In this document: positions 1 through 64,000 of the stretch, piece by piece
Layout of the letters: each line of letters starts with the position of its first letter
Numbering within the stretch: position 1 is the first letter of the stretch
Made by a program: the position numbers and the translations under genes
Assembly (NCBI GenBank): GCA_965285935.1
Contig: OZ260664.1
Location: 18,352,001-18,416,000 of the forward strand
Direction: 5' to 3'
Length of the DNA stretch: 64,000 bases
From: Ophelia neglecta
Taxonomy: Eukaryota
The notes under the pieces: model-generated
Told to the model about the DNA's origin: nothing
Database searches by the model: none
The model's input: the letters and a program-made list of their open reading frames with translations, nothing else

Positions 1-69
1 ACTGCGTTCTTTTTAAGTAACTTATCTCAATTAAGACCCCACAATAAGTTTTTTATATCAAATTGGCAG

Positions 70-3000
70 ACTGACTTTGAAATTGTCCTGCGACATGGAC
101 CTGCGGAAGTATCCGATGGACAATCAAAACTGTAGTATTGAGTTTGGAAGCTGTAAGTTTAAGCGCGGGAACACATGTGATAACAGGATAGCAAAATTGA
201 CGCGGTTGAGGTGTAATTGATGATTGTCCGGTAAGGCCGGGAGGTCCGAGGGGGTTGAAAACTCGTTGAATGAAACATGAAAATCACACAACTAGAAGTG
301 ATTCTGGTGAGCTGAAAGGCCGAGTCAATACATTCTTGGATGAAAGAAAGTTAGTTTAAACGTATTTGTTAGGATTGACCGAGTAGCGTGGAAGAAAATT
401 CTCGAGAATGCACAGGGTCGGGGGCCAGAAGCTTTACCCCAGCTGTGCCGGTAAGAGCGGGAGGTCCGAGGAGGGGTAGATAGTTCCGAGAAAAGGCGTG
501 CAAAATTGACCGTCTAGTAAGGTTCCCGGAGGGTTAAACGCCTAGAAAACATGATTACCCGTGGCAAAATTTTCTCGACGAATAATGAACTAGGTCCCGG
601 TTCACGGTTCATTATTCACCGAGGGTGCTGGAGCCGCCAGCTCACCCAGCGCTGCCGGAAAGGCCGGGAGGTCCGAAGGGGGTAGAAAACTCGGTAACAA
701 GGAGGCGGTCAAAAATTCGGGAAAAAAAACTTGTAAATTAACAGTGTAGAAATGATCTCCGGAAGGTAAAATGCCTAGAAAACGCTATAACCTGTAACAA
801 AAATTTCATCGCGAATAATGAAATAGGAACTGGAATTATGGTCCAACTTTACACCCAGTTCCTTATTCAGCTGAATCTGAATAATGAACCGTGAACCGTG
901 AACCGAGAGCCAACTTTACGTTGCTAAATAAACATAACTTTTTCAGTCATATAATTCAGTTTATGTCTGATACGCGTTTATTATCGTATTATTCGCAAAT
1001 TGTTTTAAGTGGCTTTTGAGGCAGCAGTGGTACACAAATACAACTGAAGCCTATTGTTTTAAACTTAAAGTCACAAAGCTGTTGTTACCTCGGTGATAAG
1101 CTATCATATTATCATATGTATTAATAATTGTTTTAACAGAATTATAAATAATTACTTAATATCAAAGTTATTATTTTTACCATATAAACATTCAAATGTG
1201 CCTAGTAGTAACCAACATGATGATGTTTATTCCGTAGACTTAGCTACAAGCATAAAGAATAGAAAAGTGCGAAATTCCGGAAGCCATATTCATAACAATT
1301 TAGGAAATGTAAGAGAAAACAACAGCATTCTCTACCTGGGGATAGCATCGGTGATAAATATACCTGGAAACGTATATTAATATATAACAGATTGTGATCG
1401 ACAAAACAGACCTTACATTGTGTTTAAAAGCAAACATTTCACTAGGATGATTAGCGTTTGATAAACGGTTCCATTTGCATTCATATGCATTTGTATAATT
1501 GATGTTATAAGACAGGGTTTATTTGTAAGATTGGCTTTTGGTCGCTGAAAAGAAGCAACATGTATTTATTCATCGACTTGACTAGTTTCCTTCGCGGACT
1601 AGAACATAATTGATAAATTCAAATCTCTTGCTAGTATCGTCGGTAGTTCCGATGCCTTTTACTAAAGGTGCAACATGCTGATCTGTCACAATAAAGCAGA
1701 TATAGGACTGTATGTAGTGCGGTTTTCTTCAGGTACTTTTCCATGTCTGAAGGGTCAGTTCCTACTGCAGAGAAGGGTGCGGGGCTACCTTCTTTCAGTG
1801 TATCTACCCAGCCTGTTGGTGGTGCTGCTTTCATGGGTATCCTTCTGGATAGACCTGGAGTCTGTACCTGCGAGAATCTCCTTGTCTGTCATTACAATTC
1901 TAACTATCAGCACACAGACAGCTGCAAGTAACAGGTGAGCGATAGTCAAATAATCATTTGTGTGTTTGCCGTTTCGTGTTGGTGTGAAGCATATAAACAT
2001 TTATTAGCTAATTGTCTTCTTAACTCAAGATCCGATAATGATGTGATAATCTGTTGTATGTGATGTACAAACACTAGTCATAGAAATGGCTAACAAGTAT
2101 GGTTTAACTGCCGATAGGGATATCAATTAAATTATACTGTGGAGTAGTATTGCCATTTATTCCCCGAGTCATGCCAATATCCTGCTGATCCGAATGTGGC
2201 AATGACTGTTCTATAGTGCATTTTAACCAAATGTTAAGTTTAATTGTTCAAGTAATATTTCTGCTGACGTAGCGTGATGTTAGGCAAAGCCGTACATAGA
2301 CTATGCTTTCCTTATCCTGAGAGTGTATAAATTATGTGTGGATGCTAACAGATCAGTGAAGCTACTTACATCATTAACATTCGGAAATCAAATAATTGTA
2401 TAAATATAATTTTATTATCATGTTCTAAGATTAGTGCAGGTTTATACGCATTTGCGTCCATATGATGTTTCGGCTGTATATTTACCACACTAGGTTCGAA
2501 TTGATTGGGTGTCTGTTGTCCACATCTAAATAGAGGTGTTTGGATATAAAAACGAGTTTAGTCGACATTGCATGTTTGGTTGCATTTCATGCAGGGGTTT
2601 GCCGACTGTATCTTTCGTTAAAGCCTTAGACGTGTGGATGGCAGTCTGCTTGATGTACGTGTTTGGGGCTTTTCTTGAATACGCCGCCGTTAACACACTG
2701 CACAGGTAAAGTTGTGCTTTTCTAGGTATAATATGCTTAGCAAAACAAAGCCGAGAAATAATCAAGTGCGTTGCATTTCACATATTGCATTTACATTTAC
2801 ACATTTACACATTGCAAGTCTGCGCCAAATGAAATTTGCGGAGTTAAAACTCTATACCATTCCGTCGCCATTCATTGAACAGTACACGAGGATGATGTTA
2901 CGATGAAGACATTATTCTTTGAAGAGTTATTCACATTTTTTCTCATTTGGCGCATACGTGACAAATAACGATACACGACGTTGTTCGACGAGAGATTCTC

Positions 3001-4782
3001 CAATGGTTATACGCCGGCAGAATTTTTTGTTTATAACTGTTTGTTGATTATTAAAACTCCATTTATACATAAAACAGGAGACAGAAGGGGATGACGCAAC
3101 TGAAGAAATCGCGAACTGCACTATTGCAAGACGTTGCCAAAAGTCCCAACGAACAGGCGAGTCATACTGTTGTTTTATTGGAAGCCAATGGGGACATAAA
3201 AAAGACGACGATAAAGCAGAGTTACAGCAGGGGCTTTGTTAATTTATTAATTAAGTTTAGCCTATGAAATAGTTAGAACCTGACTTGTTCTGTTTGTCTA
3301 AGGCAGTATATACCAGTGCGTTTGTCAGTGTTTTTTTTTTTGAAGAATTCTTTGTTTCTCATCATGAATGTCTTATTCGTTGATAATTCAGAAAGATAAC
3401 AATCTTTGGTTTGTTGATTAAAAGTAGGAGTCGATACTTGGCAGACAAAGCAAAACATTAAATCCATTCGAACTTACTAAAATTATTTGTAAACGGCAAG
3501 CTTGGCTGGAAATATAATAAATGGCCTGAATATATAAACCTTATTTTTGTTTATCTTCATGGTATATTTACCGATGCCGTGTGTTAATACCCTAACGTTA
3601 ATCGCCCCTAAATGATGTATTTTGTATGATGAAAAAAAAACAAAGGTAGCAAGTACCTAACGCAAATAACGCACTAACATAAGTTTGAAAACTGAGCCGA
3701 GAGAATTTGTCAAAGAATGATCATGTTCACGGGAAATAAATCAATTCCCAGGTTATTTGGAAATTTTATCGAATGTTGGTGTAAATAAGTAAATCCAGAT
3801 TGTTCTGTGAAAGCTTTTTATAGTATAACCGTGGTTTATTTTGATGCGGCTCCTATGCCTGCGAGGGACCGTTTTTCATTTACAACTGATATTTATATGT
3901 TTGATATATACCACTTGTCAATAAAAAACTATCAACCTACATGTAAAACACCATAATAGTATTTTGTTTATTATAGACTAATCTGGTTCAATGCGGGGGC
4001 ATGTCTCTCGATTCGGAGACTCCACTACACGAAAGAAATGTGATAACAAAAAGAAAGATTTCTTTGAATGATCTCAATCACAGTAAGGTAGGTTTTCGCA
4101 TCTATGGCACATATACAAATAGAAATATATGTGTCTGTGTCTGTTTTTTAAACTGTGTAAAATTGCTTCACCGATTATCATTAACTTTGAAATCACGGGT
4201 TATTTATTTGAGAAGCTTTCATAGTATATAGCCGTTACCTGGAGTGTTTGAATAACTAGACAGAAAAAGAAACTCTTTTTTTTCTGAAAGTAAGATTTTC
4301 AAAAAAAAAAAAAATGTTTTATGTTATTATTCTAGAAGTCTCAGTACTTCCGTTTATTTTGAATATTTTAGATATGCAAGGTACGGTCCGAGTTAACAAA
4401 ATAGAATTTCCCGACAAAGTATTGTTCAAAATGCGGCAATACGTGGTCAAAATATTACCATACAATAGGCAACTTGGGAAAACGCCTAAAGCAAGGCAAT
4501 GTCCATCGAGACATTTTAAAAAAAAGGTATTGCCTGATTTTGCTAGATATTTGAACGCAGACAGTGTCTATCAATTGTTGACATTCCCAGAAAGAGTCGT
4601 CGAGTGTTTTTATAATAGCTTGCCTTTTCAAGGGTAATCGATTATTTTCCTTCTATTTTCAGGCCCTCAAGGTAGATGTCATATCCCGTGTCCTTTTTCC
4701 TGTAACTTTTCTCTTATAAAATTTTATATATTGGCCAACTTATCTTTACGTTCCCTTTGGAGATATTCATTCAGAAAGATAA
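70..4782 (+). pseudogene. Cys-loop ligand-gated chloride channel subunit, paralog 1 (5' part outside window; probable pseudogene or truncated allele)
   Basis: Exons: 70-152 (RLTLKLSCDMDLRKYPMDNQNCSIEFGS, Cys-loop), 1733-1934 (GTFPCL..M1..VPARISLSVITILTISTQ), 2595-2705 ([25 protein letters not shown]3), 3078-3156 (GC donor), 3977-4087, 4663-4782 (ALKVDVISRVLFP, M4). Exon sizes 83/202/111/79 match paralog 2. The 138-nt exon expected between 152 and 1733 is not found; in-frame TAA at 4717-4719 inside M4. Confidence 0.75.
165..910. repeat. GC-richer internally repetitive insertion (three 210-220-bp subunits plus inverted repeat), probable non-autonomous mobile element
   Basis: Motif ccggtaag..cgggaggtccgag..gggg recurs near 228, 448 and 655; gcctagaaaac at about 540 and 773; perfect 21-bp inverted repeat 598-618 / 878-898; GC-rich compared with surrounding intron. 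Boundaries approximate. Confidence 0.6.
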
Positions 4783-7223
4783 ATCAATAATTGGTAAAAG
4801 TCTCGTCAATAAATATTAATATGAAAATATGAAAGTAATTCTTACATATATATGTTCGTGCCATTAAAACTTTCACTGTTTGATTCAAATAAGTAAACTG
4901 ACATTGGAAACTATTCAGACAGTTAAACAAAGGTTTTCACAGTATTTTATCACATGATGATTAAGCAATAAGCTTTTAAAACACGCATGAAACTTACGAA
5001 AGAAAGCAGTCCATATGCATGGTCGAGTGTGTATAGAACTTTTACACAAGAATAAATGAGCTTTGATATGGGCCACATAATAACAATAGTTGTAACATTA
5101 TTAAACAAGAAGTCACATATTTCACCGTTCAATTAGATAAATACATTGCTATGAGTTGTTATGTTACTTGGTCATGTGCATTAAACTCCATTTAACTTCT
5201 TTATGTTATCTATTGATTAGTTTGTGAGAGTCCATCGACCATTAACAGTGGCCAATAGGTAAAATGTCGTTATTGGAAAACGGAATCACATTTTTCTTCT
5301 TTATATGATGCAAGTGAATTTCATTGCTGTTTACATTCCTGAAAATCTTCCATCCTCCCAGTCAACAGTGTAAGATATAAGAAACATTATTCACTTTATT
5401 TATCTTCCCTGTTGCTAGTTTTCATAATTGTTAATTATTTATATCATAGTTTTAAATGTATCAATTTTTTAGCAAAGATTATTCATGTATTTCGAATGTT
5501 ATGGCTCAATGTCATGCAGATCAAATGAAAACTAAACTACTTGTTTCAAAAGATTATCTATCCAAACTGGTGCTCGGTGCTTAACAACACTGCTATCGGG
5601 GCCTGTATCACCAGTTAAGTCATAGAAATCCCATGGTATAAACTGTTACTGAAGGAATTAAAACACTCCTACCTAAACACTATTAATGGCCAGCGGTTGT
5701 TACTCGTATGTTTTACGTTTATAAATCGCTATATTTAGGGCGTCAATCTGTTTAAAAAATAAATGAATATATATTCCATATTTTATCGCATTGAGTGCCT
5801 TTGAACTACCAAAACCAAATACAATACAGAATGAGGATTACCTGATGGTTTAAACCAAACAAATCTACTTTTACATTTGCAAAACGAGTACGGGATAATC
5901 TTCTTTTTATGCATCTCAGGGCCTAGTATTTCCTATAATGGGAATTATTAAACCTTAATTGGCTCATTGATATGATAACTGTACAAAACGCAAAAGTTGT
6001 TGCCCCTTGCATTACAGACTATGCACTTTTAAATGTTTAGAATTGCACTTTACACCTTTGACCACGGACCCATTAGTTTTGTGATATGGCTCGAATAATG
6101 GAAAACTGATTATAAACTTCCTGTTGCAAGTGATATCAATATTGTTAGTTTACTATTCGGGAGTTAGAGATTGATTTATTCGTGTGTTTGAGACTGATGA
6201 TGCAGGTCCCTTTAGAACCGATTTAATATACCAGTGGGCCGGTGGGCGGTGCTTCCTAACGATTTGTGACCGATTCAAAGGACCCTTTCTGGTCAATGGC
6301 CATGCTTTGTCTACTTGGTATCCACTCACAGACAAGTGTTTGATATCAACGTTGCATGCAGTACGGAATTGTTAAACCATATGCAATACAACCCACCCAT
6401 AAGCACAGTTTTCTGATCTAAAAACGTGATGATCAATGGAAACCCAAATATTGAGATTATTGAACATCAGCTAACTTTAGTAAAGTATGTTCTTCTCGTG
6501 TGACAGGTATGTTTCGGTGGGTCAAATTAAAACTTACGTCATTAATTCCTATTGCACTGATTCATCATCAATAGCCCCTGTGATCTATTTATCATTTTTG
6601 AATAATGTATAATTTGTTCCATTAATCATATTCCGACCTGCATTATTGAATTGCATTCTGTGTTTAACCTTTTCGGCGCCATTTGTGATAATATTCGACA
6701 TGGAGCTGAAGCGCAATAGGCGAGTACTATCGATGGTTTTAAAGTGTGCATCGTGGTATTAGAGATGGTACCCTGCAGTGGATGAGAATTAAGTGTCAAC
6801 TTGAATTACCTTTTGGTGCTTTTGTATACTGTCCACTCTAGTTTACAACGACCCAACAAAGGTGTTAACCTAAACCAATATAATTTTATTAATTAAGTGC
6901 GTAATCACTTTATAAATTTTAAAATATTCTGAAAATTTCGCCAAGCATTAATAACTGGCTTCAAAAGAGTTAATATGACAAGTGCCTAGATCGTAGTACC
7001 AGCTGCGCATTGTAAATTGCACATTGTCAATTTTCAACAGAAAAGAAGCCCAGCTTGTAATAATGTAACAACATTGAAATACACATTAGAGTCAGTTTTT
7101 TTATTAATAGATCCGCACTATTCTGTATGAGAAGTCTTTTCCAGTTCGAGATGTGAACTATATGCTGACAAATTTACTAATAATACTACATACGAAACTA
7201 GTTCAGATAAACTAAAGACAAGA

Positions 7224-10200
7224 ATGCAACTTTTGTGTTTTGTTATAACTGTTCTGCTGAGAATCACATGTTCCAGAAGGTAAGTTCATTCTTGACTGCA
7301 TAAATAAAGTTGGTTAGTAATGCTGCTGTAATCAACATGTACAAGGCACTGTTGGATGTGAGGTATCAGGTGTTTATTGATATCTAATTGGTCACTCATG
7401 TAGGATCACTCATCTTACACTTCCTTATACTTTTGAACAAGCTAGACATACAGCTTTAATAGACCTTTAGATCTATATTGCAATGTTTACGTTAAAGAAT
7501 GTTGCCAAATGAATCAAAATAAATACATACTATTATTAGTTTAATAATAGGAAACATGATAAAGCTAGGCATTTTGCAGTCTATTTGATAAAGGCTGATT
7601 TAGATTCAAATTATGTTTTAAAAGAGCACCAAGTTGTTCTGCGTATTTTATATTCCTTATTTATCGCTTGATTTTAATTGTTCCTGCCCAGTTGGATAAC
7701 ATCTTTCTTGTTCAATGTAGTCCTTTTTAACAGCTGTATTGGGATTTTTTTCAAAAAATCGATATTCTCGTTAATACTATCGATTGCTATAGATAAACAT
7801 CAGCAGGCCCTAGAGCAAAAAAATTGCTGTGCTTCGTTGAGGACTCAGGCGATTCCGAGTAATTTTAAAGAACACAGCTTGGGCAAAATCATATTTCGTT
7901 TTTAAGGTCGTACAGTTCTGATAAGCTAGAACTATACTTTTGTTCTATATTTTAGGAATTTCGATTTTTTGCTAAAATTGGGATCCTGCTTTCTGCCTGA
8001 CAGTTCTCATTACTTCCCTTTCTCGGTATCGCCATTAAACGAAGCTGCTGAAATGTGGTAGTATCTAATCAAGTACAGTATTAGCAGACAGGATTGATTA
8101 GTTGAGTAAGTCAACGTACTGTACACATATTATGGTTTGGTAGAATAGGACAATGTCATATCGCGTGTGGGGTTGAGGTACACTCGCTCTTTCACGTGGA
8201 GCATGGTATATAGTTGTGTATCTTGTTCATGCAGCAGTCTTAATAGTTTATTGAAAAGCATCTACATGTATGTCATAGCACAAATGTGAACAGGATCATA
8301 ACGGTATTAACTTTCGTTGTCAGGCCCGAGAGAAACATGTTCAACGAAATTCGGTCTTTCCAAAACATACAACCGCTGTAATTAATTCAATACGGGTGCT
8401 TGATTAGAAAGGTGGAAGTGGATTATCACAAGGAACAGCTTACAAGCGATTATTGCGAACGATTGAACAGCAGTGAATCCCTCTAAGTTTAAACGAAATT
8501 GGTTCAATTGTTTCATGAAAGTCAGCGTAAATGCAGTGGAAACTTGCACCGGTCTAGATTGTTTTATTGGAGAAATAATTAATGATTATTCATTCTATAC
8601 AAGTTTGCCAAATGAATTTTTGATATTCTATGATCGATACATTCGATTTTCTGACTTTTAATATTGATTCACTTATGTCTATATTTAAAAACGGCCATAC
8701 AATCATTTCCTTAGGATACATTTTCCGAAGAGCATTTGGAATTGTGCAATATATATTAATAAAATAAATATAATTCCTTTTTTTATTATTTCAATTAATA
8801 TTATAATCATTATTATCATTATTATTATGCCTAGAAAATATATAAATTGTGAGTTCAGTTGTACTAGTTGTAAGTCAAATATTGCCATCATGATTCTTAC
8901 AGTGTATTATTTTCTAATTGATGAGTGCAAAGGGGACAACAACAATAAGCAAATAATAAAATTATTTACTGCCAACAGCTTTCTAGGTAACATTGTATAG
9001 TATAAGCCATTAGTTTGACCTCATCCTACCATTCTTCCTATGTCAAAGATTACAAATATCCTTAATTAAGGGAACAGCCACTGGAACATGAGAACCTTGT
9101 GTCACTTGGTTATGTCGATCGGTATGTAGGTTCTTGTTGTAACTACCCAATGAACGCTATAAAAAGGGCGAGAGCCGCTAACAACTCATAAAAGCATAAT
9201 GTCCCGGGCTCAAAGAAGCTATAGATCGCTGTTTGTCATTTTGCCTTTAAATTCCATGTTATATTACAGTCAGGAGTCCCTTGGTTTGTCTGAGACAGTG
9301 GAAAACATTATTGGTGACAAAAAGTATGACCCTCGGACACGACCAGGAACAAATACAGGTTGGGACATGTATGCATAATACAATATACAAATAAAATTAA
9401 GTTGTGAATTATCCCCAAGTGACAAATGGGTCATGTGTAATTCAAGACATTATATAATCCGATTGGCTTTCTGATGTTTTATTCCAGGCAGCCCGCTCAA
9501 CGTATTCATCAACATCCATATCAATTCACTCAGCAAAATCAGCGAGTCGAACATGGTATGATTACTAAATATTGACTAATTAAATGATTAATAAAATTAA
9601 CATTAATTACATAATATCAAATAATATCATGTTTTTTTTTATAAATCCGAACGCATATGATGTTAACGATGTTAATTATATGAAAACCTCCAACACAGCT
9701 TTCTTTATTGTACTTGCTACGGGGGAACTCTACGAGCCGTTCAAGTTCAGTGCTGCCAGTTTTCGTTGTTAGTGTATATGCAAAATATACACATACACTA
9801 CAAAATCTTTGTTCTTCCCATTAGGACTTTTCCCTAACTATGTATTTGAGACAGAGATGGGTAGACCAACGTTTGATATATGCTCACAAAGGCTTCAACC
9901 ATAGCATATCCCTTGGTCATAGGCAGTTTGACAGAATTTGGACACCTGATTTATTTGTTCGCAATCTCAAAGCTGGCGTTCTTCATGATATTACTGTGCC
10001 TAACAGACTTCTTCGTCTGGGGCCGGATGGTACTATACTCTACAGCCAGAGGTAAGATGACATTTAACAACAGGCGGGGAATGACACAAATTTACTTGTT
10101 GATGACAGGTTACAAAGTGTATCTACTCTAATCCGAATAATATAGTGGTCCCTGCAATACAGGCACTTTTAACCATTAGCACAGAACCTCAATAGGTTAT

Positions 10201-13200
10201 TTTTTTATCATGTTAAATTTAAAATTGCTTTGTGTACAGGCAGGAAATAAAATATTCCCTGAAATGGGGGCCAAAGATAATAAAACATGTCATAAAATTA
10301 GTGTAGTCCACCAGTATTCCCTATTCTTCTTGTGTATCTCATAGAGCGTACAACGGAATAACGTACGTATTTAAGGGAATGAAATCACCTACATTTATCG
10401 ATGTTTTTCCGTCTGCACTCTATTTCGGCGGTCAAATTTCGTAACAATGAATACAAATTGTTTACAATTTGGTGCACACATCGGATGGGGGCGATTACAC
10501 AACATGATATGTCGTCACTGGTAAGTGGATTAAGGCAGCCTTTGAATTTCGTCCGTTGAGGCAGAGTTCCCTCCACCTTGAGCGAAAATCATGCAGAGCA
10601 ATTGTACCAAAGTATTGAGGCACCATAGGCTGAGATGGGAAACGGGGTCCCAGTTGATTTTCAATAAGCATCATATTGAGTCATGTTTTATTTGTCGGAG
10701 TTCTTCGATACAAAATTACAAGAAATATATGTATATTTAGCATGGGAAGGGTAGGGGGGCTAATTATTATTGTGGACTCCATTGTTTTTAATTAATATAT
10801 GCATGAATATATTTCGCCTTAGATTGGTTCAACAATATCACATTTTGTTTTCGACAGATTGACATTAACAATGTCTTGCGATATGGACCTCCGCAAGTAC
10901 CCAATGGACGAACAGATATGTAGCATCGACTTAGGCAGCTGTAAGTTTGAGAAAGAGAAGGTGACTTCGTGCAGTACTGTCAATTAATAACCATTTTAAG
11001 TCTTATTTACAATTTATTTCTAACCAACTAATGAATTATATACTTCAGACGGTTATACCACAGCCGACATTGTAATGAAATGGGCCACAGGCGTCCCGGT
11101 ACAGCTCAATCCATCAATTAGTTTAGCCGAATTTGAGTTGTTAGGATCACAGCCCCGCATCTGTAACGTAAAATTCTCAACCACAGGTGAAACCAGCTAC
11201 TCCAACAAATCAAACGTGTTTCTTATATAATAATTTCTAAAACAAAACATGCACTTGTGAAATCCGAGGTGAATCTTCTGATCAATTGTTTGTTTGGTTT
11301 TTCGCTATACAACTTTCGTATTCAGTAAAGGATTCATCTAAAATATCTTGAAATATGATGTTGATACTAGGAATTCATTACACTTCTTACAAAGATTATT
11401 CACACCATATAATATAATAGTGGGTAAGGAGGCAAAATACCTGGTTAGAACTAGCCTACCTCCGACACTAACCCTAACCCTAACCATCCTCAGAGGAAAC
11501 GATATGGTTTAACCTCAAACTCAACATCTGTTATATACGGGGAGGGGCTAGACTAAGAAGTTCCGGCCTCATGATTGGGACAACCTTAATCCTTGTGAAC
11601 AGTTGACTTGTGTAATTACCCAATGCAAGTCGCGATCGACCATAAATTGTGAAATAGAAAAATAATTATTAGTGTACTGTCGAGAGGCAAGCCTGATTCC
11701 AATAAATTGTGAAAGGCAAGTTTTATGTCCCGTGAATTATTATCAAACCGTAATGGTATGTCCACAATTTTTTTTCATGTGAACACAGAAAAGAAACTTA
11801 TTTCCCCTTAATTAGCATTACATTACCTACCACCCATGAAACTGTGCCCCATTATCAAAATAGGCTTACTGTGCTGAAATCCTCCCGTATCTCGATATAA
11901 GTGGTCTCGGTATATATCTTAAATAATCCTTAATGCTCTGCCTGAGGTTGATACATCCATAAAGATGTTCGTGCTTGTATATTTTAACTAGTATGTGTAT
12001 GATACCTAAGTTAATCGCCAGGTTGGCAGAACTTGTTTGTTCTCCAAAAACAAAAGTTCTGAATACCTAATACATATTCGCCATATGATGGACTGGGTTG
12101 AAAACTACATATATTTCCAAAGAGGGAAATATTAACACAATGGGGCGATCTATAGTTTTTACGAGTCAAGATACCATGAGAGCTTTAGCCAATTCCTCTC
12201 TGAAATGCTCTAGGAAGACCCACACAGCTGTCGAAGAAACATAGTTTCCAAATTTGTAATTTATTTCAATCCAAACATTGTTTTATAAACAGGCTTTTCC
12301 AGGATTCAGATTCCCGCAATACTGTGTCCAGGGTCAACAGTATCTCCGTTTTTGTGAATTATGCGAAATTCCCCAACCATGAAACAGTTTATTTTTGTCT
12401 GCAGGTGCCTTTCCCTGTTTAAAGGGTCAGTTGCTCCTGCGGAGACGGTTGCAAGCCTACCTCCTGTCGGCTTATCTACCTAGCTTTCTATTGGTTCTGC
12501 TTTCTTGGGTGTCGTTCTGGATAGACCTTGATGCTGTACCTGCGAGAATTTCTTTGTCTGTCATCACTGTGCTGACCATTACTACACAGGCAGCCAGGAG
12601 TAGCAGGTGAGCGAGGGCCATTTGGGATTTAATTTCTCGGTACATGTTTATGTGCAGCAGACATTCTGATATGTAGGCAATTACAATGCGTTGAAGTGTT
12701 GGATGACAACTTCGCTCAGAATTGAACATTGGGCTTAAATTACGTATTTAACTGGTATTGCCTCAAAGGCCTCATAATTTTCTTCCATTCAATGTAGCGT
12801 TGCTAATTAGTTTGCAAAAATACAACTGATAAAATATTGCTATCAGAGAAGAATCATTAAGCGTATCAATTTGATTAAATGCTAGGGGTTTGTCATCAGT
12901 GACGTCTGTCAAGGCCTTGGACGTGTGGATGGCTGTATGTTTAGTGTATGTGTTCGCATCCTTCATTGAATACGCCATTGTAAATACACTGAACAGGTAC
13001 TGCTGTCTCTTTGTTGTATTAAGTCAGATATTTTTTTTTATAAAAATTGAGACATAGTTTTTAATAAAGTATTGAAAAGACTCATTGTTTTTGTGTAATA
13101 GTCACCTAAAATGAATGAATGTCAAATGGTCGTCCGAACCAACGACATTATTTTTATCATTGATATGAAATACGCCAATGAAATCGATGTATATGTTACC

Positions 13201-15084
13201 TAGCAACGAGGTGTTCTCAGGCTCATTTGAATACAACATGTATTTTAAAACATCAACAGGAGACAGAAAGAATTGACCAAATTAAAGAAATTAAGAGGTA
13301 CACTGCCCAGCGATGGTTCAAAAATTACGAACGAACAGGTAAATATAAACATTTGCTCTAGAAAAAGGAATTACTCAGGTATATCCAACTCGCTCCGAAT
13401 GGACGTAAACAAGCCTTCAATGTTCCTGCGGAGGCGTCGATCCATTTCTATATCAGCCGATTAGCTTGGCTGAAAATGATTCGAAAAATTTTCTTTCAAA
13501 ACAAATATGGTATGTCATAAACCTACATAAGGGAAAGGCAGATTGAATAGCTTTATGCTAGGCAAAAAACATTTATTGTCATTGCGAAATTAAGTAGGTT
13601 TGTTAGCCTTTCCAACATCCTGATGGCAGATATCAACCTCTGCGTTTAGTTTGTGGAATATGGTGTTTGCCTACAATCTTAATGGGCTTGTTTGTCTACA
13701 GATATGCAAACCAAAATATCCTGTTTGAAGACAATGGACTGATGGCTCCCCCCATAGTTATGCAACTATTTGTGTTTCATAAGTAGTACGAAACAGTGTT
13801 TTTGTTTGGGAGGAACTTTGGTAGCCCTTAATTGACTTACGGTCTCAGGATAAAAGTTCGCTTTCTGATATGTTTATGAGAATCAAACACTGAAGTGTAC
13901 AAAAATTATTGCTGACCATATATGACACGTAAGCGCTCATTATAAACTTTTTTTTTCTTTTTTTTTATTGCACAACAATACAGAACATTACACATTATAC
14001 ATTATATAGACAGGTACATAAGACGCCACACAACCACCACTGTAGACGTATATTCCATTACATCTAGGCCTATATAATACTTGGATATAGTCTGCTATAA
14101 AATAATTATAATTTACATGCTTATAGCCCAGCGTTTATCATACTCTAAATAATTGCTTAGGTACCGTAAGAAATCGGTCTGCACTGGCACCTTTATCTGC
14201 ATTCTACATATGTACATATAATGTTTCATAACAAGCACAACAATGTAACATATATCGGATTGATCTTCATTTCCAACTAGAAAATAAGCCTTTGACACAT
14301 CACAAGGTATTTCCGGAAATATTTGTGAGAGTTCTAAAATACTTTCAATAATAAATTCTTGAGTTATATCATTCTAAACTTTGTATTTACGAGAAACCAA
14401 TGTGCATTGACTAACATGCTGAATTATAGTAGCGAATTCGTTTACACGCTGCAAATGTGTGTTTAAAGGTTGGGTGTGCGAACTGTCTTTTTGGGCTTTA
14501 GTGGTGCACGCAAAAACTATACAACATCACTGCCTTTCAATAGTTGTATATGATATCTGCTACACCCTAGGAATATACATATATCATTTCCTCGGCCGAA
14601 AAGTGTGAATGAGAAGTTAGATTAAAATGGATTTGATTCTTTAAGGAAACGCAGTATCTAGAAAATGTAGTTGATGTGTCAAATAATTTGGTGATCAGTT
14701 ATGCTATACCTTCTTTTTTTGCAGTTTTCGCTAGATGCTATAACACTCAAGACAAAGGTTTATCGCTGGCGTGGTTGGTGGAAAAATATAAAGCACAACA
14801 AAGTACGTTTAAGAATGCTGGGCAACACAAACAATCACGGGTGCCGAATTCTGAAGGAATAGAATATAAAAATTAGCACATGATATTTGTAAAGGATATT
14901 TCTAGCAAATGTTCTTTTTTGCATTATAATTTTTCACTGTCAATAAAAACAAATCAATGCATTTTTTATGCATTTTTTCCTTTTTTTGCAGGCTCTGGCA
15001 GTGGATGTCGTATCGCGTGTGATGTTTCCAGGGACATTTTTCATAATAAATCTAATTTATTGGCCTTATTATCTTGGAACTTAA
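7224..15084 (+). CDS. Cys-loop ligand-gated chloride channel subunit, paralog 2 (GlyR/GluCl-like, intact, about 392 aa)
   Basis: Phase-consistent GT-AG exons: 7224-7279 (signal peptide MQLLCFVITVLLRITCSR), 9270-9358 (YDPRTRP), 9488-9555, 9825-10051 (MYLRQRW, WTPDLFVRNLK, LYSQR), 10858-10940 (CDMDLRKYPMDEQIC), 11049-11186 (YGYT..CNVKFSTTG), 12405-12606 (FPCL, M1, PAR, M2), 12886-12996 (M3), 13260-13338, 14725-14757 (33-nt exon, least certain), 14992-15084 (M4, TAA). Total 1179 nt with no internal stop. PAR motif indicates anion selectivity; loop-C Cys pair as in GlyR/GluCl. Confidence 0.93.
13948..14340 (-). mobile_element. Degenerate 3' end of an L1/Tx1-like LINE
   Basis: Poly-A tract on - strand (T-run from 13948); ORF 14113-14298 KHYMYICRMQ..P..F..YL..YDK..A resembles the C-terminus of L1/Tx1 ORF2 proteins (recognised by eye, no database search). 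Confidence 0.45.
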
Positions 15085-18000
15085 GTTGTATTTAAAGTCC
15101 AGATGTTACGGAAATTATTCACATTTGTTTTACATAGAAAACGGGGGGGGGGGGGGGGATTCCACCTTCTCAATGAGGAATTAATTCAAATGAATATCGT
15201 CACTGAATGCATTATCAGAAAATACATGTTTGATGATCTAATACTTTTCATTTAAGGGAAAAATTGCAATACCGGGATACATTTTGAAAACAGAACATGT
15301 ATTTGTAAACAATTCCGATGTTATCATATATTAATATGCTTATAAAATACCATTAGAAAACATTGCATCGTTTTTTTCTACATCTAAGTTACAAAACAAT
15401 CGAGGAGTAAAGTAAAGTAAACCCAACACTACTTATAACTTTGTGTCACAATTCTAAAGACGAAACAAAGTACTTCATCTGTGAAACTCCAGTGAATAAC
15501 AATTAAAAATTAAATTCGTCTGATGAGAAGCAAATCGAATTCACTGGTCATAAAAAGGAATCGAGTTTATATATGTGTGCTTTGGCTGGAATCCTATTCC
15601 CTATTTCAAATAACAAATTATCAGAGGTACGAGGTAAGGCCGCTAGAGAGGATAACGTCGCTTATGGCTAACCTTTGGTTTTATCTATGTCAATTTTCCT
15701 AAACAAACATATTATGCTGGCCCATTAGTTTCGTTCAAGTTATTGAATTTTGGTTTTATATAATTGTCTTATAAAAATCATGAAGATAATTGTACCTGAT
15801 AATATTATTTTAAAATCAATTACTGATACATGAATCATTCAAGTATTTAGCTCAGAGTAACATTGCCAGATACGCCGAAGCTAGTAAAATAACGTCTGCT
15901 GTAGCGTAACACATTTTGCCCGTTTGGATGCAAAAATAGCAAACTAGTGATATTTTCACGTGAGAGTGGCGATTCAACCCTTTATCTGACGTGGTAATCT
16001 TAAACAGCAATTATTTTATAGCACTTGTTGAAAACTTTTAACGAGGGCGGTCGATTCATTCAACATAATAAATAAGTTTACAGTGCGATCAAACATGAAT
16101 ATATCTGTCTGCCGGAGTCCAAGACGAGTTTCAATTCGTATTTTACGTAAGCATCGATAGGAGGAAAATTCTTTAAGTGTGTTCATTGATGAAAACAATT
16201 ACTGTCTAGAAATAAAGACACATCTATCATTGAACGTGTTAGTCCTTTAATCACAGTTGATTGGCGGTCTCTTCATGCACTGATATGAAATGTCCCAGTA
16301 TTGGCTGGGGATGCGTAATGCTTTTTCAAGGACTCATCGAACAGTGTGAGGTAGGTTTATGATAACATAATTGTGGATTTTAAGAACCCTACTTGCACGG
16401 CGATATGATTTTTCGAATCTGTTCTATCACAGTCCTGATAAACGCCATTGAGTCATTCTTCTTACTGCAATTGCATTCTCGCATAGCATCGGGCTGTGAC
16501 GTGTTTTTGTATAAGTTCGTAGCATTTCCCGTAACTTCAAAACTGCTAGAAACGTCCTCGGGACATAAGTTCACAAATTAATCGGTCTATTTTGAACCTT
16601 GGTCATTTGGGGCTCACATCTATTTAGGCCCTCAACATTTCTTCCAAAATCTTTATTGTACCCCTAATAGCCCATACTGAAGCTTTCTTGGTACAACAAT
16701 AATAACATAAATGGCCACGCTGCAATGAAAATAACCACCTTTATGTTTGTATTGTAGTTCTCTGAAAGAGCTTGCACACTATTTACAGAAGTATTATGGT
16801 TCTTTAAATCTCTTTTGGAACAAAAAATGTTTGGTTGTCCGAAATCTCAATCTGCAGTCCATTGTGTGGTTAGAATATCACCTCATTCTGTCTGAAGGTT
16901 ATTTCATCTCCATCATTTCCCCTCCTAATATTTCTTCAACAGATTTTGTTTGTCCACGGCACAATTGTGGATTCAAATGCAATTCATTCTATAGTATAGC
17001 ATTTCAGGCTTTCATGCCATATTCAGGCGTTTGAGCCCAGCATATTTTCTACTCAGGAGTATTCGTTTAGATTTAAACTTCTCCACTTAAGTTTGTATTT
17101 TAAGACCGACTCAATTAGAAAGGACATCTACTTATAAATGCACATTGCATGGCGAACGCTGCACAAGTCAGTCTCTCAACGCTACCAGGTGCAATTTATT
17201 AGGAAAAGGCTTTTTTTATTTTATGGTTAAACTTTGTTTTTGTAGTTGTCGTCTGCAAGTACACAACTTTTATGAACGGTACGTTATGCAATCGCCTGAA
17301 ATACAGTAATTATTCCATTATTTATTATCAGGAATGATCAATTATTACATGAGTTTGAGGCCTTACAAACTTTGTTTATTCATATTTACAACGCCGACTT
17401 GTTATTTTTGTGGCTTGACGCAAAACGTGGAAACATTTTCACTGATTAGCATTGTATGTGACATTGTATTTTTATCAATGATATTTAGCCTCACACTTTG
17501 GTGCAACTATGAACATGATATCCGTAAACTGACATCATGGTTCTCGGCAAACCACAACCGCACTACTTGGTCAATTCATTTTGAAAGTAAATTACTTACC
17601 TCATTTCTTTCACTTACATTATATTATTTTCAGCATCTAATGCTGAAAAAACTGAATATGAGTCATTAGAATGACTGGTGGTGAGCCAGTAAAAACAGGA
17701 CAACCTTAAACCTTAAATACACGATATTTAAGCAGTCTGAGGGCAAAGATCAGCCGTACATCTCATTAACGGTATATATGAGAAGATGGGTATTCTATAT
17801 TTGCCAGCTATTAAGCATATTTGATAACACTCGTAAGGTATCATTGTCGAAGAGTAGCATTTCCTAGTTGAACAACATATTGGAAAGCATCGGGCTCAGA
17901 GACAGAGTTCCACAAGTAAGTTGGGATAATAGATTAATACACGCATTCGATCCCTACACATAGTACACTATAGCAGTCTGAGTATTAACTTGATATTGGT

Positions 18001-19085
18001 TGATCCAAACTCATTGATTTACCACAGTAGCCTATATAGTATCGGAGATTGGTTTGATTTCCATCGTGACTAACCCATGTTCCTAATAAAGAATATATTG
18101 AGTTTTATTGTTATTGGTAAATATGACAGATCCATCAGATCAACATCAGGTAGCGCTCAACATATAATCTAATATCATCAGTCAGTTTATCCCCGTTCGG
18201 ACGTTTTTATTGCTGTCCATTTTAGGAAAACGTGAGTTGTTATGCATAAAATAGATGTTTATCCATCGAAGGTGACCTTTGCAAATATTTTTCATATACA
18301 ACTTATAGTTGTTTTGCTATTATTAGACCGAGGTTCACTTCTAAAATGTGCGACGCATTACTGTTAAAGCTCTTGGCATATTTAGGCATCAGTATACTGG
18401 TGTATTTGATTTAAACACAGCAGGTGATGCCATAAAGTGAAAAACTATTAAGAAAACTGTTTAAAAGTAGCATATCCAGGATCCTTTGCTATCCAAAACA
18501 ACCAATTTTCATATGGTGCTTACATAAACCGAGAGTTGTGCCAGAGAAAGCCATCAAGGATCTGTTAAAATATGCCCATATATTTTTATATCTTGTATTG
18601 GCACCGCTCGCAACTGGTTTTACTGAATTCCATCATTTTAATGTCGGCATGAATAATATCACAAGCGCCTGCTGTGAGTGTTTGATTTAGCTAATCGATG
18701 CGCTGTCAATCATATTCTAAAGATGTTTAAAGCGATTATAATAAAACAAATAACTAGTAGCTCTACTGATGAAATGATTCTACTCAAAACACATTGTTCT
18801 GTTGGTATCTTTTTCTGACGCTGCACTGTCTGACGCTCAGATTTAGCATTGAGATAACCCTACAGTAGCCAAGGGGATTTCAAAATCCAGAGCATATACG
18901 TTCATCAACGTCTGTAACGCACAGCAGTGTTTAATACAGTCATCTCATTAATTCACTCCAATGAGGCTCTTCGACTGTAGTTTTAATTGGATACCCTTTG
19001 TATTTTCCAGTTCTTGCTGAGAGACATCTTTCTCTGATATCTAACAGACCACACAAAAACAATTTTAGTGTTGCATCACGTATCA

Positions 19086-22000
19086 ATGATGCATAACGTG
19101 TGTTTTCTTATTACTGTATGCCTTGTAATGCCATATTCAAGTCGGTAAGTATAATCACAGTTTCGTATATGCATGTGTGTTTATTAGGGGAAATTAACCC
19201 GGACAGTTATGATATTTATGATAATGATATTTCACTATTAAAAAGTTCATATATTTCCATAGACTTGCCATCATAATTTGTCGTTAACCTGTGAAGTTTC
19301 ATTTCAGCCAGGAGTCCCCTGGCCTGGCTGAGACAGTAGAAAGCATCATTGCTGATAAAATGAACGACCCTCGGACACGACCGGGAACAAATACCGGTTG
19401 GCCCCTTTAATTTCACAAATACTAATATGATACCAATAAGCGAGGTGAAATACAAATTGCGCTGCAAATTATCAACTACACGTGGCGCGTTTGGATCAAA
19501 TGTATGAAGGCAAAAATGATGGAATGGCCAATTGGAAAAATAAAAATAAAATCAATTTTATATTATTGGCTTTAAATAAACAGGAAGGGTGACCGTTTTT
19601 ATAAGATTCTGCAGAACAACATATGTCTGAGTGAAATCACTGAGCGTGGAAATACCGAACATCAGGTGTTGAGGGAATGTGCTGACGGTTAATTAAGTTG
19701 TTGACTTAATTCTATTGTTTCATTATTTTTAATGCTAATTTCAAAAACCTTTATTCCAGGGAGTCCGCTGGAGTTATTGATCAACATTAATGTCAATTCG
19801 ATCAGCAAAATCAGCGAGTCAAATATGGTAAGGATAGCACATTTCCGGTACAATCAAAAGTTAATAATAGTTAGAGTTGAAACCCCTACGCCTCGAGACG
19901 GGCGGTGCAATTGACTGAAAATTACAGGAAAAACAGAGAAAAAGTATGCAAGCATCGCGTTTTTTTAAATTCGACATGAAACTACTTAAAATTTCAATGC
20001 TCAGTTAAAGAACTAAGAAGTCCTGGGCAAGGTAGGTGCATTGAAAAAAGAAAGTTGGTACGGTGTGCGGAATCCTTTTTTCCTATTGGATTCCGCCCCT
20101 CCTCCCAAAGAAAATGAATTGTTTCGTTCTTGTGTCGCTGTTACTCAACCCATCATTAGTACTTTATTTCGAGTTCCAACCCGTTCAGAATAAATTAAAA
20201 TATATAGTATATAACGATGTTTTAATCTTTTTTTTTCATGTCTTCATCTCACCAGGAGTTTTCAGTAACAATGTATTTAAGACAGAGGTGGATAGACCAG
20301 CGTTTGGCATACGCTTATAAAGGTTTCAACCGTAGTATATCCCTGGGATATAGGCAGTTTGAAAGACTCTGGACTCCTGATGTCTTTATTCGCAATCTCA
20401 AAGCTGGCGTGCTTCATGACATTACGGTGCCTAACAGACTTCTACGTCTTGAGCCGGACGGCACCATACTTTATAGCCAGAGGTAAGAGTTTTAAAATCA
20501 AAACCATAAGGTTCATTTAAGAATAATAAACCAATGCTTCTACATAACGATGGGTGTCTTGTCTTGTAACCTGCCCTAGCCTATATTATGATGTTCACCC
20601 CGTGCACACCACGTTAACAGCATCACAGCGCAGCGCACACACTGGTAAATAATCTTGACCATAAAGAAGTAAACCCAACCACCTATCATATGAACATTTT
20701 GACTTTAGTAACAAACAGTACTTATTTCTAAGTAATAGTCCCATAATGCCCCATTTATCTAACTTTTGCTTTTTTTTCGAAAGGTTGACGGTTACTCTTT
20801 CCTGCGAAATGGACCTGCGCAAGTATCCAATGGACCAGCAAGTCTGTAGCATTGAGTTTGGAAGTTGTAAGTAAATGACGAAAACATGATAAGCCATATG
20901 TTCCTCCTGTTTACTTCGTCGAAATGCTGATGATTTTTTGTTTTTTTTTTGCTGTTTTCTTGTTCATATTGATCTTATTATTATGTTTTCATTTCCTTCT
21001 TACACTTTTTCTTTCAGACGGGTATACAACGGAGGATATTGAGGTAAAATGGATCACAGACAATCCGGTTGAGATCAATTCAAATATAAACCTGCCCGGA
21101 TTCGAGTTGGTCCGCACGGAGCACATTAACTGTGACATTCAGTTTTCGACCACAGGTGATCAAACTTATTCTAGCCGGAATGTATACCCTGCAATGTGCC
21201 CTGATGTTTTATGCCTAATGTTTTATGCTCTGAAACAGTAGTTCGGTTCCATTTTCAAAGCGTTTCATAAACTGGTTAGTCAAGGACTCAATTTTCAATT
21301 CTTGATATTCTCTCGCATTACCTTTCACTTCCAACCTTTCTGGATGTATAATATTCCCCACTCGCACAATAATTTAATATTGTTATATTTGCTGTTTTTC
21401 TTCAGGATCATTTCCTTGTCTGAGGGTGCGATTTCTGCTGGAAAGGCGACTGAAAGTCTATCTGCTGTCGATGTTTCTGCCCAGCCTGCTGGTGGTGGTG
21501 CTTTCATGGGTGTCGTTCTGGATCGACCTCCACGCTGTACCCGCAAGAATCTCTCTATCTGTCATCACTGTGCTAACCATTACTACACAGACCGCTACCA
21601 GTAACAGGTGAGGAAGAACATTTTATTATAATAGTCATTGGTTCATATTGATATGCTGCAGCAATTAGGATACGAAACTTTATTAACAATAGAGAAGTAG
21701 TCCAGCAAATAGGCCATTGTATCTTCGCTGTCGTTGTTTAATAATAATTATTTTTTTTCCAGAATATATTCCGTTCTGCATTCTCTGACTATATTTTGAA
21801 CAGCTTGTATATGAGCAATTCAAGATAAGGGAATGTATAAAACCACCTATAACTTTTATAAGTTTTGACCGAAACACGCCTTATTCTATATACAAATAAA
21901 AGTTTGTAACTTTCAAAAAACAAAACGCCTTAAATAACCTGGCCAAGCATTAAAACAAGAGTAAACTCGAATGGATAGTCGGCAGACAGTGAAAAATCGT

Positions 22001-23404
22001 TAACAAGGAATGATCTGTTACAATGGTCCAAATTAATAATGAACGCTCAACTGCAGACACAAAAACTTTAATAATCAGGACCCGCCGTCTGGAAGAGGTC
22101 TTAGGTGTAGGGATTAGATTAGCCTACAACCGATTAGCTGAGAGCGCGTTAATATGTGTTTCCAATAACCAGGATCGATTATAAGAGTAAAAATTGCCAA
22201 GTTTAAACCAAATCCAGCATTCAGAAACCCCCATTATAAAGTTTAGACGAATTAAGCATTTTATTCCTGATTTTAATCAGAGTTAAGATTTGAGACCGCT
22301 TACAGAATATAAAGTTGTGTTTGAGTTATGATAAATTTATCATGATGAAGGAAAGGAAATAAATAAAAAATACTTACTACAGAGAATTTTTCAACGATTT
22401 CATTCAGCATACCTGGGGGCGTGCTAATTGAAATCGATCTCCCTGCGAAATAAGGTCGCCTATGAGCGTAAACAAGAAATACCAGTGCTGTGTTACCACA
22501 AATTGCTGTGCAATTAAGTTTATTCGATATTTTAGTGCTGTAATTATGGCGCTGAAAAATTCTTGTACTAGGTGTGTGATATGATAAACATAGTATTTGC
22601 AAACTACACAGAGAGCGACGTGTGACCTGGGTTAGGTTAGGGTTATTTATGGTGCTCTCGCTGCGCAGCGACAAAACAAATATAATCATCGTGAATAAGT
22701 ACATGCCCATATATGATTTTGAAGCAGGGGGTAGTGGGCAACAGTAGTACGAAAACTCTAGAATAAACTTACAGCTAAATATTTTTAAAAGTGCCGTGAC
22801 AAAGATCGTGTTGTATCGTATCTTAATGTCCTTCCTTCCATCAAACGGCTGTTTCATGTGTTGATATGTATAAAAAATACTTGAACATGAAATCGCTTCT
22901 TGTTAAAATAGAGAATCTTGTTGAATGTAAAATAACATAATACATACTTTCTGTTTTACAGAATAATTTGGGATCGGGTAAAGCTGAGTCAAATGATGGC
23001 GTTCAGAGTTGGACTTCATGGTGGAAAGCTCTTAATCGTAAGAAGGTAGGATCAAAAATGTGGGATATATCTAAAGTATAGCTTCATGTGTTTCAAATTC
23101 TAGCATTACCCATACAAACAATTACACAACATGTAAACTTCTTTGCAGAACCGGTGTCATGCAACGCAGGATAAAAACAAATTATTTCTTTATTGCGTAT
23201 TATCGTCATGTAAGAGTTTAAACTTTTAGATAGTATACTGGTAGTAAGGATATGTATTATATTTATTTTTCGTCTCTTTTTCAGGCTTTAAGAGTCGATG
23301 TTATATCGCGAGTGTTGTTTCCTTCTACATTTGTCTTATTTAATATGATATATTGGCCACTTTATCTTCATGTTGAATTTACGGATTTAAACTTAATAAA
23401 GTGA
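19086..23404 (+). CDS. Cys-loop ligand-gated chloride channel subunit, paralog 3 (M3 exons missing; truncated gene or pseudogene)
   Basis: Exons 19086-19144 (MMHNVCFLITVCLVMPYSSR), 19308-19396, 19760-19827, 20256-20482, 20784-20866, 21018-21155, 21406-21607, 22962-23045, 23285-23404 (ALRVDVISRVLFP..TGA). Sizes 89/68/227/83/138/202 identical to paralog 2. No homolog of the 111-nt M3 exon or the 79-nt exon between 21608 and 22961. Confidence 0.85.
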
Positions 23405-23644
23405 ATTTATCGTTGCGAAATACGCAGAGGGAAAGCTATTGTCCTGTAGATACTGATGCAAAGGAATATGATAATTTTGTATTGGAATTGGCAAAAAATA
23501 TCCTATTGGCTATATTTTCATGTTTGTATAAGGATAAAACTTTCAGCTGGGATAAAGTTTGAAATCGACATTTTCAAGTAACAACGTTCACAATTAATCG
23601 GTTGAAGTACATTGAATTCCTGTTATATTTGATCCTTCAAAACA

Positions 23645-23835
23645 AACAACGCACAAGTGTTATACTAAAAGCTTTAAGTTTTTAACTTAAAATATATCGA
23701 AAGTTCATAATAAAATATATAGTATAGTCTAGTATAAAAATATCATGTTATTTTAAAACCAACAACGCACAATTGTTGTACTCAAAGCTTTAATTTCGTA
23801 AAATAAATAGATAGTTCATAATATAAAACAATATG
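23645..23835 (+). repeat. Two imperfect copies of a 75-bp unit (about 116-bp period) downstream of channel paralog 3
   Basis: aacaacgcacaa.tgtt.tact.aaagctttaa...agttcataat at 23645 and 23761. Confidence 0.7.
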
Positions 23836-24245
23836 GCCCAAGTTCAAACAGAAATATTCAAGCTAACAAAATATAAATGGCCCACCTGACAAGGTAGTTG
23901 TGCTTCGATCTCTTATACATTTTTCCAATTGACATTGGAAACGTGGATTGGCAATTTCCATGGGTGATAATTATAAAATCAGTAATTAGTCAAAATCGCT
24001 GGAAGCTGCATTTGCAGAACGTCGACCTCGAGTTAATGCCTATGCACAAAGGATGAAGCTGACTTTTGTCCTTAACCTTTGTATTAATGCATGCTTCTAC
24101 GTTCTGCCGTTCCTCATGTCTCGAAATGAGCAATCTGCCGTGAAAAGGCAGAGTTTCATATCATTGTTTTTTTTTTCTTATCTTTTATTCTTTTCACGTT
24201 TTATGTGTTTCCTTGTCTTAGCTGAAATCTAGTCATGTTTTAATG

Positions 24246-24322
24246 ATTGTAAAGCGCTTTTGAGCATATACTTTATGGAAAATGCGCTATATCTAAAAGC
24301 CAATAAATAATAATAATAATAA
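24246..24322 (+). mobile_element. CR1/L2-type LINE or SINE 3' tail
   Basis: gtaaagcgcttttgag...aatgcgctatat followed by (aat)n, the typical stem-loop plus microsatellite terminus of L2/CR1 elements. Confidence 0.55.
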
Positions 24323-24979
24323 GGCAAACCCCCGTAGAATATATGATTAACGAAATGGTAGATGACAATACAGATACAAAGGCAATGAGTAGTATGGAAT
24401 AATTCATATGCAAACTGAACTAAAGCACTTGAAATTTCAAATGTGGTATTGTATCAGAAAGTTGCACTTTGAAGACATCAACGAGTCATCGGATTTACGG
24501 TTTAGCCTGTTTTCTTGAAACTTAGCCATCGCCTGACATTTGGAGTTCCTGCGTTTTGACTTTGCACGGTAACACTGTTAAGATCCCCCGTTTAGCGTCG
24601 TGTCTTGCTTATCAGTAGTACTGATTGATTCTTAAACATCTAGGTTTTTTTGTCTCATGTAAAGGGCTGTAGAACAGCATGCAAAACATATTATGATTAC
24701 CATTATATTCTTCTAAAATATTCACCTGGTTGAGAGGAAGAACATCCATAGCAGAACAAAAACAAACATATTTTGATGTCATTTTATTGAATTGGTCTAT
24801 AAAATTCATGCAACAGACTACAAACAAGCCCTCAAATTAATAGCTGAATAGTACTAAAACTCTAAATGATGTTTTAACAATTCATCGAAAACCAATAAAA
24901 ATATCTCATATCCGTCTTTCTTCTACTTCTAACCTGTTAACTTTTCTTCATAGGTTATATCATTAACCGTCCGCCATAT

Positions 24980-27516
24980 CTAGGCCAACCCTGGAATATT
25001 AAAATGTGCTACAATCAATAAGTTACTTATAAACTGCCGTGTTAAAGTAGAGTCAGATGTTTCATGTATCTCGCTTCGCTTTTTTAGCCATAGTGAGCGG
25101 TACCAGTTTTCCCTCTTCATCATGTCTTAGCAAAGTAGCAGAATTGGAGGTAGGCCTATGGTGTCGGTGAGTCGGCAAGGATTGGGGGAGGTGGGGATTG
25201 GGTGTGGCCCGATACCGCCAGTTAAGTGAGATCCGCCTCACAGTTTTGGAAAGGGATAGATGTATAAAAAGGGGGGGGGGGGATTTTAATTCAAATCAGA
25301 TCAAATCAAAATATTTAATTGAGCAGATTAGTCTGCTGATATAAAAGCTACGACAATGCTCATTTACAATGTGAACCATGTAAACAGCCTAGAGTTATTC
25401 AAAGCTGTTATTGAAGCTTATTTTTAACCATTTTCTTTCATTGTGCCAACGTAAAACGCCTTTTTCCTGCCATTGTATGTCATGCTCTATATCAGGATGG
25501 CTTTTAAACCTCGGTTGTCATTCAAATTCGAGTCCTCACCTCGATACATCAGGTATAAAGCAAAATGATGTTGGACTCGTTGCGAACGTTGTTAAATAAT
25601 ACTAACCAGTCTGCTCCAATTTGGTGATTAGTGCCTTCAACTCTTCGTCCAATGCCTTCTTACCTCTTAAAGATAGATTATTATTATATTGTAAGTAAAA
25701 GGTTATAATGGTATCTTTGCAAAAGGGAACAGTGATTTTAATGAAAATACTGTTTCAAAGTGGGATATACAAAAAATGGTTCGGATGCTCTGTTTTAGCT
25801 ATGGGATTTTCATACGTTATTTGCCTATTGACTTATTGATATAATTGTTATATACCGGTCTACATAAAATATACTCTGGCGCATCTTTGTAGTTAATTAG
25901 TGGGGGTCCAACAGCGTGCAGAAAAACAATTACAATAGAAGGAAAATTGTTAACAATTGATAGACTCGTCGGATCATTCTAAGCGGTATGGTGGTAGAAC
26001 GAAATCACCATTGAATTGGGCGATTTATGTAGAATTTTTTAGTGAAACTCAAATGCAATGGATGGATGTTCTGGGACTTCTAATATGCAACTGCAAGAGA
26101 AACCCTTACGGCTCAGTAGAGATTGTTGTTTCTTGGTAGCCTAAATATCTGTCTGTCGTAGCATCTTCGGTTACGGTGTAAACATGGTAGGACGTTCCCG
26201 GTTCCAGACCTTCAATGGACACAGCATGGTCTTTTCCTTTAAGCCATCCCCAGTCGACCTTAAAATCCGCCAATTCGTCCCAAGTCTTTCTTTTAAACAC
26301 TGGAGTTGGCTGTAAGTATTTATTTGTATAATTGCTATTATTTTGTTGATATTAGTAATAATACATTACTCCTTATTTGCTTCTTGTAAGTACCAAAATA
26401 TTCAGTGAGCCACACATGTGATATCGTCAAAGTAGCATTCTATACGCTAAGAACCGAACGCTATTTGCACTAGGTTTATTATGAATACGTTTGAACCATA
26501 ATCAATGTTTATATTAACACGTTCGATGACTGTTGTTATCTGAAACAGTGTGTTCTGTGGGTTTAGGTAGAATTATAGATCGACTTATTTTCGATCTTAA
26601 TGAAGATTGCTACAGTTAATGCGAAACAATTTTGTTGCCATTCGGGCAAATTTATAGGCAAGCAAACGAAGAACAGTTGGGAGATTGCGAAGTGGGTTTA
26701 CCCAGAGTGGTGTTTGGGGCGAATATACCACGATAATTCTTATAAGGTGTGTAATAAGTTGTTGGGATAAATGAGAACATGGGAACCAGTTAGTTTAAAT
26801 TGCGTTAAAAAATACAAAGAGGACGAAACGCAGACGATCAAAACCGGCACCAAATGACCAAGCAAACACATTCTCAGAGATTACCAAAACCGAATGCACA
26901 ATATCAAAGCAAAATAAGTATAAAATAATAATCATGGTCAGTATAAAAATAATTCACATACATTGAAGAGCGACTGCGGAGCTTAATTCCATACTTTTAT
27001 CTGAACAATTCCCCTTATTGTAAGATCAGTAGCATACCGGCTTGTCAGCGACATATGTTTCTCCATAATACATAGACATTATGAAGCCTTTTCCCTGACC
27101 ATCGCCCCAGGCTTTATCATAGTCTAAGGCGACAGCAATTCTGTCGGAGTCTGAATCCGCCTTATAGATTTTACCATAAGTCGATCCTATAACAGAAAAC
27201 AATTTCCTTCCTCTGTTTCGGTTCATAAAACGTGTATGCGATATGATATGGTGGTGTAAAGTACTTATATTAGTAGTGAGAGAAAATACAATTCTATAAA
27301 TGTCTCATGACTTGAGACAATTCAAAGTTTACAAATGCTTTTATGCTGTTTCTCTTGGAATCGTTTAATGTTTAAACCTATGCCCTATTAAACATACTAA
27401 TAAATTAGATAATTACCATATTTTTCCAATTTGCTGATAAGCTTTTGCAGCAGATCTGTTGGCGATGCTAGGACATCGGTCCCTAAAAGGGATAGCAGGA
27501 AAACGAATTTCCACAT
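24980..27516 (-). CDS. Secreted protein with one divergent FN3-like domain and helical tail (family member A, 1 repeat, about 170 aa)
   Basis: Exons 27516-27417 (MWKFVFLLSLLGTDVLASPTDLLQKLISKLEKY), 27186-27038 (KIYKADSDSDRIAVALDYDKAWGDG..), 26309-26110 (KTWDEL..VDWG..SIEGLEPGTSYHVYT), 25665-25607 (GKKALDEELKALITKLEQT). Ends either by read-through (GGT TAG, about 25602) or a tiny last exon 24990-24980 (GLA*); the 3' end is uncertain. Intron phases 1,0,2,1 as in paralogs. Confidence 0.8.
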
Positions 27517-30500
27517 CTTTACTCAACGGATCCGAACTGCGCAAAGATTTCGGTCACAGAGAGTGGTCGCCGGAGTCGGTGCTGCGGTGCGTCAACTATG
27601 ACGATAAGCAAACTTACCGGTTTGCATAAATGCGCGCGCACAGCCTATTACTTCTATTACTAGATTCCTTTCAAAGTGCATTCATTTTTATAAAGTTGAC
27701 TTCAAATGTGTTTATTGCTACAACATACTTAGTTTACAAGATACAAGTGACACCATTGCTACACCCAGCAAATGAATGTTTGACGTTTTTGTGGAACAAT
27801 CTACACGCCATTGTTTCGTTTGTTTGAAACTATTTGGTAGAACTCTTTCCTTTGAATTACACAAGTTATTTATAATCAAGTATTGAATTTTTATTCATAA
27901 AGATTACAATTGTAACTGCCATTTTATATTTGGCCATTAACTGAATTACATCTTTGGTAGCTGATTCTTATACTCCACCACAATATGCAGAACAACTAAA
28001 ATTCGACGTACAGTGTCTAAAAGTGCATTTGTTTAGTATGTTTTGCCTCATAACCGATGCAATCCACGCTTCATTTTATTTCTTTTTAACGGCGCCTTTC
28101 AGTTCTTGTCAACCTACTTCCCCAAAATACTGGCAGATTTGCATGTCAGACATTAAAACCACCGTACATTGTATTTGTTTTATTCTGTCCCGTTCTTCAC
28201 ATTGGGGTCGAATGAAATAACGAAATCATTTAACTTTCATCGTTACCAGAGAAAACACCTTAAAATGAAGAGACACATTAATATTTCTTTTTCTATAATA
28301 TTTTATCGTGACATTATATACATGTACTTTAACCGGAACAATAGTTTTCTAATTGCCCCAGTTAGACAATTGTCATTTTGTTTATTGGAACATTCAAATG
28401 CCAATAGACATTAAGGGGGTGTTGAAACCAAATATTTTGTTTTAAACCATATTCACCCCATATAACCCAATAGGGGCGACTTTACAAGTTGGAAAAGGCT
28501 GGGACAGCCTCCATGTAGATTGCATAAACTGGCGATCCATCCCGAAAAGCGATCACCGAAAAGAACCATGTTAGGTGGACTGTATAGTCCTGTTGGTGCC
28601 GTCACCCTTTGCCCTCCACCAGACACGCCTTCTCACACCAGCCCTCCATCTCTGCGTCCTAAGTACCGAATATTACAAGCACAGCAAGCAAAACTAGAAA
28701 AGAGTTTCTTCTATTGGAACGTTCATGCTTTTGATTTGATAACATTCCGGGCAACGTTTTCAAAGGAGTTAATAACTTCTTAGGGAGAGGGGGAATGCGT
28801 CATGGGGGCTGGGGAGAGTTGATGCCAGGTTTACTGCAGGGTGGGTATATGGCGTCCCCTTCTGGCCTTTAGGTGGGCGACGAACATGCTTGTTTGGGGG
28901 GTTCTCATTTTCAACATTAACCTCAGGTCAGGCTGCCTTGTCTGTATTGTGCTAACAGTGAGTATGTGCGATTGGTAAATCATTTTATTATTCTTGTACA
29001 ATAACATTGTCTATTTCGAATGTGTGCGGGGTATGTGTTTATGAGTATTAAGGTTCGTATCTACTTTGTGAATAACAGTTTGTATTTTTGTTAACTTACC
29101 CTTGTATAATTATATGTATTAATTGAGTATATATTTAGAAAATATATTGAACACTCGTAGGAAGTCATATATGTAAATGAGTGTATTTGGATTGTGAATA
29201 TGCATTGAATATGTTTATGTGATACATGAATGGTGTAAATGCGTCCAATTAATAGGGTGAAAATGTTTTTTTCTTGTTCTTAATTTATGTATACTAGTCA
29301 TTATATAATGCGTGCGCCCTGGGGCTGGAGTTCTTATCTTTTTTTAAACTACTACTGCATTCCACGAGATCTCTATACCACTGTATTTCACTAGATCTCC
29401 TTTTTCATATTGTATCAGTATTTAGTTACTAGTGATCTCGGATGTGATATCTGTTGAGCCTTTTGAAACTATAAGCAGTGTTTTTAGCTCAGACAGGTAA
29501 GGCCTGAAAGACAGTAGGTTTATGTCGAGGCCTGTTATGAGGCGCGTTGTCTTTTTCTATCAAACGAAAAAGATGCCACGGGGGTGCCGCAGTGGAGTCT
29601 CTTAACATCGTATTAACCAGTTTTTAAAATAATTGCACTCCGAAACGATTCCATCTCTGTTTCCATCTACTCATTTTATTGCTGCTTCACATTTGATGTG
29701 GTACAAGCGATACACATGACGTGATATGTAGGAACTCCCAGCATCCATTCAAGCAAATGTCCGAATTGTCGAAAAAGCGAAGGTTCGGAATAATATGACC
29801 AGCGCTGCACGAAGAACGCAGAGTTTTACGTCTACAAAATAAATAATACGCAAGCAATACAAAACAAAGTCGAATTAAAACCGCCCGCTCGCATCGACAG
29901 TACAAAAATGTTCCGACGAGAACCGGGGTTAAGTCTATACTATTTATTTCGGTCTTAAATTGCGCCATTAGGAAATGGGTCTTCCCATAATAGATATATA
30001 ATTATTATATTGATACTATAATAAAACTTTCAACACATCCAGTTTTGCAGAAACACCATTATCTTAAAAGCCTACATTATTAAAAAATAACAGATAATAA
30101 GTAGACAGTTGTGATCTTAAGAAGGAGAAAAAGTAGATCGGATTCATCAGAGTATCATCGAGTAAACTGGCTGGTGATATAAACCGCTTAGCTTTTATCG
30201 GATCTGTCTTTGTCAGGATCACTCTGAAACCAGCACCTGTCGGCCATCATTCAAATAAGTACCATTCTCACCGGCAGGCAGTATGACCCCATACAGACAT
30301 CATAAGGTATACTCCCTGCGTTACCCAAGGCAGATAGGTGGTTTGGTTAAATTGACAAAAAGAGCGAGCTATTTAGAAGAAGAGCAACCGATCTTCGCTC
30401 TAATGAGGCATCTGATGGACTAAGTAAAAATGACCTGATGTTAAATAATAGTTTATCTAATCAAGTATGCTTTGAATTAAAGCAGATAACCGGAGAAGAA

Positions 30501-30562
30501 ATATTGCACGTATAAATGCAAAGTTTAGTACACTTTGTATTTCATGCTTAAGATTAAACTAT

Positions 30563-33500
30563 TTAAAGTGGCGTTTCCAATCGTGTTAATGTCCCTTTGT
30601 TAGAAGGTAGTGTGTCAGTAGAAGCGGTCACACTGGATGTGTTCTTTCTCTCGTACTCGTCCCAAAGTCCCGCCACTACTTCTGATGCCGTTACATCCCC
30701 TCCTGACAATCGTACGTGTCGAGTGATGAGATAAGCATCTCCAGAAAAATTGGCCTTTGTAAACAACCTGTGCCAATGAAACAAAAGAATATGTAAACAA
30801 ACAAGCACAATTCCATTAAGACAAACTATATTATACATTACTTGCACAAATATGCTTCCAAAGAAAAAATCATCACCGCGTAGTTACCTATTTGCGCAGG
30901 CCGCTTCGGGTATACGACCCGTTGCAACTAATCTGTCTGTAACGTAGGCGTTTTTGATGGGCGAGACAAATACATCCATCGACCAGGTGATGGTCCCTAC
31001 ACAGGTGACACTACACACAAATATCAGCCACAGCCACAATCCAGCAAATACACTCTCGTAAAATTCACTGGAGTGAAAAAAAAACTATTTTATTTTCCCC
31101 TTGTTCAGTATACACCGAGTTCAAAGGTGAATGCAAAATGATAACCTACACATACAAAACGAACCACGCAGTTGAACTATAAGATAGATGTGTCTATTAT
31201 TTAAAGACAACGACAGACCTGATCACAACCTCACACTGTGCTGAGTAGTATTGTCTATTCTGTGAGAAATCGCAGGAGACACTTCTAGAGAATCCACGCA
31301 TGTCCGGAGGTAACGTGCCGTCAATATCTACATACAGAAGCAAGGAAACATATCGTCGAGGTTACTTATAAATATAGACTGACCAGAAATCCCGGTCGGA
31401 TGACGGAATGCTGGGCAAATTATTCAAATAAGTATATACGTAAGCCTCCCTTCCCCACTTCCTGTTAATGGCAGTTAGTTGGCGTTAGCGAACCGTCCGA
31501 CGGAGAGCAACTGCTTTTATCCGTTCGTGTCCGTTCGAATGAGTTTCCTGCCAGGGGAGGACCGTCAAGGTCCGTTTAATTCGGCGAAACGTTCGGTACG
31601 TACATATACAAAACGTGGAACGTACACCATCCGGGCAAAAGCGTCCCCTGGTTGTACGGTTGTTGTGCCTTAGGCATGCGTTTTGTTCGATACTCGTACA
31701 TTCCCTGTCTGTTGGTGTCCGTTACTAGTATGGTACAGTAGCCGTCATTGTCCATTACTTTGAGTGTGAGGTCATTGGGCGTTATATTCGCTCTATATCC
31801 AGTTTTCTTTTGTTCTTTTGAGACTCAGATTACACATAAGGTGTGAATTCATTAATTATACCAGCAAATGTAATTTTTTGCGAGTCCTTTGGGTGGAAAC
31901 TCACTGTACTATATTTACTAACCCCAACCCAAACCCTGGAGTCACCCGGGCTTGAGACACTAGCATTAAAAGTCCGTCGTCCTAGAAGTATATCGGAGAT
32001 TCAGTGTCATAATTCTGTTTTTTATGCCCCCGGTCGCAAAACACTGATTTTCTGACATAAACAGAGTCTTGTTGACCAAGGGATTTGAGTTGTGGAGGGA
32101 GGAGGGGGGGAGGGGAGGAGGGGGGGGGGCGGAGGGGGGGGGGGTTCAACCAGTGAATCAGTGGTGAAATGAAATAAATTGGTTTACCTATCATTATATT
32201 CTTTGTGAATATGGCTAATGGCCAACTCGGTTGCACCCGAGAGTCAAGAGGCGTGACCTTCAAAATGGCAGAAATGAAGGTCAGTTGGAGAATGGCGTTC
32301 AGGCAGTAGAGTAGTTTCACCACCAGGGCGCAGCTCGTTAAGAAATAATTACATCCACGAGACCTCATCAGTACCCTCTTCACGAGATATCTGCTTGGGG
32401 AAGAACACCTTTTTATAATCCTACACGCACATCAACTTCAATACAATACATTACACCAGTACGTGCTGTGGGTATTTTAAATGTTAAACATAGTGGTAAC
32501 ACCGTTAAATAAATGCAAATAAATCAACACACGTCATTTTAATTAAGAGTGCAGTAAACCCGCTTGCCGAATTGGCAATAATTTAAAGGTCATTCGAATT
32601 AAAGATAAAAAATTCAAGATTATTTTAAGCTAAATAGCCAAATAATATCAAAGGACCATTTCGAAATAAAATTTTACAACCATGCTATGACACAAACTGA
32701 GCCATCCCAGTTGGTTTATAGGAACTATTTTTGTGTACGATATTCTCTAAAATGTAGATGATTCTTTTATTGATTATGGTTAATATGACTGCTTGTTTAT
32801 TCCGAGAAAGAAAGTTTTCCAATGTTCGGTTATTAGCATTCCATAATGGAGCTTCGCTAAAAAAAACTATATAGGGATGAATGACGCGATTCCACTTTTC
32901 GTGTTATATTTTGCTAAGTTCATATTTTTCTCTCGTGGATGCATAATTCGCATGCTGATCAAATACAATGCTGTTTTCACCTGCCTTCAGCAGACGTTAT
33001 TGCGAAAAAAAATACTGATCATGTTTATGCGCCTCGTGACAATTGGATCGTATGCTTTCGCATCCTCAGAGAGGAAGTATGTGGTATAACTACTTACAAG
33101 GATACCATACGTATCGTATTGGCCAATCCCTAATACCTTACGTACCGTATTGAGCTATCCCGAAGGTTTCTGTCCTTCGACCCGGCTGCCGCTGTAGCCT
33201 TGGTGATATCATGGAGCGGGAGTCCACACAAAACCTATCAAGGCATAGCATATAATACTCAGGGTAGACTGACACATTATCTATGTTATTGGTTGGACAA
33301 ATAGGGAGATAATGATTAATAGTCAAATATCATGTATTGTTCGTAATCTGTGCACGCCAGTTGCAAAAAGACATAGGCCTAAATACAAAATTCAACAGAC
33401 TTCCTGAATATTATACTGTGGCGAAACGACAATGGTATATAATCCATTTGTTTATAGGATAAGTCATAAATATAACGGGTAAATGTATAGTTTGCCATTT

Positions 33501-34477
33501 GATTTGTGACATTAAAGTTAATATACTAATGCGGTTTTATCGGAAAAGGGCTTTTGACCTATATTTATGCTACAATCACATAATTTTACTGGGTCAAGCG
33601 TATTTAGTAAGACGATCTGGTTTATACGCGCGTTGCATTTGTGGTAAATCACCAACCGGATGTTGTACGTCTTCCAATATAGAAAACATATAATTTACAA
33701 ACGCCGTACGATAGCAATGGTTCAATTTTAATTTCTGATCAAATGATATCAGTGTTTAAGTCATGTTTGATGACGTACCAAGCTTAAATAAGTACGACAT
33801 GGCAGACTATGACTACAACAAAGGAGTTGCTACTGCTTGTAGCGGATCTATACTTAAGCTAGGAGGTCCCTTTGCATTGAAATATGCTCGCATCTAACCC
33901 ACACAAATAACATACTGTAAACAATATTAATAACGAATCCACCATTATTGTCTTAAAAGCATTAGTATTTATGTTTAAATAATAAAAAGTGCTTTATAAG
34001 CGGCAACTTACCTGAAGATATTGCCATATCAACAGGATTGACAGAAATATCAAGGCTTGTCCGACAATAATGACTCCCAAATAATGTCGATACGAATACA
34101 TATGGATATTACGATCATTCCTGGAGTACAGATGATTTCTCCAACATAGCTAGAGATGCAACATTAAACGTCCTTCTTAATAGTTATAATACATTGGTTG
34201 ATAAATATTAGAATGCAATAATGATGCTATTTGTCGGTTTATTATTAAGGATCACCTTTAAAATATCAATATCAAATATGATTACCCTTTCAGCGTATCT
34301 TATCAGAGTGATATTTGAGTTCGTTGCGGTGAAGCATGTTAGAGGGTTTGTCACCAGAGGCGCCACTGTGACTACAATGGCAGTAGTCAGTAGAATGATG
34401 ACAGTATAGTAGGAATTGAGGCGGTGAACAGAGTCGTCACCTGACGAGAAGAGGTTCATGCCTTCTTGGAGACCCAT
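30563..34477 (-). CDS. Innexin (pannexin/innexin family), highly divergent, about 371 aa
   Basis: Exons 34477-34286 (DDSVHRLNSYYTV TM1 ..PLTC), 34149-34012 (LCW..TM2 GQALIF..IW), 33234-33146 (CGLPL..), 32390-32188 (TM3 VKLLYCLNAILQ), 31327-31219 (FSRSVSCDF..QC), 31067-30888 (TM4 ESVFAGLWLW), 30767-30563 (D..L..R..G....EVVAGLW, TAA). 1116 nt, phases consistent, no stops; four TMs and 2+2 extracellular Cys in innexin order. Confidence 0.88.
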
Positions 34478-36684
34478 TTCATATCTATGAGGCTAGGGAG
34501 AAAAATACATTACAACAATGGAAATTATACAAATATACCAAGTATTCATGAATAACTGTTTACAGAATATTCAGTGCCAATGGAAGATTATAAGCCTCAC
34601 CTTCTGCTGTCTAAATAGCAATCATGCGTGTACCCGAGGTCACTCTGTGTGGTTAACCAATTATCTAGGCTGCGGGTGCGACAGTTGGGCACACTAATAT
34701 AGTTCGAAGAGTAATAACCTAAGCATATCGGAGCAGATCGTGTTGTGAACAAACCCAATCCCGGATGCTCGGTACATATGGCGGGACAGCACTTAGTTTG
34801 GATAGTTTGGATATCGATATAGCTAATAGTGCATGATGCTCGATATAACCCGGGATATGCCTATCTATATCATAAACAGCAATACTAGGCCTGTATTTGC
34901 ATATCGTTATATTTGATAGGGAACAGCCATTATATAAACATATATATGTAACTTCTCACCCCAGTGGTGGTTCCGAGTCGGCAGGTTGGCTAAATTGCAC
35001 TTGCCTCCCAGAGTGAAAATCTCCTATATTAAATATTTGAGTCACTTCATTGAGAGTTCACAGGAAAATATGTAAATTTGTTTTTCAATTGATCATGGTG
35101 CCAACATGTTTGAAATATCATAAACTTCAAGGCTTCCCTATCATTTTAGAGAATCAAGCCCCACTGTTCACAATAACAATAGTGTGTTATGAATTATACT
35201 GGTGTGCTGACCCCTGTTTAGCTGTAAGTTATTCTTAAGGCACCTCTTGCCTCTTGTATTTATTAGGAGTCGTGCCTGAAAATGCAACGTTTAATGGTTA
35301 CATCGATTAACATATTCTCCATTTTATCCATCAAAGTTATTGGGCTTATTAGTGCCTCTCATCAAGGGAATAAATCCCGGCAGACAAAGCCGTTCTCCAT
35401 TTACCTGGATGGGCCAAAGCCTGGGCGTTATTCTAGTATTCAGAAACTAGTGTTACATTACAGAAGATTTAAACACTGAACTTCTTACTTCGGATAACCA
35501 CACATACCAACTAGTTAATTCGTTGATATCCGTTTCCACAGTCTCTCATTCCAACTAGAATTACGAAATTGGTTGCAACCTTCTTTGATAGTCTAATTAA
35601 ATCTCAACGATGTGCCCTTTTCAGAAAATAAAGATAGCAATTATATTTATTTCAGCGTAAGCCTTACATCCAGGATCAAAAGTACTATTTTGCCCCAAAA
35701 ACTAGGAGGTGTTCTCAGGGTATATATTTGCATGCAGTGAGCATAATAAACATAGAACCATAAACAAATTAATTAAATTATCACAGGAATACAAGAGCCG
35801 GTTGTGTTATTTAGAGCTATGCAAACATGAGGTCATAGTTCAATTTCCCCTTTTTATTTTGTCCACAGTCGCAATATGTCAGTTTTGGGTACAAAGTAAA
35901 TAATTTAAATGCTTAATGTATTTACCATCAACAATAACTATTAGAGTCTAAATGCCAATTTTCAAAAGCCTAAGTCCAAATTATATGTATTCTTTGAGGC
36001 CGATATGTAACTAGTTTCCTCACATATAATCTTTCTGGATCTATCTAAAAAAAAACACTGAAATTATGATCATGCCCATTCAAGGGCAAATTAAACATTT
36101 GATTGAATAGATCAATGGATGTTTGATACTTGGATGGACCTCTTATATACTAATATTACTAATATTAACTAGATAAATTTATTTCAGGGACAAATTCCTA
36201 GGGCAGATGCCTAAAACTATCCTTGCATAAGTTGAGAACATTTCATTTGTACGAAGTATGCAGTCCAACTAAGTAACAACAAACGTGCTTGAATAAATGG
36301 GTAATAGGAAATTATTGAATTTATGGCCGAGATGGCTAGCACTCCATTTAATATATGATAAAAACTTGAAAGTCAAAAGTATTTCTGCAACCTTATTTTT
36401 GGGTTATAAAATGAAAATGAATATAAACGACTATCTAAGTTTTTATGCACAACATTTTTTAATTAATTGTGCGTCTAGACCTAAGGTGTCTTAGTTGTGG
36501 TTCATATGAAATTTATTTCAGCCGCACATATCTTTTTGCTGTCGCATCGTCTTTCGCCAAATTTAATTGCAATTTTATGGCAAACTGCTTCGGGCATGAA
36601 AGCAACATTATGAGCCTAAGATATTTTTATGCACAAGGACTAACTGACATACATTGCTTTGTGCAATACGGAAAATTGTGAATA

Positions 36685-36863
36685 CAGTGAAACCTGTGTT
36701 TGTGGTCACCTGGGTAACAAGGTCACCTGACCACTAAGGTAACAAAATAATACCCTGATCCACATTTATGCCTGTGTTCAATGACCTGCGTATTAAGGTC
36801 ACCTTCATAATGTGGTCAGTTTTTACCAGTCTCTTGACTGACCTGTTTAGACAGGTTTCACTG
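36685..36863. mobile_element. Tc1/mariner-type MITE (179 bp)
   Basis: Perfect 13-bp TIRs cagtgaaacctgt / acaggtttcactg flanked by TA on both sides (36683-36684, 36864-36865). Confidence 0.85.
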
Positions 36864-37612
36864 TATATGTATAACATGGAAGATCAATAGCGGCGTCGTA
36901 AATCTTCCTTAGGACGTCGTCTAAAGATTCTATTAAGAAAGCGCTATCTTGTGGTCTGGTAGGACATTCAAGACTGATAACGTCTTGATAGGAATTTAGG
37001 TAAATCATATATTATAATATGCATTTTAAGCTATTCTTGCCATGTTGGCCACTATAGTTGCTGCTCTACATTTTCAAATGACCCCAAATGATCAGATAGC
37101 TTTACAAATCCACCTGCGCTTACACCGCACCTGGTTGATCAGAAGACAGCTGATCGAAGAACGAAAAACGTACATATATATATGTGCGGCAATGTTATGT
37201 TTATTTCTTCGATCTCTACAGTTAGAACAGTATACAGTCAAGTAGAAAGCTAAAACTATACTATTTAATGAATATTTGAATAACAATACAAACGTATATA
37301 TCTAAAAGGGATGCCGTTATAAGCATTTGGCGAATATCCATGTTGAATTTCTATTTTTCTGTTTTGCATTCCACTTGATGACTACTGTTCATACTGGTTT
37401 CATTAGTCATCCGTCATTCAAGGTTAAGGTCAATCCTAAAAAATCAGAATGAACTACGTTTGTAAGTGCACATCAAAATTTAAAAATTTAATTAAAGTAC
37501 TAAACAAACTGTCTTCGCTAATATGTTTTTCAATGAAAACACTATTATAGGAGATTTTGAAAGAGTTTTCTTACTTGAACGTTTTGGCGTGTTTCCAAAT
37601 GTGCCTTTCTAG

Positions 37613-40600
37613 TTAAAGGAGATCCTTGAGAGCTTTTAGAAAGGCCTTCACGTCCAAAGACTTTGCAGCCCTACAAAAAATGTCACCACGGTACAAGTAT
37701 AAAGGATAGCTTTCGAAAGAACGAGGAGTAATGTTGGTTATGTCTATTATGCTCAACAAAATGGCTTTTCTGCCTTTTTCATGTAAGGGACGATACCACT
37801 GAGGGATAATAATATTTTACAATGTATCTATCTATTAAAAAATTGACACCAAGATAGCATGTTGGACATCAGTTAATATTTTAAGGTAAGAAGTGTATTC
37901 AGCTTGGCATTGAAACAAATTGCATATCATCTTATCAATTCTACAGAAATATAAAGCACAAAGTATGCCTACTTTGTAGAGACGGTTTTTGATTGGCCGC
38001 CTATTTTTGCACCACCGCTATCATAAACTTCCGTCTCCACCACATAGGACGTGCCCGGGTCCAAGTTATCGATGGACACAGCGTATTTATAGCCATTAAA
38101 TTGGCCCCAATTCACTGCCCACTCGGATCTCTCCAACTCGGACCAAGTTTTTCCGGTAAACAAAGCAACCCTCTATAAAAAAAAAGTACGTTCAGTTGGC
38201 AACATTTGTTTGAATCATAAAAAGGCATGAACACTTAAGTGTAAATTATGGCTACAGCCTAACTAGTAAATTGTAAAAACTAAAAGTGAAATACAAAAGG
38301 AATTGGCACGCCTAACTTGCAACAGGTGCCGTATACACACATACATACATGCCAACACTGGGGTTTTATTTGTGATGCAAACTTTATATTTGCTTTCTAC
38401 GGCAGTGCAATCTTATATGGTTGACATTAACATTGTTATAGGATAAAGTATATCGTGTCTAATTTACACTTGCGTGTTTCCAGTCTATGTCTCTCTCTTT
38501 TGGTAGAAATATTTATGCACCGACGAACAAGGTGTCAAACGTGCACCTTCCGAAATTATAGTTCAAGTGAGTATTTCATGACATACAACACGGCATGGTT
38601 ATCTTTAGAAATATTAAATATGTTTGATTTTGTTGAATTTTTGACATATGTGTTGAAAAACGTGGGCACACAAGTCGTTAATGAGCAGACCTAAGATAGG
38701 GTTGGAACATTACAATATACTAGCTTTAGACAGAAAAGCATATCACACATTCGCTAACACACCTTGTTGCACACAAAATACTATAGGAATTTGCCTAGTT
38801 CATTCCCAGTTTAAATATCGATAAAAAAAAGTACCGGCGTATTGTCAGACTTATAATACAGGGACATTGTGAAGCCAGCTCCCCAAGATGCATCTTTTTG
38901 TAAGAAGACAGCAATAGAATCGGAGTCAGAATCGGTCTGATAGATGTTACGATTGCTCATCTCTGGAAACAAAAACAAATGAATGTTTAATAAATTATGA
39001 GTAATGGCTTCATGCTGTATACTATACTGCAAGACGTTTATAATTTAAAAAAACGGACACGCGAAGATAGATACTCATTCATAAGACCAGCGCCTATACT
39101 CAATGGCTGCAGCAAATGCAAATTTCACAAACATAGCCGACATGCATTTTAGGTTTTGGGGATATTTTTTCCTATATCCTTAGATATAGAATTTTACCGG
39201 AATGTTTTAATCATTACACGTAAGGTTGATACTTATTAGTCCTAGGCATTAGTCATATTGATTCAGTGGCCTTTGACTCCCAGTTATAAGATCCCAATGT
39301 CTCCGGACACTTATATAGTCGCTCAGCGCTTTTGCACATGTGATAACAACAGGAAAATACTTTCTTATTCGAGAATATATTTCATATAAGCAGGTGGCAA
39401 GCAGCAGTGTAGACTGACAACTATTCGTTGATGTACCGAATCACCTCATCCATGACATACCGCGTTGCATGATATATATTTTGTGGGTGCATATGATTAA
39501 AAAAAAATATTGATATAAATGTGTGTTTACTGAACTTTCCATCGTTATTCATTCAATCTGACCGGTGTTGTGAACTAAGTAATATTCTAGTTTTAATCTT
39601 CCAGGCCTTGTACCATTCTTGATACAGCCTCGGGGACGTCATTGACCAGGCTGTGTTCTAGCTTATTGGTTTAACGGTATGAATGCATGGTTTAATCAAT
39701 TTATTTTGGTAGCATAGCTTAAAAGGTTTGACGGGCTGTTGTAGTTTTCATCCACACCTACGCAGATCTGATATAATGATTTTACCATGGGCTGTTTCGA
39801 TACGTTTTTTTTAAATGTATTACCTTTGGCCTTCAGTTTTTTGATAAGTTCTTCCAACTCTTTGTCCAAATATTTCTTCGTTCTGGAACAAATATATTAG
39901 GTTTCTCCTCAAAAATTAGTCAATAGTCAATTGCGGCACTTACAAAGGAAAACAGTCTGAAAGCTGGAAGCGAGCTTAAGCTAATAATTGAATCAATATT
40001 TTGTATTAAAATTAAGTTACCATGTACTTATAAATTACGACAAGAATTCACAGGTAGTGAGATAGTTTACATTATGCTGTGCGCATGCATGTCGGTGCAG
40101 TGTAAATGTTAGTTCAGAACTGCAATATAGTAAAGAGGCTTTCATCGGAAATAAAACGCTAAACTTGCTGAAACTTACAGAGGCGCCTTTGGAAGAACGA
40201 GACAAGTAAATATGTGGTATCCAATACATTTAGGTAATGAAATTAAACACAAAACAATGATTACTTTAGACATAAATTGCATCCCATGGCAAGGAAACAC
40301 TCACCCGGTAGTAGAAATTGTACGTGATTGGCCCCCAATACGGTTACCGGAGGAATCTTGGACGTTGGTGTACACTGTGTAAGCCGTTCCGGAGGACAGA
40401 CCATCAATGCTCACAGCATGGTTGTAGCCGTTGAGCTTCCCCCAATCCACGTTGTAATTCGCCAATTGAGCCCAAGTCTTACCCGAAAACACTTCTGTGG
40501 CCTGCAATATATTATATATTTTTTATTTTTGGTAAAACTAAATTCACTTTAGAATCAGAAAGCTACACTAAGCATCGTTGGAATGAATTAGAGCAAACTA

Positions 40601-41517
40601 GTTGAATACAATTACATTTCCAAACTTTTTAATGAGACAATGCGGACTTAAATGTTCATATAAATTACCTAACATTGTATTTTATACAGAATATTAAGAA
40701 AGTAAAATTTGTCATGGCCTTAAGACTTATAATTGTAAATTTTATATGGCCTTGTCAATATAAAGACCAGTACTATAACAGTCGCGCTCATAAACTCAAT
40801 GTGGAAGACAAGCAAGCAAAATTAACTCCTAAACAGTCTGGCAGAAAGCAATTTTTATATTCAATCGTAATGAAAAGCTTACTACTTCACTCAGAGGCAC
40901 AAAAGTAAAATTATTGTCTGGGCCTGTAATTATATATTAATAGATTTGTCGAGGGCGCAGTCTGTGGCTTACTATTATGAACTCTCAATTTTCATTGGAT
41001 TAAAATTGAAAAAACTACCTGAGCGTCAGCCGCATTAGCTTCTTTGTAATGGAGAGACATGACGAATCCATTCCCATTCCCGTCGCCCCAGCTTTTATCA
41101 AATTGTAGAGCAACGGCAATAGAGTCATCGTCCGAATCGGATTGGTAAATGTTACGACCAGTCATCCCTAAAAATGGTAAAAGAGCGTTCAAACACACAT
41201 GTTGTAAATACTGATTAAACATTTAATAAGAACGCAGCATCATGTAGGTTTATCGCCAAATAAAGTACTTCATATATAATACAAATAAAGCCTCTTTCAG
41301 TCAATTGATTGCTTATCATCATGACAAAACTAATATACAACACAACGCTATTTTGTCGTCGAACGTTAAAAACGATACCTCTTTCGCATAAGGTTAATAA
41401 AGAATGAAATATAATACCATCTTTCTTCAATTTGGCGATAACGTTTTTCAATGAATCTGCTGGTAAGGCCAGGACACTAGTTCCTAACAAGGCAACGAGG
41501 AAAACGGACTTCCACAT
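37613..41517 (-). CDS. Secreted protein with two divergent FN3-like domains (family member B, 2 repeats, about 296 aa)
   Basis: Exons 41517-41418 (MWKSVFLVALLGTSVLALPADSLKNVIAKLKKD), 41167-41019, 40501-40305, 39882-39824 (TKKYLDKELEELIKKLKAK), 38962-38835, 38172-37973, 37670-37613 (AAKSLDVKAFLKALKDLL*). 891 nt, all GT-AG, no stops. Confidence 0.88.
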
Positions 41518-44500
41518 CTTGACACCACTGATCCGGACTGCGCAAAGACTCCGGTCTTAGAGGGTGGTGGCTGTTTGCCGAGATAGCTATGGGTGCAGTA
41601 GCGCATGAACCATGACGATACCTAAACCTACTGGTTTGGATGGCTTGTGCGCTCCCAAGCTTAGTAAACTTTTCTTGATATAAACATTAAAACCAGGCTG
41701 TAACCTTACATGATTCTATAGCAGCTTCTACAGCATGTGCAACTACGACCTTTGTAGGTCAAGAGATGCCCAAAGGTCTTATTTCGGTATTTCCTTTGTA
41801 AAGACATTAGCCTCGTATATCTTTTTTAATGGAGTCAATTTCCGAGAGACAAAGTTGAAAAATCAATGTATATTGAGTACTCCATTCATCGATCAAATAA
41901 TCAGGAGCAGCAGCCACAGGGCCAAACACATCAGCACATCTATCTCAAAAACAATAAATAAACTTGTAATGCAAATAATACAGAATGTAAATATAAACAG
42001 TATATCACAGCAATAAAAAATAGTTAACAGTCTTCCATGATTATGTCTGTCTAAGCCTCACTTCATCAAGAATACATTATAAATTTGTCCAGCTGTATTT
42101 TATGGAAATGTTATTTTATTGTACTTGTTGCAAACGTCAATACTGAACTCGGTCTATTCTGTCAAAATATGAGTCAGATACCCTCTGTCCATATTATAAA
42201 GAGAATACTGTGTATCTTAGTACGGGACGGATAAAACAGCTTGATTCAATCGGTTTGGAAGGTGCCTAACATAAATATCAAGCATGTAGCCCCAGAGAAA
42301 AAAATCGCTAATTCTCAGAATATAAACTTTTTCAAACATAGTACAAAGACGTAGAACGGCGCCTATGGTGCGTTGCACTGGCATGTGCTTTCTGTGTACA
42401 AACTATTTTATGGTCCCCTTGTAATTGTTATTTAAAATTTAGAGACTGTGGAATGGCAAGGCTTTATATCTATACATTCATGTAAATGAGGAAACCTGAT
42501 CTAAAGTAAACAGGTCTGTAGAAGGGCAGTTTTTAATGTGGTTTGATCTGACAGTCAATAATTTTGTCTCATTAGAGACCTCCACAGCTTCTTTTACGAG
42601 GCCCGAATATTTTAATGAAGCCCTTGTTTTCGAAGAACAGAGCCACTGTTGCCAACAGCTACTTATTATTTCTCATGCCGAGTTTATATTTTTATTTAAG
42701 TAACCGTTGTACTTTAAACCAAGAAATATGAAGGCGCTGGAATTTAGCGAAATTTGCAAACCCTAATGTTCATGTATTATCGATGCACATTATTTCTTTC
42801 CGCAGGAAATGACTGTAGCGATATGCACGGGGAAGCAATTTCTAGTCAAACATATATATGGTGACATAATATGTGCAAAGTTCATGCCCACGGAAATTTC
42901 CTGCTTATCAATATTTTCCAGCTTATGAAAACTGATAAATTTCCTGCGTGAGCTAATGAGGCCAACCATTATATCATTATTAGGTATGAGATTTTTTTCC
43001 GAGATTACGCTTTCTACTTTAATTTTAATTCACACCTGATATCTGCCCTGAATGTCTACTTAAATTAGCACATGTGTATTTGGTTTGGTTCTTATCTCCC
43101 TACATAGGAAAGCTGGGCCTCTTAAAGGAGCTTGTATGATCACAATAATAACCCCATCCCTTACCCCCTTGTATCAATAACAAAACCGATATGTTTGGGT
43201 AAGGATTGGGTTATAAAATGACTGATATTATAGTTTATTGGGCTTCCAATGCTGCTTTCGCCCGCACCATTCGCTTTCGCTGTTAACTGAAAGCCCAAAG
43301 GAAATACCCTTCCTGAGATTTGTGTAGGTTCTTAATATTATGGCATTCAGCATTATAATCCTACTCTTTCAACTGCAGTCAAACAGTTGATTAAATGGAT
43401 CACTGCATTGCCACTAGTGTTTGTACTTAGATAGCGCTTTCTGGCGACTAAGACGCTGAGGTACTGACAATAACGCACACTCAAACATCTAAGTAGGTAA
43501 CGGGAGATGACACCTGGCTGACCAAGCCAAATCATTTATCAAGGAAAGAAAGAAATCGTTCAGAAATCATCAGGAGGCAGCAGCCACAGACACACATGCA
43601 TCAATATATCAATCTCTACCTCACAAAAGTAAATTCATTTACATAAACAATATAAATGAAAACATGAATTTTATATCAATGAAAGTGATCAGCAGTTTCA
43701 TATTGTGACAGACAGAACAAACGAGTCACTCGTCAACGTCGGGCAGCGATTAAATATGCCCTTGGGGAATCAGTGATGGTCTAAACCCTCTTATTAGATA
43801 GAAACCAAATATATAATTGACTCAATAGACGCGTTCCTGCACGAGGCGACGCGCGCTGTACACTTGACCGTGCAGTTCAGCGAGAATCTCTATGGTTCTC
43901 CAAAAGCAGATAGTTAAGCATTCTCGATGCTACTTTGCTTATAGGTCCCTTACAATAGTATAACATAATTGTTTCGGCATGGCTTACCATGGCAGCTGGG
44001 GTCAGAGTTATGCTTTCGCCAAACAATTTTCATCTGTTTATTTAAAATTATAGAAAATCTTCGACATGCACCACTTAATTTAGGCAAGCAAGTTATCATT
44101 ACGCACATGGCATTAATTGCATTTACGACTGTTGTGATGTGAAAATAGTTCTAATTGTACTTTGGCACGTTTGCATGCTACTGATTCCCTTTTCCAAGTG
44201 TCCGTATCTGCCTAACTTAATGTTCAAATTGGCCTCTACGACGAGCAACTCCACTATAATGCAGTAGCCGGGCAGCAAATCCTGACACAATGTGCTGCTA
44301 TGCTGCGCCTTAAGAAATACGAGTTAGAGTTAATACTAGTATCTTCTAAAACCGACCTTAACAGGTTCTGCTTTCGTGAGAGGAGCAGACATCCTCCAGT
44401 AATTGGTCGAGTAGGTTCTCATCACTCTTCACAGTAGCTTTCCAACGACACTTGGGAGCAGTAATTCATTAAAGTAGCATCTCAACAATCTCACACTTGA

Positions 44501-46334
44501 GTTCATACTTTTGGCAAGTGGCCATTGGACTCCCACAATATTGAGAGTAGCCAGATGATTCCGTTGTGGCCAAACCGTAGATAGCCGGGCAGAGTTATGC
44601 TATGAACTTTTGCAATTTCTATTTTAAGATATTGACCTTAAGTCACACAACGTTGTATCAGATCTTTATCAATATATATAACTGGGGCCCATATGCATTA
44701 TTATTCATTACCCCATTTGTCTCGTACTTTATTAATCAAAGTGATATGCCATTTGTTAACCTATTAGTTAATCTTTTATTGTGTTTCCACACTCATAACC
44801 TCGATGTCCATTTGTGTCATTGGCAATAAACCATTCTATACACGTTTCAATAATGTCACACTACAGACTTCAATTTCTAGATTGCAATGATATGAAAATG
44901 TGCTATTTAAATGGTAAGAAAATTTGCTATATGAATTATTCTATTCAGCCAACCGAGTTAAACGATATCAACCCATCATAAACATGAGGCATGCAAACCA
45001 TGAAAGATTTTTAGCAAGGATTGATATAAGACGCGTTCAAAAAAACAAATAATAGCGCACAGCGTGCACATCTAACGTGGCTAAAGGCCCTGCTATTCTC
45101 ATTTCAAATTGTTCATGTATACAGTAATACATAAAATCAATGTCACTACCTTTGCAACTGAAGATTTAAAACAAAAACTAGGCAGTCTGATTGCGTAGAG
45201 GAGTTGGTTCGCACTAGCTAGTTGGGACTAGCACAATAGAAACCCATATAACCAAGATTCCTTCTATCTACCTCTTTTTTATAAGCAACAAAATGAACAT
45301 AAACATTAATGGCTCCCTTATGTAAATGTCAAAAGTGTAGACTATAAAATGTACTTTTTAACATATTCAATCAAAAAAATGTGCCTTGGTAATAAAGGTG
45401 TGAGACTTCTTTCAGTTATTGCCATGAACAATTACGTCGGGTAGGCTACTGCTTATGTGCAGTTGCAGTGAAGTGCGGGCATAGGCAACTTACATTAGGC
45501 TTTGGAAATGGGTTAGAAATAGTGTTAATGTGCAAACATATACGTTCCAATGCAATTCCCGCACCCGCAATATAGCCCTATTGAAGGCTTTCTAAGAATC
45601 AGCAAATAGCTCCTTTGCTGCGTCTTCAAGAAATCGCAATATATTTATTATACCTAAGTATCAGATGACTAGCATGACCTAAACGGCGAACAACTGTCAA
45701 ACAGATTGAAATTGCTTCTTTGCCCCTTTTCTTTTCTTGCATATTTGGCGATTACTTATAATTTAAGTTTACGACATTTTCCAATTTTTAAAAAGTCGAT
45801 GCGAACGAAAATTAAAAAAAATTCACTCATCGGCTTCGGCTGGTCAAAAGTATAATTAGATGCAAATTGATATAAGCAAAATCTCTTCTGTAATTCTTCC
45901 AAATCAATTCAATGAAATTTGAAATAAAATATCATATTAATATCTAGCAAATTCTGCAATATATTACGTGGGAAACTCGGATCGTGTGGACTATTGTCCA
46001 TGACCAAAATAGGATAATATAAGTGAGGACAGCATACATAAATGAAATTAGTGTTGGTCTATCAAGTTGATAGACAGTATAATTTTAATGAGGAATACTT
46101 CAATATTGCATTGATAAAAATCACCTGATAAAAACTTGATGATATAAACTCAACATTGGATCAACAGGGGTTATATTTTAAAAAATGGATGACAAAGAAC
46201 AGTGATTCTTTTACCGCCGACTCCCGAGTCCTTTCACTCGCACTTTGGCACTGAAGCAAGTCTCGTGACAGGAACATTTCATTAATATGGCTTGAAAATT
46301 ATATTGAAGCTTTTTTTTTATCAAAATAACCCCT

Positions 46335-46460
46335 TCCTCTTCTGCCCGCCTCCCCTTACCCGCATGACCCAAATAACCCTGCTTCCCCCTTCCATCCTCC
46401 CACTTCGGCCTCCCCCACGCCCCCCCCCCCCCTCCAGCCCCTGTCCCCCTCCGTCCCCAC
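46335..46460 (-). repeat. C-rich low-complexity tract (G-quadruplex potential on - strand)
   Basis: Many C3-C13 runs; a similar G-rich tract lies at 32095-32144 in an innexin intron. Confidence 0.6.
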
Positions 46461-49403
46461 GATAATGAAGCAGATAAGGATGTGTTCGTTTCAGTCCGAA
46501 ACGCTTCTACTGTTATATTATTTTGGTCGTTAGAAAATTCAACAATGTCAGAAAATTGCTAATTTGTTCATTGTAAAAATTGTAAAAAAGTCCTCAAGTC
46601 TTTTCGGTTCTCAACCACTACCATGTAACAAGAAACCTCTCACATGTATCAGATTCAAAATATTGACGTCCGCCCTAATTGGTTTTTTGGTCAGTCGACT
46701 AGGCGACTGGCAGTACTGGTAAGATATGCAGAGTATTCGCTTCTGTTCTTGTAAATAAGTAAGTTAATTGGTCTTATCCCCGCATTAATAAGCTAAACTG
46801 CCTTGCCATGTGCACTTTTCAAATTAGGTATTCTTTATTTAGTTTTGTTTGAACACCATCAAATTCTATGTTAAAATATTTTTCTATATTCATAATTTAT
46901 AGATGTAGATTTATAGATGTAGATTTATAAGATGTTCCCTGATATTCCGTTTGATTGTGGTAAGTGATATATTTTAATCGTAAATTTCTTTATTGAAAGC
47001 ATCCAAAAAGGATAGATAACCGCACTGACAGTAGTTCCCTAAAATATAATCATTTAATAGATATATAATAGTCGCCCATAACTACCTGTCAAATCGCAGA
47101 TATATTATTGTGTACACAACATGATCATAAGTTCCCTTGTATCGACTAAACAGGTACTTGTTCGGGTTTCACCTCACATGTGCTTCTTCTTTCTTTATGA
47201 TAAAACAAGGTAATTTGTATACGTTTTGGGACACATCTAGGTGTGCTATTAGTCATTTTAATTAATTAGGCGTAAAGGTTAACACCTAGGAGGCAACACC
47301 TTCTCGGTAACGTCATATAAGAACTATTATCTCTGAAGATGGCGGGTATTATTTGTAGCATAGCGCACACAGAGGTAATAAATTTCAGAGGTCTGTTAAG
47401 AGATATTGCGGATTGGCAAAATGTACTAAAAAGAAAATTGTACTTCATGGAGGGCAGCATTAGACGATACGTACAACTGGCCAACTGTCAACCAAATGGA
47501 AACATTTCTTTTCAATAAAATGGGAATTAATATTTGTGATTTATACTTGATCTACTTCTCGCGCTAGATCCTCTTCGTAACGAGCCTGCTGACAACCGCC
47601 TCACATTGCCATTAAGTTGCATTTGACATTGGCCAGCTACGGTGAACGCTGTAATTAAAATACACGCATGCCCGATAACTTCTACGCGCCCACGTGGCGC
47701 TCCAAATACGAACAGGGCAGGCTTTACAAACGAACAACAAACATGCATGTTTTTTGTAAATGACCTACGTCTAAAGTTGACTCCACCTATTTATCGATTG
47801 AAATCTTGCCGGTCGGTACCGCGCGCCGTCGCATGGCCTGGCGAACGAAGCGAAGATTAAAGTATTGTGCGAGCATTCACGTTCCTATGGCATTGGCGCC
47901 TAAAGGAGTAGCTCTGGTGTGTATATGCATCTATATATTTATATATATTGGTTTTATTAAAGGAACAGTCTCATCTCTTCTGTCAAGTAGTATTATAACA
48001 TGTGGTTGTGTATCATAATGGACCAGACGGCAATTCCTATTATAGTACCAGTCATACTACTTGACGTAATTATTTATACATTTGCGTTAAAAAGTGATCT
48101 TGTACATAAGCGGTGTAAACTTCATCAGGTAAAATGCTGCTATATAGAAATGTTAATTACCATCAAACATTAGTGAAGGTACAGTTTATAGTCTACACAT
48201 AGTGCCTGTGCTTTCAATCATGATACTAAAGTGATCAGTGTCAGCCTGAATTAGTCGTGAACCAATCGAATTTCAGGCACGCACTTGAGAAATCCCTGAT
48301 GCGACTTTTTGTCGATAATGTTAAATAAGGTTATAAGAATGTACTGGCCTCAAAATCAACAGTGAGTTTTTGTGCTTGTATAGTATACTGTATAAAACTA
48401 AGTGGCACAATATAAACGTTGAGTCTAAGTTTCGAGAAAAGTTCCTGTGAACTTGAATAGCAAATGCGAACAATCTTAGGAGCTGTTCAACTTTAGGGAT
48501 CTTCCAAAGCGAGTATTCTTACAAACGTATACCGTAAATTAGCCTGAAAATAATGAAGCACTCCGTAAATTCTTCACCTCAAATCACAAGTTGTCGAATG
48601 AAACTGGCATTTTACCAAATATATATGTTTTGTCCGTCCTGCTAAGCCAAAACATTTAAGAGTGCTTCGGTTTAAATTATTCCCAAGAAATGTATAAGGA
48701 TTGCCAATATACACTAATCAAGTTTCCAGTGACCCAAATGTTTCAACCAGATAGACTGTGCTTATCAAATGTGCTATATAACATTATTTTCAAATCCGCC
48801 ATGTGCTTATACCACACCTGGTTGAGCAGAAAACCACTGGCAGTTGAAGTTTAACATAACCAAAATATGCTGCAATGTGAATTTATTCTGTTGATCTCTA
48901 CATTTAGAACAATAAACAGTGAAGTGAAAAACTACAAAAACATTATAAAATGAATATTTTACTAACAATACTAATATATGAATCAAAAATCAAAAAGTGA
49001 TGAAAGTTATAATCATTTGGCGATTATCCATCTAATCTAGAATTCATATATTTCTGTTACGTGCACCTTTAGCTTAATCTCTACTGTTCATACTTGTTTC
49101 ATTCATTGTCCGTCATTCCAATTTCAGGTCAATCCTATAAAAAAATGTACTACATTAATGGCTGTTCACAATTGAAACTCTTATTTTATTTAAACACTAT
49201 TTTCACCTCATAGTAGAATAAATTGATTAGAGTCTAGAGATGAGGGGTTGGGGGATGATGTGCAATATCTAGTCCGGATAATTTTATTTATCATTGTCGC
49301 CCGAGTTCTGTAACCTGCGTTTACTATTTGATGAAAGCGGAAGAATTTATAATGAATGCTCTTACTCTGTCATGTCCATGTGTCTACGAATGTGTCTTCA
49401 TAT

Positions 49404-52400
49404 TTAAACGAGGTCCTTGAGAGCTTTCAATAAGGCCTTCACGTCCAAAGACTTGGCAGCCCTTTGAAAAATAGTTCAACGTTACCACGGGTAGCTTGGC
49501 GATGAAATATATTGCATGGCCGTATTTGCAATTCTACAGAAATATAAGTATAAACTCAAAATATATTACTTTGTCGAAACGACTCTTGATTGGCCGCCAA
49601 TTTTTGTACCACTGCTGTCCTTAATTTCCGTCTTAACCACATAAGCAGTGTCCGGTCTCAAGCCATCGATGGACACAGCGTATTTAAAGCCATTAAATTT
49701 GCCCCAATCAACTGCCCACTCAGATCTCTCCAACTCGGACCACGATTTGCCCGAAAACAAAGTATCACTCTATAAAACAAAACATTCATTTGGCACCATT
49801 TGCATGGATCACAGTAAGTTGGTAAACCTTAACGGTATATTTCTTTATGGTTATTGCCAAAAGACTAATTACTACAAAGTAAACGTGTAATACATAAGGA
49901 ATAAGCATACATGCTCGCCTAACCTAACATGGTATCAAGCTCTTATATGTTCAACGGAAACATTGCTATAAGACCAACTATTTAGTTGCCAATTAACTTG
50001 TGTTTTCCAGCCAGGCTCACTACACTATTGTTTTGTAGAAACGTTATTTTAATCAAAGAAAGAGACATCAAACATAAAGCTTCTATAACTATACTACTAG
50101 TGGGATTTATACAAGCCTACATGGTGATCTTTGATATTGAATATACAGTATTTAAGTTAGAACTTCTTAATATACATGAATGTTTTTAAAAAATGTGGTA
50201 GAAATTATTTTTTAATAACAACAGCCTTAATAACAACAGCCAGGAAGACTGCACAAATTTTCATTCGCTTACACACTTTGTCCAACATAGAAGTACTCTA
50301 ATGATTTGCCTAGTTTACGCCCAGCTTAATCAGCTTAAATGTCAAGTTAAAACGTACCGGCCTGTCAGCGACATTCTCATAATTGTAGTACAACGACACC
50401 GTGAAGTCATTGCCCCATGAGACATCTTTTTGTAGGTAGACAGCAATTGAGTCGGAGTCAGAATCGGTCTGATAGATGTTACGATTGCTCATCTCTGGAA
50501 ACAGAAAGAAATGATATTTTTAATGAAATGTGTGTATTGAATATGTGTTCACATAAATTATGTTTCCTATTCACTGATTAACATGGTATAACCCACTCCA
50601 AATAACACAGTAATCGCGGGTAGGGATTTTGGTTTTTGCTACAAGTTCCACCTACAGTTAATCGGTGGCAAAAACTGAAAGTCCTACTGGACTCGTAAAA
50701 CTGGGTTTGTGTTTCCGGGTCAATAAAAAGTGTCCTTTACATTTTCATCATTTTAATTTATACATTTAACATTGTATGTTGATAGTTATCATTATATGTG
50801 AGGCGCATACTATTCCTATCTACGGACACTGAGTCCTAGAAATCATATTCCTATATGGATTCAGTGTCCCTAGAGACTGAGTTATAAAGTCTCAGTGTCC
50901 CGGATTCTCCGATCGTGCAAGCTCAGTTCTTTGGCACCTGTGGTACCACATGAAAATAACAGTTTACTCGAGCATGGTGATATCATAGGATAGGACGTGC
51001 ATTACAGACCAAAAGCTTTTCTTTGAAGAAGCGCATACTTTCATCCAAGCGCTACTTTGTTAAATGATAGATTGATATACGTTATACGTGCACATGGTTG
51101 GAAAAATATTAATATAAATGCATGTAAATGAGTTTTCCTAATAAAGATCGTGTTGCTTTTAACATGATTTGCGCTGTGCATTCAATTATGTTTAAGCATT
51201 AACTGGATTGAGCGCCTACTGGGTGAATTTAACTGTTGGTACAATTACTGGTCCTGCATTGGTGACGTCCATCCAGAATGCCGCATCATTTTATATGTGG
51301 ACGCTGCGTGGCTGTATGCTAGCTGCGAATGGTATGAATGCTAATGGTTGCAAGATTTTAGAAAATAATTTTGGTCTCACACTTCATTATGAGTTGCCAC
51401 CCTGTCGGGGTAAAACGTAAAAGGTCTTAATTGTTTTATTTTAAACACATCAAGACACGTCTGATATAATGATAATACCAGGGGCTGCTTCTATACTATC
51501 GTGTTTTCAGCTCTTACCCTTATTCTTCAGTTTGTTGATCAGTTCTTCCAATTCTTTGTCCAAAGATTTTTTCGATCTGAAACAAAAGATCATATTACAA
51601 CTCGTTTTATATAATTATACTGAGTAGTATAGATGTTAGGTCTAAACTTCAGGACGGTAAAGTTTTATAGGAAGTATGAATGTTAAACTAGCTGAAAGCG
51701 TTGGCAAACTTGATATCTAATGTCCATGCATTTAGTTAAACAACAAATTTGACAGTTACCATGACAGTTAAATACAATATAATGCTTCATGAGACATATA
51801 TTGTGTACAACAGGAGAGAAAAAACTAACCCGGTAGTAGAAATGTCGCGAGATTGGCCTCCTATACTATTACCGGAGGAATCTTGGACGACGGTGTACAC
51901 TGTGTAGGCGGTTCCGGGGGACAAGCCATCAAAGTCCACAACACGGGTTTGGCCTTGAAGCTTTCCCCAGTCCACTTTGTAACTCGCCAATTCAGCCCAA
52001 GTCTTATCCGCAAACACTTCTGTGGCCTGATAGTAGTTATTCGTACAATATATTTTGGTTGAAACAGAACTGTTAAAATCAATTTACATTGTATGATATT
52101 CAGTGGAGTATCCATTGGGTCAAAACCCTGCCATCAACACCTGCCCCAACATAACTATAGGAACAGAACGCTACACCATACATTTGAGATGAATACAATT
52201 GAAGAGTGAGCAGGCTAGTTCACTTATTTATCATCGTCTTGTGACACTGGGCTTTAATGTACAAAAATAGTATCTAGAATTAAATTTCAAAGGAGGTTGT
52301 TGACTTGGCTGGAACTCGAAAACACAAATATAATTCAATTTTATATAGAATAGGACAAATCACTTCTCTTAAAGTTGTCTTTACCATGATAACTTATACT

Positions 52401-55400
52401 ATTACTAGGGAACTATAAGCCTTAAGGCCTTTTCCTAATCAAAATGACGCTGTATAATACTAATTTCCTTTCCGTTTTAATACTGCTTGTAGCCCTTATA
52501 TCATTCTAAAATGATTAATTACCGCTATTTCTTTATGAGAGATCCATTCTTACATGCAAAGTGTTTGCGAAACAAAGTCATAGTTTGAAAAAAGAAAACC
52601 GGTCTTTAGGCTTTTCCAATTGCGGTCAAGTTCAAAATTGGTTGGCAACCTGGAAACTACTCTGAGGTCCAACAATATTTGATAATTCGAGGTGTTTCAT
52701 GTAGAGCGCTTCACAACTGGCAATTATAAATATTCTTGTTCACATTATTCCCGGTCATGCAAATGAGACACTTGATGAACAAAACATTAGGCCCCGGGAT
52801 GTAAGCGTCATTTTCCTAACACTTAATGTGGAGGACATGTTGTGCAAAACAGCCAGCCAACAAAACCCTGACTGACCAACTGGCAAGCATAGAGATCATT
52901 TAACATTTAATCTATCTCAATATCTTACACATTCACTCAGGTTCACAATAACAAACTCATTATCTTCCCAAGTGATAAAATGGTTACACATACAGTGAAA
53001 CCTGACAATTAGGGACAGCAAAGGGACTGGGAAATCTGTCCTCTTTTCTCAGATGTCCTTATTTCGCAGGCTACTTTACATGTAAAGTATTACAACTGTA
53101 CTAAAAACAATGTCCTTAATAGTCAGTGTGTCCCTAATTGTCAGGTTCCTTTAGGCCAGGTTTTACTGTATATCGAAGGGCACAGATATTATGAATTCCG
53201 ATGTTTTTATGATAATAAGCTTACCGGGCGGTCAGCCACATTAGCGTCCACGTAATAAAGAGACATGGTGAAATCATTGGGCCAGCTTGTATCGCGTTGT
53301 AGAGATACAGCAATAGAGTCATCGTCCGCATCGTATTGATAAATGTTACGAACGGTCATCACTGAAAAGGATAAATGAGAGTTGATATACACCTGCCGTA
53401 AATATCCATATGCAAGATGTATTGCTCTGTAGCTTCATTTAATGTATAAATAAAGCTTCTGGCAAGAGGTAGAGACTGTTTGCCATTCTTTGATGTACTG
53501 AGTCCGATTATCCAAATATTGTTATTGGGTGTATGGATTAACCAACTTACTTTGGTGACATACTAAAATGTATCGATTCTTGTTTGATATTCACATTACG
53601 ACACACCTGATATAGAGATTTAGCAAACGGCTTCTTTTTATACAGTCGCGTATTTAATGTCTTACCCTTGGCCTTCAGTTTGTTGATTACTTCTTCCAAA
53701 GCTTTTTCCAAAGATTTCTTCGTTCTGAAACGAAAGGCCGGATTATAACTGGAAGATTAACATACCCGTATTGCTGTACATGGTATTGTTTGCATCCAAT
53801 TGAAACAGTCAACAGGGATTATAATGAAACAAAAACCAGTCTAAAAGCTTGAAGCGAGCTTAGAGACACATTTAATATTTTGCTTGTACATATAACGTTT
53901 GGTTAAGAGCACACAGAAGGTGATGTAGTGAACAACATTATGTGCGCAGACATATCTAAGAAGTATACCTGTTACGACCGGCTTTCATCGGACGTGAAGA
54001 GCCGAAAGTGTTGAGGGACTTACAGACGCACGAGCATGTGATGTCCAGAGCATTAAGGTAAACAGCAAATTATTTGAAAGTTTAAAAAGGTTGAACATAA
54101 TACAAATATTTTTTAAGATATTTAAAGTATCCAACAGTAGAGAAACACTAACCCAGTTGTAGAAATGTCGCGTGATTGGCCCCCTATATTGTTTCCGGAG
54201 GAATCTTGGACGATGGTGTATAGTGTATACTCCGTTCCAGATTTCAGACCATCAATGCTAGCGACACGGGTTTGGCCCTGAAGGTCTCCCCAGTCCACTG
54301 TGTAACTCTCCAATTGAGCCCAAGTCTTATCCGCAAACACTTCTGTGGCCTGCAAGTTTTTAGACGTATAATATATATTGGTTTTTACAGAAGTGATATA
54401 TTAAATTACATTTTATGATATTGTTTGCAGTTGAGTCTCCATCGGGGCAAACCCTGCCATTAAACGCGAGCAGGAATGTCACAAATAGGAATAGAATGTT
54501 ACACCCATCATATTTGAGATTATTACGTGTAAGGTATAATCAGCCTATAGACCTGGCTATTTCAATACATATATATTTCCAAACACCGTTATGTGAAACG
54601 GCGATACATATAGACTATCTTAAATTAGGTTGCATATAGCGTTTGAAGAATCACGCCTGTTAGATATGGCCCTGACACATATTGGCGTATAGCACAAATA
54701 TATGCCGACTTTTCTATGTCACGGTAGTGCACAGTAAGCGGTGAGACAAATAAGCGGTACGTTGGGCATAAGTAGCTGTAGATTTTTCAATGCAAAGTTG
54801 GACGCGTATGACCGTATTTTATCTCTTTTTAAAACGACGGGCATTCGTTCATGGTATTCATCAGTGTGTGACAGGATCATAAAGTTGTCATGACCTGACG
54901 AAAAATAAATAAAAAAAACTCTAAATGGTATGTAGCCTTGTCAAAAATCAAAATGGTGCCGTATACTACTAATTTCCTTCCTGTGTATATATTACTTGTA
55001 GGGTTTTTATACATATAAAAGATGAAATAGTCATTCTGGAATTCACTTCTTGCAAGTAATTTTTGTGCAATGCAAAGTCCTCTTTTTCAAAACAGATAAT
55101 AAACCAGGTGGCTATTCCAATTGGTTACTAATAGAAAATTAATTCGCAGCTTGGAAACTATTCTGCGGTCCAGCAATATTTGGTTAATCGAATCAGTACA
55201 GCCCTGAACAGAATGGATTCTGGTCACTATAAATACTCTTGTTCGCATTATCCCCGGTAATGCAATTAATACACTTGAAAAATTGAAAGATAATAGGACC
55301 GGAGTTGTAAGAGTAATGCTCCTTAAACGGGGGAATAATGGGGAAGACCGAGGGATCATTTATATACAATGTTACTCACAAGATAACACATTCACTTAAA

Positions 55401-55993
55401 CTCCCAGTAACGACATCTATATCTTGGCCTGGCAAAATAGTTTACACGTACATTGAAGGGAGCAGAGCAAAGCACACTATTATGAACATCCGATCATTTA
55501 TTTGATAATTTAAAGCCTACCGAAACGTCAGCCAGTGAAGATTCCACGCAATAGAGAGACATGGTGAAGTCATTGGGCCAGCTTGTATCACGTTGTAGAG
55601 ATACAGCAATAGAGTCATCGTCCGAATCGTATTGATAAATGTTACGATCGGTCATCCCTGAAAATGATTAAAGAGAAAGTTCTATAAAACCTGCCGTATA
55701 TACCTATGAAACATATTATAAGACCACATTGCTTTGTTAGTTACTCGTGATATAAAATACTTCATTTTTAGTATATATAAACCCTCTGACAATCATCTTA
55801 AAGCTTATTAGTATCGACCTCTACAAGTGTTTTTACAATCCTAAAATGTAAGAGCTGCTGTGATCTTAGTTTAAATGCTATGAAATGCAATACCATCTTT
55901 CTCCACTCTGCTGATAGCTTTCGTCAGCTTTTTTGCTGGTAAGGCCAAGATTCCAGTCCCAAACAGGGCGAGGAGGAGCACGGACTTCAACAT
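49404..55993 (-). CDS. Secreted protein with three divergent FN3-like domains (family member C, 3 repeats, about 426 aa)
   Basis: Exons 55993-55894 (MLKSVLLLALFGTGILALPAKKLTKAISRVEKD), 55657-55521, 54349-54153, 53724-53666, 53361-53225, 52026-51830, 51576-51518, 50494-50358, 49769-49570, 49461-49404 (AAKSLDVKALLKALKDLV*). 1281 nt, all GT-AG, no stops. Confidence 0.88.
50824..50900. repeat. Nested inverted repeat (ggacactgag / ctcagtgtcc) in gene C intron
   Basis: 50824-50836 pairs with 50857-50869 (12/13) and 50824-50833 pairs perfectly with 50891-50900; decayed homolog in gene B intron at about 39240-39310. Confidence 0.6.
52993..53168. mobile_element. Tc1/mariner-type MITE (176 bp) in an intron of gene C
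   Basis: TIRs cagtgaaacctg / caggttttactg, TA on both sides; extra 19-bp inverted repeat aacctgacaattagggaca (52999-53017 / 53129-53147); the paralogous intron near 55449 shows the empty TA site. Confidence 0.85.
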
Positions 55994-57683
55994 CTTCACT
56001 CCACGAATTCGGTGTGCGCAAAGACTCCGGTCCTAGAGGGTGGTGGGTTTTTGTCGTCGAGTGCAATAGTGCATGAACCATGACTATATATAAACCTACT
56101 GGTTTTGAGAGATTGTGCACTCCAAGGCTTAGTACACTTTCTTTGTTATAGACTTCAAAACCCTGCTGCCACCTAACATTTTTATTTCATACATATTTCT
56201 ACAGCATGGACTAGGTGCATTACAAGCCAAAAGATGCTCAAAGGTCATATGTTAATGATTCCTTGGCATAAGCTGCACATAACAAATACTCTTGAATGTC
56301 ATAATGTCCTATAATAAAAAATAATAATGACTACCTTTGTACTGTCTACTGTCTCCAGTGCCGATTTGGCTCTCTAGGCTGGTTCAAATGGCACATTTTG
56401 GCCTATTTTTTTTGGGGGGGGGGAACACTAGAAATAGGAATTTGATAAATCATGGCGGGTCGGTGAATATGTGATTTACCTCCACGAGGAGGGTACCGCG
56501 TCATTAAGGGCGGCATGATTCACCCCAGCTTCTTTCTATTAAGTGGAGAAAGACATGTGCACCCCGCCTTCATCGCCCACGGCCACCAGGCTGACAATTC
56601 CTCCTTGTCGGTCAATGCAATCAAGACAAGCTAGTTAGATAAGATACTTTAAAACATTTTAGCATCAGTGCAATCAGCTAAGCAGTTTATATATGGCCCT
56701 TAACTATAAATAAAAGGGCATAGTGCATACACTTAAACATATGGAGGTTTTTCTTTTTATCAAACAGTAAATATTTCTTCTATGTCAAAGTCATTTACTG
56801 TTTGGTTAGTTGCCTGTTAAAATAGCAAAAATGTTGCTCTGAATGAATAAAAAACAATAACAAAGGTTTAAACATACGATGACACATTTCCAAAATTAGT
56901 ACATAGGCCTATATATAGTTGCCTGTTCTCGTGCGTCAGACGTTAATATGTTTCTGCGACAGAACTCTGTAAATGCTTTAGTCTTTACATTCAATTGCTC
57001 GTTTAAATGTCAAGACTTACAAGGATTCGTTTCTATGCATTCAACTGGTGGAAGGTGGAATAAATGGAAATTGCGCGTGAGCGATAAATATTTTCACGCT
57101 AGACTTGTTCCATATGGGACATCTGATATAAGTAAACTAGTCTGCAGCAGGGCAATCATGGTTTTTCATAACATTCTACAATTGTGTTTGATTACAGTCC
57201 TGGGCTCAGATAGTTTTTCAATACCAAGTCCACCGTCCAGGTGTACAATGCAACTGTTCGCTAAAGCTAATTACTATTTCACATATCGGATTTTAGAAGC
57301 TACGCAGTACATATGACTAAACAAGTAACTGTTGTACTTTAAACCATGTAATTTACGTGACCTGAATTGTCCCTTGTGTGATTACCCTTCGCGTCCCTGC
57401 GTTCTATAGGAAATCACTCAAGCAGCTTACTCATGTCAAATATATTTATATATATATACGGTGAACCAACGTGAGGGTTCTCGAAATTTTTTTGATTTTA
57501 TATTATGTTCGTGATCTAATAGACAACATGATCTCTGTTTTCCTATATCCCCTTTCATCGCTGGTTTCTTGCCTTTCCCGGATGATCAAGCCTCTTCATC
57601 AGCCATATATTTTTTCTCGTAGCTTCCATCAAACGTTAAGTCTTAGATATTGGATCGCAGAAACAGACGTAGAATTTCTTTCG

Positions 57684-57872
57684 GGGTTAGAATCAGGACT
57701 GGTCAAACCGGTGTCAGTATAATGTGACTGGGTGGGGTTCCCTGTCCGGTGTCTACGGCATGTACTACAGTGAGGCAGAACCCTAAAGAGGGCATTGAGC
57801 CCACTGTCACAAATAGGCACTATGGCGATATGACCGATAAGTGTTGCAAGCCACGTAAAAAAACCAAACAAC
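57684..57872 (+). mobile_element. 5'-truncated SINE body and tail
   Basis: ggactggtcaaaccggtgtcagtataatgtgactgggtgggg...cagtgaggcag...gatatgaccg...cacgtaaaaaaaccaaacaacc resembles the 3' half of lophotrochozoan SINEs (recalled pattern, not searched); A-rich tail. Confidence 0.55.
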
Positions 57873-60800
57873 CTAGTAAAGGTAAATGAACAGGTACCCA
57901 GTTTGTCATCTTTAAATACTCGTAAAAATGCTCGCCTCACAACCTTATCTTACATATATATCTGCAGTATTCATCTCCAGCTTAGCTGTAGCCCCATATA
58001 ACTAGATTGTTGAGACCAATGTATAATTGTGAATGCCGTGACGACAACATCGAACTACACAAAACTAATCCTGAAAATCCTACAGTCGATTAACGGTTGA
58101 CTTTAATATTACCCCATGCGGACCGTGGTGCAACTTACACATATGACGCATGAGGCTTAATAATTTGACCTAATTTGATAAAGTAACAAGCTTATCAAAT
58201 GTCCGACCTTTTACAGTTAATCTGTAATGCCCTCTAGCGCTGAACCGGCGAAATAAAAGCAGGTGAAATTTATTGAATACTGGTAATAAGTCATTTGAAA
58301 GCAATCCTGTAATGACCTTGTTCTTGGTCATATTTTTGAAGTTCATTAAGACTAGTGATATCATGACTATCTGGTCTAGATCGAGATGTATTAATTGTGA
58401 AACGGTGAATGCCTCAAATCAAATGTATAGACCACTAATTTGGAAGTCAAATACTGTTGTATAGGAGGGAGTTACATTGAAATTTGTATAACCTTCCAGA
58501 TTAATTACGATAACTGAATACTTCTTCGTCATGTAATGGCTTAATCGTGTACGATGGGTGTATCAGTTATATTGACCACTCATAGGAAGTCACATGGACA
58601 GGGAGTCTATTGTGGTGATTTTCATGTGTTTTGGATTTTTATGTTTAGGTGTTCAAGGACACATTAACATCATGTGGACCATTTTTTGTCTTTAATATGG
58701 ATATTTTTCATATTATGCTACTAGAATTTTTTTTAAATTTAACATGTATAACTTCGTTCACATCATAGATTATTGGACTTTATTGCATAAAACCTATCTA
58801 AGTGTATGGAGCAGAATTCTTTTAAAGGGCATTAATGTCGTCATGAAAATCAGCAGGGAAAAAGATCCAAGTCGATATCCCGGCAAGTCCTCTTATTATT
58901 TCAAATGCCAGTTCTTTCCGCCTGTTTTCGCTACAAGCGGTCAATTGAATCCGCCAATTAACGTACAATTCTGCAGCAATCAATGCATATCCCTTATAAA
59001 ATCGACGAAAATATGGTCCAAAAGCTTTCATACACGAGTTTGGCTCATAGGGGAGCAGTTCCGCAGAAAAAAATTGCTGATAGGTAGTACAAGTGAAATA
59101 TTTCGCTGAACATTGAAAACGATCATTCTAAAAAGAATCAGACCTACGTAACTGGAAGGATTTTGTGTAATGTTTTGTTTGCACAAATTGCCATCCTATA
59201 GTAGACCGCAAGCATTTGATTCTAATTTTTATTATTATTATTTTCGTAGGATTCCGATGTGTTTGTCTGTCAATTGGACACCAACACTCTAGTTACGCCA
59301 GCTTTAGAATGCAGTATCGGAATGGTCGATATGCACTAAGGTCCCCTTTCACTCTACTTGAAACCAATATGACGAACGATATTCCGACTCTCATTCAACT
59401 CTCGAACTCGGTAGACGGTAAACAGCAGTCGGTTATTCTTTCCTACACACGAGTGACCTCCAACGCAAAGATGTCTACTGAACCATAAATACCTATCTCA
59501 TTCTATCAAAAAGATAAAATTAAGCAAGCAAAAAGTTGCAATATATTCTTTAGAAGCCTGGTTTACCCAATTATTCCGGAGATAAGCTTCGTAGAGAAAA
59601 AAAAAGCTAACTTTTGTTAGCATTCCTTTCCTAAACGACATTTACCTACATAACAACAATCGGTGGAGTGCGATAGCGCGATAACTTTATTGTAAAAACT
59701 ACTTTTATCAGTGGTCGAAATAACACCAAGTGCATTCTTATTTTCTTGTTATTCAAATATTCCGTTTAAGTGATGACTACAAGCTTTCTGAGAACCATGA
59801 ATCAGGTGACCTATAATGTAAGGAAGGGCTTTCATTCAGTGTCTTGTACAAATTTTATGTAAATGTCAAGGTTTTCCGATGCAATATATTATTTGCTGTC
59901 TGGTTGTTGTTGGGAGGGTTCTTAACACCCATACAGTTGTAATTTACCTTACACGATTGAGAGGATAACACTCTGGACTAGATGTATAAATTAATAGATG
60001 TATACACACAGCTGTGCCAGGCCCTTTTATAACGTCTAGCCGTATTTTCAATAAAGTATTTTTAAGTTTGGTGGTTATTCTTAGAGGGCTCCATTAGTTT
60101 ATTACATCAAACTGGTTGCTTCTCTTTCAACATTCTGGTCTTATATTGCAGTTATTAGCGGTGCATTATTCATCTACATTCATCTGCACAATGAGAGCAG
60201 AAGGCACGGATCAACTAGTTCAGGTGTACTCCCGGCAGATAGAAAAACAAAAATGTATGTAAACTAGCTTGGTCAGCTTGTCACTCAAGTGAAAATGATA
60301 TTCTACCCGTTTTCCTATAGAAATTTTATACAAAATGCATATAATTTCCAAATGTCTTTTTATATGGGGGCAATAACCATGTCAGCTAATGTCTTCAACC
60401 ATTATCTATATGCTTTGATTCACAACAACAAAAGCAGAGTCAACATAACATTCGTTGGAATCTGAAATAGTACACATTTACACAATGAGGTTACTATTAT
60501 AATCAGTCAGAATGTTTGTTTTCATATTTATCTTGTCAAGATAATTTGATTGAACTTTTTGTGACACTATTGCGTTTTACTTGGTTCTTTATTTTCAATT
60601 TTCTATGAAATATTTATACCTTACATGAGAAAAGTTTATGAATCATGCAATTTAGTTTGGCTCGATAATGCAAATGAAAAAATATCATTTACATCAACCA
60701 GTTTCAGACATTTATAAACTGACATGTGAATACCCATACATATGTGCATGTATAAATCATGTCATTGGTAAACACCTGAAGCATTTCTATGCATCATATT

Positions 60801-63399
60801 TTTGAAGGGTTAGTGTCACGTGATTGTATATGTAAATAGGTTCAACTGATCATGTATAATCATAATCATCTCATAATCTGATTTCATAGTATTTAAATCT
60901 GTTATCCCTCATAAAGCTCTAATATTGGAACTATGCACTCATACTTTTTCACCTTCAAGTTGTAAATATGTGATTACACATACTTATATTTTGCTGAGTA
61001 TAATAACTTCACCAAAAAGGAAGCATACGCGTATATCATCCTATATGAACACGGTAAATTAACCTAATTCGAAATAAAGTAAATTTGGCCATCTATGTAG
61101 TGTATAAATGGCAATATAAATATTCGTATTCGTATTAATCCCCCGCAACCTGGACCCGTCCCCGTGTGTCGTCGAATCATAAAACATATCAGGTTACAAA
61201 ACTTTTTTATCACTGTCGAAGGGTGCATTCTGAGAATCGAATGAATTCCTGCTTGCCATGGGTGACCTAGCAAGAAGAATTAATGTGTATGACAGACTGG
61301 GCCCCAAAAAGGGCAGGGGTAAAATATGTATAATTTGGTAGTCACAACCTAAGTCCTTTAGAGTCTTGAAATACATTCACCTACTTGTGGTTCTCGAGGC
61401 GAAGCTTCAAGGTGAAATTTGATATTTGTCTTTCAGGTCACATCAACAACGAGGCATCGGATATACGACTAAAATGGCGGGTTATGAACTAGCTGTCGGC
61501 AGAAATGTCACCAACGTTCGAACAGGATGAAATTAAAATTTGTGCCTTTGGAACGCAAAAGTTAGCGATGAAGATTCAAATTATTGCCAAATTTCAATTT
61601 TAACATGTCTGTGTGTAGGGTTATGCATAACTTTATGACAGTATGTATAGCGATAGAAAGAGAACTTTGTAGGTCTGTGCCAAAGAGTGGCCTAAAAGCA
61701 AACCAAACTAAAAGTAAATCCTCTCTGGTATGGAGAATGATAAGGGCATTCTGTAATAAACAAACTTATTAACAATTGAATAATAATTTTGATATTTGGA
61801 ACAATATCCTAATATGTTATAGATATGTCAACGTTGAAGCTCAACATTCCAATAGAGGCCTTAGGTAGGAATCGGGAATTTGGATATTTATCTATATAAG
61901 ATACCCTGCTGTAAAAATTGATCGACATGTTCCCCCCATCTCGCTCATTTGCCCTCCCGTTCTCACCGGCATGTGCGCAGTTGACATGGAAACAGGATTC
62001 CAAGAAACCGCTCTTGTGTGCCATTTCTGGCACTTAATTGTTCTTTTCTATGTTTTTTTTCTCTGTACGTACAGTATATGCCTTGCTTAGAAAAGAAATG
62101 TCTTTTAGGCCGTACATCACAATAGGGATGATACTCATGACATTGGTTGGATTTCCAGGTTCATTGTTATTTCACACAACGGGCTAGGTTCCTGTAGGGC
62201 TTAAATTGGTACAACCTAATTTCAGAGGATAAAGCATTCTTTATGCTATCTTGTTTCAATTTCCTGTTAGCTACTTTGCTATGGTTTTCCCCGGCATCCT
62301 GGGTAAAATATTTGATATCATTAAATTCGTCGACATGCACAACAATATTCAGCAAAGTTATCATTGCACACATGGCATTAATTACATTAAAAACTCTTGT
62401 GAGGTGAAAGTGTATTCGCATAGCAATTAGGCCTCTACTTTGGTTTTACTGATTTCTGCAGCAACATATCAATGATACGTTTTGCTTTTCTTACTTCAGG
62501 ATGAATTAGCGATAAGAAATAGAATTGGCAACTGGAAGTAAACTTAAAAGGATTGCTATACCAAGAAAAAATATATTTTTCAGTCAGTATATCAATGGCA
62601 TAGTGGTGTTTATTTATATGTTATTCAAAATATCTATAAATATACTGAATAATTTGATTATTCTCTATCATATTACCCTGCTGAAGATACTAGTCTCGAA
62701 TACTCTAGTCTATGGGATGAAAAAATGGAAGCAAATCAAGATATGTGAATTTTATATTATTAATCAATCAATACTCTCAAACTTTTGGGAGACCCGAATC
62801 AATAATAGACTCTTTCCGGGCATTCACACCTCTGTCCTACGTTAACTATTGACTCGTTTATTTTTTACTCGCATCCTGGGAAACTATTTAGGTCTTGCTA
62901 CTGATTATCTTTAAGTAAAACAACAGATCAATTATATATGTTTTGCTATTTGAAGCAGGCTCCCATACTAGACACTTTCGAAGTATCGCGATTTATGAAA
63001 CCTCGGCGTTTTTAATTCACAACAAGATTAACCCAGGCACTCATTGGCACAACTTTTCTTCAGAAAACCAATATTCATTAACAAACGAAAATCCAACACC
63101 AATTAATGCTCACTAGAAGCCACTTGGTTCTGTGGGTCTGAATACACTGAGCAGGGTATCTGAGGACGAGTATGTAAACTGGTTGGTCAAACAATCACCT
63201 TCGTCCACATTTCCCTAGACCCAATACCTACTTTATTACTATTATTATTTTACAATTACTATAGCCAATTCTAGAAGCAACTAGTCAAAAGTTCTTTACA
63301 TCAAGATAGATGTAAAATACAATTAAATACTACACCTACAGACTCACATTCATTCATTGAACCGTACCCTTTTATATATCTCCAACATATTAGCATGTT

Positions 63400-63900
63400 C
63401 ATAATCTCAAAATCAGATTAAATACATACGTCTATCCATTTTACACTCACCCGTACAATTAGAAATATCTCAAACATATATACACGCACATAATTTCACA
63501 TACGCATTACATACGAACAAGTTAGACACCAAATAGAAATAAGAAAGTTGTGTAAAATTAGTATTTCCTATTTTTAATTCTACAATTCTCAGATAATTAT
63601 TTGTCAAATGCTATTTTAATATAATACGTTTCTACTTTTAAAGTTACAGTCTTAAGTTGTCTAAGGGACTGGAAGGTTCATTCAAGAACAATGGATCCAC
63701 ATACGAAAAGGAACGACTCCCATAAAAAGATGTTTTAACTCTTCGAAAACCATGCACTCATATAGGTGTAAGGCCTTATAACAAGTTTCACTAAATAAAT
63801 ATTCGCAAATACATACTATGTGCATTATATAGCAGTTTGTTCCCAATACGGGCTCCTTTTATGATACTGTATATCTACGAATCGTATTCTTTATCTGCTG
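63400..63900 (-). mobile_element. Highly degenerate L1/Tx1-like ORF2 relic
   Basis: Minus-strand fragments resembling ANIYLVKL and E..KHL(F/L)WE with frameshifts, consistent with the post-RT zinc-binding region. Boundaries approximate. Confidence 0.3.
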
Positions 63901-64000
63901 GGGGAAATATCTGTTTGCAAATCAGCAAAAAAAAAGCATTCCACGAAGAACAGTACTAACTTTTAGATATCCCATCAGGGAGTGCAAGGACCAGTAGCCT

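What the first reader, a model, noticed from the sequence alone, without database searches (positions are those of the whole stretch)
37613..53724. Lys-Lys-headed amphipathic spacers suggest a processed polyprotein that also releases short helical peptides
Seen: each domain is followed by a dedicated 58-59-nt exon: G-TKK-YLDKELEELIKKLKAK, G-TKK-SLEKALEEVINKLKAK, G-SKK-SLDKELEELINKLKNK, P-GKK-ALDEELKALITKLEQT (gene A, 25607-25665), and terminal AAKSLDVKAFLKALKDLL / AAKSLDVKALLKALKDLV. The pro-peptide after the signal (LKNVIAKLKKD, LQKLISKLEKY) matches the second half of the spacer, so every domain is bracketed by the same helix. Five of six domains begin ..R-NIYQ. Known: dibasic sites are prohormone convertase targets and G-K-K is an amidation/cleavage signal. 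Inference: either the precursor is cut into single domains plus 16-19-aa amphipathic peptides (the terminal one is cationic and resembles membrane-active peptides), or the helices bundle as short coiled coils to multimerise the protein.
Basis: partly seen in the sequence, partly recalled or inferred. Interest (0 to 1): 0.7.

Follow-up and report, generated by a model that had tools for sequence, protein, structure and literature searches.

The report
Helix-bracketed secreted fibronectin-domain protein family
This invertebrate (probably a segmented worm) has a gene cluster for predicted secreted proteins of one to three fibronectin-like domains, most of them flanked by the same short two-faced helix, which likely holds chains together rather than being cut out as a hormone-like peptide.

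Summary
The sequences and exons are as described. They belong to a minus-strand cluster of eight gene units (three in the window, 14 domains) encoding predicted secreted FN3-like proteins. These were built by duplicating a three-exon module: two domain exons plus a 59-nt helix exon. The helices are amphipathic (15 of 16 beat shuffles), under purifying selection, and homologous to the end of exon 1. The prohormone reading is weak. Across 11 helix exons KK occurs in 6 and literal G-K-K in 1; no linker has KR or RR; predicted spacer peptides are net -5 to +1; the terminal 15-mers are +1 or 0 and lack an amidating Gly. Best reading (0.5): uncut chains whose helices dock on each other, giving multivalent FN3 oligomers. 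A rival survives (0.25). Lys|Ser/Tyr/Ala-Leu/Met-Asp/Glu stands in 11 of 11, and in the internal spacers it lies 16 residues from the exon end, exactly like the predicted signal-peptidase site in exon 1. One Lys cut would thus release uniform 14-kDa helix-FN3 units. No orthologue, RNA run or paper was found; splicing is predicted only. The scan had not noted this elsewhere.

The parts
55894..55993 (-). Gene C exon 1: predicted 17-aa signal peptide plus 16-aa N-terminal amphipathic helix
   Evidence: signal site by the (-3,-1) rule, no SignalP run
55521..55657 (-). Gene C domain 1, first exon (phase 1 to 0); carries the protein's only Cys
54153..54349 (-). Gene C domain 1, second exon (phase 0 to 2)
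53666..53724 (-). Gene C helix exon 1 (59 nt, T-K-K then helix)
53225..53361 (-). Gene C domain 2, first exon
51830..52026 (-). Gene C domain 2, second exon; best Pfam fn3 match (20.6 bits, E 5e-4, under the cut-off of 25)
51518..51576 (-). Gene C helix exon 2 (59 nt, S-K-K then helix)
50358..50494 (-). Gene C domain 3, first exon
49570..49769 (-). Gene C domain 3, second exon
49404..49461 (-). Gene C terminal helix exon with stop (A-A-K, no KK)
41418..41517 (-). Gene B exon 1: predicted signal peptide plus N-terminal helix
41019..41167 (-). Gene B domain 1, first exon (predicted hairpin of strands A and B)
40305..40501 (-). Gene B domain 1, second exon (FN3 strands E-F-G motif)
39824..39882 (-). 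Gene B internal helix exon (59 nt)
38835..38962 (-). Gene B domain 2, first exon
37973..38172 (-). Gene B domain 2, second exon
37613..37670 (-). Gene B terminal helix exon with stop (A-A-K, no KK)
27417..27516 (-). Gene A exon 1: predicted signal peptide plus N-terminal helix
27038..27186 (-). Gene A single domain, first exon (no R-N-I-Y)
26110..26309 (-). Gene A single domain, second exon
25602..25665 (-). Gene A helix exon, most likely terminal (only literal G-K-K; ends Gly-stop)

Best explanation
Genes A, B and C encode predicted secreted proteins in which one to three FN3-like domains alternate with 15-16-residue amphipathic helices, and the helices likely stay in the chain and dock on one another, so that the protein would form multivalent FN3 oligomers or networks. 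Shown: the exon structure in DNA, growth by duplication of a phase 1-1 three-exon module, homology of all helices, purifying selection on them. Inferred: each helix (about two heptads, 100-degree hydrophobic face) is too short to hold alone, but n+1 of them along a chain would bind by avidity. The Lys or Lys-Lys before each helix would be a linker or cap residue pairing with acidic residues at the pole where the chain leaves the domain, not a convertase site. The domains' ligand is not identified; an extracellular scaffold or recognition role (mucus, coelomic fluid or matrix) is the likeliest use.
For: Core pattern Phi-x-x-Phi-Phi-x-x-Phi in 15 of 16 helix segments; hydrophobic moment above shuffles in 15 of 16; hydrophobic arc 120-220 degrees in spacers. 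Pooled dN/dS 0.32 for five spacers and 0.13 for three terminal exons, against 0.53 and 0.21 for domain exons. Every helix-bearing protein ends in a helix with no domain after it (5 of 5), so the helix has a job beyond spacing. KK is not required: QK in gene E's internal spacer, AK in 3 and TK in 1 terminal exon. No KR/RR in 16 linkers. Two acidic positions (B1 residues 14 and 82 of the domain alignment) are D/E in 11 of 11 helix-bearing domains but in 0 and 1 of the 3 helix-less Z domains, offering a structural partner for the Lys; this is one evolutionary event and the loop positions are from recalled FN3 topology. Mature C and D each have a single unpaired Cys, which would suit an interchain bond. 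Z3 has no helix and instead a Cys pair tying the N-terminal segment to the domain start where others have Arg, which suggests that this segment stays attached.
Against: No oligomer was shown or could be modelled: the helix exon is 19 residues and the spliced protein is in no database. The second Lys is present in 11 of 11 helix exons and followed by S/Y/A-L/M, as conserved as the core Leu, and it sits in register with the signal-peptidase site. In mature D the only dibasic pairs are the two spacer KK. Gene E, which lacks the KK, has Q-K-R near the end of both domains, though within the predicted last strand. Lys-Lys is a real PC2 site in POMC (PMC8489426, passage). All splicing is predicted; there are no RNA data.
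Confidence: 0.5

Rival explanations
1. Single-cut polyprotein. A Lys-directed protease cuts once per junction, after the Lys that precedes S/Y/A-L/M-D/E. This releases helix-FN3 units of about 14-15 kDa, each starting with the same 16-residue helix that signal peptidase exposes on the first unit, plus a 15-17-residue C-terminal peptide.
For: Site present in 11 of 11 helix exons. It is 16 codons from the exon end in all 6 internal spacers and in gene A's exon, the same distance as the predicted signal site in 4 of 5 first exons; nucleotide similarity between exon 1 and spacer is absent over the three codons before that point (0.21, 0.24, 0.06). Natural single-domain paralogues exist (A, Z1-3). 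Predicted units 14.4 kDa in B and 15.3 kDa in A. KK is kept in the early-branching gene A.
Against: P1 is always Lys, never Arg; no furin-type motif as in nematode polyproteins (PMC3079579, passage). The equal register also follows from helix length alone. Similarity is also low at codon 5 (0.05), so the homology border is not sharp. Known repetitive polyproteins have few introns in the repeats (PMC3079579); here each unit has three exons.
Confidence: 0.25
2. One reading: convertases cut at KK and again at the Arg of R-N-I-Y, releasing bare 12-kDa domains and free, partly amidated 15-20-residue helical peptides, the last one membrane-active.
For: KK in 5 of 6 internal spacers; Lys at P6 or P8 of the Arg in 6 of 6 internal junctions (monobasic rule recalled). 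The Arg lies two residues before the first predicted strand, so it is not buried in the half-domain model. Gene A has G-K-K and a C-terminal Gly. Terminal helices are 53-60% hydrophobic.
Against: G directly before the basic pair in 1 of 11; the terminal Gly of A is the read-through of a G|GT donor shared by all spacers. Predicted spacer peptides are net -5 to +1; terminal 15-mers +1, +1, +1, 0 with no amidating Gly. A basic residue at P4/P6/P8 arises in 15-59% of shuffles and the six junctions are homologous. The Arg is absent in A and Z. Lys-Lys is called unusual against conventional Lys-Arg in insects (PMC10299861, passage). Platynereis proneuropeptides lack other Pfam domains (PMC3890597, passage).
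Confidence: 0.1
3. The helices do not self-associate: each packs on its own domain as in myomesin's Ig-helix modules, or inserts into lipid or an air-water interface, anchoring a monomeric FN3 chain.
For: Helix-bearing domains share two acidic and one hydrophobic position missing in Z. Terminal helices have a wider hydrophobic face. Myomesin shows that sandwich-plus-helix repeats exist (PMC3279516, section 7).
Against: Only one hydrophobic column is specific to helix-bearing domains, too little for a helix-binding patch. There are n+1 helices for n domains. Spacer helices are weakly hydrophobic (mean H 0.04-0.31) for deep lipid insertion.
Confidence: 0.15

Closest known systems
Fibronectin type III domain proteins (Pfam PF00041; PF16656 purple-acid-phosphatase N-terminal type)
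   Same: E-F strand motif with invariant Leu and Tyr; profile matches fibronectin at E 1.9e-8 summed over repeats; profile-profile probability 95% local, 80% global.
   Different: About 110 residues, no Trp in strand B, N-terminal half matches nothing; short secreted proteins with helix exons between domains; no orthologue found.
Myomesin Ig-helix (IgH) repeats (PMC3279516; abstract and section 7 read)
   Same: Beta-sandwich domains joined by 4-6-turn helices whose start packs on the C-terminal tip loops of the preceding domain.
   Different: Myomesin is intracellular with Ig domains; here the protein is predicted secreted, FN3-like, and has helices at both ends, amphipathic along their whole length.
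Tandemly repetitive polyproteins: nematode polyprotein allergens (ABA-1) and filaggrin (PMC3079579; passages read)
   Same: Tandem similar units of about 14 kDa with a basic residue at each junction.
   Different: Those use K/R-x-K/R-R furin-like sites, have about a dozen units and few introns; here 1-3 units, Lys-only sites, three exons per unit, cleavage unshown.
Annelid proneuropeptides (Platynereis, PMC3890597; passages read)
   Same: Signal peptide and repeated K-K sites (their search motif was x(3-10)-K[K/R]).
   Different: They lack non-neuropeptide Pfam domains and signal amidation by Gly; here 85% of the chain is folded domain and Gly precedes the site in 1 of 11.

Membership tests
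FN3 domain (PF00041) | Score above Pfam cut-off of 25 bits | tested here: inconclusive
   Only half-domain exons could be scanned; 4 of 5 second exons list fn3, best 20.6 bits, E 5e-4
FN3 domain (PF00041) | L-x-P-G-T-x-Y motif of the E-F loop (motif recalled) | tested here: met
   Leu35 and Tyr41 invariant in 14 of 14 domains; aligns to fibronectin repeats
FN3 domain (PF00041) | Trp at the end of strand B (recalled) | tested here: not met
   Leu at that column in 14 of 14; an invariant Trp lies six residues on
FN3 domain (PF00041) | Seven-stranded beta-sandwich fold | tested here: inconclusive
   Half-domain models only: strands 6-11 and 16-20 (pLDDT 68), 40-44, 54-56, 59-63 (pLDDT 62); fold search best Z 2.4, rmsd 3.5 over 43 residues
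Proneuropeptide / prohormone | N-terminal signal peptide | tested here: met
   17-residue hydrophobic leader ending V/I/T-L/I-A in 5 of 5; judged by rule, no predictor
Proneuropeptide / prohormone | Peptides flanked on both sides by basic sites | tested here: inconclusive
   KK in 6 of 11 on the N-side, single Arg on the C-side; no KR/RR in 16 linkers
Proneuropeptide / prohormone | Gly directly before the basic site for amidation | tested here: not met
   1 of 11 (gene A only)
Proneuropeptide / prohormone | No non-neuropeptide folded domain (criterion in PMC3890597) | tested here: not met
   FN3-like domains make up most of the chain
Proneuropeptide / prohormone | Expression in neurons and mature peptides by mass spectrometry | not testable with these tools
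   No RNA holder listed; no proteomics
Tandemly repetitive polyprotein (NPA, filaggrin) | Tandem similar units | tested here: met
   Units within one gene 47-81% identical
Tandemly repetitive polyprotein (NPA, filaggrin) | Regular K/R-x-K/R-R furin-like sites | tested here: not met
   P1 is Lys in 11 of 11
Tandemly repetitive polyprotein (NPA, filaggrin) | Post-translational cleavage into units | not testable with these tools
   Needs protein data
Cationic helical antimicrobial peptide | Amphipathic helix | tested here: met
   Hydrophobic moment 0.77-0.86 for the terminal segments of B-E
Cationic helical antimicrobial peptide | Net charge of +2 or more, often amidated (recalled) | tested here: not met
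   +1, +1, +1, 0 for B, C, D, E and -2 for A; no Gly in B-E
Myomesin IgH module | Helix packs on the C-terminal tip of the preceding domain | not testable with these tools
   The spliced domain plus helix could not be folded

The most novel reading that the evidence does not exclude
A tandemly repetitive polyprotein made of FN3 modules, born by exon shuffling in one animal lineage. In each duplicated module the signal peptide was replaced, in exact register, by a Lys protease site, so one transcript yields several helix-FN3 monomers with matching N-termini plus a selected 15-residue amphipathic C-terminal peptide that acts on membranes.
Probability: 0.25. Interest if true: 0.7.

Novelty: new variant of a known kind. 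Interest (0 to 1): 0.42.

Why it matters
The architecture (helix-FN3)n-helix in a small secreted protein had no match in the protein libraries or paper searches run here. The cluster holds natural variants with 0, 2, 3 and 4 helices and with KK, QK, AK or TK, which makes the role of the helix directly testable. If uncut, it is a compact way to multimerise FN3 binding domains with two-heptad helices. If cut, it would add an FN3-based case to the tandemly repetitive polyproteins, which PMC3079579 calls rare, and show how one arises from a signal-peptide exon. It is not evidence for a new neuropeptide or antimicrobial precursor.

Tried and rejected
Homologue searches found nothing family-specific. 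One second exon against longer proteins: 0 of 78 candidates. Profile of 14 first exons: 0 of 7992 scored at E<=1. Profile of 14 second exons against 1.84 billion representatives: 1232 hits at E<=0.001; the 150 shown are long repeat proteins matched mainly on strands E-F, best single-domain score 20.3 bits against the whole-domain profile; 2 of 150 were Pfam-checked and are fn3. A distant single-domain relative under 56 bits would not have been listed. ESM Atlas: leads under 0.9 to fn3/PF16656 clusters, none for the first exon. Fold search with a half-domain model: best Z 2.4, uninformative. Complex prediction with the two domain halves and exon 1 of gene B: score 0.03, no verdict, not used as evidence. 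No RNA holder listed; three DNA contig runs of one sample cover the region. Paper searches for such a protein returned 0 papers or 3 unrelated ones judged by listing; a search on rarely cleaved Lys-Lys sites returned 0; PMC2731677 was not held. PMC9070308 (abstract, section 9) gave no KK-versus-KR ranking that I could use; PMC2603333 (passages) lists KK among the four dibasic sites. No supplements were opened. Rejected: gene A continuing into Z1 across 38 kb and three opposite-strand channel genes. Rejected: G-K-K as a general amidation signal. First exons for Z1 and Z2 were not found. One extra regex match inside a gene C helix was dropped from the count of 11 because it is not the exon-start site. 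Four look-ups in the scan's earlier findings gave nothing on this family.
Full report
Observation. Gene C (55993-49404) has 10 exons and 426 residues, gene B (41517-37613) 7 exons and 296 residues, gene A (27516-25602) 4 exons and 170 residues. Each domain is split into a phase 1-0 and a phase 0-2 exon and is followed by a phase 2-1 helix exon of 59 nt, so the three-exon module is symmetric and can be duplicated in frame. These models rest on DNA alone: no RNA holder was listed. DNA contigs of one sample cover the region, and single contigs span gene A.

Surroundings. The window is G000:C7:18352001-18416000 in a 762-Mb animal genome. Searching that genome gave 14 first exons and 16 second exons, two of them orphan fragments 1.6-2 Mb away. 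Stretches beside the window show two more helix-bearing genes, D (3 domains) and E (2 domains), and three single domains Z1-Z3 whose frame stops within a few codons of the last strand. No helix exon was found near Z. The candidate first exon of Z3 has no amphipathic segment (P 0.28); none was found for Z1 and Z2. Four Cys-loop channel genes lie among them on the plus strand. The 3 hits of 15 that carry an organism name for a channel exon are leech proteins at 68-70% identity, so the animal is probably an annelid; this is weak.

The domain is FN3-like. Pfam fn3 reaches 20.6 bits on one half-domain, under the cut-off of 25. The 14-sequence profile matches fibronectin and other FN3 chains in the PDB (15 sequences at E<=0.01). 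Profile-profile alignment to FN3 repeats gives 95% locally and 80% globally, the latter placing R-N-I-Y-Q on strand A with low confidence. The first half matches nothing on its own and lacks the strand-B Trp. Half-domain models are weak. No orthologue was found, with the limits given under Tried and rejected.

The helix is real and selected. Of 16 segments (5 N-terminal, 6 internal, 5 C-terminal), 15 have a hydrophobic moment above shuffles at P<0.05 and 15 share Phi-x-x-Phi-Phi-x-x-Phi. The end of exon 1 is homologous to the spacer at DNA level, 55% against 33% for codon shuffles. Pooled Nei-Gojobori dN/dS is 0.32 for five spacers and 0.13 for three terminal exons; the pairs are not independent and the exons are short.

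Is KK a convertase site? Against: it is in 6 of 11 helix exons; gene E has Q-K, three terminal exons A-K and one T-K. Literal G-K-K is in gene A alone. No linker holds KR or RR. With 16-37% Lys, some KK appears in 30-97% of shuffles. A double cut would give 20-mers of net -5 to +1 and terminal 15-mers of +1 or 0 without an amidating Gly, poor antimicrobial candidates by the recalled charge rule. In insects Lys-Lys is called unusual against conventional Lys-Arg (PMC10299861, passage). Platynereis proneuropeptides lack other Pfam domains (PMC3890597, passage). For: Lys-Lys is a PC2 site in POMC (PMC8489426, passage). The second Lys is in 11 of 11 and is followed by S/Y/A then L/M. In the internal spacers it lies 16 codons from the exon end, as does the predicted signal site in 4 of 5 first exons. 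Mature D has no other dibasic pair, and E has Q-K-R near both domain ends. All 6 internal junctions have Lys at P6 or P8 of the Arg, although shuffles give this in 15-59% and the junctions are homologous.

Mechanism. I commit to uncut chains with self-docking helices (0.5). The narrow hydrophobic face, the selected terminal helix with nothing after it, the tolerance of KK loss, and the lone Cys in C and D fit oligomer formation. Two acidic domain positions found in 11 of 11 helix-bearing domains but in 0 and 1 of 3 Z domains offer a structural reason for the Lys; gene A shares them although it groups with Z (99/96), but this is one event. None of this is shown. A single Lys cut giving 14-15 kDa helix-FN3 units is the main rival (0.25); it does not exclude helix docking afterwards. 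Packing on the own domain or on lipid gets 0.15 and the full prohormone model 0.1.

Comparison. It works like a secreted multi-FN3 scaffold and resembles myomesin's Ig-helix repeats in layout (PMC3279516, section 7), but it is not a member of that family. It fails the furin-site and intron criteria of nematode polyprotein allergens (PMC3079579, passages) and the amidation and domain criteria of proneuropeptides. Paper searches found no description of this architecture, in a library that lacks most subscription journals; supplements were not opened.

Verdict. A real, apparently undescribed lineage-specific family with an unusual helix-bracketed FN3 layout; a new variant of a known kind. The peptide-release reading is unlikely as stated, and a single-cut polyprotein remains possible. 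Interest 0.42.

Noticed in passing
window 1666-23404 (+) and L002/L003 (C7:18321734-18327930, +): Four tandem Cys-loop channel genes, 78-90% identical over two exons, interleaved with the FN3 genes. They keep P-A-R before TM2 and a loop-C Cys pair, which by recall marks glycine/GluCl-type anion channels. Gene A and Z3 each lie tail-to-tail with one. No functional link was tested.
   Followed up: partly
L003/L004 (C7:18330396-18339615, -): Z1-Z3: helix-less single-domain paralogues with Cys in place of the Arg before strand A. Z3's phase-2 donor-like site doubles as its stop codon, as at the same place in gene A, so intron retention could give a helix-less isoform of A.
   Followed up: partly
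window 55521-55657 (-) and L007:1946-2082 (-): One unpaired Cys in domain 1 of genes C and D, the only Cys of each mature protein.
   Followed up: no
L007/L008 (C7:18435930-18444098, -): Gene E domains are net +4 while the other 12 domains are net -2 to -12, suggesting a different ligand or a charge-complementary partner.
   Followed up: no
L010:1217-5868 (+): FNIP (folliculin-interacting protein) gene flanks the cluster, with very long open frames of 465 and 873 codons; useful as a synteny anchor.
   Followed up: partly
L012:157-306 (-) and L013:9200-9340 (+): Two orphan, broken copies of the second domain exon inside an inverted segmental duplication about 426 kb apart.
   Followed up: partly
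window 36680-36866 and 52985-53170: Short very high-copy repeats (summed contig depth about 20,000-167,000), probably small mobile elements; the second sits in an intron of gene C.
   Followed up: no
L006:1812-2546 (+): 245-codon open frame resembling an RNase H of a retrotransposon (recalled motif, not scanned) between genes D and C.
   Followed up: no
window 49452: An allelic difference in two contig runs of one sample falls on the third base of the conserved Lys codon of gene C's terminal exon and is synonymous.
   Followed up: no
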